64,000 bases of DNA from Candidatus Bathyarchaeota archaeon (GCA_963739305.1 CAVTZU010000024.1:1-64000); one strand, 5' to 3'. Numbered from the stretch's first letter, positions 1 through 64,000 are shown. Made by a program: numbers and translations. The notes: generated by a model not told the origin, from the letters alone.

Positions 1-756
1 CACACACCGAATTTTGAAGCATGCAAGGCTCAGTTTGACGCATCAAACTTGCTCGTCGCGAGACCTACGATTTAAGCACCGCCCATGTGAAATCAAAAGA
101 GGTAGGCTCTTTCTGACGACAAGGAATTGAAATTCAACGGTCACTTTAACAGTTCAGGAAGCAATGGAGTTTTGCCCATAGCGTTTCACTTTGATTTTCA
201 ACGATCTCTTAAATAATAGTTGGCCGGCCGAATGTTTTCATTCTTTGCCATGCATATTATGTTGGAATTTACTTTATAACTTGGATTGAAATTCATCAAG
301 CCACTTGATGTTGAAAAGGACCCCCTGCGACTCTCGAACTTGCGAATACAAGCTCGATTTAAGGGTGCAACGAATTTAAATCGTTATTACTATTAATCTT
401 TTAAGTCCTTTGACGCCTCAAAGAGTCCCCGCAGTTCTATAACCAATGGGGTCACGCAACTAACGAAGATGCTGGCCACCGTCCGCTGGACAGCGTCTGT
501 CAGGCTCGACTTTCAAACCCAGGCTACGTGCGGGCCATTACTGACGTCCTTCTCTCCATGTCATTTTATAGAGACACTAAATGCAAACTGCCACAACATC
601 GTGATCCTTAAGTGTTTCGTAAAAGACAGCCCGAATAGTACTGAGCTACAGTGTCGATTCTCTTTCCACATATTAGGCAACTGCTGAGTTCATATCCCTG
701 TCTTCAAACATAAAACGGAACACGCTAATAGCTAGTTCTCGCAAGGTTTTTCCGAC

Positions 757-1023
757 TCAGCCGCGCGGTCGTTCTTTGAGGATTTTCAAAAGGCGACGAC
801 CCCGATCGGTGATCTCATAAAATACGAGTGGAGGCCTTTCTTCGCGCATGACCGTTCTCTTCACCAGTTCCTCCTCTACGAGAATCAAGAGCCTATCCGC
901 CAGAGTTTGTCGGCTTATACGGGAGGACCCTACCTTAATCGCTGCAAGCTGGTTGAAACGTTTCTTGCTTTCATGTAAACACTCTAGGATTTCTCTGACG
1001 CCCTTTGGCCACAGACTGGGCAT
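757..1023 (-). CDS. HxlR/MarR-type winged-helix transcriptional regulator
   Basis: 88 aa; KRFNQL...ISRQTLADRLLILVEEELVKR...PPLVFYEITDRGRRL matches the HxlR wHTH pattern; divergent from the element's main operon. Confidence 0.8.
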   Translation of the reverse strand: MPSLWPKGVREILECLHESKKRFNQLAAIKVGSSRISRQTLADRLLILVEEELVKRTVMREERPPLVFYEITDRGRRLLKILKERPRG

Positions 1024-1177
1024 GTTCGCACCACGCTCGCGCGACGTATAGACTACTTCATGAGCTTATAATTCTTCCTGATAACGGCAATCAGAGATGT
1101 GAACCAACAGTCTTAATAGGGTCTACTTACACTGACTACGTCAGGAAAACTGGACTACTCAAAAGGTTTGAGAAAGA

Positions 1178-1329
1178 TGAGCAACGTGATAAGATCTGTG
1201 CCAACTCGAGCCATTCGAAGCGCACGTGCTAAACCAGGAGTTGAAATGTTGAAAATGCGCAAAATTGTCCGAGTAATTGAAGACGTAACAGAAACGCTAA
1301 AGGAGGTGCAAACGTGCAGAAAGAGCTGA
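1178..1329 (+). CDS. Small hypothetical protein (~50 aa) leading the element operon
   Basis: Hand-translated MSNVIRSVPTRAIRSARAKPGVEMLKMRKIVRVIEDVTETLKEVQTCRKS*; overlaps the next gene and contains its SD (AGGAGGTG). Confidence 0.35.
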
Positions 1330-2277
1330 AAACAGTTCCCGCCAATAAGATTCATCAGTCCGCAATTCTTCCGCCGAGAGAGCATGGTACAGAAATCTCA
1401 GATTCAGTGAAAAAAACGGGCCTTCAGACAGCGATAATCGTTCGTTTGATCCAACAGAAGCCCGATGAATACGAAGTAATCGACGGTAGCGGCAGACTCG
1501 AAGCCTTGCGTGGTGATGACGAAGTTCTTGTGGACGTAAGGTGTGTCACAGATGCGCAGGTGTTCGCGATCAGCAATTCGACTTTCCAACGAAAAGACCG
1601 AACAGCCTACGAGGTTTCTCAATTCTACGCGGCATGGCTCAAAGTGCTTGAAAAGGAGAAGGGCCAAGTCGAGGGGCTTCAACAGGAGTTGGCCGACCAG
1701 GCAAATCTCAGCGAGAGCTCCCTGTCTCAATTCATCGCCATAGCCAGACTTTTCGACAAACTGCAGCAAGTTGCCCCAAAGGAACCATTCGAGAAGTTAA
1801 AAACGTGGAGTATCAACAAACTTTACAAACTTTCAGAGTTAGTCGACGATGACAGACTGATAGATGCTGCAAGATTCTTCGATATGAAATTCGAGACTTC
1901 ACCCGAAGAAGTCGCGGAGTCCGTCGCCGACTATCGAAGAGAGAATATGGGACGAAACAACCACAGACCAGCAGAACTCCGACTCTGGACAAGCACAATC
2001 ATCCGCATCTCCTGTGCACCCAGCAATGAATTTCTCAGCTGGACCCAAGAATATCTGCCTCAGAAACGCCAAGAGAGTCGGTTCGCTGGCTGCAGAAACG
2101 CATGACATGCTGAACGGCCTCGTCCAAGAGCTTGAGCAAGATGTCGACCGATTTTCTTCCGACGAGGTTTTGCAGATGCTCAACCGCCTCCTTCGAACAT
2201 TGAAGAAACTCAAAAAACACTCCACCGACTTGAAGGATAAAATGAGACCACCAACAAGGCAAGGGGGCCCACAGTGA
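1314..2277 (+). CDS. ParB/Srx-like N-terminal domain protein with HTH; apparently frameshifted (ORFs 1314-2105 and 2014-2277)
   Basis: SVKKTGLQTAIIVR...YEVIDGSGRLEAL is the ParB-N signature; QQELADQANLSESSLSQFI is an HTH; strong SD before GTG 1314; C-terminal helical part continues in another frame. Confidence 0.7.
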
Positions 2278-2990
2278 AGAAGAAACGCTTTGTTTTTCCA
2301 TGGGAGAGTATGGCCACTCTGACCTGTCCACATTGCAAGAGGGAGATCCAGACACTTCCACTGTGGCCGTGGGAGAAACCGGAAGACAAGATCAGAGAGC
2401 TTCAACCCTTCTTTTGTCATACGATAGATGCATCACTCATCAAACAGGCACCGGTGCTAAGCGAAAACGACGTGAAATGCGCACAGAAATTGAAAGAGTT
2501 CAAAAGGGAATTCGTAGACGAGCGCGGAGAACTGAAAACTGATGAGGCCATACAGGCGTTGTTCTCCGCTGAAAAAGGGCCCCCTGAAATCTTCTTGAAG
2601 CATGGTGCATTTCCCTTGTTGAGCTTATTCACGGAAACCAGTCTCAAGGTTCTGTACATCTTCCTGTGCTTGGATCCGACACAACGACCATACCAGAAGT
2701 TCTTCTTGTAATGCATGAAAACGTCAAACGCTAGCATTTCGACGATCATAAAAAAGCTAAGGAAATGGAAATTGGTGGTGGCTTACAAGGCCACGGCTAC
2801 GGGCAGGGCAAATGGCAGACAACTATGTTATGGTTTGAGCACCGTCGCGCGGCAAAGGCTTGACAAGGACCTTACGGAGTGTGACTTCTTTCGCGAAACT
2901 GTGAGAAGAACCGTTAGACCGATTGCCCTAAGCTATTCCCAGATCCATTGGAGATCAGACATCGGATTGTTGAAAAGAGAAAACGAGTAG
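2274..2990 (+). CDS. Hypothetical protein with N-terminal CxxC and C-terminal winged helix, split by an in-frame TAA at 2709-2711
   Basis: ORFs 2274-2711 and 2715-2990 are in the same frame; TSNASISTIIKKLRKWKLV...YGLS is wHTH-like. Confidence 0.5.
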
Positions 2991-3073
2991 GTCGTTGAAC
3001 GATGAGGTTAAGCAAACGTGTGCAAGCGAAAGAAATCACTCGAAACTGACGCGCAGGCTACTTTATCGGAGGG

Positions 3074-3379
3074 ATGAATGAAATGGCTGAAGGAGAGGCT
3101 GGTTCTCACAAAGATAACCCATCTGATGATCTCGGCTCGAAGCCACCTGAAGAGTCCGAGTCCCCGACCCTTCCGCAGCCTATCACTCAGCAATGCCGAT
3201 GCCCTCAGTGTGGGTCAGCCAACGTCTACAAGTCTGGATTCAGATACCTGACAAATGGTGAGAGGGTTCAGCTTTTCTTCTGCAAAATCTGCTCCTACCG
3301 ATTCTCCCAGCCCAAGGAAAAGCTACGCGTCGCCAGTCAACCTGTCGAAAACACAAAGTCGCGCGGAGAACCATCCTGA
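3074..3379 (+). CDS. Zn-ribbon protein (IS1 InsA-like CxxC...CxxC) directly upstream of the integrase
   Basis: CPQCGSANVYKSGFRYLTNGERVQLFFCKICSYRFS. Confidence 0.6.
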   Translation: MNEMAEGEAGSHKDNPSDDLGSKPPEESESPTLPQPITQQCRCPQCGSANVYKSGFRYLTNGERVQLFFCKICSYRFSQPKEKLRVASQPVENTKSRGEPS

Positions 3380-3489
3380 AAGAGCTATAGCCCCACGCGA
3401 AGTCACCAACGAGGAAAAGCGCTATATGGTCTCGCTTCCTTACAATGACACGCGGCAAGTATGCGCCCTCGAAACAAGGGGCGAAAAAC

Positions 3490-4458
3490 TTGACTGAAAC
3501 AACCCGACAAGAAACGGCCCAGCGGGAGGGCACAACGCCACTAAGCCAGCAGAAGATCGTTGAATACATCTGGTACATGAAGAAAAACGGACGCAAAGAA
3601 ATCACAATTGGCGGCAGAGTCAAACTCATCAAAAGGCTCACGAGGTTGGGAGCCGACCTGTACGACCCCGAAAGCGTCAAGCGAGTCATCGCGGAACAGA
3701 CATGGAGCGACGGAAGAAAGGACCTGGCCTGCGACGCCTACACGACGTTCCTAGCGATGAACGGCGGAACATGGCAACGCCCAACCTACAAGCACGTGGA
3801 CAAGGAGCCCTTCATACCTCAGCCTTCAGAGGTGAAACAGCTGATAGCGGGGTGCAGCCCACGGATGGCATGCTTCCTCCAGACGCTCTCGGAGACGGCA
3901 ATGCGCCCCGGAGAACTCTGGCAGCTGTGCTGGTCAGACTACGACCAGCCCACGAGAACCCTGAAGGTCACGCCCGAAAAAGGCTCGAAGTCCGGAACCT
4001 ACAGAGTCTCGAAAGAGCTCGCACAGATGATTGAAGCCCTACCGAGAAAGTACGGCGAGAGAATGTTCTCAACGCCCAATATGCGCCTGGAACACCACAG
4101 CCTCAACTTCACCCACCAACGGAAAAGAATAGCGTTCAAGCTCAAGAACCCCAGGCTGCTGCGCATAAGCTTCAGAACGCTCCGCCACTTCAGAGGAACG
4201 ATGGAAGCCTGGCGAACAAGGGACCCCTTCCACGTCCAACAGTTCCTCCGACACAGAAACATCAATAACACCATGCGATACATCCACCTTGCCCAGGTGC
4301 TGTTCAAGAACGAACAGGAATGCATCACAAAGGTAGCTCACAACGTCAACGAAGCCTGCGCTCTCATCGAGGGCGGATGGAAGTACCACACGGGCGAATA
4401 CGACGACGGCGGCAAGATCTTCGCAAAACCCAAAGACCCATTGGCTTCAGAGCAGTAA
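3490..4458 (+). CDS. Tyrosine recombinase/integrase
   Basis: Catalytic pattern R (AMRPGEL), K (TPEKG), RTLRH, LRHRNI, Y (TMRYI). Likely start is TTG 3490 after GGGG; ORF track starts at 3445. Confidence 0.92.
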   Translation: MTETTRQETAQREGTTPLSQQKIVEYIWYMKKNGRKEITIGGRVKLIKRLTRLGADLYDPESVKRVIAEQTWSDGRKDLACDAYTTFLAMNGGTWQRPTYKHVDKEPFIPQPSEVKQLIAGCSPRMACFLQTLSETAMRPGELWQLCWSDYDQPTRTLKVTPEKGSKSGTYRVSKELAQMIEALPRKYGERMFSTPNMRLEHHSLNFTHQRKRIAFKLKNPRLLRISFRTLRHFRGTMEAWRTRDPFHVQQFLRHRNINNTMRYIHLAQVLFKNEQECITKVAHNVNEACALIEGGWKYHTGEYDDGGKIFAKPKDPLASEQ

Positions 4459-4495
4459 ACGCTGATTCCGGGACCCCCCTCATTTTTCGACATGG

Positions 4496-4605
4496 TGGTG
4501 CGGGGGGTGGGATTTGAACCCACGAACCCCTGCGGGATAGGCTCCTGAAGCGTCCGCGTCGCTTTTTGCGACTCTACGCCTTTGGCCATGCTCGGCGACC
4601 CCCGC
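4496..4605 (-). tRNA. tRNA-Leu(CAG) with a 22-nt intron at non-canonical position 29/30 (4552-4573)
   Basis: GCGGGGG/CCCCCGC acceptor stem, A73+CCA, long variable arm, GGTTCAAATCC T-loop; removing the intron restores TAGGC-TTCAGGA-GCCTA. Confidence 0.92.
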
Positions 4606-4874
4606 TTTGCTCCTACTGAATGTCATGCGGAAATGTTTAAGAGTTACTGTAGACTTTACCGTACAAACGGTGAATAATAATGCCGACTCACGGCTCCTTG
4701 TCGAAAGCAGGGAAAGTTCGATCGCAAACGCCGAAAATTCAGGCGAACCCCAGGAAAAGCCCTAGCCCACGCTTCAGAAACAAACGCAACTACGAGAAAA
4801 GAGTTGTTCTTCAGAGGAAACCTGGACAAAACTGGGTTTAAGACTTTTATCCTGACTTCTGGATACTCGTCAGC

Positions 4875-6455
4875 ATGCAACGAGCCAGTCTCATTCTCAC
4901 GAACGCCAACGTCATCACACTAGACCCTCAAAAACCCAGAGTTCAAGCAATTGCCATTGATGCCGGGAAGATCGTTGAAGTAGGCTCAAACAGAAAAATC
5001 GTGAAGTTCAGAGGCAAAAGTACAAGAATCATTGACTGCTGTCGCAAAACCATCGTTCCAGGCTTCGTTGACTGTCACGTACACATGAAAGAACTAGGAA
5101 TTTTCTCGCAAGAACTCAACCTCAGAGACGCAAGAACGATAAAAGAAATGCAAAGAATGCTCCGTGAATACGCTGAGAAACACCCTGAAGTGGAATGGAT
5201 AACTGGAGGTCGTTGGGATCACGAGAAATTCAAGGAGAAACGTTATCCGACCCGCTGGATTCTAGACGCCGTCGTATCAGACAGACCAGTTCTACTTAAT
5301 CGTGTCTGCGGCCACCTCGCAGTTGTAAACAGCAAGGCTTTACAGCTTGCCGGAATAACGAAAAACACCAAGATAAGTGGTGGAGAGGTCGACTTGGATG
5401 AAGAGACGCGCCGACCAAACGGAATACTTCGAGACAACGCAATAGATCTCGTCTGGAAGGTTGTTCCGAGGCTTAGCAAAGAGAGAATTGAAAAAGCTTG
5501 CATGGTGGCGTGTGAGAAAGCAGTCGAGGCAGGGCTCACGGGCGTCCACTGGCTCTTGGCTTCGGCTGAGGAAATGCAGATTCTGCAGAAAATGTACAGA
5601 GACCAGACACTTCCGCTAAGAATCATCGTTGGCATTCCTGACCGATTGCTCGATGAAGTCGTCGCTCTCGGGTTGCTCAGTGGCTTTGGAAACGAAATGC
5701 TCAAAATAGGCTTCATTAAGATACTCGCCGACGGCTCCTTAGGAGCGCAAACGGCCGCGATGGAAAAAACATATTCGGACAACCCAAGAAAACGGGGCAT
5801 GATGCTCCATTCACGAAAGAAACTTCGCCAACTTGTCATGAATGCACACGTGAATGGTTGGCAGCTCGGCGTTCATGCCATTGGCGACCGTGCAATAGAA
5901 GAGGTGCTTCGCGCCTATGAGGAAGCATTGAAGAAAGCGCCGAGAAAAGATCACAGACACAGGATTGAACATTGCTCGATACTGAATCCGAAGCTGATTG
6001 GTGGCATGAAAAAGCTGGGAATTATCGCCTCCGTGCAACCTCACTTTGTCATATCTGACTCTTGGACTGTCGACCGCGTAGGCAAAGAAAGATCTCTATG
6101 GGCATATCCTTTCAGAACTCTAGTTCAACGTGGAGTCGTCGTCGCTTCGGGTTCAGACTGTCCGGTCGAGCTCATCAACCCACTGCTCGGAGTTTGGGCT
6201 GCCGTTGCGAGAATAGACAAGTTGAATGAGCGACTCACGGTCGAAGAAGCTTTGAAGACATACACTGTGAATGCAGCCTACGCTTCTTTTGACGAGGACA
6301 AGAAAGGAACTGTTGAGAAAGGAAAATTCGCAGACCTAACCATCCTCTCACACGATCCGACCAAGATCTCACCGAGCAAAATACGAGACATCTCGGTTGA
6401 AATGGTGATAGTGGGCGGAAAAGTCGTCTATTCAAAAAAACAAGGCAAACATTGA
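4875..6455 (+). CDS. Metal-dependent amidohydrolase (YtcJ/amidohydrolase-3 family)
   Basis: PGFVDCHVH, KILADGSLG, HAIGD, RIEHC, GSDCPV motifs. Confidence 0.92.
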   Translation: MQRASLILTNANVITLDPQKPRVQAIAIDAGKIVEVGSNRKIVKFRGKSTRIIDCCRKTIVPGFVDCHVHMKELGIFSQELNLRDARTIKEMQRMLREYAEKHPEVEWITGGRWDHEKFKEKRYPTRWILDAVVSDRPVLLNRVCGHLAVVNSKALQLAGITKNTKISGGEVDLDEETRRPNGILRDNAIDLVWKVVPRLSKERIEKACMVACEKAVEAGLTGVHWLLASAEEMQILQKMYRDQTLPLRIIVGIPDRLLDEVVALGLLSGFGNEMLKIGFIKILADGSLGAQTAAMEKTYSDNPRKRGMMLHSRKKLRQLVMNAHVNGWQLGVHAIGDRAIEEVLRAYEEALKKAPRKDHRHRIEHCSILNPKLIGGMKKLGIIASVQPHFVISDSWTVDRVGKERSLWAYPFRTLVQRGVVVASGSDCPVELINPLLGVWAAVARIDKLNERLTVEEALKTYTVNAAYASFDEDKKGTVEKGKFADLTILSHDPTKISPSKIRDISVEMVIVGGKVVYSKKQGKH

Positions 6456-6532
6456 TTCGTTGTCACATAGCGCACTAGAACATAGTTCCAGAAATCATAT
6501 CTGTTAATTGAACCGAACAACATTGAGGAGAA

Positions 6533-9292
6533 ATGCGCAGGGGATTCGTTTTTGGAATAGTACTGGTTGTTTTGTTGGCAGGGTCACTTATGTCGGCCTT
6601 CGAAATCATTCCCGTCAAATCAACCGGAACCATTTACATTAGAGCGGACGGCTCGATAGACCCGCCAACGTCCCCAATCGAGACCAATGACAAAATCCTT
6701 TACGTTCTTTCGAGTGACATCAACGGATCTATCACCGTTGAGAGAAACGGCGTGACAATTGACGGAAAAGGACACACACTCCAAAGCTCCGGAGACCAGA
6801 ACGGCATTTCGATATCCAGCGTGAATGGAGTTACACTAAGAAACACATGCATCAAAGGGTTCAACTACGGCATCTACACGCAAGCTTCTCACTATGACAC
6901 AATAAATGGAAACAATATAACAGCAAGCAAGGGTGCAGGAATCTATCTATACTACTCTTACAACAACAACATTACTAGAAACATGCTGTCAGGCTCGGGC
7001 ACGTCCAGCTTCGGAGGCCTTCGACTCAACTGTGCAAGCTACAACAACATCACTGGAAACAACATCGAATCAAACAACTACGGAATCTACTTCTACGATT
7101 CCGAGTCCAATCAGATCTCTGACAACAACCTCATGAACAACTCACGCAATGCATATGGAGCATGGGACATGTCGTTCACCTCTCCCGGAAACATTTGGAA
7201 CGATAGCTATCCATTTGGCGGCAACTACTGGACGGACTACAATGGCATAGACCTCTACAGCGGCGTATCTCAGAACGAAACTGGCAGCGATGGAACAGGA
7301 GATACACCCAAATTAATCCAGGTTGACGATTTCTCCCAGAGTTTTCCAGCTGTCTTTTACGAACTCGACAACTATCCACTAATGAAACCTTGGATGCCGT
7401 ACGACAATGGAACGATTCGCATCAAGGCTGATGGAAGCGTAGACCCTTCAGGAGCACCGATTCAACGCAAAGGAGATTTCTACACTTTGTACGATGACAT
7501 AAACAGCGATTCTGACGGGATAATCGTTGAGAAGAACGGCACAACTTTGGACGTGATAGGCAATACGATTCTAGGCAATGGAAACGGAAACGGCATAACT
7601 GTCAAATCAAATGCAGAACGTTACGCTCCTCAACGCAAAAGTCGAAGCCTTCCAAAACGGAATCAGTATCCAAAACTCCTCATACATCAAGATCATTGGA
7701 AACAACGTAACGTCCAGCGTGGCAGATGGAATCTACCTCTCGGGAGGAGAATAGTTCAATCATCACAAACAATGCGATCACAAAAAGCGGAAACAGCGAT
7801 GTCAGATTGTGCTCGACAAATGGCGATTCGGTGTCTTACAATATTCTGACCAATTCTTCATGCGGCATGAGCCTGGAGAAATCAAACAACAACTCAGTGC
7901 TGAACAACGATCTGACTTTGAACGACAATGGTCTAATGCTTTTCCGTTCTTCGAGCAACAACCTTGCTGGAAACATCGCTGAAAACAACACTCGCGGCGT
8001 CAATCTTCAGTCATCGCCGAGCAATACTTTGACTACCAACATTATGGCTGGAAACACATACAGTTTTGGTGTTTTTGGCGAATCCTTGATGGACTTCATG
8101 AATTCAATTGACGCTTCAAACTATGTGGATGGTAAACCAGTTTTCTACGTCCTAAACGAAAGCAACGTGGTAGCAGATTCCGAAGCTGGATACTTAGGGT
8201 TCATAAACTGCAGAAACATAACAGTTAAAGGCCTGACTTTGGAAAACAACATCAACGGCCTCCTTCTAGCATACACCTCTAATTCAACAATCGTTGGAAA
8301 CTATGTAACAAAAAACCAGTTTGGAATTTGTCTTAGCAACTCTTCAAACAACTTGCTGATTGAAAACACAGTGTCAGACAATGACTGCGGAGTCTGCTTC
8401 AACCGATCATCAACAAACAGCATATTGGACAACAGTATTGCAAACAACGGATATGGCATCTTCTTTTCAGAATCGTTGAGAAACGACGTAGCCCGAAACG
8501 ACATGATCGGCAACCACGTCTGTATGAACCTTTCTGCCTCTTCAAACAACCTCATCTATCACAACAATTTTACGAGCAACGAAATACAGCCCAGCTCTAG
8601 CCTGCGACTGTCCAAACGCGTGGGATAACGGATATCCTTTCGGCGGCAACTATTGGAGTAACCAACCTAGAAATGACACGCTTACTGGACCAAACCAAAA
8701 TGAGACTGGCAGCGATGGAATATGTGACACGCCTTACAATGTCAATGCAAACAACACAGACAGATACCCTCTTATGCGCCCTTGGACTCCGCCTGAAATT
8801 GTGGTGAAAGACCTGCAAACCTCAAAAGCCATCCTCGGTAGGGGATACGCAGAAGCAGTGAACGTGAGTTTTGAAAACCTGGGTGGAAAGATTGAAGCAT
8901 TCATTGCTACGATCTACGCCAACTCAACTCTGATTTATTCAGAACAATTCACAATAGGAATGGCTAATCTTACGATCAGCTTCGACTGGAACTCATCTAA
9001 ATTTGCCTATGGCGTCTACACTTTGCGCGCCTATGCAGAGCCTTGTCCAGGAGAGACTAATACCGCAAACAATAGTGCCGCGACAGGTAATCTGACCCTC
9101 ACCGTCCCAGGAGACTTGACTTGCGATTTCAGTGTCGATGTCTATGACGCCATAATTCTCGCCAGTTCCTACGGCTCCAAACCGGGCAGCTTAAATTGGA
9201 ATCCTAATTCGGACATCAATAACGACAATTTCGTTGATATCTATGATGCCCTAATCCTGGCCGGCAATTTTGGAAAGTCAGCTCAGCTCTGA
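6533..9292 (+). CDS. Secreted right-handed beta-helix (NosD/CASH-like) surface protein with Ig-like and C-terminal dockerin-like domains; split by several frameshifts
   Basis: Signal peptide, Asn-rich GIxL..SxNNxIxxN repeats, duplicated GGNYW..NETGSDG.GDTP module, C-terminal GD...DVYDAIILA...DINND..VDIYD. Spread over ORFs 6533-7849, 7726-8628 and 8774-9292. Confidence 0.8.
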
Positions 9293-9375
9293 ACTGGGCA
9301 TTTCCAAGCCCTCGAGTGTTTCTGCATCTATCGGATGATTTAAGAACCTTGAACACTTTGTGCAATTAGTCAGCA

Positions 9376-10986
9376 GTGGCTGCTATGAACTTGGACGAAG
9401 ACAAACCAATGCGAGAAATAATTCAGACCCTGATGAAACAGCCGAAACCTACATATAACGACTTACACAATGCGAAAGTTCAAGCAGCAACCAAGTTCCA
9501 GCTCAACAGAATTCCGTCAAACTCGGAGATCATTCTCGGCCTCAAAAGTGACGAGAAACGAAAACTCTTGCCAATTCTCAGACGAAAAACCACGCGGACA
9601 ATATCAGGTGTCACGATTGTCGCGGTGATGACTAAGCCATACCCGTGTCCACAAGACGAACCTTGCGCCTATTGTCCAGGTGGGCCAGAATATGGTGTCC
9701 CTCAAAGTTACACGGGCTACGAACCAGCAACAATGCGCGGAATTCAAAACAAATTTGACCCATACCTGCAAGTAAGGACACGAATCGAACAGCTGAAGGC
9801 CATAGGACACAAAGTTGACAAAATAGAACTCATCATAATGGGAGGGACTTTCCCATCAACTCCCACGGACTATCAGACTGGGTTTATTCAACGTTGTCTC
9901 GAAGCAATCACAGAAAAGAAATCAGCAAGCTTGAAAGAAGCAAAAAAGAACGCTGAAAGAAGCAAAACACGCAACGTTGGAATAACCGTTGAAACCCGCC
10001 CAGATTGGGCCAAGCAAACCCACGTTGACAGAATGCTGGAAATGGGTGTCACACGCGTGGAAATGGGCGTACAGCATCCAAGCGACAGAATCTACCGCCT
10101 CGTTGGAAGAAAACACACCGTTGCAGACGTTGTTGAAGCAACTCGCATCATGAAAGACGCAGGACTCAAAATCGTCTACCATATGATGCCTGGAATTCCT
10201 GGGTCAGACCGTGAAAAAGACCTTCAAGCTTTCAGAAAAATCTTCTGCGATCCGCGATTCAAGCCTGACATGATCAAAATCTACCCATGCCTCGTCTTGA
10301 AAGGGACCAAGGCTTTCGACTGGTATACGCAGGGCAGTTACAATCCCTACACAACAAGTGAGGCAGCTGATCTCATAAAGGAGGTTAAGAAAATGACCCC
10401 GCCTTGGATCCGAATAATGCGAGTTCAACGTGACATCCCAGCGCGGCTGATAGAAGCAGGCGTCAAAAAAAGCAACCTTCGACAAATTGTTCAGAACCAA
10501 CTCCAAAAAGAAGCTGCAGAATGTCGGTGCATCCGCTGCAGGGAAGTTGGCCACAAGACAATAAACTCAGGCGTGAACGTTGATCCCGAAAGGGTTCAAA
10601 TCGTTGACACAAGATACAAAGCTTCTGAAGGTCAAGAGATCTTTCTCTCAGCAGAGGACCCCGTCAACGACGCCATCATTGGTTACCTGAGACTGCGAGT
10701 CCCATCAGCACACGCTCATCGACCGGAAATCAAAGCAGCACCATGCACGCTCGTAAGAGAGCTGCACATCTACGGTTCTCTCGTCCCCGTCGGAAAACAC
10801 TTGGCAAAGGCCTGGCAACACAAAGGTTATGGGGGCATCCTTCTCTCCGAGGCCGAACGCATTACTCAGGAGAACTACAGTTTTAAGAAGATTTCAGTCA
10901 TAAGTGCTCTCGGCACAAAACAATACTATAGAAGATTCGGCTACAGTTATGACGGTGTCTACATGTCCAAAGTGTTGGAGGATTAA
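9376..10986 (+). CDS. elp3: tRNA uridine(34) acetyltransferase Elp3 (radical SAM + KAT)
   Basis: CPQDEPCAYCPGG, GITVETRPD, CRCIRCREVG, RELHIYG, WQHKGYG. Confidence 0.96.
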   Translation: MAAMNLDEDKPMREIIQTLMKQPKPTYNDLHNAKVQAATKFQLNRIPSNSEIILGLKSDEKRKLLPILRRKTTRTISGVTIVAVMTKPYPCPQDEPCAYCPGGPEYGVPQSYTGYEPATMRGIQNKFDPYLQVRTRIEQLKAIGHKVDKIELIIMGGTFPSTPTDYQTGFIQRCLEAITEKKSASLKEAKKNAERSKTRNVGITVETRPDWAKQTHVDRMLEMGVTRVEMGVQHPSDRIYRLVGRKHTVADVVEATRIMKDAGLKIVYHMMPGIPGSDREKDLQAFRKIFCDPRFKPDMIKIYPCLVLKGTKAFDWYTQGSYNPYTTSEAADLIKEVKKMTPPWIRIMRVQRDIPARLIEAGVKKSNLRQIVQNQLQKEAAECRCIRCREVGHKTINSGVNVDPERVQIVDTRYKASEGQEIFLSAEDPVNDAIIGYLRLRVPSAHAHRPEIKAAPCTLVRELHIYGSLVPVGKHLAKAWQHKGYGGILLSEAERITQENYSFKKISVISALGTKQYYRRFGYSYDGVYMSKVLED

Positions 10987-10987
10987 A

Positions 10988-12325
10988 ATGACCGGCGAAG
11001 AAACAGGATATCACGGGAAGGCGCTAGACGCAATAAAGAAGGTTCATGTTAACATCGGTGACATACTCAGAATATCAAGAGAAAGTGAAATCTACGAAGG
11101 CACCTTGATCCCACGATCAGAGTATGGTGATGAAAAACACGTCGTCGTGAAACTGAAGAATGGATACAACATCGGCGTGGAGATAACCCCTGAAACGATA
11201 ATCGAAAAAATCGGTGAAGGCGCAAAGCCGACTTTTTCTCCGCCTCCGCTACCTGAGCAGAAGGCAAAACTGCCCAAAGTTGCCATAGTCAGTACTGGCG
11301 GCACGATAGCAAGCCGCGTCGACTATCGAACTGGAGGCGTTCGCCCAGCCCTCAGCGCCAGTGACCTCTACAGCGTGGTTCCCGAATTGGCCGACGTTGC
11401 GCGCATAGAGACTCAGATATTTCTAAGCATTTTTAGCGAAGACATAACCCAGCAACACTGGTCGGAAATCGCAAAGACGGTAGCGGGGAAAATATCCGAA
11501 GGAGTGAATGGAGTTGTCATAGCTCATGGAACGGACACAATGGGATTCACCGCCGCGGCCCTGAGCTTCGCCTTGCAGGATCTTCCCGTTCCAGTAATAC
11601 TAGTCGGCGCACAGCGTTCAGCAGACAGACCGAGCTCGGATGCCGCAACAAATCTGTTCGGCGCGGTCCTCGCTGCAGCAGAAGCACCTTTCGCCGAGGT
11701 CGTGGTCGCAATGCACGAAACACCATCAGACAGTTCGATAGCACTCCACAAAGGAGCAAAAGTCCGGAAATGCCACACAAGCAGAAGAGACGCATTCAAG
11801 TCAATCAACGCTTTGCCAATGGCCCGAATAGAAGATCAGAAGCTAACTATGCTCACGCAAGATTATCGCAGGAGAGACCCATCGAGAAAACTTCACTTGA
11901 AACCCGAATTCGAAGAAAAAGTCGCCATGATCAAGTTCCACCCAGGACTTGACCCTGCCATAATAGATTTCTATACAGAAAAATGCTACAGAGGCATCAT
12001 CCTTGAAGGCACGGGACTAGGCCATGTGAGCAAACGCTGTCACATCGCAATAAGGAAAGCTATCGAAAAGAAAGTTGTAGTAGCGATGACCTCTCAGTGT
12101 ATCTGGGGTCGCGTCAACATGAATGTTTACAACGCTGGTCGTGACTTGCAGGCTTTAGGTATCATTCCTCTTGAAGACATGCTTCCTGAGACCGCTCTTG
12201 TCAAGCTCATGTGGGTTCTTGGACAGACAAGAGATCTCGATGAAGAAAAGAGACTCCTGAAAACAAATATTGCAGGTGAACTCTCGCCGAGGACTCTGCC
12301 TGAAGAGCTCATCCGCGAAGGATAG
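10988..12325 (+). CDS. gatD: Glu-tRNA(Gln) amidotransferase subunit D
   Basis: KLKNGYNIG, STGGTIASRVDYRTG, HGTDTM, QRSADRPSSD; ATG at 10988. Confidence 0.96.
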   Translation: MTGEETGYHGKALDAIKKVHVNIGDILRISRESEIYEGTLIPRSEYGDEKHVVVKLKNGYNIGVEITPETIIEKIGEGAKPTFSPPPLPEQKAKLPKVAIVSTGGTIASRVDYRTGGVRPALSASDLYSVVPELADVARIETQIFLSIFSEDITQQHWSEIAKTVAGKISEGVNGVVIAHGTDTMGFTAAALSFALQDLPVPVILVGAQRSADRPSSDAATNLFGAVLAAAEAPFAEVVVAMHETPSDSSIALHKGAKVRKCHTSRRDAFKSINALPMARIEDQKLTMLTQDYRRRDPSRKLHLKPEFEEKVAMIKFHPGLDPAIIDFYTEKCYRGIILEGTGLGHVSKRCHIAIRKAIEKKVVVAMTSQCIWGRVNMNVYNAGRDLQALGIIPLEDMLPETALVKLMWVLGQTRDLDEEKRLLKTNIAGELSPRTLPEELIREG

Positions 12326-12328
12326 GAA

Positions 12329-14242
12329 GTGACAAGGTTGGCAATTGACTATGAAACGATCGGTTTGAAAGTGGGACTGGAAATTCACCAGCAATTGAAC
12401 ACTGCACAAAAGCTATTTTGCAGCTGCAAACCGGGTCTCTTCAAGGATGAGCCAGAGATAACATTTCTTCGGAGATTGAGACCAACGCAGAGCGAGTTGG
12501 GTCAAGTTGACCCTGCAGCCTATTTTGAATTTCAGAAAGGAGTCAAAATCCTCTACGAAGCGAACCGCGAAACTTCATGTCTCGTGGAAATGGACGAGGA
12601 GCCGCCTCACGCGCTAAACCTGGAGGCCGTTGAAATAGTTATAACGGCTGCGTTAATGATGAACGCGAAGCCTGTAAGTGAAGTCCACGTTATGCGCAAA
12701 ACGGTTATTGATGGCTCGAACACAACAGGGTTCCAAAGAACATGTGCGATAGCTCTCAACGGAGAAATAAAAGTTGGTAACAAGAAAATTCCAATTCAAC
12801 ATGCGAGTCTAGAAGAGGACGCCGCAAGAAAAACAGGCGAAGCAGAATCAAACACTATAAGATATCGAATAGACCGACTGGGCATACCATTGATCGAAGT
12901 GGCAACAGGACCCACGATAAGATCACCGAAGGAAGCAGAAGAAGTTGCCCTCGCAATCGGAAGAATATTGAGAGCAACCGGGAAAGTCATTCGAGGGCTC
13001 GGATCAATTCGGCAAGACATCAACATATCACTTCCGAACGGTGCACTCATAGAAATCAAAGGGCTGCAGGAACTTGAACTCGTTTCTCTCGTTGTGGAAT
13101 ACGAAGTTCAACGTCAACTCAACCTGATCAAGATTATGGAAGAGCTCAATAAGAAGAGGGCAAGTGAAGAACTACTGAAAGATGATTTTCTAAGTGTAAA
13201 AGGAGTGTTTACGAACACAAAATGCAAAGTAGTGCAGAAAGCCCTTGAGAGAAACCTCGAAGTTCTGGCAGTTTGCTTGCCAAAATTCAATGGAATGCTG
13301 AAGTGGGAACTGGGCCCAGGACTAAGGCTCGGAACAGAGATGGCAGACCGAGCAAGATTCTGGGGGAAAGTAGGAGGGATATTTCACACAGACGAGTTAC
13401 CGGCTTATGGAATAACAACAGAAGAAATAGATAGTCTGAGAGAGGCTGTTGAAGCGAAAGAGGAAGATGCGGTTGTGTTTGTGGCAGACAGGCTCGAGAA
13501 CGCCGAAGACGCTCTGAGATCAGTTGTCGAAAGGGCTCGCGAAGCTCTAAGAGGTGTGCCGCAGGAAACCAGAGCGCCAAACGCCGATGGCACGACACGT
13601 TACATGAGACCGCGACCTGGAGCAGCGAGAATGTATCCCGAAACGGACATACCGCCAGTTGAGATAAAAAATGAACACGTGAGCGAAGTTCGTTCTCACC
13701 TTCCTGAACTGCCTGAACAGAAGCTTGACCGACTGCAAAAAGAGTACAAACTGAATGATAAGTTGGCAAAACAAGTCCTCAACTCTGAATATGGGGAGCT
13801 TTTTGAAACCATAGTAAAAGAAAGCAAAGTTATGCCGACAACTGTCGCAGCATTCATGACTGAGACTCTTAAATCCTTAAGAAGAGATGGCATTACCTTA
13901 GACAAAATCTCAGATGACCAAATCCGTGAAACCTTCAGACTTGTGGGCGAGGGAAAGATAAGCAGAGAAGCAGTAGCAGAAATTATTTCTTGGATATCAA
14001 AAGAAAAAGACAAGACAGTTCAAGATGCCATCAAAAAGCTGGGAATGCAGAGCATTTCAAGAGACGAACTGGACAAAGTCGTCACCAAAATAGTCGAGGA
14101 TAACAAGCATCTTGTCGAGACGCGTGGTGAAGACAGCTTCGGAGCGTTGATGGGCATCGCCATGAAAACCCTTCGAGGAAAGGCAGACGCGGCGCTCGTG
14201 AGCAAGATCCTAAAAGAAAAAGTCAAGGAAGCAATGAAGTAG
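12329..14242 (+). CDS. gatE: Glu-tRNA(Gln) amidotransferase subunit E
   Basis: GLKVGLEIHQQL, KTVIDGSNTTGFQRT, RPRPGAARMYPETD. Confidence 0.97.
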   Translation: MTRLAIDYETIGLKVGLEIHQQLNTAQKLFCSCKPGLFKDEPEITFLRRLRPTQSELGQVDPAAYFEFQKGVKILYEANRETSCLVEMDEEPPHALNLEAVEIVITAALMMNAKPVSEVHVMRKTVIDGSNTTGFQRTCAIALNGEIKVGNKKIPIQHASLEEDAARKTGEAESNTIRYRIDRLGIPLIEVATGPTIRSPKEAEEVALAIGRILRATGKVIRGLGSIRQDINISLPNGALIEIKGLQELELVSLVVEYEVQRQLNLIKIMEELNKKRASEELLKDDFLSVKGVFTNTKCKVVQKALERNLEVLAVCLPKFNGMLKWELGPGLRLGTEMADRARFWGKVGGIFHTDELPAYGITTEEIDSLREAVEAKEEDAVVFVADRLENAEDALRSVVERAREALRGVPQETRAPNADGTTRYMRPRPGAARMYPETDIPPVEIKNEHVSEVRSHLPELPEQKLDRLQKEYKLNDKLAKQVLNSEYGELFETIVKESKVMPTTVAAFMTETLKSLRRDGITLDKISDDQIRETFRLVGEGKISREAVAEIISWISKEKDKTVQDAIKKLGMQSISRDELDKVVTKIVEDNKHLVETRGEDSFGALMGIAMKTLRGKADAALVSKILKEKVKEAMK

Positions 14243-14879
14243 AATTTAGAAGCTTCCCATCAGGTACGGTGAGTTTGGAAGACCCGAGCAACTTGGCATC
14301 TTCACCGCAGTATGGGCAAACCTTGAATTCAGGCAGCAACGGCTTCCCGCATGCGAGACAGACGTAGGAATACTTCATCGAACCCTCAAGCTTCTCCACT
14401 TCCTTTGTCAAGTCCGTCAATTCCATTCGTATTAAGTCGATAGTCGTGGTCAACGGTTGAATCCCCTTGACCTCAGTCCTTACGTTTGTGATCAGGTCCT
14501 TGACGCTTGAAATCGTCGCGTTACTGGACTCGATCGTCTCGTACATTGCATCAAGGACTTCGCTTTTGTCCTCTACCATCTTTGACTCGGCAAGGCTCTG
14601 TCTCTTAGCGTCGCAAAGCACTTTGTTCAGGAACTGCTCCATAGGGTTTTCAAAAGCGACTGCGCAGGTTATTCCCCAAAAGGAAATACTTGCAATGGCT
14701 GACAGCCAGAGATACGTGACAGGGTTAATGGTAGCCAGTTTTTGGCCTATGAGTGGATACATACTAATCAGCTTGATCTGGGCGCCGGTTATCAGAACAT
14801 AGATGGATTCTATCAGGTGCGCCACAGAAAAGAAAGTCAACGAGCTGAAGATCCAGACTGCGAGCCCCTTCTTTGCCAA
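14223..14879 (-). CDS. Membrane protein with two TM helices, coiled coil and C-terminal Zn ribbon
   Basis: Hydrophobic N-terminus, heptad-rich middle, CLACG...CPYCG. Confidence 0.75.
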   Translation of the reverse strand: MAKKGLAVWIFSSLTFFSVAHLIESIYVLITGAQIKLISMYPLIGQKLATINPVTYLWLSAIASISFWGITCAVAFENPMEQFLNKVLCDAKRQSLAESKMVEDKSEVLDAMYETIESSNATISSVKDLITNVRTEVKGIQPLTTTIDLIRMELTDLTKEVEKLEGSMKYSYVCLACGKPLLPEFKVCPYCGEDAKLLGSSKLTVPDGKLLNSTSLLP

Positions 14880-15122
14880 GTGTCATCCCCGCGTCGTTAG
14901 TAGCGAATATAGACACACTATTGTATCTTAATATTTAATACAATGCTTCCGACCTAAAGCATATGTCAGAACTCGACATATATCGACAATCGATTCTGCC
15001 AATTGAAAAACTCTCATGGAAAAACTTGCGAGCTTCATCCCACGCAATAGCCACAACACATCATCTTCACGGAAGCATGTTATACACAAATCCTAAAAGC
15101 AGTTGCACCTTTCCTATATCAA

Positions 15123-15629
15123 GTGATTAATGTGCCGGACAAGACGACGAAGACAATTCATGGTAACTTTTCTTTTCGGCTGAAAACCAGTGACTATGAG
15201 GTTGAGATCAACGGGAGCCACCAAGAAGTCCTGGACACAATCAAGGACTTGCCAAACCTGGTAGTTAACGTCGACAAAGCCTTCGAAAAACTCAAGCCCA
15301 GAAAAATAGCCACCTTAACCGTCAAGACAGAACCCGCAAATCCCCAAAAAACAGCTCAACAGTACCCCAAAATAGCATCCTCAGAGAAGCTAGATGAAGC
15401 AATCCTAAGAATCCTAGAAACTGACTGGGGAAAATGGCGCCCACGAACGATTGACGAGCTGGATGAAGCCCTCCGAGCGAACGGAATGGAACAATCAACA
15501 CGAACACTCGGAGCAATCTTAACGGAATTGGTTAAGAAAGGGAAAGTTAGACGATGGAACACAAACGCTGGAAACGTCTTCATACTGGCAGAAAAAGAAG
15601 CCCTCCGTTCTCGGGGAGAAGTTGAATGA
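15123..15629 (+). CDS. Hypothetical beta-hairpin + winged-helix protein (paralog A)
   Basis: FRLKTSDYEVEINGSHQEV N-domain; RTIDELDEALRANG..TRTLGAILTELVKKGKVRR wHTH. Confidence 0.75.
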   Translation: MINVPDKTTKTIHGNFSFRLKTSDYEVEINGSHQEVLDTIKDLPNLVVNVDKAFEKLKPRKIATLTVKTEPANPQKTAQQYPKIASSEKLDEAILRILETDWGKWRPRTIDELDEALRANGMEQSTRTLGAILTELVKKGKVRRWNTNAGNVFILAEKEALRSRGEVE

Positions 15630-16096
15630 GCAAGGTTGCAATCAAGATAAAAACGTCGTTTGGCGAAGTCACAATCGAGGGAGAAAATCCGCAAGAAATC
15701 TTGGGAACGCTCGAAAGCTTCCCTGAAGGCTTCATGGAGAAGGTTTCAGAACTCGTTACAAGCCGCTTGGCGCCCTCAAGTATTCAGCTGAAAGGAATAG
15801 TCGAATCCACGACAGCGGGACCCGTTATAGTAGCACGTGAAAACCTCACTCATTATGAAGCCATAGGTTTGACTTTGTACGCCTCAGAGGAGAAGAAGAG
15901 CACCGCAGCGCAAATCCAAAAACTCTTGGAATCAAGCGGAATTAAGTGCATGGTTCCGGCACGTTTGAACGAGATGACGAAAAGAGGCCAAGTGTTCAAA
16001 CCAGACCCAAACAGACCCGAGTTCAAACTGACGATACAAGGCGAAAAATGGGTCGAGGACGAAGTCCTCGCCAAACTCAGAGGAAAAATGGGTTGA
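15626..16096 (+). CDS. Hypothetical beta-hairpin + winged-helix protein (paralog B)
   Basis: IKIKTSFGEVTIEGENPQEI; VPARLNEMTKRGQV..EFKLTIQG; ATGA overlap with A. Confidence 0.78.
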   Translation: MSKVAIKIKTSFGEVTIEGENPQEILGTLESFPEGFMEKVSELVTSRLAPSSIQLKGIVESTTAGPVIVARENLTHYEAIGLTLYASEEKKSTAAQIQKLLESSGIKCMVPARLNEMTKRGQVFKPDPNRPEFKLTIQGEKWVEDEVLAKLRGKMG

Positions 16097-16606
16097 CGCA
16101 TGAACCTAACCGTGTAACTGTTCAGGTTAAGCATAACAATTCTGAAGAAACTTTTTCAGGCACCCCAGAACAAGTGTGGTTGCTGCTCGACAGATTTTTC
16201 CGTCAATATCCTTCCCTCATTCGAGACTGCTAAGAGACTATCTTTGCAGGTGGACCTGCAATTAATCGCACGAGATTGCGAAAACGTCATCGGTCTTGCA
16301 GACGAGGGCCCATACATACTCGTTCCAAGGAACAAATTGACAGACAATGAAACTCTTGCGTTACTACTCCTTGCCAACTACATCGGTAACCGTATGGGCA
16401 AAGTGCAAAGTGAAGGACTTTCGAAGGAAGAGCTACAGTTAAGACTTGGAAAGGATGCGAAAATCACGAGCACACGCCTGGGCGAACTGGTGAAAAACGA
16501 AATAGTCGTTAGAACTGCCGACGAAAAATACAAGATCACAACTTTTGGGCTCGTTCAAATGCAAAAGGACATCTTGCCGAAAGTCAAATCAAAAACTGGC
16601 ATTTAG
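16093..16606 (+). CDS. Hypothetical beta-hairpin + winged-helix protein (paralog C), frameshift near 16200
   Basis: TTG 16093 overlaps the stop of B; VTVQVKHNNSEETFSGTPEQV then shifts frame into ...ITSTRLGELVKNEIV..YKITTFG. Confidence 0.7.
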
Positions 16607-16629
16607 GTCCGACTCCTCAAAGCACGTCG

Positions 16630-17049
16630 CTAAGTTGGCGGCCTCTTTTGTGCATATTGATATCTTCGGGGTTTTCCTTCCCTCGTCAGAATTCCGTCCT
16701 TAACGAGATCAATTAAGGCGTGGGCTACTGCCGTTCGATCATAGTGAAAACCGCGCCTTGCCAACTCGCTGTGAACCTCACCTAAACCTTTGGCGACGCC
16801 AAACCATCCTTCCTGCCAAAGCTTTTGGATCACGCCCTTACATGTTTCGGCTCTTGGTGCAGATGCATATCTCTCGGCAATAAGTGGACTCTCTTTCAGT
16901 TTCTCGGTCACCGTCGAGAGAATCTTGTCCACTGTGGGCTGAAGCTGATCTTCTTGGCATTCTATTTCGAATTCTATCTCGCCTATTTTCATCTTTAGCC
17001 GTATGGGAGGTTTGGCTTCTTGTTCGGTCAACGGCTCACCTTGTTGCAT
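16630..17049 (-). CDS. Hypothetical beta-hairpin + winged-helix protein (paralog D)
   Basis: IRLKMKIGEIEFEIECQEDQL; GLGEVHSELARRG..RTAVAHALIDLVKDGILTREG..RYQY; start ATG 17049 or TTG 17031. Confidence 0.75.
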   Translation of the reverse strand: MQQGEPLTEQEAKPPIRLKMKIGEIEFEIECQEDQLQPTVDKILSTVTEKLKESPLIAERYASAPRAETCKGVIQKLWQEGWFGVAKGLGEVHSELARRGFHYDRTAVAHALIDLVKDGILTREGKPRRYQYAQKRPPT

Positions 17050-17121
17050 ATTGTATTGTGCATCTTGTACATGCACAACACTTAAATATCTCTTCCCCAA
17101 ACAATTGGCTATTGGTGAATC

Positions 17122-18204
17122 TTGGTGATTGCACAATACCATATTGGTACAACACCAAAATATAACTTTCCACAATCCAACCTCGACACGCTTCTTCCAC
17201 AACAATTCACTCAACTCAGCCTACGTTCATTGAAGCGCACGAGAAACCCAATATTTCCACTAGACCAGCAAATCTGCCAACAAAGCGGCGATGAAAACAA
17301 CCTGCAAACACTGAGACTGAGGTTTGCGCCTGTGTTTTTGAAACCTTGCCACAAAGACACGCTCGTTGCAGCTGTTGACACGTCAACGATGAAAATCGCC
17401 GAGACAAACGCCGGCATTGTCATAGCAGTCAGAGGAGCAAATGTATGGAAACAAAACGGAAACTACCGATATACTCGAATGGGCCCTTTCATATTCCACA
17501 TTACAGAAGACAACAGGAGAGAAGTCTACAACAACCTTGAAAAATCCTACTTCAACTCCAAACGCGAACCCAGCCATCAAAGTGCACCAAGCCTGATGCA
17601 AATGCCCATGCGAATAGCAAGTCTTCTAGAAAGGTGGTTACAGGCCATGCTCACGAAAACCCTAAACAACGGACTGATTCTTTTTGACGGATCGCTAATC
17701 GCAGGAACGGCCGACACACCAATTCATCGAATGGCTGAAATTCTGGCGAGAGGAAGGGAGAGAGGCAACACGGTCTTGGCATTCTCGAAAATGACAAACC
17801 TCAGAGTCAACGGTTGCCTCATCACAGACTATGCGCTCGAACACCGACCTCCATACCTGCTTGAAACAGTTGGTCTGAAACTTAGGCCACCAATGGTTTC
17901 GATGGGGGACGTCTATGTTTCCAAACTGAGCAAAGGAAACTGGGCATTCCGACTGGACGTTGACCATCAGGTTTCTCCAGCTCAACGAATTGAATCCGTC
18001 GAGAAACTTCTTGGAAACGATCTGATCTCGCAAGGTTATCCTGAAACCCTTCGTCTTGCCCACATTCTTTGCACTTTTACTGCAAACGAAGTGTTAGCCA
18101 TGAAACACTTCATCACCCGCAAGTGCAGGCTTCAGATCATTAACAGACCAGACATGCACAAGCTTTTGTTCGGCCCGTTTGGAAAAGGGGAAAGCTACTC
18201 ATGA
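17122..18204 (+). CDS. nurA: NurA-family nuclease
   Basis: AAVDTS, LERW, LILFDGSL, FSK, GYPETLRLAH motifs; coupled to herA. Confidence 0.8.
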   Translation: MVIAQYHIGTTPKYNFPQSNLDTLLPQQFTQLSLRSLKRTRNPIFPLDQQICQQSGDENNLQTLRLRFAPVFLKPCHKDTLVAAVDTSTMKIAETNAGIVIAVRGANVWKQNGNYRYTRMGPFIFHITEDNRREVYNNLEKSYFNSKREPSHQSAPSLMQMPMRIASLLERWLQAMLTKTLNNGLILFDGSLIAGTADTPIHRMAEILARGRERGNTVLAFSKMTNLRVNGCLITDYALEHRPPYLLETVGLKLRPPMVSMGDVYVSKLSKGNWAFRLDVDHQVSPAQRIESVEKLLGNDLISQGYPETLRLAHILCTFTANEVLAMKHFITRKCRLQIINRPDMHKLLFGPFGKGESYS

Positions 18205-19655
18205 AACTATACAGAAAAGAAGGCAATATACTTCAGATACTCAGTTTTCCAAACGAGACTGTCGAAAAAGGAGACTATCTGCTTGTTGAGGACGCAGAAG
18301 AGGGAAGAGCTCTGATCGTTCAAGTAATCGATGTTCAGTTCGCAACCATACCAGGCGTTCTCGAAGAACTCCTTCGAAGTTTGCCGGATGGCGGCGAAAT
18401 GATCCAAGGCGAAGATGTTGATCCACTCGAAATTGCGCCGCACATCACTTACATGCAAGATGCAAGCCTGCTTGTCTGCAAAATCAGAGCCACGGTCGAA
18501 AACGAAAGTCTAAGTCCAAGCAGCTCGTGGCTGCCTTCGCGTTCACAATCGACGATAAAGAAACTCCCGATACCAACGCTTCTGAGCCTCGCAAAAACAA
18601 GCGGAAAACTCCCGATTATAGTTGGGACGGCGAAGGATTCTTCACTTTTAACCATAGACGCTTCGTCATTGGATGGAAGACTTAACATAATAACCGGAAA
18701 AAAGGAAACCGGCAAATCACATCTCTCTAAGCTGCTTATGGTAAACCTGGTCCACTACAAGGCAACTGTGGTTGTCTTCGACTTGAACGGCGAATACGTG
18801 AGTCTAGGGATGACTTCAGATGGAAAAATAAACGTTAACTTCGAAAAAATACACGTGCTGACGCCTTCCCAGAACTTCAAAGTAGCCCTGAAGCAAGTGG
18901 GCCTTCATATTCTACTCGGCATTCTCGTCCATGCGTTGCATTTGCCAGGCACTTCTTCCAGAGAATTCAGACGCATTTGGAAGGAGCTGCGGGACAAAAA
19001 CATGCTCACCCTGAACGAGTTAGGGGAGACAATACGCAATTGGAACTGCAATCAGCATGTCCGGGACGCTCTATTCTCGCGTTACCACGCCCTCGTGAAC
19101 TCAGGCTTCTTCACCGACAACATTGCCGAAGCTGCGCTTCTCGAGGAATCATTCCTGAAAGCGAAGGAGAATGGCGGGGCCATAATCATAAATCTCAGAA
19201 ATACTTCAACGATGGATCGCCAAATAGTCGTGGAATACATTCTAGGCAAACTAGTTGAATCGCTCACCAGTTACAGACTCAAGGCAGCGTTTCTGTTTGC
19301 CGAAGAAGCACATCTCTATTTGCGCGAAACTTACTGGGATGACATAGTGACCCGCATGAGGCATTTTGGAATCTTCACTACGTTTATCACCAATCAGCCT
19401 GACACAATCCGAGAAAACATCTACCGTCAAGCTGACAACATATTCCTATTCAATTTTACCAATGAGCATGACTTGGATGTGGTTTCAAGGGCTGCTCGAG
19501 TGGATGCTGAAACTGTAAGATCAATTGCACGGGATCTGCCCCCACATTACTGCCTAGCACTTGGCAGATCTGTTCGTGATTTTCCAATTGTTGCAAAAGT
19601 GAGAGCACTCGATCTTAAGACCATGGGAGAAACGAGACTTTTCTTTACTCCTTGA
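18201..19655 (+). CDS. herA: HerA/FtsK-family ATPase (helicase/translocase)
   Basis: N-terminal HAS-barrel-like region, Walker A ITGKKETGKS, VFDLNGEY, Walker B FLFAEEAH, RMRHFG..FITNQP. Confidence 0.85.
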   Translation: MKLYRKEGNILQILSFPNETVEKGDYLLVEDAEEGRALIVQVIDVQFATIPGVLEELLRSLPDGGEMIQGEDVDPLEIAPHITYMQDASLLVCKIRATVENESLSPSSSWLPSRSQSTIKKLPIPTLLSLAKTSGKLPIIVGTAKDSSLLTIDASSLDGRLNIITGKKETGKSHLSKLLMVNLVHYKATVVVFDLNGEYVSLGMTSDGKINVNFEKIHVLTPSQNFKVALKQVGLHILLGILVHALHLPGTSSREFRRIWKELRDKNMLTLNELGETIRNWNCNQHVRDALFSRYHALVNSGFFTDNIAEAALLEESFLKAKENGGAIIINLRNTSTMDRQIVVEYILGKLVESLTSYRLKAAFLFAEEAHLYLRETYWDDIVTRMRHFGIFTTFITNQPDTIRENIYRQADNIFLFNFTNEHDLDVVSRAARVDAETVRSIARDLPPHYCLALGRSVRDFPIVAKVRALDLKTMGETRLFFTP

Positions 19656-19671
19656 AAAACCACAAAAGCCA

Positions 19672-20124
19672 CTATTTGCCAGATACAGAACTCAATTTCT
19701 CAAGTTTTTCCCGATTTCTCTTGAAGAAACCCAAAAAGGATTTTGTTAGATCTCTCTTCTCAACATCTTCAAAAGCAACCCATTCAAGCTCCGCGGCATC
19801 GCTCGCCGCTGTGGGAGTTCCTCCCTGAAGCTTAACAAAATAATCGATAATAACAAAATGGTACTTCACACCACCATGCTCGTCTAGAGTAACCTGATTG
19901 ATGACATCAAGCGGTTCAGGCTCGCTAACTCTTAGACCGGTTTCTTCCATCGTTTCTCTCGTAACGGTCTGTTCCAAAGTCTCGCCTAGTTCCACGACGC
20001 CTCCTGGAATGCTCCATTTTCCTCGTCCAGGATCGTTCTTCCTTTTCTCGAGTAGAATCTCACCATTACGAATTATCACCACCCCGACGCCAACTATGGG
20101 GCGATTCGGGTAGAGTCTACTCAA
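19672..20124 (-). CDS. Nudix hydrolase (ADP-ribose pyrophosphatase-like)
   Basis: Nudix box GGVVELGETLEQTVTRETMEETGL. Confidence 0.92.
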   Translation of the reverse strand: MSRLYPNRPIVGVGVVIIRNGEILLEKRKNDPGRGKWSIPGGVVELGETLEQTVTRETMEETGLRVSEPEPLDVINQVTLDEHGGVKYHFVIIDYFVKLQGGTPTAASDAAELEWVAFEDVEKRDLTKSFLGFFKRNREKLEKLSSVSGK

Positions 20125-20149
20125 ATCTCATCCTCTTAACAAGTCAGTC

Positions 20150-20290
20150 TCATTCGTACCTTAGGGCGTCTGCAGGTTTAAGTTTTGATGCTCGCCAAGC
20201 TGGGTACGATGCAAAGAGGACACTGACACCTAGACCAAATCCCATTGCTCCGAGGAAAACCGAAGGAATCAAGACAGTTGTTATCGTCAT
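20150..20290 (-). pseudogene. Orphan C-terminal fragment of a MacB/FtsX-type ABC permease
   Basis: Hand translation MTITTVLIPSVFLGAMGFGLGVSVLFASYPAWRASKLKPADALRYE*; PAWRASKL.P..ALRYE is the typical MacB/FtsX terminus. Confidence 0.7.
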
Positions 20291-20320
20291 CCCGCCGTTT
20301 GTGGCTGCTTGAGCGCGCGC

Positions 20321-21001
20321 TCATGCGGTTTCAATTATTGTTCCAACAGGTTTTCCTTCAACAGCAGACAATACGTTCTTCGGGTTGAAGCCGTTAACAA
20401 CAACAACCTTGACTTGATAACGACTCAGAATCTTGACAGCCTCCGGGTCGATGACCTGATGAATCCCTGCCTTGTGTCTTGTTTCTGATAACACTTTCAG
20501 CAGATCTTCGATTTTCAGATGGTCGATTTTCACTGCATCCGAATGTTTCGCTGGATCCTTGTTATAGATGCCGTCCTGGTTCGTAGCTTTCACGAGCACA
20601 TCGGCCCTTATCTCCTTAGCAACGAGAGCTGCAACGGTGTCAGTCGTCATGCCCGGCTTCAACCCTCCCATAACGGTCACTTTTCCTCTTCTAAGGCACT
20701 CAACTGTATCCCTAAGGGTCAGAGGAATTGCAGCGCATCCATTCTTGCCCAGCTTTTTCACGAAGAGCTGTGCAAAGATCCTAGAAGCAGAAATTGCAAT
20801 CTCATCTTGGGCTGGCTCGGCCAGACCCATGTCCCTGGCAACGTTAATCATTTCTCTGGCAAGCTTTCCTCCACCGACAACGACAACAATCTCGTGTTTT
20901 TGCTTTTTCATTTCCTCAAGAAGCTCGACGTACTCCAGCATCAGTTGAGGATTAATCGGCGTAGCCACGACTGATCCGCCTACCCTCAGAACAACTCTCA
21001 T
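20321..21001 (-). CDS. pyrH: Uridylate kinase (archaeal type)
   Basis: RVGGSV, VVGGGKLAR, MGGLKPGMTTDTVAA, DGIYNKDP. Confidence 0.92.
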   Translation of the reverse strand: MRVVLRVGGSVVATPINPQLMLEYVELLEEMKKQKHEIVVVVGGGKLAREMINVARDMGLAEPAQDEIAISASRIFAQLFVKKLGKNGCAAIPLTLRDTVECLRRGKVTVMGGLKPGMTTDTVAALVAKEIRADVLVKATNQDGIYNKDPAKHSDAVKIDHLKIEDLLKVLSETRHKAGIHQVIDPEAVKILSRYQVKVVVVNGFNPKNVLSAVEGKPVGTIIETA

Positions 21002-21050
21002 TGAATCAACGCCTTTGACCTACTATACGAATAGATCAGTTAAAAATCCT

Positions 21051-21887
21051 TTACAGGAAGCCCGTTAAGTCCTTCTGATTCCTGCCTCTGCCCAGCTGAA
21101 TCTCAACCGATTCGGCGAAATCGATAGCCATGCCGTCCGACGCAGCAACAGTCGGTACGCCCGTTTTGTCCTGCACTAGCTTTGCTTCTTTCTCGGGTCC
21201 TTGAATCAACATTCTCATGCCCAAATGCGTCAACACTGCACGTTCGGGTTTGGTTTCATCGAGTATCTTTATCGCGTCATCAGTCGACATATGACCTTTC
21301 CACGGTTTCCCAGATGGTCTCATGACGCACAACGCAAGAACACGAAGATCACGATAGTATTCGACTATATTTTCGAAGTATTCTGTGTCGCTCGTATACG
21401 CGAAGTCTCCGAAATCTGTCTGAAACCTGAAGCCTACTGCATCAGGGTCTGTGTGCCTCGCCTCTGTTGTCAGAACTTTGACTTCTCCGACTTCAAATTC
21501 GACCCTGGGTTCCACCTCAATCTTCTGTGCTACTATCTGTTGATGATATTTTGAAATTGATGCCTCGCAAACATCACTTCCTTCTAGCACGCTCTTTGGC
21601 GCAGCCAACAAACCTTGCTTGCGTGTCATGCCTCGCGTCATCGCTTCCACGAAGACCTCGGCGTCTGTGTAATGATCAGGGTGACAATGGGAAACTAACA
21701 AGGCACGAACACGCTGTGGGTCTAGTCCTTCTTCGATTGAGTGAACAAGTGCGCCAGGACCCGGGTCCAAATGCAGGTTCAAGTCTTCACCAATTATTCG
21801 GATTCCAGCCGTTCGCCGCCTCTGAGTTATCGTCACGAATCTTCCACCGCCAGTTCCTAGAAATACAATTCGAAATTTAGGGCTCAT
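21051..21887 (-). CDS. MBL-fold metallo-hydrolase
   Basis: FLGTGGGR, DPGPG, SHCHPDH, YTSDT, LTHLG. Confidence 0.9.
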   Translation of the reverse strand: MSPKFRIVFLGTGGGRFVTITQRRRTAGIRIIGEDLNLHLDPGPGALVHSIEEGLDPQRVRALLVSHCHPDHYTDAEVFVEAMTRGMTRKQGLLAAPKSVLEGSDVCEASISKYHQQIVAQKIEVEPRVEFEVGEVKVLTTEARHTDPDAVGFRFQTDFGDFAYTSDTEYFENIVEYYRDLRVLALCVMRPSGKPWKGHMSTDDAIKILDETKPERAVLTHLGMRMLIQGPEKEAKLVQDKTGVPTVAASDGMAIDFAESVEIQLGRGRNQKDLTGFL

Positions 21888-22005
21888 GTTGAATACTCTT
21901 GCAGTCCCGCGATTTTTGCCTTGCGCAAATCTCGATTCGAGGCATCAAAAACCGTTTTAACTCCACAGCAAAAGAATTAACCACGATGGGCAAGAAGACA
22001 GAACC

Positions 22006-22929
22006 ATGATTGCATCCGAGACAATCGTTTTGAAATGCGTTTCACCCTTCAACTTTGATTTGACAGTAAGTTTGTTTTCCAACGGCGACAGTCAGATCAA
22101 AAGGTTCGACGAAGGAAGATTCTGGCAAGTCATAAGAGTTGACAATCAACTGATGCTCGCAACACTGAAAAGTTCAGGGACGACTGGGCGACCAGAAATA
22201 TCAGGCGAGCTAAGTTCAAACCGCAAAATCTCGCAAGAAAGCAAAGAACGGATCAAGAAAGAGTTGAACGCGCTTTTCGACACGCAATTTGATCCAGAAC
22301 CCTTCTACAAACAGGCATCAAACGATGAAGTCTTGAAGAAAATTACGCGACAGTTAAAAGGTTTGAGAATTCCATCGACCCCAACTGTTTTTGAAGCTCT
22401 GATTGATTCTGTAGTTGAGCAGCAGATTTCGCTGGACGTCGCTCACACTCTCGAGACAAAGGTAGTAAGAACTTTCGGCGACAAGTTAAACCTTGACGGT
22501 GAAACCTACTATGCTTACCCAACGCCGAAGAACCTTGCGACAGCCACGCTTAAGAGACTTCGGAATTGCGGCTTGACCGTCAGGAAGTCCGAGTACATCA
22601 GAAACATCGCAAGACTTGTCCTCGCCAAAGAGCTTGATCTAGAGGTCCTCAAAGACAACGCCGACGTACCGAAGATAATTGAAAAACTTGACGCGGTAAG
22701 AGGCATCGGCGTGTGGACGGCGGAGCTAACGGTTGCGAGATCAATGCACAAGTACGACGTGATCCCTTATGACGATATAGGCCTCCGAAGAGTCATCTCA
22801 CACTACTATCGCAATGACAAAAGAATCACGGCGGAAGAAGCTTGCACAATCGCTGAAAAATGGGGAGAATGGAAAGGACTTGCAGGATTTTACCTGATAG
22901 TCGCAGAAACTATAGAACAAGCCAAATAA
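22006..22929 (+). CDS. alkA: DNA-3-methyladenine glycosylase II (AlkA/HhH-GPD)
   Basis: FEALIDSVVEQQIS, HhH motif LDAVRGIGVWTAE, PYDDIGL. Confidence 0.9.
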   Translation: MIASETIVLKCVSPFNFDLTVSLFSNGDSQIKRFDEGRFWQVIRVDNQLMLATLKSSGTTGRPEISGELSSNRKISQESKERIKKELNALFDTQFDPEPFYKQASNDEVLKKITRQLKGLRIPSTPTVFEALIDSVVEQQISLDVAHTLETKVVRTFGDKLNLDGETYYAYPTPKNLATATLKRLRNCGLTVRKSEYIRNIARLVLAKELDLEVLKDNADVPKIIEKLDAVRGIGVWTAELTVARSMHKYDVIPYDDIGLRRVISHYYRNDKRITAEEACTIAEKWGEWKGLAGFYLIVAETIEQAK

Positions 22930-23080
22930 CAAATCAGCCAGGACTTATCCCGAACCGATCGAAGCGTCCCATAGCCAAATAATCAATGTATGGACGCAGA
23001 ATCAAAATAAAACCTGCAAAGCGTGCGTTAACGTGAACTCATGAAGCTTATTAGTGAAACAATACCTATTCCCTTTTGTT

Positions 23081-23986
23081 ATGTCGTCAGCAGAAGTTGC
23101 GGTCAGAGTTTTCCGCGAACTCACAAACGAAGACTTTCGAGTCCTCCAAGCCATAGAAACAGGAATGAGCCAACATGAATTCGTCCCCAAAGAACAAATC
23201 GCAAGATTCACCAAGTTCGACCTAAACCGTGAAACCGACTTCAGACTCAGCCGAATCAACAAACTCGGATTAACATATCAGATACGAACGTCATACGTGG
23301 GCTTCACCCTGAACTACGCCGGATACGACTGTCTCGCAATCAACGCCCTCGTCAAAGCCGGGGTTCTAGAAGCCTTCGGCAAACCGCTAGGGGTCGGAAA
23401 GGAAGCAGACGTCTTCGGGGCTCTCAACCCAAGAGGCGAAATCATCGCGGTCAAATTCCACAGGCTGGGCAGAATCAGTTTCCGACAGACAGTCCGCAAG
23501 AGAGGCTACACGACCGAGCCAACCGCTCGCTGGCTCTATCAATCCCGAATTGCCGCCGAACGCGAGTTTCAAGCATTAAGCCTACTTTTCCCAAAAAAAG
23601 TCGCGGTCCCAGAACCTCTGAGTCAAAATCGACACGTCGTCGCAATGGGAATGATCGAAGGCGCAGAACTCGCCAACTGGAAGAAACTCACTCGACCCGA
23701 AAGAATACTCAGAGAAATACTGCGAAACGTGAGAAAAGCTTACCTAAAGGCCGGCGTCATCCACGCTGACCTAAGCGAATACAACATTATTCTCAAACCG
23801 AACAAACACATCCTGGTGATCGATTGGCCACAATACGTAACGAAACAGCATCCGAACGCTGAAGACCTATTGAAACGCGACGTTCAAAATGTTTTGCAGT
23901 ACTTTGAGAGAAAGCATATGCTGAAATTCGAAATCCAAGAAAGCCTACGATACGTTACAGGACAGACTGGAACGCTTACCGCGTAG
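23081..23986 (+). CDS. rio2: RIO2-type Ser/Thr kinase
   Basis: N-terminal wHTH, GVGKEADV, VKFHRLGRISFR, IHADLSEYNI, IDWPQ. Confidence 0.93.
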   Translation: MSSAEVAVRVFRELTNEDFRVLQAIETGMSQHEFVPKEQIARFTKFDLNRETDFRLSRINKLGLTYQIRTSYVGFTLNYAGYDCLAINALVKAGVLEAFGKPLGVGKEADVFGALNPRGEIIAVKFHRLGRISFRQTVRKRGYTTEPTARWLYQSRIAAEREFQALSLLFPKKVAVPEPLSQNRHVVAMGMIEGAELANWKKLTRPERILREILRNVRKAYLKAGVIHADLSEYNIILKPNKHILVIDWPQYVTKQHPNAEDLLKRDVQNVLQYFERKHMLKFEIQESLRYVTGQTGTLTA

Positions 23987-24215
23987 ACACGTCTAGCATG
24001 ATGTACAGTACGTTGTTGCCCCGCAACAAAACGTTTCCGTAATTCGTTATCAGCTGATCATCCTTGGATTCAGTTGCGCCTTCCAGGAGAATATTCATGT
24101 GGCCATCACACTTGATCATTTTGCCCTTATATTCACCGCCGTTCTTGAGAACAACCGCGATTCCCGCGTTCAACTGTTTTATCAGAACGTTAAGCGGTTT
24201 CTTGCTAGGTTCCAT
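23976..24215 (-). CDS. Sm-like (Lsm/SmAP) RNA-binding protein
   Basis: KPLNVL..VVLKNGGEYKGKMIKCDGHMNILL..LLRGNNVLYI. Confidence 0.92.
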   Translation of the reverse strand: MEPSKKPLNVLIKQLNAGIAVVLKNGGEYKGKMIKCDGHMNILLEGATESKDDQLITNYGNVLLRGNNVLYIMLDVSTR

Positions 24216-24397
24216 CTGAGCACCTTAGGTTTGAATATAATCACAGATTACCACAAGTCATCACATATAAAAGCCTTATGAAAAGCGGTTCTGTTACCTC
24301 TACGGTTGATTAAGCTTTTTCTTAGTCGTGTTACTTTTCGGTGGATAGATGTTCCTCTAAAAAATCGGTTGATAAACTGTTATTGTTAGTTTTGTTT

Positions 24398-24904
24398 CTA
24401 GTTGGTGATTTCGCTGGGTTCGCTGATTGCTTGAACGTTTTGAAAGAGAGGTCTTAATTCTGTTTCAATCCCATCTGCAAGATATTTGGAGTCTGTTTCT
24501 CTTACTTTTTCTCCTACGCACTTTCGGTACATTGCCATGACGATTAAGGCGATGGGACACGTTTCGTCCCTTGGTTTTAGCTCCTTATGAATACGCTTTG
24601 CCCATACACAGCCCTCAACCTTCAAGAGATACCTGTTTTGCCCAGTTTCCGTAAACTTCAAGTTCTTAACGATGCCATCATCAATAAGCATGCTAGAAAA
24701 AGACGCGACTGCCTCGTCGATCTTTTTAAGCTCAAACATCTTCATCCTACTTTCCCTACCGATTCTTGCTAGGCTTTCAAGCATTGGCTGAACAAACGAT
24801 TCAGTTCCCGACCCTAGAACGTCCTTAATCGCCTTCTGCTGGGCAAAAAGAAGACAATGAAACAGTGTACCGACCCTTACTTCTGCCGAAACCTTGGCTT
24901 TCAT
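24398..24904 (-). CDS. V4R-like ligand-binding domain protein
   Basis: LKVEGCVWAKRIH...TCPIALIVMA Cys/His pattern. Confidence 0.55.
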   Translation of the reverse strand: MKAKVSAEVRVGTLFHCLLFAQQKAIKDVLGSGTESFVQPMLESLARIGRESRMKMFELKKIDEAVASFSSMLIDDGIVKNLKFTETGQNRYLLKVEGCVWAKRIHKELKPRDETCPIALIVMAMYRKCVGEKVRETDSKYLADGIETELRPLFQNVQAISEPSEITN

Positions 24905-25122
24905 CTATGGTGAACCTGAACATAATGATGAGTTTGATATTCTAAAAACATTGTGAATTTTGGCTCCACAAAATCCTTGGCAAAAACGAGCTCATATGAG
25001 CCCACAGACAGTTTTGGCAACTTGTTAAACGAGCCCCCAGACGATTTTTCTTTTAGGTGTAAACTTGCCATATCAAAGAAAATATACGAAATATCAGAAA
25101 TGTCAGGAAAGACCCTCAACAC
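24901..25122 (-). CDS. Small hypothetical protein coupled to the V4R-like gene
   Basis: ATGA overlap with the downstream gene; no recognisable motif. Confidence 0.3.
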   Translation of the reverse strand: MLRVFPDISDISYIFFDMASLHLKEKSSGGSFNKLPKLSVGSYELVFAKDFVEPKFTMFLEYQTHHYVQVHHR

Positions 25123-25274
25123 TTTTTCCGCAAATTTCTAGTCAAACCATCCGACGTTTGGAAACACGATAGACAATCCGATGGAGAGGTAACAGAACCT
25201 GAAAGCAGGCTCACGATTCGCTGATACGCAAATCAAAAATAACTATCACTCACACTCTTTGTTCAGGGAAATTT

Positions 25275-25523
25275 ACGAAGTATGAGATAAAGTTCAGACC
25301 GTTATATTCGATGCTGGTGGTAAATTTGGAACGAGGCGAGCACATGGTAGCTGAAGCGGGAGCCATGACCTACATGGACCCAAGCATCGAGGTTCACACG
25401 GCAAAAAAGAGAGCAGAGTCTTCTGGGCACTTTGATTTGTTCCTGATCAGGACAGAATTGAAAAAAGCGATGCCTGAACACAAGAATCTTAAGCAACCAT
25501 CGGCAGGAAAAGACTTGAAATGA
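25275..25523 (+). pseudogene. Truncated TIGR00266/AIM24-family gene
   Basis: (ACG)KYEIKFRPLYSMLVVNLERGEHMVAEAGAMTYMD is the AIM24 N-terminus; similarity is lost after about 50 codons. Confidence 0.7.
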
Positions 25524-26458
25524 AAATCGTCGTTGTAGACCACGTATATCTCGAAGCAAAACACGTTAAGAAACTTCGCTCACTTGGAAACCTCAGAGTC
25601 TTCAAAGAGCCACCAAGAGATACGGAGGAATTGAAGAACCGAATAAGAGAGGCAGACATAGTAATAGTTGGCTGGAGCAACTTGACAAGAGACGTCATAC
25701 ACTTCGCCAAGAAACTGAAAATGATTTCAATATGGGCAACAACCTGTCACTACGCTGACCTCGAAGCTGCAAAGGAAAGAGGAGTCACAGTGACCCATGT
25801 CCCAGGCTATGCCACAGAGTCTGTTGCTGAGTTCACGTTTGCTTTGATGCTGGCAACAATGAGAAAACTCATGCTTGCCGACAAGCATGTTAGAAGTGGC
25901 AAATTTGATTGGAGGCCGTTCGGAGGAAGAGAGTTAGCTGGGAAGACTCTTGGAATCGTGGGCACTGGGGCAATCGGGTTTCGAGTAGCAGAAATTGCCC
26001 GAGCCTTCAAGATGCAACTTTTGGGATATGATAAATACCCGAACCCAGTGAGGGCTGAAGAAGTCAAATTGAAGTACGTGGATCTCGAAACTTTGCTGAA
26101 GGAGAGCGACATAATCACAAATCATGTGACTCTCACATCTCAGACTGAGATGCTGATCGGGAAGAAAGAAATCGCTACAATGAAGGATGGCGTGGTCATA
26201 GTGAACACCTCACAGGGCAAAGTGATAGACGAGAAAGCGTTGGCTGAAGCTCTAAGAACAGGGAAAATAGCAGGTGCAGGCTTAGATGTCTTAGAAGAAG
26301 AACCCCCGCGGAAAGACAACCCCTTGTTCAAACTTCAAAACATCGTCCTCTCACCTCACATCGGCTTCAACACCACTGAAGCAGAGACGAGATGTTCCGA
26401 CATCTGCGTCGACAACGTCGTGACCTTCGTGGAGGGAAGAAGACAGAACGTTTGTTAG
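25520..26458 (+). CDS. D-2-hydroxyacid dehydrogenase (NAD-binding)
   Basis: VPGYATESVAE, GIVGTGAIG, GAGLDV, SPHIG. Confidence 0.92.
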   Translation: MKIVVVDHVYLEAKHVKKLRSLGNLRVFKEPPRDTEELKNRIREADIVIVGWSNLTRDVIHFAKKLKMISIWATTCHYADLEAAKERGVTVTHVPGYATESVAEFTFALMLATMRKLMLADKHVRSGKFDWRPFGGRELAGKTLGIVGTGAIGFRVAEIARAFKMQLLGYDKYPNPVRAEEVKLKYVDLETLLKESDIITNHVTLTSQTEMLIGKKEIATMKDGVVIVNTSQGKVIDEKALAEALRTGKIAGAGLDVLEEEPPRKDNPLFKLQNIVLSPHIGFNTTEAETRCSDICVDNVVTFVEGRRQNVC

Positions 26459-26475
26459 GGAAAAGGTGAAGATAG

Positions 26476-27684
26476 TTGTACCTCACTAACGAAGAAGAAA
26501 GAATACTCAAAGGGGAATCAGGCGTCGGAACTCAGAAGGCGCTTGAGTTGCTAGTGGCGATAGGAGACGCGTACGACGCTGAAAAGATGGTTCCAATCAC
26601 GCGAGCTCACGCGGCAGCGAGCGGTCAGGAGGGTGATCTATACTTTGTTGAGCTGCTGGCGGAAGGCGGAGCAAAGTGCAAAGTGCCTACGAGCACTAAC
26701 CCAGTCTATGACATCGAATACTTCCACGACTCGTTCTCTAACATACCTGCAGATGAAGCTGAAGTAGCGAGAAGAGTAATGGAAGGCTACAAACGTCTTG
26801 GCGCGGTATTGAGCTGGAGCTGCGTACCTTACCTGAATGACAACATTCCCTTGTATGGGGAGATCGTGGCGTTTTCTGAGTCCAGTGCCACACCTTATGT
26901 TAACTCAGTCATTGGTGCAATGACGAATCGAGAGGCAGCACAGAGTGCACTTGCCGCAGGGGTGATAGGGAAGACACCCGAGTACGGACTCCTGTTCAAG
27001 GAAAACAGGAAAGCCACCCACCTTGTCGAGGTGAAGACGCCTTTAAAGGATGAGTTTGATTACTCGCTTCTCGGTTATTGCGTGGGAAAAGTTATCGGCT
27101 ACGGAATCCCCGTGCTGACAGGGATATCCAAGCGCCCGAATACAGAGGAATTCATCAATTTCTGCGCCATGTCCAATACTTCTGGCGCGGTGTCAATGTT
27201 CTACATTCCAGGATTCACGGTTGAAGCGTCAACTGTGAAGGAGGCTTTTCAGGGTGACGTTCCGAAAGACAAGACAACCATCACCGATAAGGATCTCAGA
27301 AAAGCCAATGAGGAGCTGCAAACTTTCAGCGGAGAGATTGACTTCGTCCAGCTGGGATGTCCGCACTATACGCTTCAGCAAGTAGCTAAAGTCGCCAGGC
27401 TGTTGGACGGCAAGAGGATACGTGATGGCGTTGCGTTTTGGGTGTGTACTTCAGCTACAACAAAGACATTAGCAGAAAAAATGGGCCTCACGAAAACCAT
27501 TGAACGAGCAGGTGCACGTTTAGTCGTGGACACTTGCATAGACGAACCATGCTGGATATCGTATAAGCAGAAGGTGGGAATGACGGATTCTCCGAAATGC
27601 GCGTATTACAGACGGTTCAAAGAGGTTGTCGTTGGAAGACTCGAAGACTGCGTCGATGCTGCGGTTAAAGGCAAATGGAGATGA
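26476..27684 (+). CDS. Aconitase X large (catalytic) subunit
   Basis: MYLTNEEERILKGE, TSTNP, SCVPY, SESSA..NSVIGA.TNRE, GCPH, DTC. Confidence 0.9.
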   Translation: MYLTNEEERILKGESGVGTQKALELLVAIGDAYDAEKMVPITRAHAAASGQEGDLYFVELLAEGGAKCKVPTSTNPVYDIEYFHDSFSNIPADEAEVARRVMEGYKRLGAVLSWSCVPYLNDNIPLYGEIVAFSESSATPYVNSVIGAMTNREAAQSALAAGVIGKTPEYGLLFKENRKATHLVEVKTPLKDEFDYSLLGYCVGKVIGYGIPVLTGISKRPNTEEFINFCAMSNTSGAVSMFYIPGFTVEASTVKEAFQGDVPKDKTTITDKDLRKANEELQTFSGEIDFVQLGCPHYTLQQVAKVARLLDGKRIRDGVAFWVCTSATTKTLAEKMGLTKTIERAGARLVVDTCIDEPCWISYKQKVGMTDSPKCAYYRRFKEVVVGRLEDCVDAAVKGKWR

Positions 27685-28106
27685 CGATCGTGGAAACCTC
27701 GTTGAAATGTCACAAGATAATAGGTGGGCGCGGTGAAGGGGAAGCGTTGGTGTCTCATGAGCCGATCTGTTTCTACCTCACGGATCCTAAGACTGGTTTG
27801 ATCAGGGAAAGAAGCCATGAGCTTGCTGGAAAGAGTGTTGCGAACAAAGTACTCGTATTTCCTTCGGGGAAGGCGAGCTCGGTTGTTCAGATAGATGGGT
27901 TGTTCAAGCTCGCCCAGAATAATCTTGCTCCAAAAGCAATGATCGTAAAGGAGGTGGAGACTGTTCTGGTAGTGAGCGCGTTTATCGCAAAGGTTCCGCT
28001 GGTGGACAGACTAGAAGTAGATCCTTTTGACGCAATTCGGACGGGCGACTTTGTCAAAGTGGACGCTGACAAGGGTATCGTTGTCACGACGAGAAGAAAT
28101 ATTTAG
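27681..28106 (+). CDS. Aconitase X small (swiveling, DUF126) subunit
   Basis: GEGEALVS, DPKTG, HELAGKSV..KVLVFPSGKASS, GDFVKVDADKG. Confidence 0.9.
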   Translation: MTIVETSLKCHKIIGGRGEGEALVSHEPICFYLTDPKTGLIRERSHELAGKSVANKVLVFPSGKASSVVQIDGLFKLAQNNLAPKAMIVKEVETVLVVSAFIAKVPLVDRLEVDPFDAIRTGDFVKVDADKGIVVTTRRNI

Positions 28107-28300
28107 GTGTTCAACGAGTTTTTCTGCGGTCTAGAACGGTTCAACCAAGTAACCATGTTTTCAAAGGAGGATCCCATTTCTCAGACTGTTGATGAGATCA
28201 TAAGAAACTCCTTTCAGCTGCAATGGAGCGGTGACGATTGCGCTAATTGGGTCGTCTGTTGAAAAAAGTTGCTCTACTCTCCCCAGATTTCGTGGATATT

Positions 28301-28462
28301 TGGTCGGGCGGGCAGGATTTGAACCTGCGACAGTCCGGTTTCTGCGTGTTAGCCTGGTAGGCTGGGTGACATCTACTTTCAGTAGGCGTCTACAGCGTCT
28401 CCGTCAGCCAACTTCGTATTTTGAGCTGACTCGGAAGCTCTGCCAGGCTGAGCTACCGCCCG
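28301..28462 (-). tRNA. tRNA-Tyr(GTA) with two introns: 35 nt at 30/31 (28397-28431) and 50 nt at 37/38 (28340-28389)
   Basis: C1:G72 and A73 (archaeal Tyr identity), encoded CCA; splicing both introns restores TCCGG-CTGTAGA-CCGGA. Confidence 0.92.
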
Positions 28463-28622
28463 TTGCCCGATCGAGCTTCTAGAATGGGTGAAATGGATTT
28501 ATGTGTTTTGTTGAGTGGTTTGGATATAGAAGATTTTTCCATAAGCATTTATTTATGTTGAACGCTGTTAGACATATGGATATCTAAGGAAAGGAGAAGG
28601 TTTCAGAATAGGAGGTGAACGT

Positions 28623-28865
28623 GTGGAGTTTTCGATCAATGTGAAGCAAGGAATTGCCATAGTGTGGACATTTATTGCGGTAATCATATCGCTCATAATT
28701 ACGATCTCAATCGGGTGGCCGACTTCATCTACTTTTGGCATGATTTTCCCAGCGGCATGGGAATGGTTGGTTGTTCTGTTCTTTGGACTATTCTTGGTTC
28801 TGACCATCCCTGTCTACTTGCTGATAGCTCTGTGGCACATAGTGTCCAAGTGGGACGCAACGTAG
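28623..28865 (+). CDS. Small two-TM membrane protein
   Basis: SD GGAGGTGA before GTG; two hydrophobic segments. Confidence 0.7.
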   Translation: MEFSINVKQGIAIVWTFIAVIISLIITISIGWPTSSTFGMIFPAAWEWLVVLFFGLFLVLTIPVYLLIALWHIVSKWDAT

Positions 28866-29059
28866 CTTCGGGAAAACTTCAACGTTTGAACCTCCGTAGG
28901 GCATCTGCGAGCCTCGCAGTGTCCTCAGCAAGTGACCAGTTAGATTCTTCCTCAATTCTACATCATAGCACATAATTTAGATTAGGAAATCCCGGGGCAG
29001 TAGTTTTTTGAGAAATTCGATACGGTTCGTGGTCAGCCCTTTTTGGCGCCGCAGAGTTT

Positions 29060-30480
29060 TCATATGTGCGGGTGCGCTATCACTGTATACGCAGGACGTG
29101 GCCGACGTCTGCGTATCCTGTCCAGAGCAAAGATGAGGAATAACAAGATTACACCTGCTATTCCAGCGATAAGGACTATCGCAAAGAAAAACAGCCACTC
29201 GCTTGGCAGTGAGGGCGACCTGGACAATATCGTCACTGTTCCGTCCACGAAGGTGTTGTCTGATGGGTTCACATCGCTGGGAAGCGGAGCCGAGGCGGTT
29301 ATCCTGTATGAACCTGGGTTGACAGAGTCCGTTATCCATACGAAAGAAACCGTTTCGTTTGCAGACGGCGCGAGCCCAGTAACCTGTTGAGTCCCAACAA
29401 GAGCCTCATCATAAAAGACGCTCACGTTGAAAGTCTCAGCATGACTGCCTTTGTTCAGCAAATCCACATCAATGCCAACCGTGTCTCCCGCAAATACCGA
29501 AGTCCTCGATAACGTTACGCCAGTTATTGCGATGTCTGTTTCGCCGATGGTGAAACTGTGAAAACGGCGGGACTATAAAGTCTGCCTCCCATTTCAGGAG
29601 GTGCAGTGAACGGAGCAGCCGAGACATTGGCCAAGCCAACGTCCGCAGAAATCGGTATCTGAGATGAAGTTTGCACGCTGCTCTTTCCAGGTGGGAAAAT
29701 CATGTTTTCCATTTCTATGTGGATTATCGGGTTCTTTCCGGAATCTTCAACGTCAACCTTGATTGTTGCTGATTTGTTGGTTCGTGCGATGTTCTCTACG
29801 GTCATGTTGAACACGACTAAGTCCTGTCTGGCGAATGCCGTTTGAATTTTCGAGTGGAAGTCAAGAGTTGACAGGTCAATTATTCTGATGATCCAACCAA
29901 CTTGAAAAGTCAGTGTATCAACCACTACTTTTCCTGCGATGTCGACGGTTGCGATGGCGGACCATTTGCCGAAGATGATTTCTTCAGCATTCACGTTGGG
30001 CCATGGAATCCTGAATGAAAAGGTCCCAACTCCGCTATCGTTAGTAGTTGCTGATCCCACGATCGACACGTTTTCAAATGCGTTAGGTGGACCATTCACT
30101 TCAAAAGCAACTGGCATATTTCGCTCAGGTCCTCCGTTGTATGTTGCAAGCGCGGACAGATTGACTAAGTCTTGAGGCTCATAGGTGTCGCTCGATTGGT
30201 TTGCTCCTATTCCGTTGAATGGCGCCTGGTCCGTGAAAAGATCTATGACAGCTCCTGTCTGAGCGTTTACAAAGTGATGGTCAAAATAGGGAAGTGAAGA
30301 AAGCAAGAGGAAGGCGACCAATATCAAAGCTAAGGTAACTGCACGATTTGACTTCTCCTTCTCCTTTCTCTCCAACGTTTTCGCTTCTCCTTTGTCAAAG
30401 AACAGCCCGTTAAGGCCGATCCCCTCGGCAGATCCAAACTCTATCGCATGTGGTCTAGTAGGAACCTTTCGTATTCCCAT
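29060..30480 (-). CDS. Membrane-anchored surface protein with Ig-like/CARDB domains, frameshift near 29530
   Basis: Signal-like segment, beta-rich domains, CARDB-like ETFNVSVFYD..VSFVW..PGSYRITA, C-terminal TM plus RRRR. True start is probably downstream of 30480. Confidence 0.7.
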
Positions 30481-30688
30481 TGAAGAGGTGACTCTGCGAC
30501 CTATTTAGACGATTATAGAAGATTCCTCTAGGATGCCAGTATCGATTCATTGTGGTCATTCAGTTCTAGGTAAAGTGGATAAAAAACATGCACTTCATCC
30601 GCGGAATATATCAAGAAAGACAATACCGTGCAAAAACCTGACTTGACAACTATGTTGTTGTTCTTCGCGGCCCCTTACAAGTTCAATG

Positions 30689-31948
30689 CTAACCCGATTC
30701 ATTGAAATGTAACGCCAAGAGAACGGCGTCATAAATGTCCACAGCGCTGTCTCCGTTGATGTCTGCGCTAGGGTTCCAGTACTGATCGCCTGGTTTAGTA
30801 TTATACGCTCTAGCTAAAAGGATGGCGTCATAAATGTCGACGGAACCATCATGGTTCACATCTCCAATTAGCGGCAGATAAAACGTCGTGTTACTCGTTG
30901 CAAGCATATTGTAGTAACTGCACGCACTAACGGTGTAGTGTCCATGGCGTATGTTTCCCGACGGAAACCTGAAGGAGAAATTGTAGGTTCCATCACCCGC
31001 CAACAACAAGACAGAATCAGTAGCCTGAGCTGGTGAGACTACTGGGGACGCGGTTATCGTCAACGTGACTGACCGTTCCGGACAGTACGGGTACCCGCCG
31101 TCTCTAGGAAAGCCAGAAAGCAGGTTCCCATAGATGACGAAAGTCCCAATTATTCCACTATCGGTGATCGACATTGCTTTGAAAAATGTGGAGCTGACCA
31201 TGTTCGAGCCTAAGGTGCCGGACGTGAACCCGAAGCCGAGAGGGGCAGACGTAGAATCATTGAAAACCGAGACTTCCGTCACGTTGTGTGCGTTAATAGG
31301 GTCAAAGTTCTCCCATTCTGCGAATATCCAGACATCCTCGCCTTTCGCGAAGCTGTACTTAGGCACTTGGTTCGGGTCGCAAGAATAGAATCTCGTGAAG
31401 TTGACAACCCAGTTCTGTCCACTGATCAAGCCTGTTGGCCTGGTTCTGAGGTCAAAAAGTGAACCTCCAGGGTCTCTAACCTCGACAGCTACCAGTCCAT
31501 CAGTTACCGGTACGTTGTTCGGAACCCAACTCAGGCTTCCAGTAACATTGACTGTATCCGAAACGCCGTATGTCGCCTTATCTGTCGCAACCGTGACACT
31601 TAGCGTGTTTGTTTGGACGAAGTGAGCAGTAACTGCCTTGTTCCCGTTCATGACGACGAAAGCGGGGTTGCTAGAACCATTCAAGTCCCCACTCCAACCT
31701 AGGAAACTCCAGCCTGGCACAAGAGTGACCAACAACTGGACGACATCATTGGCGTTGTAAGGTCCCGTGGCGTTCGGAGTGACGTAACCCTTACCAGCAA
31801 TCGTTATTGTAAGAGTATAAGTTACCAGCAATATCTTTTGAGAATCAACAGTGTTGAGTGTTGAGGCATTTGCCAACGGAGGTTCCGCAAAGAGAATAGA
31901 AACCACGATGAGAAGCACCATGGGCAACAATATCTTTCGAATCATCAA
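30689..31948 (-). CDS. Secreted surface protein with InlB-B-repeat-like domain and C-terminal dockerin-like domain
   Basis: Signal peptide; PGWSFLGWSGDLNGSSNP..MNGNKAVTAHF; GDVNHDGSVDIYDA...DINGDSAVDIYDA. Confidence 0.8.
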   Translation of the reverse strand: MMIRKILLPMVLLIVVSILFAEPPLANASTLNTVDSQKILLVTYTLTITIAGKGYVTPNATGPYNANDVVQLLVTLVPGWSFLGWSGDLNGSSNPAFVVMNGNKAVTAHFVQTNTLSVTVATDKATYGVSDTVNVTGSLSWVPNNVPVTDGLVAVEVRDPGGSLFDLRTRPTGLISGQNWVVNFTRFYSCDPNQVPKYSFAKGEDVWIFAEWENFDPINAHNVTEVSVFNDSTSAPLGFGFTSGTLGSNMVSSTFFKAMSITDSGIIGTFVIYGNLLSGFPRDGGYPYCPERSVTLTITASPVVSPAQATDSVLLLAGDGTYNFSFRFPSGNIRHGHYTVSACSYYNMLATSNTTFYLPLIGDVNHDGSVDIYDAILLARAYNTKPGDQYWNPSADINGDSAVDIYDAVLLALHFNESG

Positions 31949-32194
31949 AATTCTCCTTGGGACAAAGTACTAAGAGATATGAAAAGGATAAATGCCTTCT
32001 GGAATATTCTTCTAGAACCTTTCATAAACATAATTGATCTGCTCGTTATCGATTATCCAACACCTCAATAACGAAAGCTATAAATGTTCCGAAATAAGGC
32101 CTTCAACGAATAGCATCACATGGTTTTGCAGTCTTCAATGGATTAATAGAGTCTGATTTAGATCGGTCGGAGAGGAAAGTCAAGTTGTTCTTAT

Positions 32195-32467
32195 ATGGAA
32201 TGGCGATACGCAAGACATAAATCAAACACCAAACTCTTCCAGAGTTGTGATACGGGCTTGAGCTTGGATGAAATTGAAGCATTCGCCAGCTACTTGAAGA
32301 CTTGCCCAAAATGCGATTCGAATGAGGGGTTCTGGCTTGTGGCGAACCTTGAAAAGAGTTATGTTCAATGCAAGCATTGCGGTGCCATTCTTGAATTTTG
32401 TGAATTTCTGTCGTCTCGAGACAAAGGGAAAGCTTCTAAAAGCACCTTCAGAAAATTGAAATTCTAA
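32195..32467 (+). CDS. Small Zn-finger protein
   Basis: CPKC...CKHC. Confidence 0.6.
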   Translation: MEWRYARHKSNTKLFQSCDTGLSLDEIEAFASYLKTCPKCDSNEGFWLVANLEKSYVQCKHCGAILEFCEFLSSRDKGKASKSTFRKLKF

Positions 32468-32491
32468 CCTTCCAGGCACCAAGAACAGATA

Positions 32492-33483
32492 CTATGCGGT
32501 TTCTGTTCTATAGCAAGCGACCAGATGGTCAGGTTTGACACGAATGAGTTCTGGTTCCTCCCTCTTGCATTTTTCATCGGCGTATGGACATCTTGGGTTG
32601 AATCGGCAGCCCTTTGGTACGTCTATAGCTGAAGGCACTTCACCTTTGAGTTCAATATTTCTGCGTTTCCTTTCAGGGTTTGGCACAGGAATTGACGACA
32701 TCAGTGCCTGCGATGTACCCATGAATCGGATTTGAGAAGATTTCTTTCTTGTCTCCGACTTCGAAGATCTTTCCGAGGTACATTATTGCTATTGTGTCTG
32801 AAATGTACTTGGCGATTGCTAGATCATGGGTGATGAAGAGATAAGTGAGATCAAGTTCCTTTCTTAGTTCAAGCATGAGGTCTATTATCGTTGTTCTCAA
32901 TGAGACGTCGATCATGGAGACGGGTTCATCTGCGACGATGAATTCAGGGTCGAGAATCAGTGACCTTGCCATCGCAACTCGTTGTCGTTGTCCCCCGCTC
33001 AATTGATGCGGGTACAAATTGATGAATTGTTCAGGAGGTGTTAGACCGACCCTCTGAAGGATTTCTACGACTTTTTGCCTCCCCGCTACACCCTTTGCTA
33101 AATCATGGATTTTCAACGGATGTTCAACGGCTCGACCAACTTTCATTCTTGGATTGAGAGAAGCGTATGGGTCTTGAAAGATGATCTGAAGCTTTCGTCT
33201 GCAAATTCTGAACTCCTCTTTCTTCATTTTGTGTGATGTTCTGTTGGTTGAAGAACGCTCTGCCTGTCGTCGGTTAGAAGGAGTCTCACAACCAACCTGC
33301 CCAGTCATTGATTTTCCGCATCCACTTTCACCGACGAGTGTGAAGACTTCGCGCCCTTTTTGATCGAGAAAGCTTTCGTCGTCCACTGCCTTCACGAACC
33401 ATTACCTGGTCAGCGGCCTCAAGGAAGCTCTTTTCCACGGGGAAATATTTCTTCAGATGTTCAGCACGGAGGCGTTTGGCCAT
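32492..33483 (-). CDS. Oligopeptide ABC ATPase (DppF/OppF-like), multiply frameshifted
   Basis: GESGCGKS, IFQDPYASLNP, LSGGQRQR, IVADEP, C-terminal GCRFNPRCP..HLVAC. Confidence 0.8.
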
Positions 33484-34486
33484 TACTCATTTTCTTTCTT
33501 CCTTGCAAGGTTTAACGTGTTCCCAATGGTTTTCTATTAGTTTTTGAGAAAGCGGTCGTTGCTAGCTTGAGAACGGCATGTGTGGCATGGCAAAGGAACA
33601 TCGAGGCCAGGAGTGGGCATCCGCTCGGCGGGTTGACAAGTAGCCCAAGGCGAGGCCTGAGGATGGCTTAAGCTTGTGGTCGGCGAGTTCGATGTACGAA
33701 ATCGGTTCGGGGAGTCCCCTGCGAGTACGGATGTTGAGTGCTTGAATACAAGTCGAGCACTGGAGGTCTTCAAGCTATTCTTCCAGCATACATTACGATG
33801 ATCGTGCTCAGGCCTTCGAGTACGATGCTCAGGTCATGTGTTATGAATATGAGTGCATTCCATACCTATTCTTCAAAGGCACAAGAAGGTGAAAGATTTT
33901 GGCCTGCACCACCACGTCCAAAGCTGTCGTCGGTTCATCCGCCATGCGAGGCTCGGGTTGGGAGCCAAAGCCAACCCAATCGTTACGCATTCCTCATGCC
34001 TCTTCTCAACTGATGTGGATAATCGTTTATTCGTTCGTGCTGGGTCCCGACAGTCTGAACAGTTGTTTTGCTGGCCAAAGCCTTATTCTTTGTATCTTTA
34101 GGTTAGTGAGTTTGAATGACCTCAATAAAATGATAAATGATTTTCTTGACGGGGTTGAGCGATGTCATTGGATCCTGAAAAATGTAGGAGATCTTCCTGC
34201 CCCTCATGTCTCGTATTTGTTCGATCTTGAGTTTCAGTATGCTTTGTGCCTCGAGAGTTATTTCACCTTTCGTTATTCTGCCTGGGTACGGCACCAGCCG
34301 TATCAAGGACAGTGCTAGAGTGGACTTTCCTGAACCAGATTCTCCGACCACCCCTAGAGTTTCTCCTCTGTCTAGTTCAAAGGACGCGTTTTCAACTGCT
34401 CGTATTTTTCCTCTTCTCGCCCAGTATTCCACCGACAGGTTCTTCACTGTCAGTAAATGGGAGACTTTCGCATTCACAACAGTCAT
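33484..34486 (-). CDS. Oligopeptide ABC ATPase (DppD/OppD-like); 3' two-thirds heavily corrupted by indels
   Basis: GESGSGKS, IFQDPMTSLNP; ITHDLS and IVIMYAG fragments recoverable in shifting frames. Confidence 0.7.
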
Positions 34487-35370
34487 TGCTCAAGCCTCGG
34501 GTTCAGAAGTTCACTCAGTCCCTCGCCCATGAGCGTGAACCCCAATGCCAGGAGTATGATCATGATTCCAGGAAATGTGATGACCCACCACGCCCCACTT
34601 GTTAGAAGTCTTCGTCCGCTGGTCAAGTCATAACCCCAATCTGGAATTGAGACTGGTACTCCTAACCCTATGAATGTTAATCCTGCTGCAGTGAGTATAG
34701 CGTCTGCGAAGTTCACTGTTGCTACGACAACTATTGAGGGCAAAATGTTTGGTAGGATGTATTCAGCGAGAATTATGCGGTTCCTTGCGCCTATCGAGTT
34801 TGCGGCTTCCACGTAGGGCATTTCTTTTATGCTTAAGACCTGACTGCGGATGACTCTGAAGTATGAAGGTATATAGACGACTGCTATTGAAAGAGCCATG
34901 TTCAGAACTCCTCGGCCGAGCATGGCCGAAATCGCGATTGCCAAGACGAGTCCTGGAAAGGCGTAAATGCTGTCTATTATTAACCCAACGAATCTGTCGA
35001 CGACACCTCCAGCATAGGAAGAGAAGAGTCCGAGTGGTACGCCTATCGCCAAGCATACTACAACTGAAAAGAACGCTACCTGGAGCATTATCCCACCGCC
35101 GGACAGAACTCTGCTGAAAATATCTTGCCCAAGGTCATTGGTTCCAAACAGGTGTTGCATGCTTGGAGCGACTAGAATTTCTGGACTGCTCGGAATCGCC
35201 ACGGGATCGTACGGTCGAATCCACGGTGAAATCGCAGTCATTACAATTATTCCGATTACGAATATCGCTCCTAAAATGATGAGCCAACCTGCTAGACCTC
35301 TTTTAGTCAGCGATTTGAGTGCGTTTATCAAGCGCGAGAAAATGCTTCTCTTGGTTTCAGCGCTGCTCAT
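34483..35370 (-). CDS. Peptide ABC permease (DppC/OppC-like)
   Basis: HLFGTNDLGQDIFSRV, EAA motif YVEAANSIGA, PDWG, WWVITFPG. Confidence 0.92.
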   Translation of the reverse strand: MSSAETKRSIFSRLINALKSLTKRGLAGWLIILGAIFVIGIIVMTAISPWIRPYDPVAIPSSPEILVAPSMQHLFGTNDLGQDIFSRVLSGGGIMLQVAFFSVVVCLAIGVPLGLFSSYAGGVVDRFVGLIIDSIYAFPGLVLAIAISAMLGRGVLNMALSIAVVYIPSYFRVIRSQVLSIKEMPYVEAANSIGARNRIILAEYILPNILPSIVVVATVNFADAILTAAGLTFIGLGVPVSIPDWGYDLTSGRRLLTSGAWWVITFPGIMIILLALGFTLMGEGLSELLNPRLEQ

Positions 35371-35379
35371 TATGTCATC

Positions 35380-36414
35380 TCATAGACGAATTCTTGGATC
35401 CAAGTAAGCGTACAGCAGATCCACTGCCAAGCTCACTATCGACACGAAGATTCCAAATACTATCACTGCGCCTTGAATGGCCGTGTAGTCTCGGAAGTTT
35501 ATTCTCTCGACAATATACCTGCCTAGTCCAGGCCAGGAGAACGTTGTTTCTGTCAGTACGGCACCGCCTAGAAGAGCGGCGAATTGTAGCCCCATCATCG
35601 TAAGCACCGGAAGAAAGGCGTTTCTGAGTGCGTAGCCGTAGGTCACTTGGTTCTCTTTAAGTCCTCTGGCTCTTGCCGCGGTCACGAAGTCAAGTCTGAG
35701 AGTCTCAAACATGTTGCTTCTCGTCAACCTTATGAAGACTCCCGAAAGCACTAAGCCAAGCGTGAGTGAGGGAAGAAATAGATAGCGCAACGACTCAATG
35801 AACTTATACACGTTTCCTTCGAGCAGACTATCAACCGTGTAAAGCCCAGTCGAAAAATGAATGCTCCCGATATTGAGGCCTTGCGGAGGTTGTATTAACG
35901 GGCTAAATCGTTGACCAACAGGCAACAAATGCAACCCTATGCCTAGAGTCATTTGAAAAATCATGCCAAGAAAGAATACGGGGATGGCATAGGTTACGAT
36001 CCCGAAGATTCTTATTGCGTGATCTTCCGGTCTGTTGTAGGCTTTGGACGCTTGTACTCCGAGAACTATTCCTAGACCGGCCGCAATTATCATAGAATAG
36101 ATTGCCAGTTCCAGCGTTGCTGGAAAAGCGGAGAAGATCACCTGTCCAATCGAAGAATAGTCCTGCATGGACTTACCAAGATCTCCCCTGAAGAGCCCAA
36201 ACAGGTAGTCGAAGTATTGCTCCCAAAGTGGTTTGTCGAGTCCCAGTTGGTGACGCATTTCTGCGATAGCTGCTGGACTGGCGTTTTTCTCGAAATGAAG
36301 GAGAACAGGGTCACCTGGAAGTACCCTAATCAAAAGGAAAACCATCGTCAGAAGGATCAGTATCATTGGAATCGTGAGTATTATCCGCGAAATGACGTAG
36401 GTGCGCAGGGTCAA
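35380..36414 (-). CDS. Peptide ABC permease (DppB/OppB-like)
   Basis: LPGDP, GLDKP, FVTAARARGL, ETTFSWPGLG, YAYLDPRIR. Confidence 0.93.
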   Translation of the reverse strand: MTLRTYVISRIILTIPMILILLTMVFLLIRVLPGDPVLLHFEKNASPAAIAEMRHQLGLDKPLWEQYFDYLFGLFRGDLGKSMQDYSSIGQVIFSAFPATLELAIYSMIIAAGLGIVLGVQASKAYNRPEDHAIRIFGIVTYAIPVFFLGMIFQMTLGIGLHLLPVGQRFSPLIQPPQGLNIGSIHFSTGLYTVDSLLEGNVYKFIESLRYLFLPSLTLGLVLSGVFIRLTRSNMFETLRLDFVTAARARGLKENQVTYGYALRNAFLPVLTMMGLQFAALLGGAVLTETTFSWPGLGRYIVERINFRDYTAIQGAVIVFGIFVSIVSLAVDLLYAYLDPRIRL

Positions 36415-36466
36415 TTAGCGTCCCTCTCGTTCCTAGGAATTATAAAAAAGGAGAAGATAAGGTTGC

Positions 36467-38134
36467 TTATTGATGTGCGTAGACGAGCCAATTGCGCCAG
36501 TTCTGTGTAATGTCTAAATAGACACCGGTCACATTCAGTGAGGTGACAGCGATTGCTGATCCTTGGTACAGCGGAATCATAGGTGAGTCGGTTACCATTA
36601 GGCTCTGAATCTGTCCATACAGGCTGTTTCTGACCGTGTCGCTTGTGTTGCCTCTGGCCCAGTCTACAAGCTGGTCCATTTGAGGGTCCGCATAGTTCAA
36701 GTGGATCCACAAATTGCCCGAACTGCCCGAATGCAGGAATGGGAAGATGTAGTCGTCTGCGTCTATGTAGTCAGGGTACCATCCCATGATGTATGCAGGC
36801 ATCGATTGGCTTTTTCGAGCACTTCCGAATCCTGCCCAATCCAGGCTCTGAAGGTTGACTGTTATGACGCCGCTTTGTTCGATGGATGATTTGAGGACTT
36901 GCGCTAGTTGAGGGCTTTGCGGATAGTGACCTGACGATTCGTAATACAAATCGAATGTGAGCTTGTGGGCCGCGTTGTATCCAAACGGTGCCAGCAATTC
37001 CTGTGTTCGAGTGTAGTTGGGGTCGCCGAGACTCTGAAAAGCATCGGTGTGTCCAGCCATTCCGATCGGTATGAGGCTGTACAGGTTCTGACCCTGTCCT
37101 TGAAAAGCTGTGTTTACGACTGCTGTTCTGTTTATGGCAGCCCCTACAGCTTGTCTAATGTTGGTTTCATTGAATGGTGCGTACTTTTCTTGGAAGACGA
37201 GATATGATATGAATGCGCCTGTTCCTGTCCAGACCTTGAGGTTTGCGTTATTATTCATCGCGTTTATGTCTGTCACGTCCAGTTGTCGGAAAGCTACGTC
37301 AACTTCTCCGTTTTCCATAGCAAGCGCGAGTGCTGTTGAGTCTGAGTAGAATGTTATTATGATATTCTTGGTTTTTGGAATGCCTGCACCTGCATTCCAG
37401 TAGTTGGGGTTTGCAACGAGCTCCATCTGCGAATCTTTGCCAGCTTTCCGCGTCCAATTGCCTAATGTGTATGGGCCTAAGCCCATGGGGTTGCTAGCCC
37501 TTGGATTTCCTTCAGTGTATAGGGTCTCATCTGTCACGTTCCACGAGCTTCCGTGCATTGGCGCATTCTTCGGGTCCATCATGACACATTCCTGGCCAGC
37601 TATGAGCGATAGGAAAGGCGAGAAGGGAATTTTGAGGTAGAATCTGACAGTGTAAGTGTCGACCACTGTGACGTTTTGGATTATGTCGCTAAAGCCTATG
37701 CCCACGAACGGGCCGTCGGGATCTGCTATGCCCATGTTACGGTCAAAAGTGTACTTGACGTGTGTTGCGTTGAACACAGTTCCGTCGTCGTATTTGACGC
37801 CTTGTCTCAAGATAAAGGTCCATTGCAGGCCATCAGATGAAGTGCTCCAGCTTGTTGCCAAGTCAGCGATTATGTCGCTGGAGCCTGTGGCTCCTGGTCG
37901 GTAGTCGACGAGCCCTGAGCCGAGTGATCTGATTATTTCCCATGAGAAGTAGTCGTATCCGTTTGCGGGGTCTATAGTGGTTTCGACCGAGTCTGTTGTG
38001 CCCATCACCAAAGTGTCCTTTGTCGCGAGGGTTGGTGGCAAGGTGAAGTAGTAGCCGACGACTCCTGCGATGATAATTATGACGATTATTATGCCGACGA
38101 TGACCATTCTGCCAATTGCTTTGTTGCTTTTCAT
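36467..38134 (-). CDS. Peptide ABC substrate-binding protein (family 5)
   Basis: N-terminal TM anchor, DLATSW..DGLQWTFILRQGVKYDDGT, GLGPY, GWYPDY; likely start ATG 38134 after GGTGA. Confidence 0.92.
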   Translation of the reverse strand: MKSNKAIGRMVIVGIIIVIIIIAGVVGYYFTLPPTLATKDTLVMGTTDSVETTIDPANGYDYFSWEIIRSLGSGLVDYRPGATGSSDIIADLATSWSTSSDGLQWTFILRQGVKYDDGTVFNATHVKYTFDRNMGIADPDGPFVGIGFSDIIQNVTVVDTYTVRFYLKIPFSPFLSLIAGQECVMMDPKNAPMHGSSWNVTDETLYTEGNPRASNPMGLGPYTLGNWTRKAGKDSQMELVANPNYWNAGAGIPKTKNIIITFYSDSTALALAMENGEVDVAFRQLDVTDINAMNNNANLKVWTGTGAFISYLVFQEKYAPFNETNIRQAVGAAINRTAVVNTAFQGQGQNLYSLIPIGMAGHTDAFQSLGDPNYTRTQELLAPFGYNAAHKLTFDLYYESSGHYPQSPQLAQVLKSSIEQSGVITVNLQSLDWAGFGSARKSQSMPAYIMGWYPDYIDADDYIFPFLHSGSSGNLWIHLNYADPQMDQLVDWARGNTSDTVRNSLYGQIQSLMVTDSPMIPLYQGSAIAVTSLNVTGVYLDITQNWRNWLVYAHQ

Positions 38135-38344
38135 TCCTTTCACCGTGATAGTATGCATGTGTGCGTTATCAATATAAGATTTTAGTTTCTGAGTGTGACT
38201 AATCGACAATGTGTTCTGTGTTATGCAAACTAACGTTCAGCAACGTTCGTGCTCAATGATAGAGGTGGATCTCGTTTTCATCAACTTTGACGCCACCGTT
38301 CGACATCTTGTTTAATCGCCGATTCATGGCGCGATTTCAGCTTG

Positions 38345-38831
38345 TCAGATGTTTGCTTCTTTGGATTTCTTCCCGCTCATGTACTGAAGGTTGATCCTTC
38401 CTATCGTCGTGTTTTTGAGACGATCCTCGTTGAGGTCAGTTAGAAGTTTTTCAGGATTCTTGTCGATCTGGTTAATCATACATTCCATAGCCTTGGCGCT
38501 TTTCATTGAGGTCTTCTATGAAATCGATTTTCCCTGAAAAGTGAACCGTTGCGTACAAGTGAGTGCACTGTCCTTCGTAATATCCAAAATCCACGAGTGC
38601 CTGCCCCCAGACATTGTTGTTTGCTCTAAGGTAGTGAAGTTTCTTTCCCTCTTTTGCGCAGTGAAAATACAGACAATTTTGTTTCTCATCGTACCCATGG
38701 CTGAGGGATACGAGATAAGGCAGATTGTCCATCGAAAGCGCAATAGTTACGTATTTGGCAGTTGCAAGTATCTTTTTCAAGAGTCGTTGATCAGTTATTT
38801 CCTTGTCTTTGCGCCTCATATGAAATGACAT
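38345..38831 (-). CDS. Pyridoxamine-5'-phosphate-oxidase-like flavin-binding protein (NimA-like), frameshift near 38490
   Basis: MRRKDKEI, PYLVSLSHGY, LYFHCAKEGKK; C-terminus ..MSGKK in another frame. Confidence 0.8.
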
Positions 38832-39008
38832 GCAGGAACATGCGTCTTTGATCACCTATTAATTTTTTGGACTGGGTTCTCCGCCAAAGATCCGTCCTTT
38901 TGAACATTCTAGGTCACTGCAGATCCGAAAAATCAAAACAAGCAACGTTTCGTCTACCTTTAGTCTTAAATAGCACCTCCCACAAAACAGGGCACGAGGC
39001 AAAAAAGC

Positions 39009-39230
39009 ATGAACATGGGGATAACTGCGACCGGCGTAGTGCTTATCATCATAGCTTTGATACTTGGCGCAGTGCAGCATTTTGGCATGTACAACATCTA
39101 CGGAGACGAAAGCAACAAGTGGTACTTCTACGGAATCATCGGAGTAATCGGACTCATTGGCATAATACTTGCAGCATGGGGAGCCATGAAAAAAGAAAAA
39201 CCACCAACGACAACGCCGCCCAAGCAATGA
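39009..39230 (+). CDS. Small two-TM membrane protein
   Basis: Two hydrophobic helices and a basic tail; followed by a T-run. Confidence 0.7.
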   Translation: MNMGITATGVVLIIIALILGAVQHFGMYNIYGDESNKWYFYGIIGVIGLIGIILAAWGAMKKEKPPTTTPPKQ

Positions 39231-39359
39231 CAGCACAGCTTATTCTGGGATCTTTTCCATCAAGTCCCATTTTTTTGTTCAAACATCTTTGGAAAGAAGC
39301 AAATCCTTTGTGCGGGTTCCTAACGTCTTGGAAGACACTTCGAAAAACCAGCGACTAAA

Positions 39360-39453
39360 TGGCGGGCCCGCCGGGAATTGAACCCGGGACCCCCGGATAT
39401 CTCCGCGAATTGCCTAAAAGTCCGGTGCTCTATCCTTACTGAGCTACGGGCCC
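39360..39453 (-). tRNA. tRNA-Lys(TTT) with a 16-nt canonical 37/38 intron (39399-39414)
   Basis: GGGCCCG/CGGGCCC stem, CCGGA-CTTTTA|A-TCCGG, BHB helix CTTT/GGAG, encoded CCA. Confidence 0.95.
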
Positions 39454-39678
39454 CTTCATACCTTGATTGTTCGTTTCTAGAAAGGCTGTGAAGGTGTTTT
39501 TTAGTGTTTCGATTGGTCCCTGAATGCGGCGTTACTAGAGTCACTTCGTACAAGCCAATTTCGGGTTTCAAAGCTCGATTTTTCGACCCTGACTGAAAAG
39601 GAGCGTTTCTAATCAGCCAGCGATATATCTGCATGTTAGCAAAGGTTATTTGCCACTAAGAGGGAAGAAGCATTCACG

Positions 39679-40278
39679 GTGCGTAAATTGATCTCTTGGA
39701 AGCATTCCTTTAGGAGATTGAACGAAGAATACGAAGTGGCTAGGAAAAAAAGACAAGCATTGGACAAATTGCTGAACACGGGCAAGATTTCTCAGTCAAC
39801 CCATGGCATTTTCAACAAGGAAATTGACGATGCCATCGCAGACATAGAGAAACAACAGAAAGTCTTGCTTGAAAAAATGGCTGCAAAAGTGGTTGAACTT
39901 GAAGGACAAGTAAAAACACTCGAGATTCTTCTTGCAAACTTTGAAATCCGCCACGTGACAGGCGAAATAGATGAAGACGCATATCAACGCGAAAATGATT
40001 TACTGACTGTAGGATTAGACGCTGCCAAACAAGAGCTAGAGGAAGTGAAAGATGCAACAGATCAGTTGGCCAGCGGCGATTTCATGATTGACGAACCTGA
40101 ACCAGCACCTCAACAGAACGAGGACGCTCAACCAGAAGTCAAATTCTTAGATGAAACTCCGCCAGCTGAAAATGAGACTGTCAAAGTTGAAGAAGAACCC
40201 GTCGTTGAAACAGTAGTTTGCGCAGAAGCAACAAACCAGGACGCCGAGGAAAAGACTGAAGAAAAACAGCAAACGTAA
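39679..40278 (+). CDS. CdvA-like coiled-coil protein with acidic tail
   Basis: KKRQALDKLLNTGKISQST..LLANFEIRHVTGEIDEDAY resembles the CdvA coiled-coil region; no N-terminal PRC barrel. Confidence 0.7.
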   Translation: MRKLISWKHSFRRLNEEYEVARKKRQALDKLLNTGKISQSTHGIFNKEIDDAIADIEKQQKVLLEKMAAKVVELEGQVKTLEILLANFEIRHVTGEIDEDAYQRENDLLTVGLDAAKQELEEVKDATDQLASGDFMIDEPEPAPQQNEDAQPEVKFLDETPPAENETVKVEEEPVVETVVCAEATNQDAEEKTEEKQQT

Positions 40279-40469
40279 AAGACCAGTCCAACAGCTTGCT
40301 TCCCCTTTTTCTATCTGTCACATTGGATTGCTCGGACACTGTCGAATTGTCCTGGATACTCATCGAGTGAGGAATTCTTGCCTCTGAACGAAAGTCACCG
40401 CTTCATACCTTGAGGCTTTAATATCAGTTCCTATATTCCTATCTCGCGATTGAGCAACGGCGGTTTGGC

Positions 40470-41600
40470 ATGGAAGACATTCAGAAAATTCGCGAGCAGT
40501 TTCCAGTCACTCGGAAAACGATCTACCTCAATCACGCTGCACATTCTCCTCTCCCAAAACCAGTGGCCAAGGCGATTCATCAATACGCGGACGACCTGTG
40601 CAGAAGCGGGATTGCCTCTGTGAAATGCCCGAATTGGGGAAAAAACTGTTTTGCAAGGCTCATTGGGGCTCGAACTGAAGAAATTGCGGTGCTAGGAAAT
40701 ACTTCTGAAGGATTGAACATCGCCGCAAACGTTCTACACTACCCGAAAGGCGCAAAGGTGGTAACAACTGACCTAGAGTTCCCCTCTGCCGTATTTCCCT
40801 GGCTCCGCAAAGGGCTTGGAGTCAAGGTTCAGTACGTAAAGAACGTCAATGGAAGAATTCTATTGGACGACATGGAGAGGGCAGTTGACGACAAGACAGT
40901 CGCAGTCACGATTAGTCACGTAGAATATGCTAACGGTTTCCGCAACAACCTTCGAGTACTAAGCGAGATAGTCCACGAACACGGCGCCTACTTAATCGTC
41001 GACGCAATACAATCAGTGGGAACTATGCCCATAGACGTTCACAGAGATGATGTGGATTTTCTGGCAGCGGCATGCTATAAATGGTTGTTGAGCCCGCCAG
41101 GAGCAGCGTATTTCTATGTCAAGGACGACCTCATCGAAAAGTTCGAACCCCCCTTTACTGGCTGGGCAAGCGTGAAGCCAGAAACATTCGAAACTGCAGA
41201 TTTCTATGGCATTTGGAACATGAACCTTTCGAAAACAGCGAGTCGTTTTGAAGTGGGGTCACTTTCTGAAATCAGTTGTGTGGGCGCGATTGAAGGAATG
41301 AAGATGCTGCTGGACTACGGAACCGAAAACGTGAGGAAAAGAATTGCCAAAGTCACCGACCGTCTGATAGACTCCATTAAAGACCTGGGATTTGAGCTTC
41401 AAACGCCCGAAGATAAGCAATGCCGATCTGGCATCGTCAACTTCATAGTGAAAGAGCCAGAGCAAATCGCTGAAAAACTGAAAAAAAGGAACATAATCGT
41501 CTGTGCCAGGGCAAATGGCTTGAGAATATCACCGCACTTCTACAATACCGAAGAGGAAGTCAGCAGACTTATGGGCGAAGTCAAGAAACTCACTCACTAG
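40470..41600 (+). CDS. PLP-dependent class V aminotransferase (cysteine desulfurase-like)
   Basis: YLNHAA, NTSEG, VDAIQSVG, ACYKWLLSPPG, RISPHFYN. Confidence 0.9.
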   Translation: MEDIQKIREQFPVTRKTIYLNHAAHSPLPKPVAKAIHQYADDLCRSGIASVKCPNWGKNCFARLIGARTEEIAVLGNTSEGLNIAANVLHYPKGAKVVTTDLEFPSAVFPWLRKGLGVKVQYVKNVNGRILLDDMERAVDDKTVAVTISHVEYANGFRNNLRVLSEIVHEHGAYLIVDAIQSVGTMPIDVHRDDVDFLAAACYKWLLSPPGAAYFYVKDDLIEKFEPPFTGWASVKPETFETADFYGIWNMNLSKTASRFEVGSLSEISCVGAIEGMKMLLDYGTENVRKRIAKVTDRLIDSIKDLGFELQTPEDKQCRSGIVNFIVKEPEQIAEKLKKRNIIVCARANGLRISPHFYNTEEEVSRLMGEVKKLTH

Positions 41601-41636
41601 CGAATTATGGCTAACGTTTCTGGCGCGTGATTTCTC

Positions 41637-42428
41637 GTGCTCAAAATCGAAGAAATCGATGATAGAAACAGAGACCGATTCATTGATCTAATCAAGTCAG
41701 ACGTGATCAAACACGTTTTCGCTTTCTATGATATTCAGAATGATCCAGCACATACCAGAATTCACGCAAGTTTCGAAAATTGCGGTCTCAGGGGATACAT
41801 CCTGACATACACAGCTACCGACGTTCCGAGCGTTATCCTCGAGTGCGAAAAAAGAATAGCCACGAAATTGACTCAATTTGCGCCTGAAAATCACTTCGTG
41901 ATGCACACGAACCCGAGTTTCCAGTCAATCATCAAAAAAAGATTCCCTTGGGCAAAAAACTATTTGGAGAATTGGATGGTTTTGGAAAAAGAGAAAGCAC
42001 ACGGCTCGGACCTGAAAAATGCAAAACGCCTTTCAACAAAAGAGGATGCCGCAGCTCTTGCCAAGCTTGTTCTTAAGAGAAAAGACCGTCCGAGACGGAG
42101 CTTAAAGAAATATCTCGAGTGGATTGCCAAAATGCCAATCTATGGAGTCTATGTCGGAAATGAACTCGCTTCTTATGCTGGTTCTTTCATTCAGCTTCCC
42201 CAAGTATGGCTTATCGGCGGAGTTTACACTGATCCGAGGCACCGAAACAGGGGGTATGCACAAATCGCCACGTCTGCAGTTACGAGAGAAGCCCTGAAAA
42301 ACGCCAGAATGGCAGCTCTTTTCGTTAGGTCAAACAACAGTCCAGCCATTAGAGTCTACGAGAAAATCGGTTACCACAAAATAGCCGAGAAACTCTGGGT
42401 GGACGTAGGCACCGGGCTGAAACCTTAG
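41637..42428 (+). CDS. GNAT-family acetyltransferase
   Basis: IGGVYTDPRHRNRGYA, NSPAIRVYEKIGY. Confidence 0.88.
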   Translation: MLKIEEIDDRNRDRFIDLIKSDVIKHVFAFYDIQNDPAHTRIHASFENCGLRGYILTYTATDVPSVILECEKRIATKLTQFAPENHFVMHTNPSFQSIIKKRFPWAKNYLENWMVLEKEKAHGSDLKNAKRLSTKEDAAALAKLVLKRKDRPRRSLKKYLEWIAKMPIYGVYVGNELASYAGSFIQLPQVWLIGGVYTDPRHRNRGYAQIATSAVTREALKNARMAALFVRSNNSPAIRVYEKIGYHKIAEKLWVDVGTGLKP

Positions 42429-43171
42429 GATTCCGTTGCTCGTTCTAGCAAATCCTTAAGTAGTTTGATTGCAGACCAAGCCGCAAGCGCGCTTGTTCCA
42501 GGGTTTTCTGGATGAGGGTCATTTTCAAAATTCAAAAGCATTTCTCCATTCTTCCAGATCACCTTGATTTCGTGAACGTTCCTGTCAATTTTGGGGTCGG
42601 AGATCACCTTCACCTTGACCTTCTTTGGACGAACAGTCAAGGCCAGAGTCGCTGCGACGTTCATTTCTCTTGGAAAAAGCCGAACGGCAGTTTCTGCGTC
42701 TCCATCGTAGACGATAGTTTCTCTGTGTCTATCGGTTTTCAACGCTTGAGGATTCTTTCTTGTCGTCAACGAGATCTCGTCGATCCCTGCCAGAGAAGCA
42801 CTTGCAATTGCGTCGATCCCTCCAATTGCGCCTGATGGGGTGTGAACCAGTCGGTTGTGCACGTCCATGTCCAAGAGGGCACCAACACTCATAACGACGA
42901 CTTCGATTTCTGCTCTCAAGATTTTGTGCAAGTACTCTTTCACGGCTTGCTGAGAGGCTGCTTCAACGATAATTGTTGGTTGATGCGCAATCATTTCATC
43001 CACACTCTCAACAACGGTAGATTGGACGCGCAGAGATCTGTGGAGACTGTCAGCTTTTTCACTGTTGTAGTCGTAGAGAATCAGTTCGTCACATTTTATT
43101 ATTTCAGTTTCCACCGCCTTTGCAATCAACGAACCAATCGCGCCGCAACCCAGAATTCCGACTTTTTTCAC
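42425..43171 (-). CDS. nadX: L-aspartate dehydrogenase
   Basis: GILGCGAIG, VEAAS, MSVGAL, PSGAIGGID, NVHEI, NPGTSALAA; start probably GTG 43171. Confidence 0.9.
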   Translation of the reverse strand: MKKVGILGCGAIGSLIAKAVETEIIKCDELILYDYNSEKADSLHRSLRVQSTVVESVDEMIAHQPTIIVEAASQQAVKEYLHKILRAEIEVVVMSVGALLDMDVHNRLVHTPSGAIGGIDAIASASLAGIDEISLTTRKNPQALKTDRHRETIVYDGDAETAVRLFPREMNVAATLALTVRPKKVKVKVISDPKIDRNVHEIKVIWKNGEMLLNFENDPHPENPGTSALAAWSAIKLLKDLLERATES

Positions 43172-43187
43172 GAGACCGCTTCCTGAT

Positions 43188-45663
43188 TTATTCATATGTG
43201 GCAACAAAACTAATGCCGAAGGGTTTGACTTCGCTTCCGCTTCCTTTTTCTGCCAGAACCTGAAAACCATTGACCTTGCAGGTTCCTCGTATGTCTTCTT
43301 TCCCCTCGTCAACTGTTCTTGCGACGTCGTCGTTTGGAGCGTAAATTCTAAGATTTTTGATGGGCGCATTCAAAGGTAGATGTTTTTCGGCTTTTTCCCT
43401 TCTGATCTCACTGATTATTGCTATCAGCAGGTCTCCGCGTTTCTCTGATTCTTCATCAATCTCGCTCTTTTTGACGAGTGGCCATTGACTGCGATGTATG
43501 CTTCTTATTAGTTCGTTCGTCCGCGTACAAGTTCTGGTAGATTTCCTCTGTAACATGAGGTATCACAGGCGCTAAGAGAAGCAGGATTCTATTGAGGACT
43601 GAGTGCAGCGTGTATTGTGCTGCGCGTTTCTTTTCTTCTCCATGTGCTTCAGGTCTGTAGAGTCGATCTTTCGCAGCTTCTAGATAGGAGTCGCAAAAGA
43701 CGTGCCAAGTGAAGTTGCGCGTTTCCTCAATGGCTGTGTTGAACTGACACTTTTCCAAGGCGTCCGTCACTTTCTCAACCAGTCTTTCGGTCTTGCTCAG
43801 TATCCACTTGTCCAAAGGCTGAAGATTATGCCGAGCTTTTTCGTCCGGAGTATAGTCGCTGAGTAGGTTGCCTACGAACCCAGATGCGTTCCAAAGTTTG
43901 ATTAGGAAACGCCATCCATACTCGACATCTGGCCAGCGGAAAGGAATATCGGACCCAGTGGCACCGCCGGCTGCCGCCCATTGCCTTATGGCATCTGCTC
44001 CGTACTTGTCCAGAACTTCCTGTGACGACACGTAGTTGCCCAGAGACTTGTGCATTTCGCGCCCGTCTGTTCCAAGAACCATTCCGTTGATCAAGCAGCT
44101 TTTGTACGGTTTCTCGTCGAAGAGGGCCAGATGCCGGACCATTAGGTAATAGGCCCAAGTGCGTATGATGTCGACTCCTGACGGGTGTAGACTGGCGGGG
44201 AAAAGTTTTCTCCAATCCTTTTTGTCTGGCCAGCCAGCATGCACGGCGCAGGTTATCGATGAATCGAACCACGTGTCCAGTACGTCTCTTTCTGGCTTGA
44301 ACTCTTTGCCTCCGCACTTTGGGCATTTGCTGATTCGGGGCTGGTCCAAGCGGGGGTCGATTGGAACCCAAGTTGTTTCTGCTAGGATTATTTCTCCGCA
44401 CGCCTTGCAGTACCAAATTGGAATCGGCGTCGCAAACACCCTTTGGCGGGATATCACCCAGTCCCACTCAAGTGATTTTGCCCAGTCAATTAGTCGATGT
44501 TTCATATAGTCGGGATACCACGTGATTTCAAGCGCGTTCTTTTCCACCTTGTCAGTTAGGATGCGGGTTTTCATGAACCATTGTTCTCTTTCGAGTATCT
44601 CGATAGGCGTCCTGCATCTCCAGCATACGCTGACTTCTTGCTTCAGTTTGTCGGTTTTTGCTAGCAATTCTCCAGTCTCTAGATCCGTGACGATAGCTTT
44701 CTTCGCGTCGCCTGTTCGCATTCCAACGTATTTTCCAGCGGCGTTAGTCATCGTTCCTTTCTCGTCTATGCACATTATTACGGGCAAGCGGTGTTTCATA
44801 ACTGTCTTCACGTCTGCTTTGTCACCGTATGTGCAGATCATCACGACGCCTGTCCCGAAATTCTGGTCAACCATCTCGTCGCTGATGATCTTGACTGCTC
44901 TGATGGTCGTCGGTATCTTGATCATCTTGCCTAAGTACTTCTTGTATCGTTCATCTTCAGGATTGACTGCTACTGTTACGCAGGCGGGAATCAATTCAGG
45001 TCTGGTAGTTGCAATTTCGAGAAAACCACCGTCCTCAAGCTCAAACCTGACATAGTACAGTGCCGCGTTTCTATCCTCGTAAATGACTTCTGCATCGGCG
45101 ATGGCTGTCTCACATCGGGGACACCAGTTCACGGGATGGGTTCCGCGGTAGATGAAATCTTTGTTGTAGAGAAGAATGAAGGAAAGTTGAGTGCGTCTCC
45201 AGTAGTCTGGGTCCATTGTCTTGTATTCGGTTGTCCAATCCATCGAGTAGCCGAGACGAACCATGGAATCCTTCATCGCGACTATGTACTTGTTGACCAG
45301 TTCCTCGCAGAGCTTCCGAAATTTGTCAGGCGGGATGTCCGTTTTCTTGATCTTGGCCTTCTTTTCAACTTCGACTTCCACTGGCAATCCATGACAGTCC
45401 CAGCCTTGGGGAAAATGAACGTTGAAGCCCCTCATCCGCTTGTACCTTGCAACGATGTCAAAATAGGTCCAGTTGAGAACGGTGCCCATGTGAAATTCGC
45501 CAGAAGGGTACGGCGGCGGCGTGTCGATCGTAAATTTGGGGCTCTTGTTGTCGTTCCAGTCAAACCGGTAAGTGCCATTTTCCTCCCATTTCTTCTGCCA
45601 CTCCTTCTCGACCGCCTGAATGTCTAGTTTCTTAGGCAGTTGCTTCATCGTTCCAGACAACAC
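43188..45663 (-). CDS. valS: Valyl-tRNA synthetase, frameshift near 43510 (probable sequencing error)
   Basis: IDTPPPYPSG..HMG, GWDCHGLP, WVISRQR, LDTWFDSS, EMHKS; C-terminus continues in ORF 43188-43556. Confidence 0.93.
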
Positions 45664-45972
45664 CCTAACGTAAATTCTAGGTTATGTCTACAAAAAGTAA
45701 TTATTCGCATAAAAAAGCCTTCTGGAAGCGACTCCAACCTAATTTCCCTTTTTTCTTAAGTTTATGGAGACCATCATAATAGAGTCATGCGCCACACGTT
45801 TTAACGCAACTCCTCTAAAGACGGTATGTGTTTCACAAAATGGAAATGCACGCATGAAAATGAAGACATAAAGCATATATGGAACAAGTCTTGCGAAAAA
45901 TTTAAAGCGTTGTTTAAGCCAGTTTAGAATCCTTTGACGATTTGGAATTTGTGGAAGCAGGGAACGTGAAGA

Positions 45973-46641
45973 ATGGCAGCCAGCTTTGTTTGGGCTTATG
46001 GCAAAAAGGTCGTTAGTTGGGTCTTAATTTTCAATGGCCTCCTAAGCATAGTGCTTGCCTTGGGACTTTTGATCGGCTTCTACGCGGCGCACTGGAGACT
46101 TTACCAGCCATATCTTTTGAATGCGAATCTTTTGTGGGCGGCAATTCTAACCTCGATAACGAACTTTTTTCCAACAGCAAAATTTGGAAACGTGAAAGTC
46201 CGCAGGATAAGGTTTCATCACTTCGTCTACGGATTCGCGATCTTATCAGCATCGGCCATATTAATGATTTTGATGCCCGTTTCTCTCCTTAGCCTGTTCA
46301 ATTTGAACATAACCAGCGTGGATTTTAATGTTGAACGGGTCTTTGTCTTGGTTGGCTTAACCCTGATAATAGACGATTTCGCCGACATCTCAAACATAAC
46401 GATGACGGGACTTCGCTTCGCGAAATCAAAGGCTTATGAAAAACGAAGAACAATCCATGCAGTCCAATGCCTCTTATTCTGCGTAACCTTCTTCGTTCTC
46501 CTTTGCATCACCGTCTGGCTGGTACAAAATCCAAAAGGACTAATCCTTAGGAACTTGGCAGTAGAGGGCAGTTTGTTGGTTACCAGCCTAACAAGCTTCG
46601 CAAGCGCACTTAGGAAGGTATGGCTGAAAATCACGCCATAA
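45973..46641 (+). CDS. Multi-pass membrane protein
   Basis: About six hydrophobic segments; RFHHFVYG motif. Confidence 0.7.
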   Translation: MAASFVWAYGKKVVSWVLIFNGLLSIVLALGLLIGFYAAHWRLYQPYLLNANLLWAAILTSITNFFPTAKFGNVKVRRIRFHHFVYGFAILSASAILMILMPVSLLSLFNLNITSVDFNVERVFVLVGLTLIIDDFADISNITMTGLRFAKSKAYEKRRTIHAVQCLLFCVTFFVLLCITVWLVQNPKGLILRNLAVEGSLLVTSLTSFASALRKVWLKITP

Positions 46642-46797
46642 CCGGCTGGAACAGACGAGGAGAAAGCACGCTAGATTATTGGAATGGCTTCCTTAGCAAT
46701 TTCTGTTGAATGTTCACAATGTCGTTTGTTGTTTCAGGAGTTGGCGCGCTCTTATGTCATCCAGAAGCCTTATTTACGCATGGATAACAATTACCCT

Positions 46798-46901
46798 CAT
46801 AGGTTTAAGGGGAGCTGGGCCGTGACCTGGCTGAGAGGACGGTTGAACACCGTCGACCCATAGAACCTGATCCAGATAATACTGGCGGAGGGAAAACTGT
46901 G
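46798..46901 (+). promoter_or_regulatory. TPP (thi-box) riboswitch
   Basis: GGGGAGC..GCTGAGAG..GACCC.TAGAACCTGATCCAGATAATACTGGCGGAGGGAA contains the conserved TPP aptamer motifs; directly upstream of thiT. Confidence 0.93.
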
Positions 46902-47441
46902 AATCAAGACACTGATACGACTAAAAAACGTCTTTTTCCAACCCATCTACTTGCAGAGACAATAGTGTTGGTAGCCCTAGCGGGAGCGCTCAGCGTCGTT
47001 AGCCATTTTTTCTTCAGTCTTCCTCAAGGTGGATCCATTAATATCGGTATGGTTCCTGTCCTTTGGCTGGCTCTCAGGAGAGGGCCAAAGATAGGGATCT
47101 TTGCAGGCGCAGTTTTCGGTTTAGTTGACCTTGCAATTGAACCGTTTGTCGTTCACCCTATACAGTTTATCTTGGATTATCCGTTAGCGTTCGCGGCCCT
47201 TGGTCTCGCAGGATTCTTTCGAAAACTCCCGGTCATAGGTGTCATCGTAGCAGTGACTGGTCGCTTCCTGTGCCACTTCACTTCGGGCGTGGTCTATTTC
47301 CCCAGCTACGCGCCGGAAGGGATGAGCGTCATTGTCTATTCAGCAATCTACAACGGAATATATATGGTGCCAAGCATGATAGTATGCGCAATAGTAATCG
47401 GCTTGCTGCAGAAAAGCAAAGCCATTAACATTTACCTGTGA
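46899..47441 (+). CDS. thiT: Energy-coupled thiamine transporter S-component ThiT
   Basis: LPQGGSI, LRRG, HPIQFILDYPLAF, RFLCHFTSGVVYF..YAPEG, YSAIYN. Confidence 0.9.
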   Translation: MNQDTDTTKKRLFPTHLLAETIVLVALAGALSVVSHFFFSLPQGGSINIGMVPVLWLALRRGPKIGIFAGAVFGLVDLAIEPFVVHPIQFILDYPLAFAALGLAGFFRKLPVIGVIVAVTGRFLCHFTSGVVYFPSYAPEGMSVIVYSAIYNGIYMVPSMIVCAIVIGLLQKSKAINIYL

Positions 47442-47457
47442 GGATCCTAAAGGAACC

Positions 47458-48462
47458 ATGGGAAAACTGCGAAATGAAGAACTCGCGGAGATGCTGAGAT
47501 GCATCAGACACACTCCAAGAGTGATAGTCCCGCCGTTGCCCGGTTTTGACTCCGGTGTCCATGAAATCGATAGCCACAGACTTTTGGTCATCTCGACAGA
47601 TCCATGCATCGGTGTTCCCGACGAGTGGTTCGGCTGGCTCTTGATTAATTACGCGGCCTCTGATGTTGCACTCTTTGGCGCCAAGCCCCAGTACTGTTCA
47701 GTCAACCTTCTGGGACCTCTGGGCACTAAGGGGCAAACGTTCCAGAAAGCCATGAGACAAGCCTGCACGGCCGCAGACGAACACGGTTTGACTATTATTA
47801 CAGGTCACACAGGGTCCTACAGAGGGTTGACTACCATGGTGGGCGTGTGCACGGCCTACGGCATCATCAATCGAAACGAGCTGATTACTCCGGCGGGTGC
47901 CAAGCCTGGTGACCTCATATTATGCACTAAGCCCATAGGGCTGGAGTTGGCTGTCAACTTCGCGCTAGCTCAAAGAAAGGTTGCAGAGGAGATTTTCGGG
48001 ACAAGAAGAGCGTGTGAATTGAGGGGACTCGTCAAGATGCAGAGCTGCGTGAATGAAGCATTGTTACTTGCGGGAACGGGTTTTGTGCACGCCATGCATG
48101 ACGCCACCGAGGGTGGATTGACGGCCGCTATTAACGAAATGGCTGAAGCTTCTCAGGTAGGCTTCACTGTAGAATTTGAAAAAATACCGTTCGTAAGAGA
48201 GTCCAAGGCGTTGAAGGATCATTTCCGACTGTCAGACACTCAATTGCTTTCGATGTCTTCGACAGGTGCCGTTCTAGTGGCCGTCGGTTCCAAATCACTA
48301 GGGTCCGTTGAGAAAACGCTTAGACGTAACGGGATAAATCCGGCGGTCATAGGCGTTTTTTCGGAAGACCGAAAACGGCGCATCGTCAAACATGGAAAAA
48401 AGAGACAGTTTCCAAAAGCAGGGCAGGATCCCTACGAAAGAATTCTCTCAGGGCAGCTGTAG
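47458..48462 (+). CDS. AIR-synthase (PurM/HypE/ThiL) family protein
   Basis: MGKL, STDP, ASDVALFGAKP, TGHT, GAKPGDLI, AMHDATEGG. Confidence 0.85.
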   Translation: MGKLRNEELAEMLRCIRHTPRVIVPPLPGFDSGVHEIDSHRLLVISTDPCIGVPDEWFGWLLINYAASDVALFGAKPQYCSVNLLGPLGTKGQTFQKAMRQACTAADEHGLTIITGHTGSYRGLTTMVGVCTAYGIINRNELITPAGAKPGDLILCTKPIGLELAVNFALAQRKVAEEIFGTRRACELRGLVKMQSCVNEALLLAGTGFVHAMHDATEGGLTAAINEMAEASQVGFTVEFEKIPFVRESKALKDHFRLSDTQLLSMSSTGAVLVAVGSKSLGSVEKTLRRNGINPAVIGVFSEDRKRRIVKHGKKRQFPKAGQDPYERILSGQL

Positions 48463-49220
48463 ATGTTCATGTGATTTCTCCTCACGAATCCAATCAGCGT
48501 GAGATTGGTTTTCTTTGCAAGCATAATGCCCGAGTCTATTGCGGCAGCGATGGAGGCAACGATAGGTACTTGTATTCTTGCGGATTTTGCCACGATGTCA
48601 CCCGTCAATCTTCCAGTCAAGGTTAGTAGACAGTTTGCTGGGTCGTTTTTTCGCAGCACCATGATGCCCAAAGCCTTGTCGACCGCGTTGTGACGGCCGA
48701 CATCCTCGGCGAACGACAGACGGGTTCCATCAGCCTTGAAAACGGCGGCAGCGTGCACTCCTCCAGTTCTCTTGAAGATTTCTCCACCGGAATTCAGCTG
48801 ATTGACACAGCTGAGAACCATATCAGCCTTGACCGCCGAGCCTTGTTTGATTTTCGGAAACCTGCGCAAGGGCTTGAAAGATCCCTTGTGTCCGCAGGCA
48901 GAAAGAATGACGCGTTCATAGTGTTTTCGAAGCCGCAGCCTTTTGTCCAAGTCGAAACTCGAAATAAACTTGATGCGACAGACATCTGCTTCGATTGCTA
49001 CTTTCTCAACTTCATTGACTGTCTCAATGATTCCTTCAGTGAGTAGGTGTCCAACTGCGAGTTCTTTCAAATTTGAGGGGGTACAGAAAATCGTGGCGTA
49101 GAACCTTCTATTCAAGAAAAAGTCAAGAGATTTTTCCTCGGCGACGCAGTCTTCGAATGTAACCCTCTTCTTATTAGGCACGTCAATTCGCTGGATTTTG
49201 ACTTTCTGCATCTTTGTCAC
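48432..49220 (-). CDS. fdhD: Formate dehydrogenase accessory sulfurtransferase FdhD
   Basis: ELAVGHLLTEG, TGGVHAAA, EDVGRHNAVDK, LIGFVR. Confidence 0.92.
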   Translation of the reverse strand: MTKMQKVKIQRIDVPNKKRVTFEDCVAEEKSLDFFLNRRFYATIFCTPSNLKELAVGHLLTEGIIETVNEVEKVAIEADVCRIKFISSFDLDKRLRLRKHYERVILSACGHKGSFKPLRRFPKIKQGSAVKADMVLSCVNQLNSGGEIFKRTGGVHAAAVFKADGTRLSFAEDVGRHNAVDKALGIMVLRKNDPANCLLTLTGRLTGDIVAKSARIQVPIVASIAAAIDSGIMLAKKTNLTLIGFVRRNHMNIYSCPERILS

Positions 49221-50092
49221 TTTCTTATGTCCGACAGGACAAAGTCAACGATTTCATCCGCGATGTTGACGTTGGCGACTGTCTGCAGCCCCCGCCATCC
49301 TGGCTGACTATTTACTTCAACCACGACGGGGCCGGCCGGACTCTCCAGTATATCTACGCCGCCCACTTTGCAGTCTATGGACCGTGCGGATTTTACCGCG
49401 AGATCTTCTAGAGGTTTTTCAAGTTGTATTGCTTGAGGCGTGGCTCCTTGGCTGTAGTTGGTCTTCCAATTGTTGGCAACGCGTTTCATGGCGGCGATGA
49501 CCCTGTTACCGACGACGAATGCGCGGACGTCGGAGACGCCGTGGCTTACAAATTCTTGAAGATAAATTACTCCGTGGTAGAGGGTAATTGCGCGGAAGAC
49601 AGTTGTTGCAACCTCGGGATCATTGATTCTCGTTGCGCCTACGCCCCTGGAGCCGAACAACGGTTTAATTACGACATCTCCGCCAAGTTCCTTGAACGCT
49701 TTTAATGCTTCATTTACGTTCTCCGTGGTTGCCGTTTTGGGTATTGGTATACCGTTTTCCTCAAGAATCGTCAGGATATCGTACTTGTCGACGCAGTGTT
49801 CAATCGCTTCAGGCGGGTTTATGACGTACGTGCCTGCACGCTGAAGCCGGTACAATACATCCATTCTGAAGACCAGTTCTTCAAGAGAACCGCGCCCGAT
49901 CGGCCGGATTATCAGCGCGTCCAAACTGCGGATGTCAAGATTTCCGACCGAGACTTTGAGGTTGCGTCCGACGTGCGCAACTAGTCTTGGAAAGTTGAAG
50001 CAGACGCTTGATACGTTGCGCCTTTTCAGGGCCTCGAATAGTTGGAATGAACTGTAAGCTTTTCTGTTTCTCGTTACGATGGCGATCCTCAA
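49217..50092 (-). CDS. RimK-family ATP-grasp ligase (probable H4MPT:alpha-L-glutamate ligase, MptN-like)
   Basis: RPIGRGSLEELVFRMD, CVDK, KPLFGSRG, WKTNYSQGA, EVNSQPGW; close to mch. Confidence 0.8.
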   Translation of the reverse strand: MRIAIVTRNRKAYSSFQLFEALKRRNVSSVCFNFPRLVAHVGRNLKVSVGNLDIRSLDALIIRPIGRGSLEELVFRMDVLYRLQRAGTYVINPPEAIEHCVDKYDILTILEENGIPIPKTATTENVNEALKAFKELGGDVVIKPLFGSRGVGATRINDPEVATTVFRAITLYHGVIYLQEFVSHGVSDVRAFVVGNRVIAAMKRVANNWKTNYSQGATPQAIQLEKPLEDLAVKSARSIDCKVGGVDILESPAGPVVVEVNSQPGWRGLQTVANVNIADEIVDFVLSDIRK

Positions 50093-50169
50093 GAAAGAGA
50101 CGCTCCCGGTTTTGATGTGTGAGAAATGCTATGCGTAGCGTTCTTAAAGTTTCCGTGACGATTTGATAG

Positions 50170-51105
50170 TCAGAATTGGCGAATGTAAGGAAGCAGATGG
50201 TTAGCCGTTGGATATTCATTGGACAGACTTATGTCCAAGTAAGCCCCGTGCAGGTTGCAGTATGGTTCTCCCTTTCTTGAGAATAACGTGAGGATTCTTC
50301 CGTCATGGCTGATCTGGAACCCTTCGCTGCATGGTTCATGCCCTCTTATCAATATCCTTACGCCAAGAGCATCAAGGACCTTTTGAGTCACATCCTTTCC
50401 GAATAGTCTTCCGGCTCCTCTTGGAGACGGGAAGACGCCTGAGCGCGCTTCCAAGGGGTCGCTCCATAACATGTCTTCAAAAAACGTTGCTTTTGGATGA
50501 GTCTCGTGGGCGTAAGCGAAGTCATCCAAAGTGCGAGCCCCCTGAGGGAGACCTCCATGCACGATCAAATACCGTCTTTCTACCGATGCTGAATTGTAGA
50601 GATACTGAAAAAGCCTTATCGTTTCTTCATAGGCCTCATGCCATTTCTTTCCGAACTTAGTTTCGAATTGCATTGGCAAGTCATGTGGAGATGCAAGCAA
50701 TTCTTTTGGACCCTCGTGGTTTCCCCGCATTAAAACGATCTGCTTCGGGTATAGAAGCTTCAGCTTGAGAATGATGTAGTAAACTTCTGCGGAAAATTCT
50801 CCTCGATCGCCGTAATCTCCCAAGAAAATCAAACATTTTGACTCGTCTTCTTTCATTCTGTGAATGATGTTGCTGTGGCTAAGGATTTGAATGAGGCTTT
50901 CGAGGTCTCCATGTATGTCCGAGACTATTACCGCTTGACCTTTTGGGTTGATTTCGACGTGTCTGCCGAAAATTCGAAAGTTGCCGAGTCTTCCGTTTTC
51001 CATTTTGAGCACTTGCCCCGCTTGTTGAATCAGTTCAACGAAGGAGTCGGCGCTAGTCTCCATTGCTTCTCTGACAATTTGCGCGAAATCGTTCTGCAAA
51101 AACAA
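50170..51105 (-). CDS. PPP-family Ser/Thr protein phosphatase
   Basis: SDIHGD, GDYGDRG, RGNHE, HGG, LWSDP, SPRGAG, IRGHE. Confidence 0.92.
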   Translation of the reverse strand: MFLQNDFAQIVREAMETSADSFVELIQQAGQVLKMENGRLGNFRIFGRHVEINPKGQAVIVSDIHGDLESLIQILSHSNIIHRMKEDESKCLIFLGDYGDRGEFSAEVYYIILKLKLLYPKQIVLMRGNHEGPKELLASPHDLPMQFETKFGKKWHEAYEETIRLFQYLYNSASVERRYLIVHGGLPQGARTLDDFAYAHETHPKATFFEDMLWSDPLEARSGVFPSPRGAGRLFGKDVTQKVLDALGVRILIRGHEPCSEGFQISHDGRILTLFSRKGEPYCNLHGAYLDISLSNEYPTANHLLPYIRQF

Positions 51106-51116
51106 GTATCCTCTGT

Positions 51117-52364
51117 TTACGTGACCGTTATCTTCTTGTCCATGAAGCTCAAGACGTTTTTCTCTATTTCCCTTTTCACGTTGCGTATCTTTTCGGCTAT
51201 TTCCTTGCAGTTTCTGCTGGTTGTGATCTCTTCGGTTTCGAGGACTCCTCTCTTTCTTGTCAAGTTTTCTGAGTGTTCACAGAGCTTAGTCAGGTCTTTC
51301 TGTGTTGCTGCCACTTCTTCCGACTTCGAGAGTTGCGTTTTTCGAGTCATTGCATCCTTGCACTGCTTGTGCAGCGTGGCGAGTGAGTCGCTGTTGATGA
51401 TGTTATTGATGGCCTGCTCGGCTTTGCGGGCTTTTTCAGGTTTCAGTTTCAACTTGTCTTCAACAATGTTTCGGTGCAGTTTTTCGAATATTTGTTTTAG
51501 CAGGGGGTAGCCTGTCTCCTCTGTAGATAATGCTTCGAAGGGGTTTTCTAGGTATTGTGCAAGTTTTGTGTATTCTTCGGGGGTTAAGCCGCTTCCTGAA
51601 CCGTGGGTGGCTAGAGCCTGAAGTTTGATGAATGGTTTCTGGAGGTATTGCAGTCTGTGCTTTACTTCTGCAGCCAATGTTTCTATTTCGTTTCCGGTTT
51701 GACTCAGTTGACCTATCTCGCCCATCGTTTTCAGGTCTACGATTCTATTTGCTGTCTCAGCAATCGCCTTTTGGATAGTGGATATCTCGTTTTCAACTCC
51801 TAGTTTAGCCGTGCTGAGTTCTGCGAGCTGTCTTTCGAGTGTCGAAAGCTCGTCGATAAGTTGGTAGGTCTCTTCAAGAGTCTTTGTTTTCACGTATTCT
51901 TTGGTCTGAAAGTTTTCCAAGTCTCTTTGAACGAGTTTTGCTTTTTCGAAGACTGCTTGGAACTTTCGCCTGTCCAGTATAAAGAACGGTGAGATTCGAG
52001 GGAAATACACTCTGATGTCCATGTCGATGAGTGTGAACGCTTTCTGCGTTTCCTGAACTAGCGTAGAAAAGTTTTCGTAGGTTACTTTTTCAGGGGTGTT
52101 GAGCTGACGTATCCTGTCGGTCCAGAGTTTGGCGAGTTTGTTGAGGGCTCTCGCGCGCTTGTATGTCTTCATATTTCTCTTGTCGATTTCTTTCCCGCTG
52201 TTGTCCAATAGCATCTTGGATGTTTCGGCGAGGTTGTTGATGGATTTGCCCATTTCCTCGACTTGCTTCTTAGCTTTCGTGTGGATCGGGTTGAACAACG
52301 AGCCTGTCTCGCGTTCTAGCCAAACCTTGACTTCCTTGGAGGAGAACTTCTGGGGTTCGGACAA
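51117..52364 (-). CDS. Hypothetical coiled-coil protein
   Basis: 415-aa K/E-rich helical ORF, 11 bp upstream of the phosphatase. Confidence 0.75.
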   Translation of the reverse strand: MSEPQKFSSKEVKVWLERETGSLFNPIHTKAKKQVEEMGKSINNLAETSKMLLDNSGKEIDKRNMKTYKRARALNKLAKLWTDRIRQLNTPEKVTYENFSTLVQETQKAFTLIDMDIRVYFPRISPFFILDRRKFQAVFEKAKLVQRDLENFQTKEYVKTKTLEETYQLIDELSTLERQLAELSTAKLGVENEISTIQKAIAETANRIVDLKTMGEIGQLSQTGNEIETLAAEVKHRLQYLQKPFIKLQALATHGSGSGLTPEEYTKLAQYLENPFEALSTEETGYPLLKQIFEKLHRNIVEDKLKLKPEKARKAEQAINNIINSDSLATLHKQCKDAMTRKTQLSKSEEVAATQKDLTKLCEHSENLTRKRGVLETEEITTSRNCKEIAEKIRNVKREIEKNVLSFMDKKITVT

Positions 52365-52499
52365 GCTTTTTTCCCACTAGCTGTTATACGTCTGCAATAT
52401 TTATGCTTCGAGCTTGCAGAGGGGAACGCATCCTTGAGTAGCTACTCTTAAATAATGACCGAGCTGTATCATCGATAACTTGGTTCAGGTGAAGAAGAG

Positions 52500-53117
52500 A
52501 TGAATGCGAAGAAAACCGCGTTCGTTGCCATTCTGAGCGCTCTTGGAATAACTCTTTCGTTGATCTCGCTAAACGTTGCTCCCTTCCTCGGTTCTGGGCA
52601 AGGAGGTGCAGCACTTGACCTCTCCCATATAGCAACGTTCGTAGCTGCTTTTTTCGGTGGACCTCTTATTGGCGCATTAGTTGGATTCCTGAGTGGCATC
52701 TACGCGGGTTACTATTTCGGCTATGTCATGGGCAGCTTGGGTCTGCTTTCGGTGATAGGAGTACCCCTTGGTAAAGCCATGACTGGATTACTAGCGGGTT
52801 TCCTCTACAAGAAAACGGGCCTAAGTAGCGGTGCCAGACGCTCTATTTGGGCTCTGCCGCTGACACTGTTTTCGTACATCCCTGAATCCATCTATACGGT
52901 CTTCTACTTCTTGTTCATTGTGACACTCTTAGGCACGCCTGCGATGGCGTTTATGATCCCATTGGTTATTCCGAAGGCATGGATAGAGATAACGGTTATG
53001 AGTCTGCTGATGGGTGCACTCGCCGGAAACTCTGGGTTCAGGCAGTTCATGAACAGGTTCTTCTATGTTTGGCCGCAGAAGAACGTGCCTAGCAAAGAGG
53101 ACAAGATTGTTCAATGA
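52500..53117 (+). CDS. ECF transporter S-component-like membrane protein
   Basis: KKTAFVAILSALG..LDLSHI..AAFFGGPLIGALVG; SD AGGTGA. Confidence 0.75.
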   Translation: MNAKKTAFVAILSALGITLSLISLNVAPFLGSGQGGAALDLSHIATFVAAFFGGPLIGALVGFLSGIYAGYYFGYVMGSLGLLSVIGVPLGKAMTGLLAGFLYKKTGLSSGARRSIWALPLTLFSYIPESIYTVFYFLFIVTLLGTPAMAFMIPLVIPKAWIEITVMSLLMGALAGNSGFRQFMNRFFYVWPQKNVPSKEDKIVQ

Positions 53118-54082
53118 TTGTGGATGTCAAATGACTCCTTTAGCATCTTGACATTGATTTGACCGCTTCTGAATGTTCGTCCAGTCTTAACGTCGTTGAC
53201 TACTACCACTGCAGGGGCAAACAGGTCAGAACTTATCTTATAGAAATCACAGTTTGCCTCTTGGAAAATATCAAGGAATGGTCTGCCATATGATTCTGAT
53301 GCGCCCGAAGGCGCTTTTTCCACTATTCTAGCAAGTCGTTCCTGATCGTTGCTTTCAACCGTGCACCAGAATGTTCCGCCATACAGAATCGCATCGTTTG
53401 TTCTTCCCATCATGTTGCTTAGCTTCGTATGCAGTGGAGGAATAGGCGCGCTCCCCCATGCGTGCAGAATCTCGTTGGGGTCCAACCCCAGCTTTCTGAG
53501 CTTGTGTGTTCCTTCTTCTGCGATTCTTCCTGAGATTTGAGTGGCTCCAGCAAGGCTGTTTGTTGGCGTTAATACGATTGTCAGCTTCTCTGGTTGGATC
53601 CCGCAGTCTTTGCTGATCCGGTCGACTACCTCCGGTGGCGGAAATTCTCCGGTTTCTAATGACACGATCGCTTTGTCGGATTTGTCTTTGTACCCGATTT
53701 CCTCGTAGATTCTCTTTGGCTTCAGAGCCAACGCTCTTGCGGGTCCGGACCCTATCGCAGAGTAGTTGCCTTCAGTTATGTGCCAGCCTGCAAGCTGTGA
53801 GCCTAGTGTTGCGATTGCCGGATGGTCTGTATAGACAAGGATGGTTGGAAGCAGGAGGTCTCCGTATGTGGCGGAGGTGATTTCAGCCTTTCCGAGGCCC
53901 CCCATACAGATTTCGGTTATAAGTCGGCCGGCTTGAAAACCGCCTTCCGAGTCTATTCCTGCGTCTATTATTGTGGCCCCGTGGGCAGTTTTTTTCACTT
54001 TCACGGCGTATCGGTCGGGATCGTTTATCATTTCTTCCGATAGCTGCAATGCAAGATCGTTTATGCTTGGGTTATACTTCAA
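53111..54082 (-). CDS. mch: Methenyl-H4MPT cyclohydrolase
   Basis: IIDAG, ICMGGLG, LGSQLAGW, GSGPARALA, QISGR, MGRTNDAILYGG, DFYKI..LFAPA. Confidence 0.95.
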   Translation of the reverse strand: MKYNPSINDLALQLSEEMINDPDRYAVKVKKTAHGATIIDAGIDSEGGFQAGRLITEICMGGLGKAEITSATYGDLLLPTILVYTDHPAIATLGSQLAGWHITEGNYSAIGSGPARALALKPKRIYEEIGYKDKSDKAIVSLETGEFPPPEVVDRISKDCGIQPEKLTIVLTPTNSLAGATQISGRIAEEGTHKLRKLGLDPNEILHAWGSAPIPPLHTKLSNMMGRTNDAILYGGTFWCTVESNDQERLARIVEKAPSGASESYGRPFLDIFQEANCDFYKISSDLFAPAVVVVNDVKTGRTFRSGQINVKMLKESFDIHNH

Positions 54083-54095
54083 ATTCTTGGTTTCC

Positions 54096-54920
54096 TCACA
54101 GGAACTTTTCGCGATAGCTTAACTGAGGATTCCTTTTCTTGGAAACATAAAGTTTGCCATTTCCGCATTCGGCGAGGTCTCCTAGAAAAAGATAGAAGGG
54201 TCCTTGAGCTATGTCGTTTTCTTCGATTTTGACCCTTGGTTTGATGCTGTCTATCGTGAAAGTTGGCAAGACGGACTGCAGCGTCCCATCGACGACGATT
54301 TTGCCATCAACCATGCAAGCTCCTGCTCTTTCGTCACAGTCACCTCGTACGTGAATCGCGCCGTCTTGCATGCGGAGACCGAGGAACTGCCCTGAATTTC
54401 CGTAAATATTGATGATTCCTTTCTTCATTCGGGCGCCTGCTTCGTTTCCAGCGTTTCCGTAGACTGTTATTTTTCCTCCGTGCATGCCTTTTGTGCTTCC
54501 TCGATATGGCGCCGCCAAGTAGTCTCCTGTGTTTCCATGGATTTCGATGGTTCCTCCCTTCATCATGGAACCAGTCCAAGCTTCGGCGTTTCCGTGAACT
54601 GTGATTTTGCCGTTTTTCATTTCTTCGCCGAGGTGCATCCCAGCGTTTCCCTTGATTGTGATTTCTCCAGTTTGCAGGTGTGATCCGATTCTTCGGACTT
54701 CGCTGACGTCGCCGATGATTTCTATTGCGACGCTGCTTTGAGATTCAGGGTCTTTTGTTTCTTTGATTTTGAACAGGTCGCTGAGCTTTCTGTGTTTGTT
54801 GCCTTCCCAAACGGTTAGTTCACTTATTTCATTGGTCGTTTTGTTTTGGAAAACGTCTGGGCTTATGCAATCGGCGACAACTGGAAACGTGAACGTTTTG
54901 GTGGGTTGAAGCGTTATCAA
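54096..54920 (-). CDS. fwdC: Formylmethanofuran dehydrogenase subunit C
   Basis: CISPD, LSDLFKI, GxxMxxGxIxVxG repeats, YRG..GMHGG. Confidence 0.93.
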   Translation of the reverse strand: MITLQPTKTFTFPVVADCISPDVFQNKTTNEISELTVWEGNKHRKLSDLFKIKETKDPESQSSVAIEIIGDVSEVRRIGSHLQTGEITIKGNAGMHLGEEMKNGKITVHGNAEAWTGSMMKGGTIEIHGNTGDYLAAPYRGSTKGMHGGKITVYGNAGNEAGARMKKGIINIYGNSGQFLGLRMQDGAIHVRGDCDERAGACMVDGKIVVDGTLQSVLPTFTIDSIKPRVKIEENDIAQGPFYLFLGDLAECGNGKLYVSKKRNPQLSYREKFL

Positions 54921-56612
54921 CTAGACCTTTGCCTCCACACGAATTGGCATTGAAGCCTTCAGACCTTCAGCGGAGACGGGATAGTTTTCAAACTCTACGG
55001 TCCAGTATTCCTTGAATCTCTTCTTGAAGTCCTCGGTCACTTCGGCGGGGTGAGAGACTTCTATGTCAGCCCACATCGTGGTGCCGTTGACGCTCTTGAT
55101 GATTTCGCCGTTTTGTGAAACGATTTCTCCGCTTTTGATCGTGTAGGCTGCTTGCTTGAAGGCTCTTCTTGCGGTCTTGTATTTTCTGGACGGATCGGTC
55201 TTTTCAGGATTAAAGTTGTAGATGGCTATGTCAGCGTCTGCGCCTAAGCCGAGATGTCCTTTGTTCTTGAGTCCCAGGGCCTTGGCTTGTCCTGCCCGCG
55301 TCACAATCGCGATTTCGTAGAAGCTCAATTCACGATCTATCGATGGGAGGAGGCTTCGACTTCTTGCGCGAGAATTGATCCTTTTCAAGCTTGCCTCTCT
55401 TGCTTTTCGGCTTAGTAGCCAAGCAATTATCTTCGGGTAAGATGTGAATGGACCGGCGTTGGGATGATCCGTGGTCATGAAGATTTTCCATGGATCTTTG
55501 ATCAGAAGGGCGAGTTCTAATCCGATTGACCATTGGACTGCGTGGACATAGCTCTTTCGTCGGTAACGGAAGGGAACGATGCCCGCGCTTGTTTCGGTTT
55601 CTACGTCGTGGTTCACCCACTTGTTTCCTGTCAGCCCGTAAAGGTCGTACTGAAATGGACCGTCTGCTGTCATCGTGGTTGTGTCGGTGAATATTATTTG
55701 GCCCATGTCGGTCGTAACGTGGGTGTGGTTGTTGATGTATTTGGCGATTTCTTCGGCGCCAGATTGCATGGTTCTCCAGTCGTCGCCCTTGAAGGCTGAA
55801 AACTGGCAGTGTGTCACATGTATTGCAGGCTTGTTTTCTGCGGCGAGGTTTTCGACGCACTTCATAGTTTCCAGTGCGGTGAGGTAGTTGTCAGGTTTTC
55901 CCAAGTTGTTTGTGTGGAGGTGGATCGTGTGGGGCAGTCTCAGCAAGGTGTTCACCTTGCACAATCCGCGCACGATCTCCCGTGGAGTTATGCAGAAATG
56001 GGGGACTTGATCGTCGAGGTTTTTGACATTATGTCCGAATCCCCATGCTTCAAGTCCGCCTGGGTTAACGACTTTTATGGCGTATCCCTTCGTTGAGTCC
56101 ATGAGCCAAGCAATGTGTCTTGCGCATTCTTCGATGTCGTCTTGCGCCAAGTATTCAAGCACGAACCACCAGTCGCCGAGAAGCGGGTAGGAAGCTTTGT
56201 CGACCATCGGGGTGTCGTTCAACTCTTCATGCGTGTGCTTCGCTTCAAGAGGAGACATCGACGGGTTCATTACAGTCGTGTATCCCATCCGGGAGTATCG
56301 ATAACCCGTTGTGAATGTCGAAGGAATAGAACGCCCCACTCCAGACCGGGTTAACGGTGTTCTTGATTCAAAATCCTTGAAGTGATCTTCTGGTCTCAAC
56401 AGTCTGCCAGAATTTACCTCTCCACCCGCTATGTGCGTGTGGATGTCGACTCCCCCGGGCATGACTGCCATTCCTGAAGCATCTATGATGCGTGCCTTGT
56501 GCTCGTCAACTCTGTCGACGATTTTTCCTTCTTTCACTGCTATGTCCATTTTTTGCCCGTTGATGCCATTCAGAGGATCGTAGACGTAACCGTTTTTCAC
56601 TAACAGTTCCGT
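54921..56612 (-). CDS. fwdA: Formylmethanofuran dehydrogenase subunit A
   Basis: GGVDIHTHIAG, KVVNPGG, HLHTNNLG, TTDHPNAGPF; expected start (M)ELLVKNG reads ACG at 56612. Confidence 0.95.
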   Translation of the reverse strand, partial: TELLVKNGYVYDPLNGINGQKMDIAVKEGKIVDRVDEHKARIIDASGMAVMPGGVDIHTHIAGGEVNSGRLLRPEDHFKDFESRTPLTRSGVGRSIPSTFTTGYRYSRMGYTTVMNPSMSPLEAKHTHEELNDTPMVDKASYPLLGDWWFVLEYLAQDDIEECARHIAWLMDSTKGYAIKVVNPGGLEAWGFGHNVKNLDDQVPHFCITPREIVRGLCKVNTLLRLPHTIHLHTNNLGKPDNYLTALETMKCVENLAAENKPAIHVTHCQFSAFKGDDWRTMQSGAEEIAKYINNHTHVTTDMGQIIFTDTTTMTADGPFQYDLYGLTGNKWVNHDVETETSAGIVPFRYRRKSYVHAVQWSIGLELALLIKDPWKIFMTTDHPNAGPFTSYPKIIAWLLSRKAREASLKRINSRARSRSLLPSIDRELSFYEIAIVTRAGQAKALGLKNKGHLGLGADADIAIYNFNPEKTDPSRKYKTARRAFKQAAYTIKSGEIVSQNGEIIKSVNGTTMWADIEVSHPAEVTEDFKKRFKEYWTVEFENYPVSAEGLKASMPIRVEAKV

Positions 56613-58073
56613 TTACTGTTCCTCCTCTACGGCTGTCCTGATTTTCCGGACTTCTTGGAGAATTCTTTTCAGGATTTCCTCGTCTGATTGAATTTCAGCG
56701 GGTGGATCAGTGATTTTCTTTAGGAAAAGTGGAACGTGATCCATACGGTAAGCAGTGCCGGCGGTTTCTATCCCTACGAAGGCTGATGGAAAAACGACAT
56801 CGGCCATCTGGCTTGTCGCGTTCATGTGAGGGTCTATCGCGATAAGCGGATTATTCACAAGGTGCTCTGTTGCGGGTTTCGGGAAGTTTGCAACTGGGTC
56901 CGAGGCGACAACCAGTGCCGCGTCGGTTTCTTTCCGCAGCAGCACGTCCACGGCCGAGGTTTCTCCGGGGTTGTAGCGCGGATAACCGAGGGAGAAATCA
57001 ATTGCGAACGGATAACCTGTTTGCCAAGTGAAGACCGTGTCAGCGCCTGTCACGTTGAAGTGTCCTCGCATAGGCATTATGACGAATTTTGTTCGCGTGT
57101 TCAGGTCTTTTGCAAGAGAGATTGCAGCGTCGACGTTTCGGACCTTTCCTTTGCTCATTGTGAGACCGAGCCCGAAGAAGATTACTCCGAAGCTGCACTG
57201 AATCATTGCATCAGCAACTTCTTCGAGGAATTCTACGGGCACTCCGGCTACTTTGTCGACCTCGAGTTCCTGATCCCTAACTAGGCCTCTCAAGGCTTCG
57301 AAAAGTTCGTAGTCCTTGTTAGGTTCTATTTGTATGAAGTAGTCTGCAGCCTCCGCAGTTCGGGTTTTTCTAACGTCTACGACGATGAGTTTTCTGCCAC
57401 CTTTCAGAATTGCTGGGCAGGGTCCCTTTTCATTCGGCAGCGTCTCGATCTTCTGCGCCTGTTGTATTCTTCGCAGCGTGCTGTCCACTTTCTTCTTGGC
57501 GGCAAAGGCCTTGGTTTTGGTTACGTAGTCCTTCCATTCGCTCTTCTCAAATTTCCCTTCTGAAAAACTCGTGTACCGCTCAATGTGGCGTGGATGCGAG
57601 CTCCAAGGGTTGCTTCCCCAGTAAATAATCAAGTCCGCGCGGTGTCTGATCTGACCAAGTGTGCACGACGGCAGTCCAACGTCTTGGACGCCCAGCTCTG
57701 ACGGCCCGTGACACACGGTTGAAGTGTTGTCGAGTACTCCTCCTAGTTGTTCAGCTAGCTCGACGCCTGTGCGAATGGCTTCGCAGCTCGTGTTGCTCCA
57801 GCCGTATAGCAATGGGTAGCTTGCTTCTACGAGTATTCTGGCAGCTTTTGCAACTGCTTCGTCAATTGAAACTGGAACGTGCTTGCCGTTCTTTTTGATG
57901 AGGGGTTTCAGAGGTCTGTGACCGGGGTTGTAGCTGAGGAATTTTGCTTCGCTCATTGAGCAGCCGTTCTTGACTTTTACTATTGCTCCGTTTTCTACCG
58001 TGAGTTCTATATCGTCGCATAGGCATCCGCATATTGGGCAAGTCGCGGCTTTGACCACTGGCACTTCACGCAT
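56613..58073 (-). CDS. fwdB: Formylmethanofuran dehydrogenase subunit B (Cys-type)
   Basis: CPICGCLCDD, VCHGPS, WGSNP..HPRH, MRGHFNV, GTAYRMD. Confidence 0.95.
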   Translation of the reverse strand: MREVPVVKAATCPICGCLCDDIELTVENGAIVKVKNGCSMSEAKFLSYNPGHRPLKPLIKKNGKHVPVSIDEAVAKAARILVEASYPLLYGWSNTSCEAIRTGVELAEQLGGVLDNTSTVCHGPSELGVQDVGLPSCTLGQIRHRADLIIYWGSNPWSSHPRHIERYTSFSEGKFEKSEWKDYVTKTKAFAAKKKVDSTLRRIQQAQKIETLPNEKGPCPAILKGGRKLIVVDVRKTRTAEAADYFIQIEPNKDYELFEALRGLVRDQELEVDKVAGVPVEFLEEVADAMIQCSFGVIFFGLGLTMSKGKVRNVDAAISLAKDLNTRTKFVIMPMRGHFNVTGADTVFTWQTGYPFAIDFSLGYPRYNPGETSAVDVLLRKETDAALVVASDPVANFPKPATEHLVNNPLIAIDPHMNATSQMADVVFPSAFVGIETAGTAYRMDHVPLFLKKITDPPAEIQSDEEILKRILQEVRKIRTAVEEEQ

Positions 58074-58476
58074 CTCCGAATTCTTTTGTAAGAAGTTCTT
58101 TCAAGCTGAGTACCCGCTCGTTCGGCGCTGGCTCGATTTCGGCGGGTATTCCTTTCAGAGAGGGCATTCCGATGCTGTCGGTGGAAGGGTCAACGATCAT
58201 GTTTGCCCATGGTCCATACGGAATGAAGATTATGCCCTTGTGTGGTCCTCTGGGCGATTCTATTGCGGTTAGGACAACTGAGCCAGCTGGGGTTGATACG
58301 CGCACGTTTGTGTTTTCTTTTATTCCAGATGCTTTGAGGTCCCCCGGGTCTATGAAGCACAGGGAAACACTCTGCATGTATTCCTTCGAGGATTTTCCAG
58401 ATTCTCTTGCGACACCTTGCTCGATGGTGCGACCGGTCAGCAAAATCACGTGCAGTCTTTGGTTTATAGCCATCAA
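58066..58476 (-). CDS. fwdD: Formylmethanofuran dehydrogenase subunit D
   Basis: LLTGRTIEQG, IFIPYGPWAN, TDSIGMPSLKG. Confidence 0.93.
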   Translation of the reverse strand: MMAINQRLHVILLTGRTIEQGVARESGKSSKEYMQSVSLCFIDPGDLKASGIKENTNVRVSTPAGSVVLTAIESPRGPHKGIIFIPYGPWANMIVDPSTDSIGMPSLKGIPAEIEPAPNERVLSLKELLTKEFGDA

Positions 58477-58651
58477 ACATTCACACTTTAACAGCAGTAA
58501 GTCTGAGTTTCCAGAATCACTGTAAGACTTGAACGTGCTTTTTAATCTAACTCGTTTTGGGAGCGCTCCTTAACATACGGATTTATGGCTGAGAACAACT
58601 AGAGTCTGGACAAAGAACTGGTCTTCTCATCCTGCGAAGGCCGGACCCAGC

Positions 58652-59596
58652 CTATGGTCTGTAGCCTTCAAGGACGCATACGGCCAATGCTGCCGCTATC
58701 ACGTCTGCGGTTGTGCCCGGGTTCAGAAGATTGCTCTGTTTCCTGAGTTCCTGATCAAACTTGTCCAAGGCTCTTCGGCCAGAAGAGGTCTCGACCCCGC
58801 CTAGTTTCACAATCCGTTCCGCCTTTGACGACACTTCACGAGCCTTTTGAACAGTTGTCTTTCTGGCTATGAACGTGTCTGGAACAACGGCAAGAACTTC
58901 AAGGAAACTTTGAAGGATTGCTGTGCTCGGATCGGGGATTTTCTTCAGGTGTTTGGACAAGGAAGGATAGGCAACATCGAAGGTGACGTGAAAGTCGTTA
59001 ACGTACTCTGAGCAGATTGTGTCGTATTTTTCAGCTATTTTGAAGACGTTATACAATGATATGTTCCCATCTGCTATTCTTTTCCTCGACGCAGGGTCAT
59101 TCACATCGAGATCGGGAGCTTTGCCTAGTCCACTCGGGTTGGCGATCGTGATGGCATCATAGACGTCTAAAGCATCTTGCGCAGTTGTGGATTCGGTTAT
59201 GAGTCTCAAGTTCCTTCTTAAAGAAGGAACGCTGAACCTTCCCTTATACAAAGTCATTCCAGCTGCGGGCGCCATCGGTGACTGGAGAATTACGGTGCCT
59301 AGGAGAGTGTTGCCGCCATGCTGCCACGCGGTTATTTCGGCTATACAATCCTTAATGATCTTTCCGACGCCGACTTTCGCGACGTCAATTTTCCCTTCAG
59401 AGACCTCGATTCCGCGCTGAACTCCCAATTCTAAGGAAGGAGTTGCTGCCACCGCCGAAGCCAGAAAATGCTCGTATCGTGTGGTTTCAAAGTCGGTGAC
59501 GACGTTGACATTTCCTGGCTTATGAGCACTTGCTTCAAGCAGAATTGCCAACTCTAAGCATCGTGAAATATCCTTCGGGCTTGCCAAAGAGGTCAT
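58652..59596 (-). CDS. CitG-family triphosphoribosyl-dephospho-CoA synthase-like protein
   Basis: LEASAHKPGNV, NTLLG, PDTFIARK, NPGTTAD. Confidence 0.88.
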   Translation of the reverse strand: MTSLASPKDISRCLELAILLEASAHKPGNVNVVTDFETTRYEHFLASAVAATPSLELGVQRGIEVSEGKIDVAKVGVGKIIKDCIAEITAWQHGGNTLLGTVILQSPMAPAAGMTLYKGRFSVPSLRRNLRLITESTTAQDALDVYDAITIANPSGLGKAPDLDVNDPASRKRIADGNISLYNVFKIAEKYDTICSEYVNDFHVTFDVAYPSLSKHLKKIPDPSTAILQSFLEVLAVVPDTFIARKTTVQKAREVSSKAERIVKLGGVETSSGRRALDKFDQELRKQSNLLNPGTTADVIAAALAVCVLEGYRP

Positions 59597-59695
59597 TCTG
59601 TGTTATCCCTTGAGCTGGAACTCTAGCTTGGAAACTTTTATTAACGTTGTGTAAAAGACTACACAGGAAGTCAATAATCTACACAAGGTATCTCC

Positions 59696-60388
59696 GTGAG
59701 AATAACTACCACCAAAATCGCGTTGATCGCTGTTTTCGGCGCTTTGCAAACCTTGCTTAGTCTTCTTCCTTATACGATAACGATAGGCGTTTCGGGTCAG
59801 ATAACGCTTGGAGTCATAGGCGGACCGTTGATAGGAATTGTAATGGGGCCGTTTTTTGGGGGATTAGCCGTTCTCATCGGATCTCTCGCGGGGATTTTTC
59901 TGAACCCGTCTGGAGCTATTTTCGGAGTGTTAACGGTTCTTCCGCCCACTGTCGGGGCATTGGCAGCAGGGTTCACGAAGCTTCGGCAGGGATACGTCGC
60001 AGGAGCAGTCATTCTTCTTGGCTTATTCATCTTCTACGCCAACCCCGTGGGCAGAGAAGTCTTTGCTATCACGTGGTTCGACATCTTTGGCATGATGGTT
60101 GCTTTCTCGTCAATCTTCTACGTCAAGAAAACGACCTTCAGTTCCGTTGGAGCCCTTAGACCTGTGGTTGGTATTGCGGTCGGAGCGTTAGTCGGCGTTC
60201 TTGCTGATCATATGACGGGAAATGCTATAGCCGTGTGGTATCTCCCGCCGTTTCAACCGTCAATGTGGTACTTTGCCATGTTCGTTTATCCCTTTGAAAG
60301 AATAGTCGCGTTCCTTCTAACTGTGACTATCGCGGTTCCTGTTTACTTCGGTATCAAGACATCCGGAATGGCCGAACAACTAAAATAA
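59696..60388 (+). CDS. ECF S-component-like membrane protein
   Basis: TTKIALIAVFGAL, PLIGIVMGPFFGG, about seven TM segments. Confidence 0.7.
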   Translation: MRITTTKIALIAVFGALQTLLSLLPYTITIGVSGQITLGVIGGPLIGIVMGPFFGGLAVLIGSLAGIFLNPSGAIFGVLTVLPPTVGALAAGFTKLRQGYVAGAVILLGLFIFYANPVGREVFAITWFDIFGMMVAFSSIFYVKKTTFSSVGALRPVVGIAVGALVGVLADHMTGNAIAVWYLPPFQPSMWYFAMFVYPFERIVAFLLTVTIAVPVYFGIKTSGMAEQLK

Positions 60389-60422
60389 ACGTGTTTCACG
60401 ACTTCAGTTTGATAGACGCCTG

Positions 60423-61445
60423 GTGTTTGGTGTGAAGGCACGGGAGGGCGATTTTGTTGAAACTCGGAATGGCTCGATTTTTGACGTGAAGGGCCATGTT
60501 CACCCTCCGAAGAGAGTGGTCGCCTTCATCCGTTATTTCCCTGAAGAGAGAGGAGAAAGAAAGAAGAACGGGATCTCGTATGGTAAGGTCTACTCGTTTT
60601 CGGAGCGTTATGAGCTCTTGATGAGGAGATATCAGGGATACCTTGTCTACGACCCCGTTTTCGACGAAACGCTTTGTGAAGTTCCAGATAGTAATATTCG
60701 AAGACGCTATGATCCAGTTGAAAGAATGACACAGCTTAGAAACTCCGGGAACTTGGATTCGCTTGAAGAAATGGCCCTACGATTGGCTGAGAGACTCAAA
60801 GAAAGGTCGAAAGCGCCCTGGGACGCGATTGGGATCTCAGGATCAGTTTTGGTCGATCTCCAAAAGAAGGGTTCCGACCTCGACCCAGTCGTGTATGGTT
60901 CCGAAAATTGTAAGAAGGTCCATTCAGCGCTAAAGGAGATGTTGAATGACCCTGAGTCACTGTTCAGCCCCTACAGCGTGGATGAACTGAGAGCGTTGTT
61001 CGATTTTCGTTCGAAAGATACAGCTATGAATTTTAGACAATTTCTTCGAACCGAATCGAAGAAAGCTTATCAGGGAAAGTTCATGGGAACCGACTACTTC
61101 GTGCGTTTCATAAAAGACTGGGAAGAGATTGATGAAAAATATGGCGACATTCAATACAAGAATGTTGGTCACGCAAAGATCCAGGCAGTGGTGGCGGACG
61201 ATTCCGAATCCATTTTCACCCCGTGCAAGTACGTTATTCGCGATGCCACATTTGTTGAAGGGCCAAAACTCGATCCAATACGTGAAGTAGCGTCCTTCAG
61301 AGGTAGATTCTGCGACCAAGCAAGGAAAGGTGATTCGATAGTTGCGCAGGGAAAAGTAGAAAGAGTCATGAATAAGCAGGAAGGCTACGAGTATCTGAGG
61401 CTTCTGATCGGTAACGAACGTTCGGATTATATGGTTGTCGTTTAG
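60423..61445 (+). CDS. Pol-beta-superfamily nucleotidyltransferase, archaeal COG1665-like (paralog 1)
   Basis: GISGSVLV...SDLDPVVYG; N-terminal REGDFVET..IFDVKGHVHP. Confidence 0.8.
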   Translation: MFGVKAREGDFVETRNGSIFDVKGHVHPPKRVVAFIRYFPEERGERKKNGISYGKVYSFSERYELLMRRYQGYLVYDPVFDETLCEVPDSNIRRRYDPVERMTQLRNSGNLDSLEEMALRLAERLKERSKAPWDAIGISGSVLVDLQKKGSDLDPVVYGSENCKKVHSALKEMLNDPESLFSPYSVDELRALFDFRSKDTAMNFRQFLRTESKKAYQGKFMGTDYFVRFIKDWEEIDEKYGDIQYKNVGHAKIQAVVADDSESIFTPCKYVIRDATFVEGPKLDPIREVASFRGRFCDQARKGDSIVAQGKVERVMNKQEGYEYLRLLIGNERSDYMVVV

Positions 61446-62521
61446 GGTTTCGGATTGCTAACTTTCAGGACCTGCTCGTAATATCTTGGACAATAGGTGA
61501 GAGTTATTTGAAAAGAGTGACCGTGTGGACCAGCAAGTTCCTCCAAGTTTCCCGTGACCTCCACGGTTTCATCGCATTTTGCCTGAAGCCTGAACTCCTC
61601 AAGGTAGGAGACAACCCGATTCACCTCGACAGCTTGCTTGGACCCTTCGGAAACTTCAAGCGGCTCTATGTCGTAAATTGAAGGAACAAAGGGAGACTCA
61701 ATATCGTCAAGTACTTTGGCGCGAATGCTGGTCCACCCCTTCGACACTATTTTCGTTTCGGGGTCAAAATCATTCTTGATTTCCTGCCACTTTTTCACGG
61801 GCTCGAATTCCGTCTTCACTGTCCGTCCGCCCGCCGGATCCTCAAAGAGTGAGTAGATCAGCTTTCTTCGTTGGTGCCACAGGTACTCTTTGAGACTGAG
61901 ATTTGTGAACCGCCAGTTCTTACCCGCAACGGACTGATCAGTTACGAATTCATTCCTTAAGGACGAAGCTTCAGATTCATAGAATCCTTGGAGACTTTCG
62001 AGAAGTCTTGCAAGGTTTCTTTCGCCGTAGATTATTAGGTCGACGTCAGAAAACCGTGGATGATAGAATTTGTGAAGCAGGGAACCGAAGACGCCGAAAT
62101 CTGTGAGATGGAGTCTTGAACATCGCAGCACGTTCTCGAGTACACTTTGCATTGCTCGGTGCAGATTGTCTTTTGGCGCGGTTCCTACGAGTTTGAGAAG
62201 AGTCTTTTCGGGCTTCCGGACCATGAAAATGTCGTTCAGACTTACTCCAACCACTTTTCTGCCTAGCATCTCGTGAAAAATCATGTATCGTGGATACTTT
62301 TCTTGAATGAACCTGAAGCCTTGATCTTCATAGAACTTGAAGAAGCCGTTCTGCCCCTGACCCCTGGGCGCTCTAGGATCGGTCGAATTGAAGATTTTGG
62401 AAGAGGCATACTCTGCGTCACAAAGGAAAGAGCGTTCTGGATGTGAATAGCCAAATACCCTGAAGATCAAGCCTTCCTTTGTGACTATGGCGTCGCGGTC
62501 CCTGAGTTTTAAAGAGGCCAA
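61442..62521 (-). CDS. Pol-beta-superfamily nucleotidyltransferase, COG1665-like (paralog 2)
   Basis: GVFGSLLH...SDVDLIIYG; RDRDAIVT..IFRVFGYSHP. Confidence 0.8.
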   Translation of the reverse strand: MASLKLRDRDAIVTKEGLIFRVFGYSHPERSFLCDAEYASSKIFNSTDPRAPRGQGQNGFFKFYEDQGFRFIQEKYPRYMIFHEMLGRKVVGVSLNDIFMVRKPEKTLLKLVGTAPKDNLHRAMQSVLENVLRCSRLHLTDFGVFGSLLHKFYHPRFSDVDLIIYGERNLARLLESLQGFYESEASSLRNEFVTDQSVAGKNWRFTNLSLKEYLWHQRRKLIYSLFEDPAGGRTVKTEFEPVKKWQEIKNDFDPETKIVSKGWTSIRAKVLDDIESPFVPSIYDIEPLEVSEGSKQAVEVNRVVSYLEEFRLQAKCDETVEVTGNLEELAGPHGHSFQITLTYCPRYYEQVLKVSNPKP

Positions 62522-63534
62522 AGGTATTCTTCCTCGCTGGAGCCTGTGCCGACGACAACCTGATGAAATGTTTCCTTTGTCTCAGTGTGTTGAACGCGTT
62601 CAAGCATGCCTGAAACGCGGATCGTGTCGTCTTTGCGGGCGACGTTCCTGTAACATCCGATCATTGAAACCACGATGGTCGGAACAAGGTCATCCCTCAG
62701 TTCTGATGCTGGATCGACCGGATCGTAATTCTTAATCTTGTAAACGGCAGGGCGGAACATGGCTTCGCTGTCGTCTTTCACCTTACATTCGAATGTGACC
62801 TTGTGAAATGGAGCGTATTTGAAGTCACCATACTTGGATTTGATTTCTTCGCTTTTGCGAACCGCGTTGAACATGAACAGCTTGCCTTTGAACCTTCCCT
62901 TGTATCTTCTTGCTTTGTCGATACGATTCTTGAAAACGTAGTTCAATGTCCCGTTTTCTGCAAGTTTGTCTATTACGTTTTCGAGTTTTCGGAAGTTTCG
63001 GCCTCCGTAGATGACCAAGTCGATGTCCGATCTCGAAGTGTGCATGTTCAAGGCAATTGACCCGTGAAGGCCGAAATCCTTCAGAGGAACCCTGGATTCT
63101 TTTGAAAGCAGTTCTACGAGATTTATCGCGGTATTCTGTAAAGAGTCTCTCTTTTCAAGTGCAAGAACGTGTTCGAGACAATCTCTTGGAACGTACACGT
63201 CTCTGATCGATGTTAGAGGTGCGCTAAGAATTTCTTTGCCCTTGAAAATGCAATAATAAACGTATTCAGGGAAGTTCGCCTTGAAAGAGTCAAGAAAGCT
63301 TCTGTAGTTTTGGGGCGTGTAGAGTTTCTCAGCCCTGAAAACCTCACGGTGCCCATAGGTCCAAATGTTTTCGAGGTACTTCACCTTGAAGAGTTCCTTG
63401 AGGTCAGCAGGGATATACTTGATGAAAGCGACTACTCGGGCTTTCGGATGATCGTACCCGAAGACGTTGAAAATGAAACCTTCCTTCGTTGCGAAGGTGT
63501 CTCCGTCTTTGGGAACCCATTTTCTCGGACGCGT
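62509..63534 (-). CDS. Pol-beta-superfamily nucleotidyltransferase, COG1665-like (paralog 3)
   Basis: GLHGSIAL...SDIDLVIYG; homologous N-terminus KDGDTFAT..IFNVFGYDHP extends in frame upstream of 63384 to an ACG at 63534. Confidence 0.8.
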   Translation of the reverse strand, partial: TRPRKWVPKDGDTFATKEGFIFNVFGYDHPKARVVAFIKYIPADLKELFKVKYLENIWTYGHREVFRAEKLYTPQNYRSFLDSFKANFPEYVYYCIFKGKEILSAPLTSIRDVYVPRDCLEHVLALEKRDSLQNTAINLVELLSKESRVPLKDFGLHGSIALNMHTSRSDIDLVIYGGRNFRKLENVIDKLAENGTLNYVFKNRIDKARRYKGRFKGKLFMFNAVRKSEEIKSKYGDFKYAPFHKVTFECKVKDDSEAMFRPAVYKIKNYDPVDPASELRDDLVPTIVVSMIGCYRNVARKDDTIRVSGMLERVQHTETKETFHQVVVGTGSSEEEYLWPL

Positions 63535-63642
63535 GTTGAAGCACCGCGTTAGACTGATACTGGAATGCTAGAAAAACCTATTGTCAGGACACGTAAGGCT
63601 TTAAGCAGTAGCTGTATCAAGACTGAGTGAAGTGAAACTGGT

Positions 63643-64000
63643 TTGGGCGATGACTCGCACCCCTACGTTGTTTTTCTTCCGTCCGAACACAAAATCAGAA
63701 TACTAAGCGCCATTTTCGGATCCAGGGCTGCTGTCGACATACTGAAGTTATCGTTGAACAAGGGTATTTCGGAAAAACTATATCAACAGGAGCTTGGGAA
63801 GAAGCTTTCTTACTCGAACAAGACGATCATCAAAAACTTGAAGTCTCTCACCAAGTTGGACATTCTGCAAGAGTCGATGGAAAAATCTGAGAAGAATCAC
63901 CGAATCGTATGGGTCAAAGCTTATCAACTCTCAGATATGGGAAAGTGGTTTTCGCTGCTTCTGGCGGAAGAAAAAGACTTGTCAGAAAGCGAAAAGGCAC
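63643..64000 (+). CDS. Winged-helix protein, probable transcriptional regulator, truncated by the window end
   Basis: Hand translation ..AIFGSRAAVDILK..YQQELGKKLSYSNKTIIKNLKSLTKLDIL..AYQLSDMGKWF. Confidence 0.7.
   Translation, partial: MGDDSHPYVVFLPSEHKIRILSAIFGSRAAVDILKLSLNKGISEKLYQQELGKKLSYSNKTIIKNLKSLTKLDILQESMEKSEKNHRIVWVKAYQLSDMGKWFSLLLAEEKDLSESEKA

Follow-up and report, generated by a model that had tools for sequence, protein, structure and literature searches.

What are four small winged-helix (wH) genes doing beside nurA and herA at an archaeal locus that lacks mre11 and rad50? The question is raised by a 64,000-nt window, the whole stretch of DNA analysed, from Candidatus Bathyarchaeota archaeon (GCA_963739305.1 CAVTZU010000024.1:1-64000). 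The answer towards which we lean is that the wH proteins are DNA-binding adaptor or regulator subunits dedicated to a vertically inherited, housekeeping-like nuclease-translocase, NurA2-HerA2.

Gene arrangement and two subtypes of winged-helix proteins

ORF calls bore out the gene positions given in the initial annotation. Z (14223-14879, minus strand) encodes a membrane protein whose two hydrophobic segments are accompanied by a coiled coil and, at the C-terminus, a Zn ribbon (CxxC...CxxC). On the plus strand lie A (15123-15629, 168 aa), B (15626-16096, 156 aa) and C (16093-16606, with a TTG start at 16093), followed by D on the minus strand (16630-17049, 139 aa counted from an ATG at 17049) and, again on the plus strand, the genes of a divergent NurA nuclease (NurA2; 17122-18204, 360 aa) and a divergent HerA/FtsK-superfamily ATPase (HerA2; 18201-19655, 484 aa). 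Four-base start/stop overlaps join A to B (ATGA), B to C (TTGA) and nurA2 to herA2 (ATGA). The TTG start of nurA2 is preceded by a Shine-Dalgarno GGTGA (17114-17118), and the N-terminus read from it is kept in relatives. The D-nurA spacer is 72 bp long, assuming that D starts at the ATG at 17049; the true start may be a few codons further in. The six flanking ORFs scanned include gatD, gatE, a Nudix gene, a kinase and a glycosylase.

C had been taken for a single ORF, but in the window it is interrupted by one extra base: frame 1 ends at a stop (16231-16233) and the remainder runs in frame 2 to 16606. The extra base lies near 16208-16211, and four close relatives are one base shorter. Because all three public runs covering the site have near-identical contigs without one base at 16208/16210, carrying the intact form (depths 6.47/6.47 for X1, 15.8/22.1 for X3, 14.2/43.7 and 11.9/26.1 for X2), the break is an assembly error or a minor variant.

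Profile comparison divides the wH proteins into two clear subtypes, A/D (hhalign 97.1%, E 7.7e-11) and B/C (99.4%, E 5.7e-21), between which the match is collinear and weak (A~B 50%, A~C 60%, D~C 62%, D~B 4%); plain BLASTP hardly detects any pair among the four. The paralogues, their arrangement and their link to NurA-HerA stand as first described; C as a single ORF does not, and homology across the subtypes is weak.

The N-terminal beta-hairpin and C-terminal wH originally proposed are seen in the AlphaFold models of B (pLDDT 88.6) and D (pLDDT 77.8), in both of which a helix accompanies the hairpin. In A, aligned over 34 sequences (A5), a long linker separates the N-terminal beta-hairpin from the wH. 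B consists of a beta-hairpin, two helices, a second hairpin in which G65 and P66 are invariant, and a PadR/MarR-like wH with a C-terminal helix; its residues 69-156 match wH folds at Z 9-10.8 (rmsd 2-3.4 over 72-84 residues), the PadR/MarR/F-93/AspA matches lying at Z 9-11. Residues 57-139 of D match wH folds at Z 8-9.9, and conservation of this wH is very strong (HYDRTAVAHAL.DL...GKPRRY.Y).

A, B, C and D all stay below the curated Pfam and NCBIfam cut-offs (C being searched both as the 120-aa piece in the window and as the intact form from L006). A, B and D have no match at a meaningful E in Pfam, MarR and PadR models included; at E 1e-3 or better, one of 42 C-family members matches MarR_2 and ten match HVO_A0261_N. 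Profile searches against the PDB gave E 0.065 or worse, and the one bearing on MarR/PadR family membership gave E 0.57 or worse. Together with PADLOC, these scans support a paralogous wH family, as earlier claimed, and give it no curated assignment. A-D resemble PadR/MarR and AspA/Sso10a proteins in how the last 80-90 residues of B and the wH of D are folded (Z 8-11) and in the palindromic candidate operators close to their genes, but they fall outside those sequence families, add a conserved N-terminal hairpin-helix module, and belong to types whose genes adjoin, or are fused with, those of HerA-type ATPases. The N-terminal domain matched no recognised fold and no relatives, so that any docking role for it is conjectural.

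A divergent second NurA-HerA pair

NurA2 matches Pfam NurA (PF09376, cut-off 21 bits) at 32.4 bits (E 8.4e-8), and at 34.1 bits in a six-frame genome search in which neighbours in frame are included. All 29 sequences compared share D86, S88, P122, E170, D189, K223, Y306, P307 and H314, while D300 shows at least 90% conservation; the conserved acidic/His set is thus present (D86, E170, D189, K223, Y306 and H314), and we take these positions to correspond to the catalytic residues of solved NurA structures. NurA2 has no detectable similarity to the other NurA of the genome, and no sequence relative among PDB chains at E up to 1. HerA2 matches DUF87 (PF01935, 42.3 bits versus a cut-off of 23.2) and the solved HerA 4d2i (E 1.5e-4), and is invariant in 30 sequences at Walker A (G166, K168, G171, K172 and S173) and Walker B (E368 and E369), with a conserved N-terminal region of about 130 residues; locally, it is 24% identical to the genome's canonical HerA.

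As had been noted, mre11 and rad50 are absent from the locus, the neighbours of nurA2-herA2 being Z, A-D, gatD/gatE and the Nudix gene. A search for a separate canonical locus found another nurA-herA on contig C11, beside split Rad50-like ORFs (AAA_23 and SMC_N fragments). HerA2 falls far below the equivalog cut-offs for double-strand break repair (NF040819, 18.9 versus 970 bits; NF040937, 17.7 versus 800 bits); the canonical HerA on C11 is also under the equivalog cut-off, at a far higher score (94.9 versus 800). Canonical-type HerA is found in at least one HerA2-positive genome for 10 of the 14 HerA2-positive families. Judged by sequence, NurA2-HerA2 apparently retains catalytic and ATPase residues and represents a divergent second pair distinct from the canonical repair pair. 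It resembles the canonical archaeal HerA-NurA, which works with Mre11-Rad50, in its overlapping genes for a NurA-domain nuclease and a DUF87/HerA ATPase and in these putative active-site and Walker residues, but differs in lacking mre11 and rad50 at its locus, in the high divergence of its sequences, in coexisting with a canonical HerA in one genome, and in having small wH paralogues as partners.

HerA-family ATPases paired with effectors also occur in Sir2-HerA, DUF4297-HerA and CRISPR-associated HerA-NurA, and wH sensors directing a HerA-scaffolded nuclease against viruses or plasmids could be imagined here. The best NCBIfam match of HerA2 is indeed 'anti-phage-associated helicase HerA', and the PADLOC HerA/mad8 models match it weakly, but the score is far below the cut-off (NF042943, 41.7 versus 800 bits). 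A-D and NurA2 have no PADLOC match, and the PADLOC scan of the seven locus proteins gave none to Sir2 or DUF4297; on both score and partner, HerA2 falls outside the anti-phage HerA group. HerA and NurA are described as CRISPR-linked accessory genes of some archaea in passages of one published source (PMC3973734); at this locus the six flanking ORFs scanned contain no cas-type domain, the neighbours are housekeeping genes, and the 64-kb window has no tandem-repeat array.

Conserved neighbourhood, distribution and fusions

In all 34 loci that contain D, the gene is head-to-head with nurA. The wH paralogues adjoin a NurA-HerA pair in 38 of 50 wide-flank loci, of which 33 were chosen through B (21 with NurA-HerA) and 17 through D (17 of 17). 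Other lineages arrange B-C-(A)-NurA-HerA as one co-directional operon (for example, B-C-C'-NurA-HerA in L072), and in L052, L053, L060-L063, L066 and L085 the NurA-HerA pair flanked by D, or by an A-like gene, is of a different clade; the wH link outlasts replacement of the NurA-HerA type. The arrangement far exceeds chance, and reaches far beyond the genus, into several uncultured archaeal lineages.

Z does not share this conservation. Short loci within the family have it in 21 of 29 cases and loci from the order's other families in 1 of 20, its Zn-ribbon Pfam matches are sub-threshold (21 versus 25 bits), and its PADLOC matches are faint (E 0.0056 or worse). Z is a family-level neighbour, not a core part of the system.

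D and HerA2 occur together in 23 of the order's 34 other genomes and are both missing from ten; the remaining genome has only a weak D-like match. All 14 HerA2-positive families, out of 30 tallied, also carry B/C or D. D is 52-86% identical among 15 aligned relatives, compared with 38-65% for NurA in 11 sequences of the order; B, carried by 55 of 61 related genomes, is 55-88% identical both within the family and across 8 of the order's 11 other sampled families, and 24-50% in the most divergent families (f5, f10, f11 and f12). D and B match HerA in degree of conservation and exceed NurA. The absence of the D-NurA-HerA unit from 11 of the 34 genomes might recall a defence system, but HerA2 and the wH genes are highly conserved, mostly in one copy per genome, and their presence tracks taxonomy family by family, unlike patchy defence islands. 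The distribution looks vertical and housekeeping-like, and we regard a defence function as very improbable. The initial interpretation survives in its central part, a paralogous wH family tied in evolution to a dedicated NurA-HerA pair that is distinct from the canonical one; the membership of Z does not survive, and the proposed hetero-oligomer of A-D is hypothetical.

The wH module occurs more widely than HerA2 and survives its loss. Ten of the order's 11 HerA2-negative genomes keep A-B-C, which can sit far from D-nurA-herA. A-B-C therefore has, or can have, a role without the NurA2-HerA2 motor. Alternatively, the wH paralogues might be mainly a chromatin, segregation or site-specific DNA-organising complex (AspA- or SegB-like), to which NurA-HerA, with HerA belonging to the FtsK-HerA superfamily, would be an accessory FtsK-like pump for chromosome resolution or segregation. 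The fold matches of B include AspA, the centromere-binding protein of pNOB8, and Sso10a (4rs8, TM 0.75 on target; 5k5o, Z 9.3), but the AspA match ties with dozens of unrelated wH regulators. The self-located palindromes resemble centromere-like sites, but they are single-copy and form no arrays, and the flanking genes scanned include none of ParA type. A nuclease partner with conserved catalytic residues is not expected of a segregation pump, and we consider this explanation rather improbable.

Gene fusions are consistent with the adaptor interpretation. A 466-aa protein (L080, two clusters in a set of 5.8 billion proteins, with no NurA beside it) joins a DUF87 P-loop, a coiled coil and a B-type wH, and P0302 and P0343 join a DUF87 P-loop and a coiled coil to a D-type wH; P0385, which has no Pfam ATPase match, was judged by its sequence to have the same layout. 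Against the DUF87 cut-off of 23.2 bits, P0343 scores 39.4 and P0302 falls short at 19.9. P0302 is 46% identical to D over the wH domain (E 1e-25), and its ATPase part is homologous to that of L080 (E 3e-18). The fusion proteins, which come from few metagenomic contigs, are without the N-terminal barrel region of HerA. Attachment of both B-type and D-type wH domains to HerA-like ATPases would suit a DNA-binding module that serves a motor. The wH genes are thus tied to NurA2-HerA2 in three ways: neighbourhood, joint gain and loss, and gene fusion.

Candidate operators and proposed role

The D-nurA spacer contains an inverted repeat, TTGTGCA-N9-TGCACAA (17056-17078), abutting a near-palindromic TATA box, TTAAATA (17082-17088). 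The repeat has no other match in the genome and is conserved across classes; its half-site is kept from Bathyarchaeia to Aigarchaeota-type loci, and where a divergent D adjoins this NurA type, 24 of 28 loci have the half-site plus TATA motif, compared with 0 of the 51 other loci. The repeat is a candidate D operator, and the TATA box could serve both D and nurA-herA. D looks like an operator-binding autoregulator as well, a possibility that the initial annotation did not raise.

Two further candidate operators lie between Z and A. ATTGTAT-N11-ATACAAT (14920-14944), upstream of Z, surrounds an AT-rich, TATA-like core, is conserved in same-family relatives and is the sole strict match in the 2.32-Mb genome; ATATGTC-N7-GACATAT (14961-14981), in the Z-A spacer, has related GACATATRTC palindromes at the equivalent place in relatives, and two such sites occur in the genome. 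The motif CGYAAATYCTAAAAGG is conserved 5' of A in relatives. Because the TATA-like box CCTAAAAG (15092-15099, plus strand) is only about 25-30 nt 5' of the A start, its position suggests a leaderless A-B-C transcript.

These sites are what would be expected if A-D were ordinary wH transcription factors, none of them physically part of the nuclease-motor, with D repressing or activating nurA-herA and itself, and with A, B and C autoregulating their own operon and Z. The wH folds, MarR/PadR/Fur/Orc-like at Z about 8-11, are generic and would not set A-D apart from ordinary transcription factors; D is divergent beside its conserved, genome-unique palindrome, two more palindromes lie in the Z-A spacer, some B homologues carry the JGI label 'predicted transcriptional regulator', and A-B-C survives without HerA2. 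However, two to four paralogous regulators would be unusual for a two-gene operon, and in many lineages the wH genes are within the NurA-HerA operon. The HerA-like ATPase fusions known for both wH subtypes, the conservation of D and B at the level of HerA, and the extra N-terminal module that all four share and typical MarR/PadR proteins lack likewise argue against transcriptional regulation as the whole function, which we judge unlikely.

Under the adaptor interpretation, the wH proteins would recognise DNA (a site, a structure or an end) and either dock on the HerA hexamer and NurA dimer or load them, paralleling Mre11-Rad50 for canonical HerA-NurA and the wH gamma domain for FtsK. The common N-terminal hairpin may be a docking or oligomerisation element, which in the fused forms would be replaced by a covalent coiled-coil tie to the ATPase. 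In a second role, D would bind the inverted repeat by the shared TATA box and control its own gene and nurA-herA. The C-terminal gamma winged-helix domain of FtsK recognises KOPS, and here too a motor of the FtsK-HerA superfamily is joined with wH DNA-recognition modules, C-terminal to the ATPase in fused relatives. The analogy is functional, with no sequence relationship seen, and differs in that most wH modules here are proteins in their own right, bearing an additional N-terminal hairpin domain, and that the partner is a nuclease.

No published description of this wH and NurA2-HerA2 gene set was found in the literature, and the set, conserved across several uncultured archaeal lineages, appears to be previously undescribed. 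Its job would be housekeeping DNA processing, such as repair, resection or chromosome resolution, carried out apart from canonical HerA-NurA.

A second, divergent NurA-HerA pair

The ORF list and translations place seven genes in the cluster: the membrane Zn-ribbon protein Z (14223-14879, minus strand), the small winged-helix (wH) proteins A (15123-15629, plus strand), B (15626-16096, plus strand), C (from a TTG at 16093, plus strand) and D (16630-17049, minus strand), the NurA nuclease (NurA2, 17122-18204, plus strand) and the HerA ATPase (HerA2, 18201-19655, plus strand). Four-base overlaps join A to B (ATGA), B to C (TTGA) and NurA to HerA (ATGA). Pfam recognizes NurA (32.4 bits, cut-off 21) and DUF87/HerA (42.3 bits, cut-off 23.2) and no other protein of the cluster; the Zn-ribbon matches of Z fall under the cut-off, A-D have no meaningful match, and neither NCBIfam nor PADLOC assigns a family to A-D or NurA. 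In the sources, the small proteins are labelled "hypothetical" or "predicted transcriptional regulator", and the ATPase "ATP-binding", "DUF87" or "HerA-like". The genes gatE (ending at 14242) and Z (convergent, ending at 14223) share 20 bases at their 3' ends (14223-14242).

HerA-NurA is the textbook minimal archaeal end-resection machine, and to our knowledge it has so far been known only with Mre11-Rad50 or as a CRISPR/defence accessory. The genome does possess the separate canonical locus that was to be looked for: contig C11 has a further nurA-herA pair, with split Rad50-like ORFs in its flanks (an AAA_23 piece of 277 aa and a separate SMC_N C-terminal piece of 207 aa). In this locus (3760-10343 of the fetched sequence), nurA-herA come first, then two ORFs of unknown family, then the Rad50-like pieces. 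No Mre11-type phosphoesterase was recognized there, and the Rad50 zinc-hook Pfam model found nothing over its cut-off in the genome (19.2 bits). A Zn-ribbon and RDD membrane protein lies immediately upstream of the C11 nurA, an echo of Z near the window cluster, and a type I dockerin domain protein (2609-3628, E = 3.9e-16), unusual for an archaeon, is encoded nearby.

The NurA of the window has no similarity to that of C11 and no relative in the PDB, and the two HerA proteins share only 24% local identity. HerA2 misses all NCBIfam HerA equivalogs by a wide margin, and its nearest solved relative is 4d2i (E = 1.5e-4). Residues D86, E170, D189, K223, Y306 and H314 of NurA are invariant among 29 sequences, as are the Walker A and Walker B motifs and several arginines of HerA among 30. 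Judged by sequence, the window encodes a second divergent pair that looks active. Two more DUF87/HerA-like ATPase genes are present in the genome (C17:88259-88810 and C29:4619-4780, in frames of 634 and 801 aa).

A canonical-type HerA was found in at least one HerA2-positive genome of 10 of the 14 HerA2-positive families, and in all 14 genomes of one of them (f23). At its threshold of E = 1e-20 this census did not recover the canonical HerA on C11; it is therefore uninformative for the window's order and serves solely as evidence of coexistence of the two systems in other families. Because both occur in the same genomes, the HerA2 system is not a simple replacement.

Relationship and architecture of the winged-helix paralogues

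Pairwise BLASTP detected hardly any pair among A-D. Comparison by hhalign of family alignments built from related loci (34, 44, 42 and 16 sequences for A, B, C and D, respectively) joined B with C (99.4%, E = 5.7e-21) and A with D (97.1%, E = 7.7e-11), whereas matches across the subtypes were weak, yet collinear over the full length: A with B (50%, E = 1.7e-4), A with C (60%, E = 8.5e-5), D with C (62%, E = 7.8e-5) and D with B (4%, E = 0.011). The mutual homology of the four proteins proposed in the initial annotation is thus firm within the subtypes and weak between them.

AlphaFold models of full-length B and D show a common predicted architecture: B (pLDDT 88.6) consists of a hairpin (residues 4-19), two helices, a second hairpin (59-68), a wH domain (76-135) and a C-terminal helix, and D (pLDDT 77.8) of a hairpin (16-31), a long helix, a linker and a wH domain (70-134). 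The wH domain filled the output of fold searches, which matched that part only, to PadR, MarR, F-93 and AspA for B (Z 9-11) and to Hop2-wH, Fur, BlaI and Orc for D (Z 8-10). The N-terminal 72 residues of B retrieved no usable match from a protein Atlas query.

As given, the window sequence splits C between two frames, with frame 1 reading to a stop at 16231-16233 and frame 2 continuing up to 16606. The stretch is one base shorter in four close relatives, and near-identical contigs lack one base at 16208/16210 in all three public peat-metagenome runs that cover the site (depth of the base-lacking contigs at 16208/16210: 6.47/6.47 in X1; 14.2/43.7 and 11.9/26.1 in X2; 15.8/22.1 in X3); in a fourth run the site is not covered. 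Without the extra base, C reads ...DRFFRQYLPSFETAK..., matching its relatives codon by codon. The extra base (within 16195-16235) probably stems from an error in the consensus or assembly, or from a minor variant of the strain, and given the relatives and public contigs that lack it, the claim of four ORFs is right for the organism and not literally for the window.

Linkage, distribution and fusion to HerA-like ATPases

B was found in 55 of 61 genomes sampled among relatives (33 of the 35 of high quality). In a sample of 301 genomes across the phylum, 85 carry the B/C family, 90 the D family and 99 the HerA2 type (counted at E<=1e-40). B/C, D and HerA2 are all absent from nine large families totalling 137 genomes, apart from three weak D-like matches. 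Sources name the lineages that carry the gene set Bathyarchaeia, Aigarchaeota-type Nitrososphaerota and Brockarchaeota.

Conservation of the neighbourhood bore out the proposed linkage in several lineages: in an HMM census of fetched loci, a NurA-HerA pair adjoins wH paralogues in 38 of 50 with wide flanks (21/33 picked by a B match and 17/17 picked by a D match), several of the 12 misses being short contigs. In every one of the 34 loci with D, this gene is head-to-head with nurA. Co-directional operons occur in other Bathyarchaeia families and in Brockarchaeota-type loci, for example in the order B-C-C'-NurA-HerA (locus L072) or B-C-A-NurA-HerA (L071 and L082). Membership of Z, included in the initial annotation, did not hold up: it was found in 21 of 29 short loci from the window's own family versus 1 of 20 from other families, and is therefore no core member.

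The wH genes also flank a different clade of NurA-HerA (L052, L053, L060-L063, L066 and L085; Pfam E-values 2e-18 and 6.5e-23 for NurA, 8e-13 and 4e-15 for DUF87), which indicates that the partnership outlives replacement of the enzyme pair. This third clade is distinct from both pairs of the window's genome; the best NCBIfam match of its HerA is "anti-phage-associated HerA", far under the cut-off (74 versus 800 bits). In a Nitrososphaerota-type locus (L059, 6100-7549 and 10021-13133), a second D-like gene and, after it, two C-like genes lie 3.5 kb from D-NurA-HerA. Locus L086 has a NurA match in two pieces in different frames (9670-10702) beside an intact HerA2, which by its sequence may represent a frameshift or a pseudogene.

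D and HerA2 occur together in 23 of 34 other genomes of the order and are both absent from 10, the remaining one having a weak D-like match only, whereas the B/C family is kept in 10 of the 11 without HerA2; D is thus bound more tightly to NurA-HerA than A-B-C are. Since A-B-C can exist without the motor, the wH module may instead form a chromatin or segregation complex, though this is less likely.

The cluster is flanked by gatD, gatE and genes for a Nudix hydrolase, an amino-acid-kinase-family protein, an MBL-fold protein and an HhH-GPD glycosylase, and no tandem-repeat array was found in the 64-kb window. Function in defence is disfavoured, as context and phyletic pattern speak against it; location in a mobile genetic element or defence island was likewise rejected on context and distribution.

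The strongest hint that the wH proteins may work physically with the motor comes from gene fusions, recovered by genome search and by an exhaustive D-profile search of 1.84 billion representatives (466 proteins at E<=1e-3, 100 at 1e-10 and 29 at 1e-30). Locus L080 encodes a protein of 466 aa (7772-9172, minus strand) in which a DUF87 P-loop domain (E = 3.3e-18) and a coiled coil precede a wH domain of the B type at the C-terminus (E = 1.1e-27 to the B profile); it forms two clusters in a set of 5.8 billion proteins, one of them on a 1.4-Mb contig, and no NurA gene adjoins it. P0302 (499 aa) and P0343 (479 aa) combine a DUF87 P-loop (19.9 bits, below the 23.2 cut-off, and 39.4 bits, respectively) and a coiled coil with a D-type wH domain, which in P0302 shares 46% identity with D (E = 1e-25). 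Judged by sequence, P0385 (550 aa) is laid out in the same way, but it has no Pfam ATPase match. The ATPase parts of P0302 and the L080 protein are homologous (E = 3e-18), so that both wH subtypes occupy the same position on related HerA-like ATPases. Such fusions are rare and do not include the HerA N-terminal region (no N-terminal barrel). A word-based search for longer fused relatives of B, weak for this purpose, yielded one protein of 306 aa, and the predicted complex of HerA2, NurA2 and D scored 0.00 against a mark of 0.32, which is evidence neither way.

Candidate regulatory sites and proposed function

The 72-bp spacer between D and nurA contains an inverted repeat, TTGTGCA-N9-TGCACAA (17056-17078), which is the sole match in the 2.32-Mb genome, directly adjoined by TTAAATA (17082-17088) and followed by a GGTGA site (17114-17118) ahead of the TTG start of nurA. 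The half-site with the TATA motif occurs 25 times on both strands of 79 loci (836 kb), and 24 occurrences lie 38-53 nt upstream of nurA; these represent 24 of the 28 loci with a divergent D beside the NurA2 type, and none of this kind is found in the other 51 loci. This arrangement is kept from Bathyarchaeia to loci whose proteins carry source names such as Caldarchaeum and Calditenuis, and D is the obvious candidate to bind the repeat. The spacer between Z and A has a conserved TATA-like box before A and two palindromes (14920-14944, unique in the genome, and 14961-14981). A bacterial promoter and terminator scan, a method unsuited to archaea, performed no better than on shuffled sequences.

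If the wH paralogues were pure regulators, the palindromes and the generic folds would be accounted for, but the in-operon arrangement, the fusions and the degree of conservation would be left unexplained. The observations agree with a NurA-HerA machine of housekeeping type that is inherited vertically and receives DNA recognition, and part of its regulation, from the hairpin-wH paralogues. A more specific version, building on the hetero-oligomeric DNA-binding complex of the initial annotation, is put forward tentatively and is rather unlikely to be right in full: a hairpin-wH clamp would be the DNA-recognition guide of a stand-alone, Mre11-Rad50-independent NurA2-HerA2 system in core genome maintenance of the three lineages. 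The paralogues would join via their N-terminal beta-hairpins into a hetero-oligomeric ring or clamp, which would dock on HerA2 and load NurA2-HerA2 onto specific sites or structures in DNA, acting by analogy as a split FtsK-gamma-like module that guides a nuclease-motor.

No account of a NurA-HerA pair with wH paralogues was found in the literature searched, supplementary files and subscription journals lying outside the search. The available portions of PMC13748450, PMC7554672, PMC5797428 and PMC3973734 contain no description of the association, and the first of these, a 2026 review of NurA, covers in that portion the Mre11-Rad50 context and Asgard homologues only. The association may be mentioned elsewhere at the arCOG level.

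The gene set thus comprises a second, strongly conserved clade of NurA-HerA accompanied by an uncharacterised family of DNA-binding partners of its own, in abundant yet uncultured archaeal lineages. The hairpin-wH proteins represent a new protein module, and the 23-bp palindrome in a bidirectional promoter is a compact candidate regulatory switch. Together they offer a testable route to the targeting of HerA-type motors on DNA without Mre11-Rad50, and a proposed function for a group of core "dark matter" genes of these lineages. If the proposal is true, the NurA2-HerA2 system would belong to the core machinery that maintains the genome in Bathyarchaeia, Aigarchaeota-type Nitrososphaerota and Brockarchaeota.
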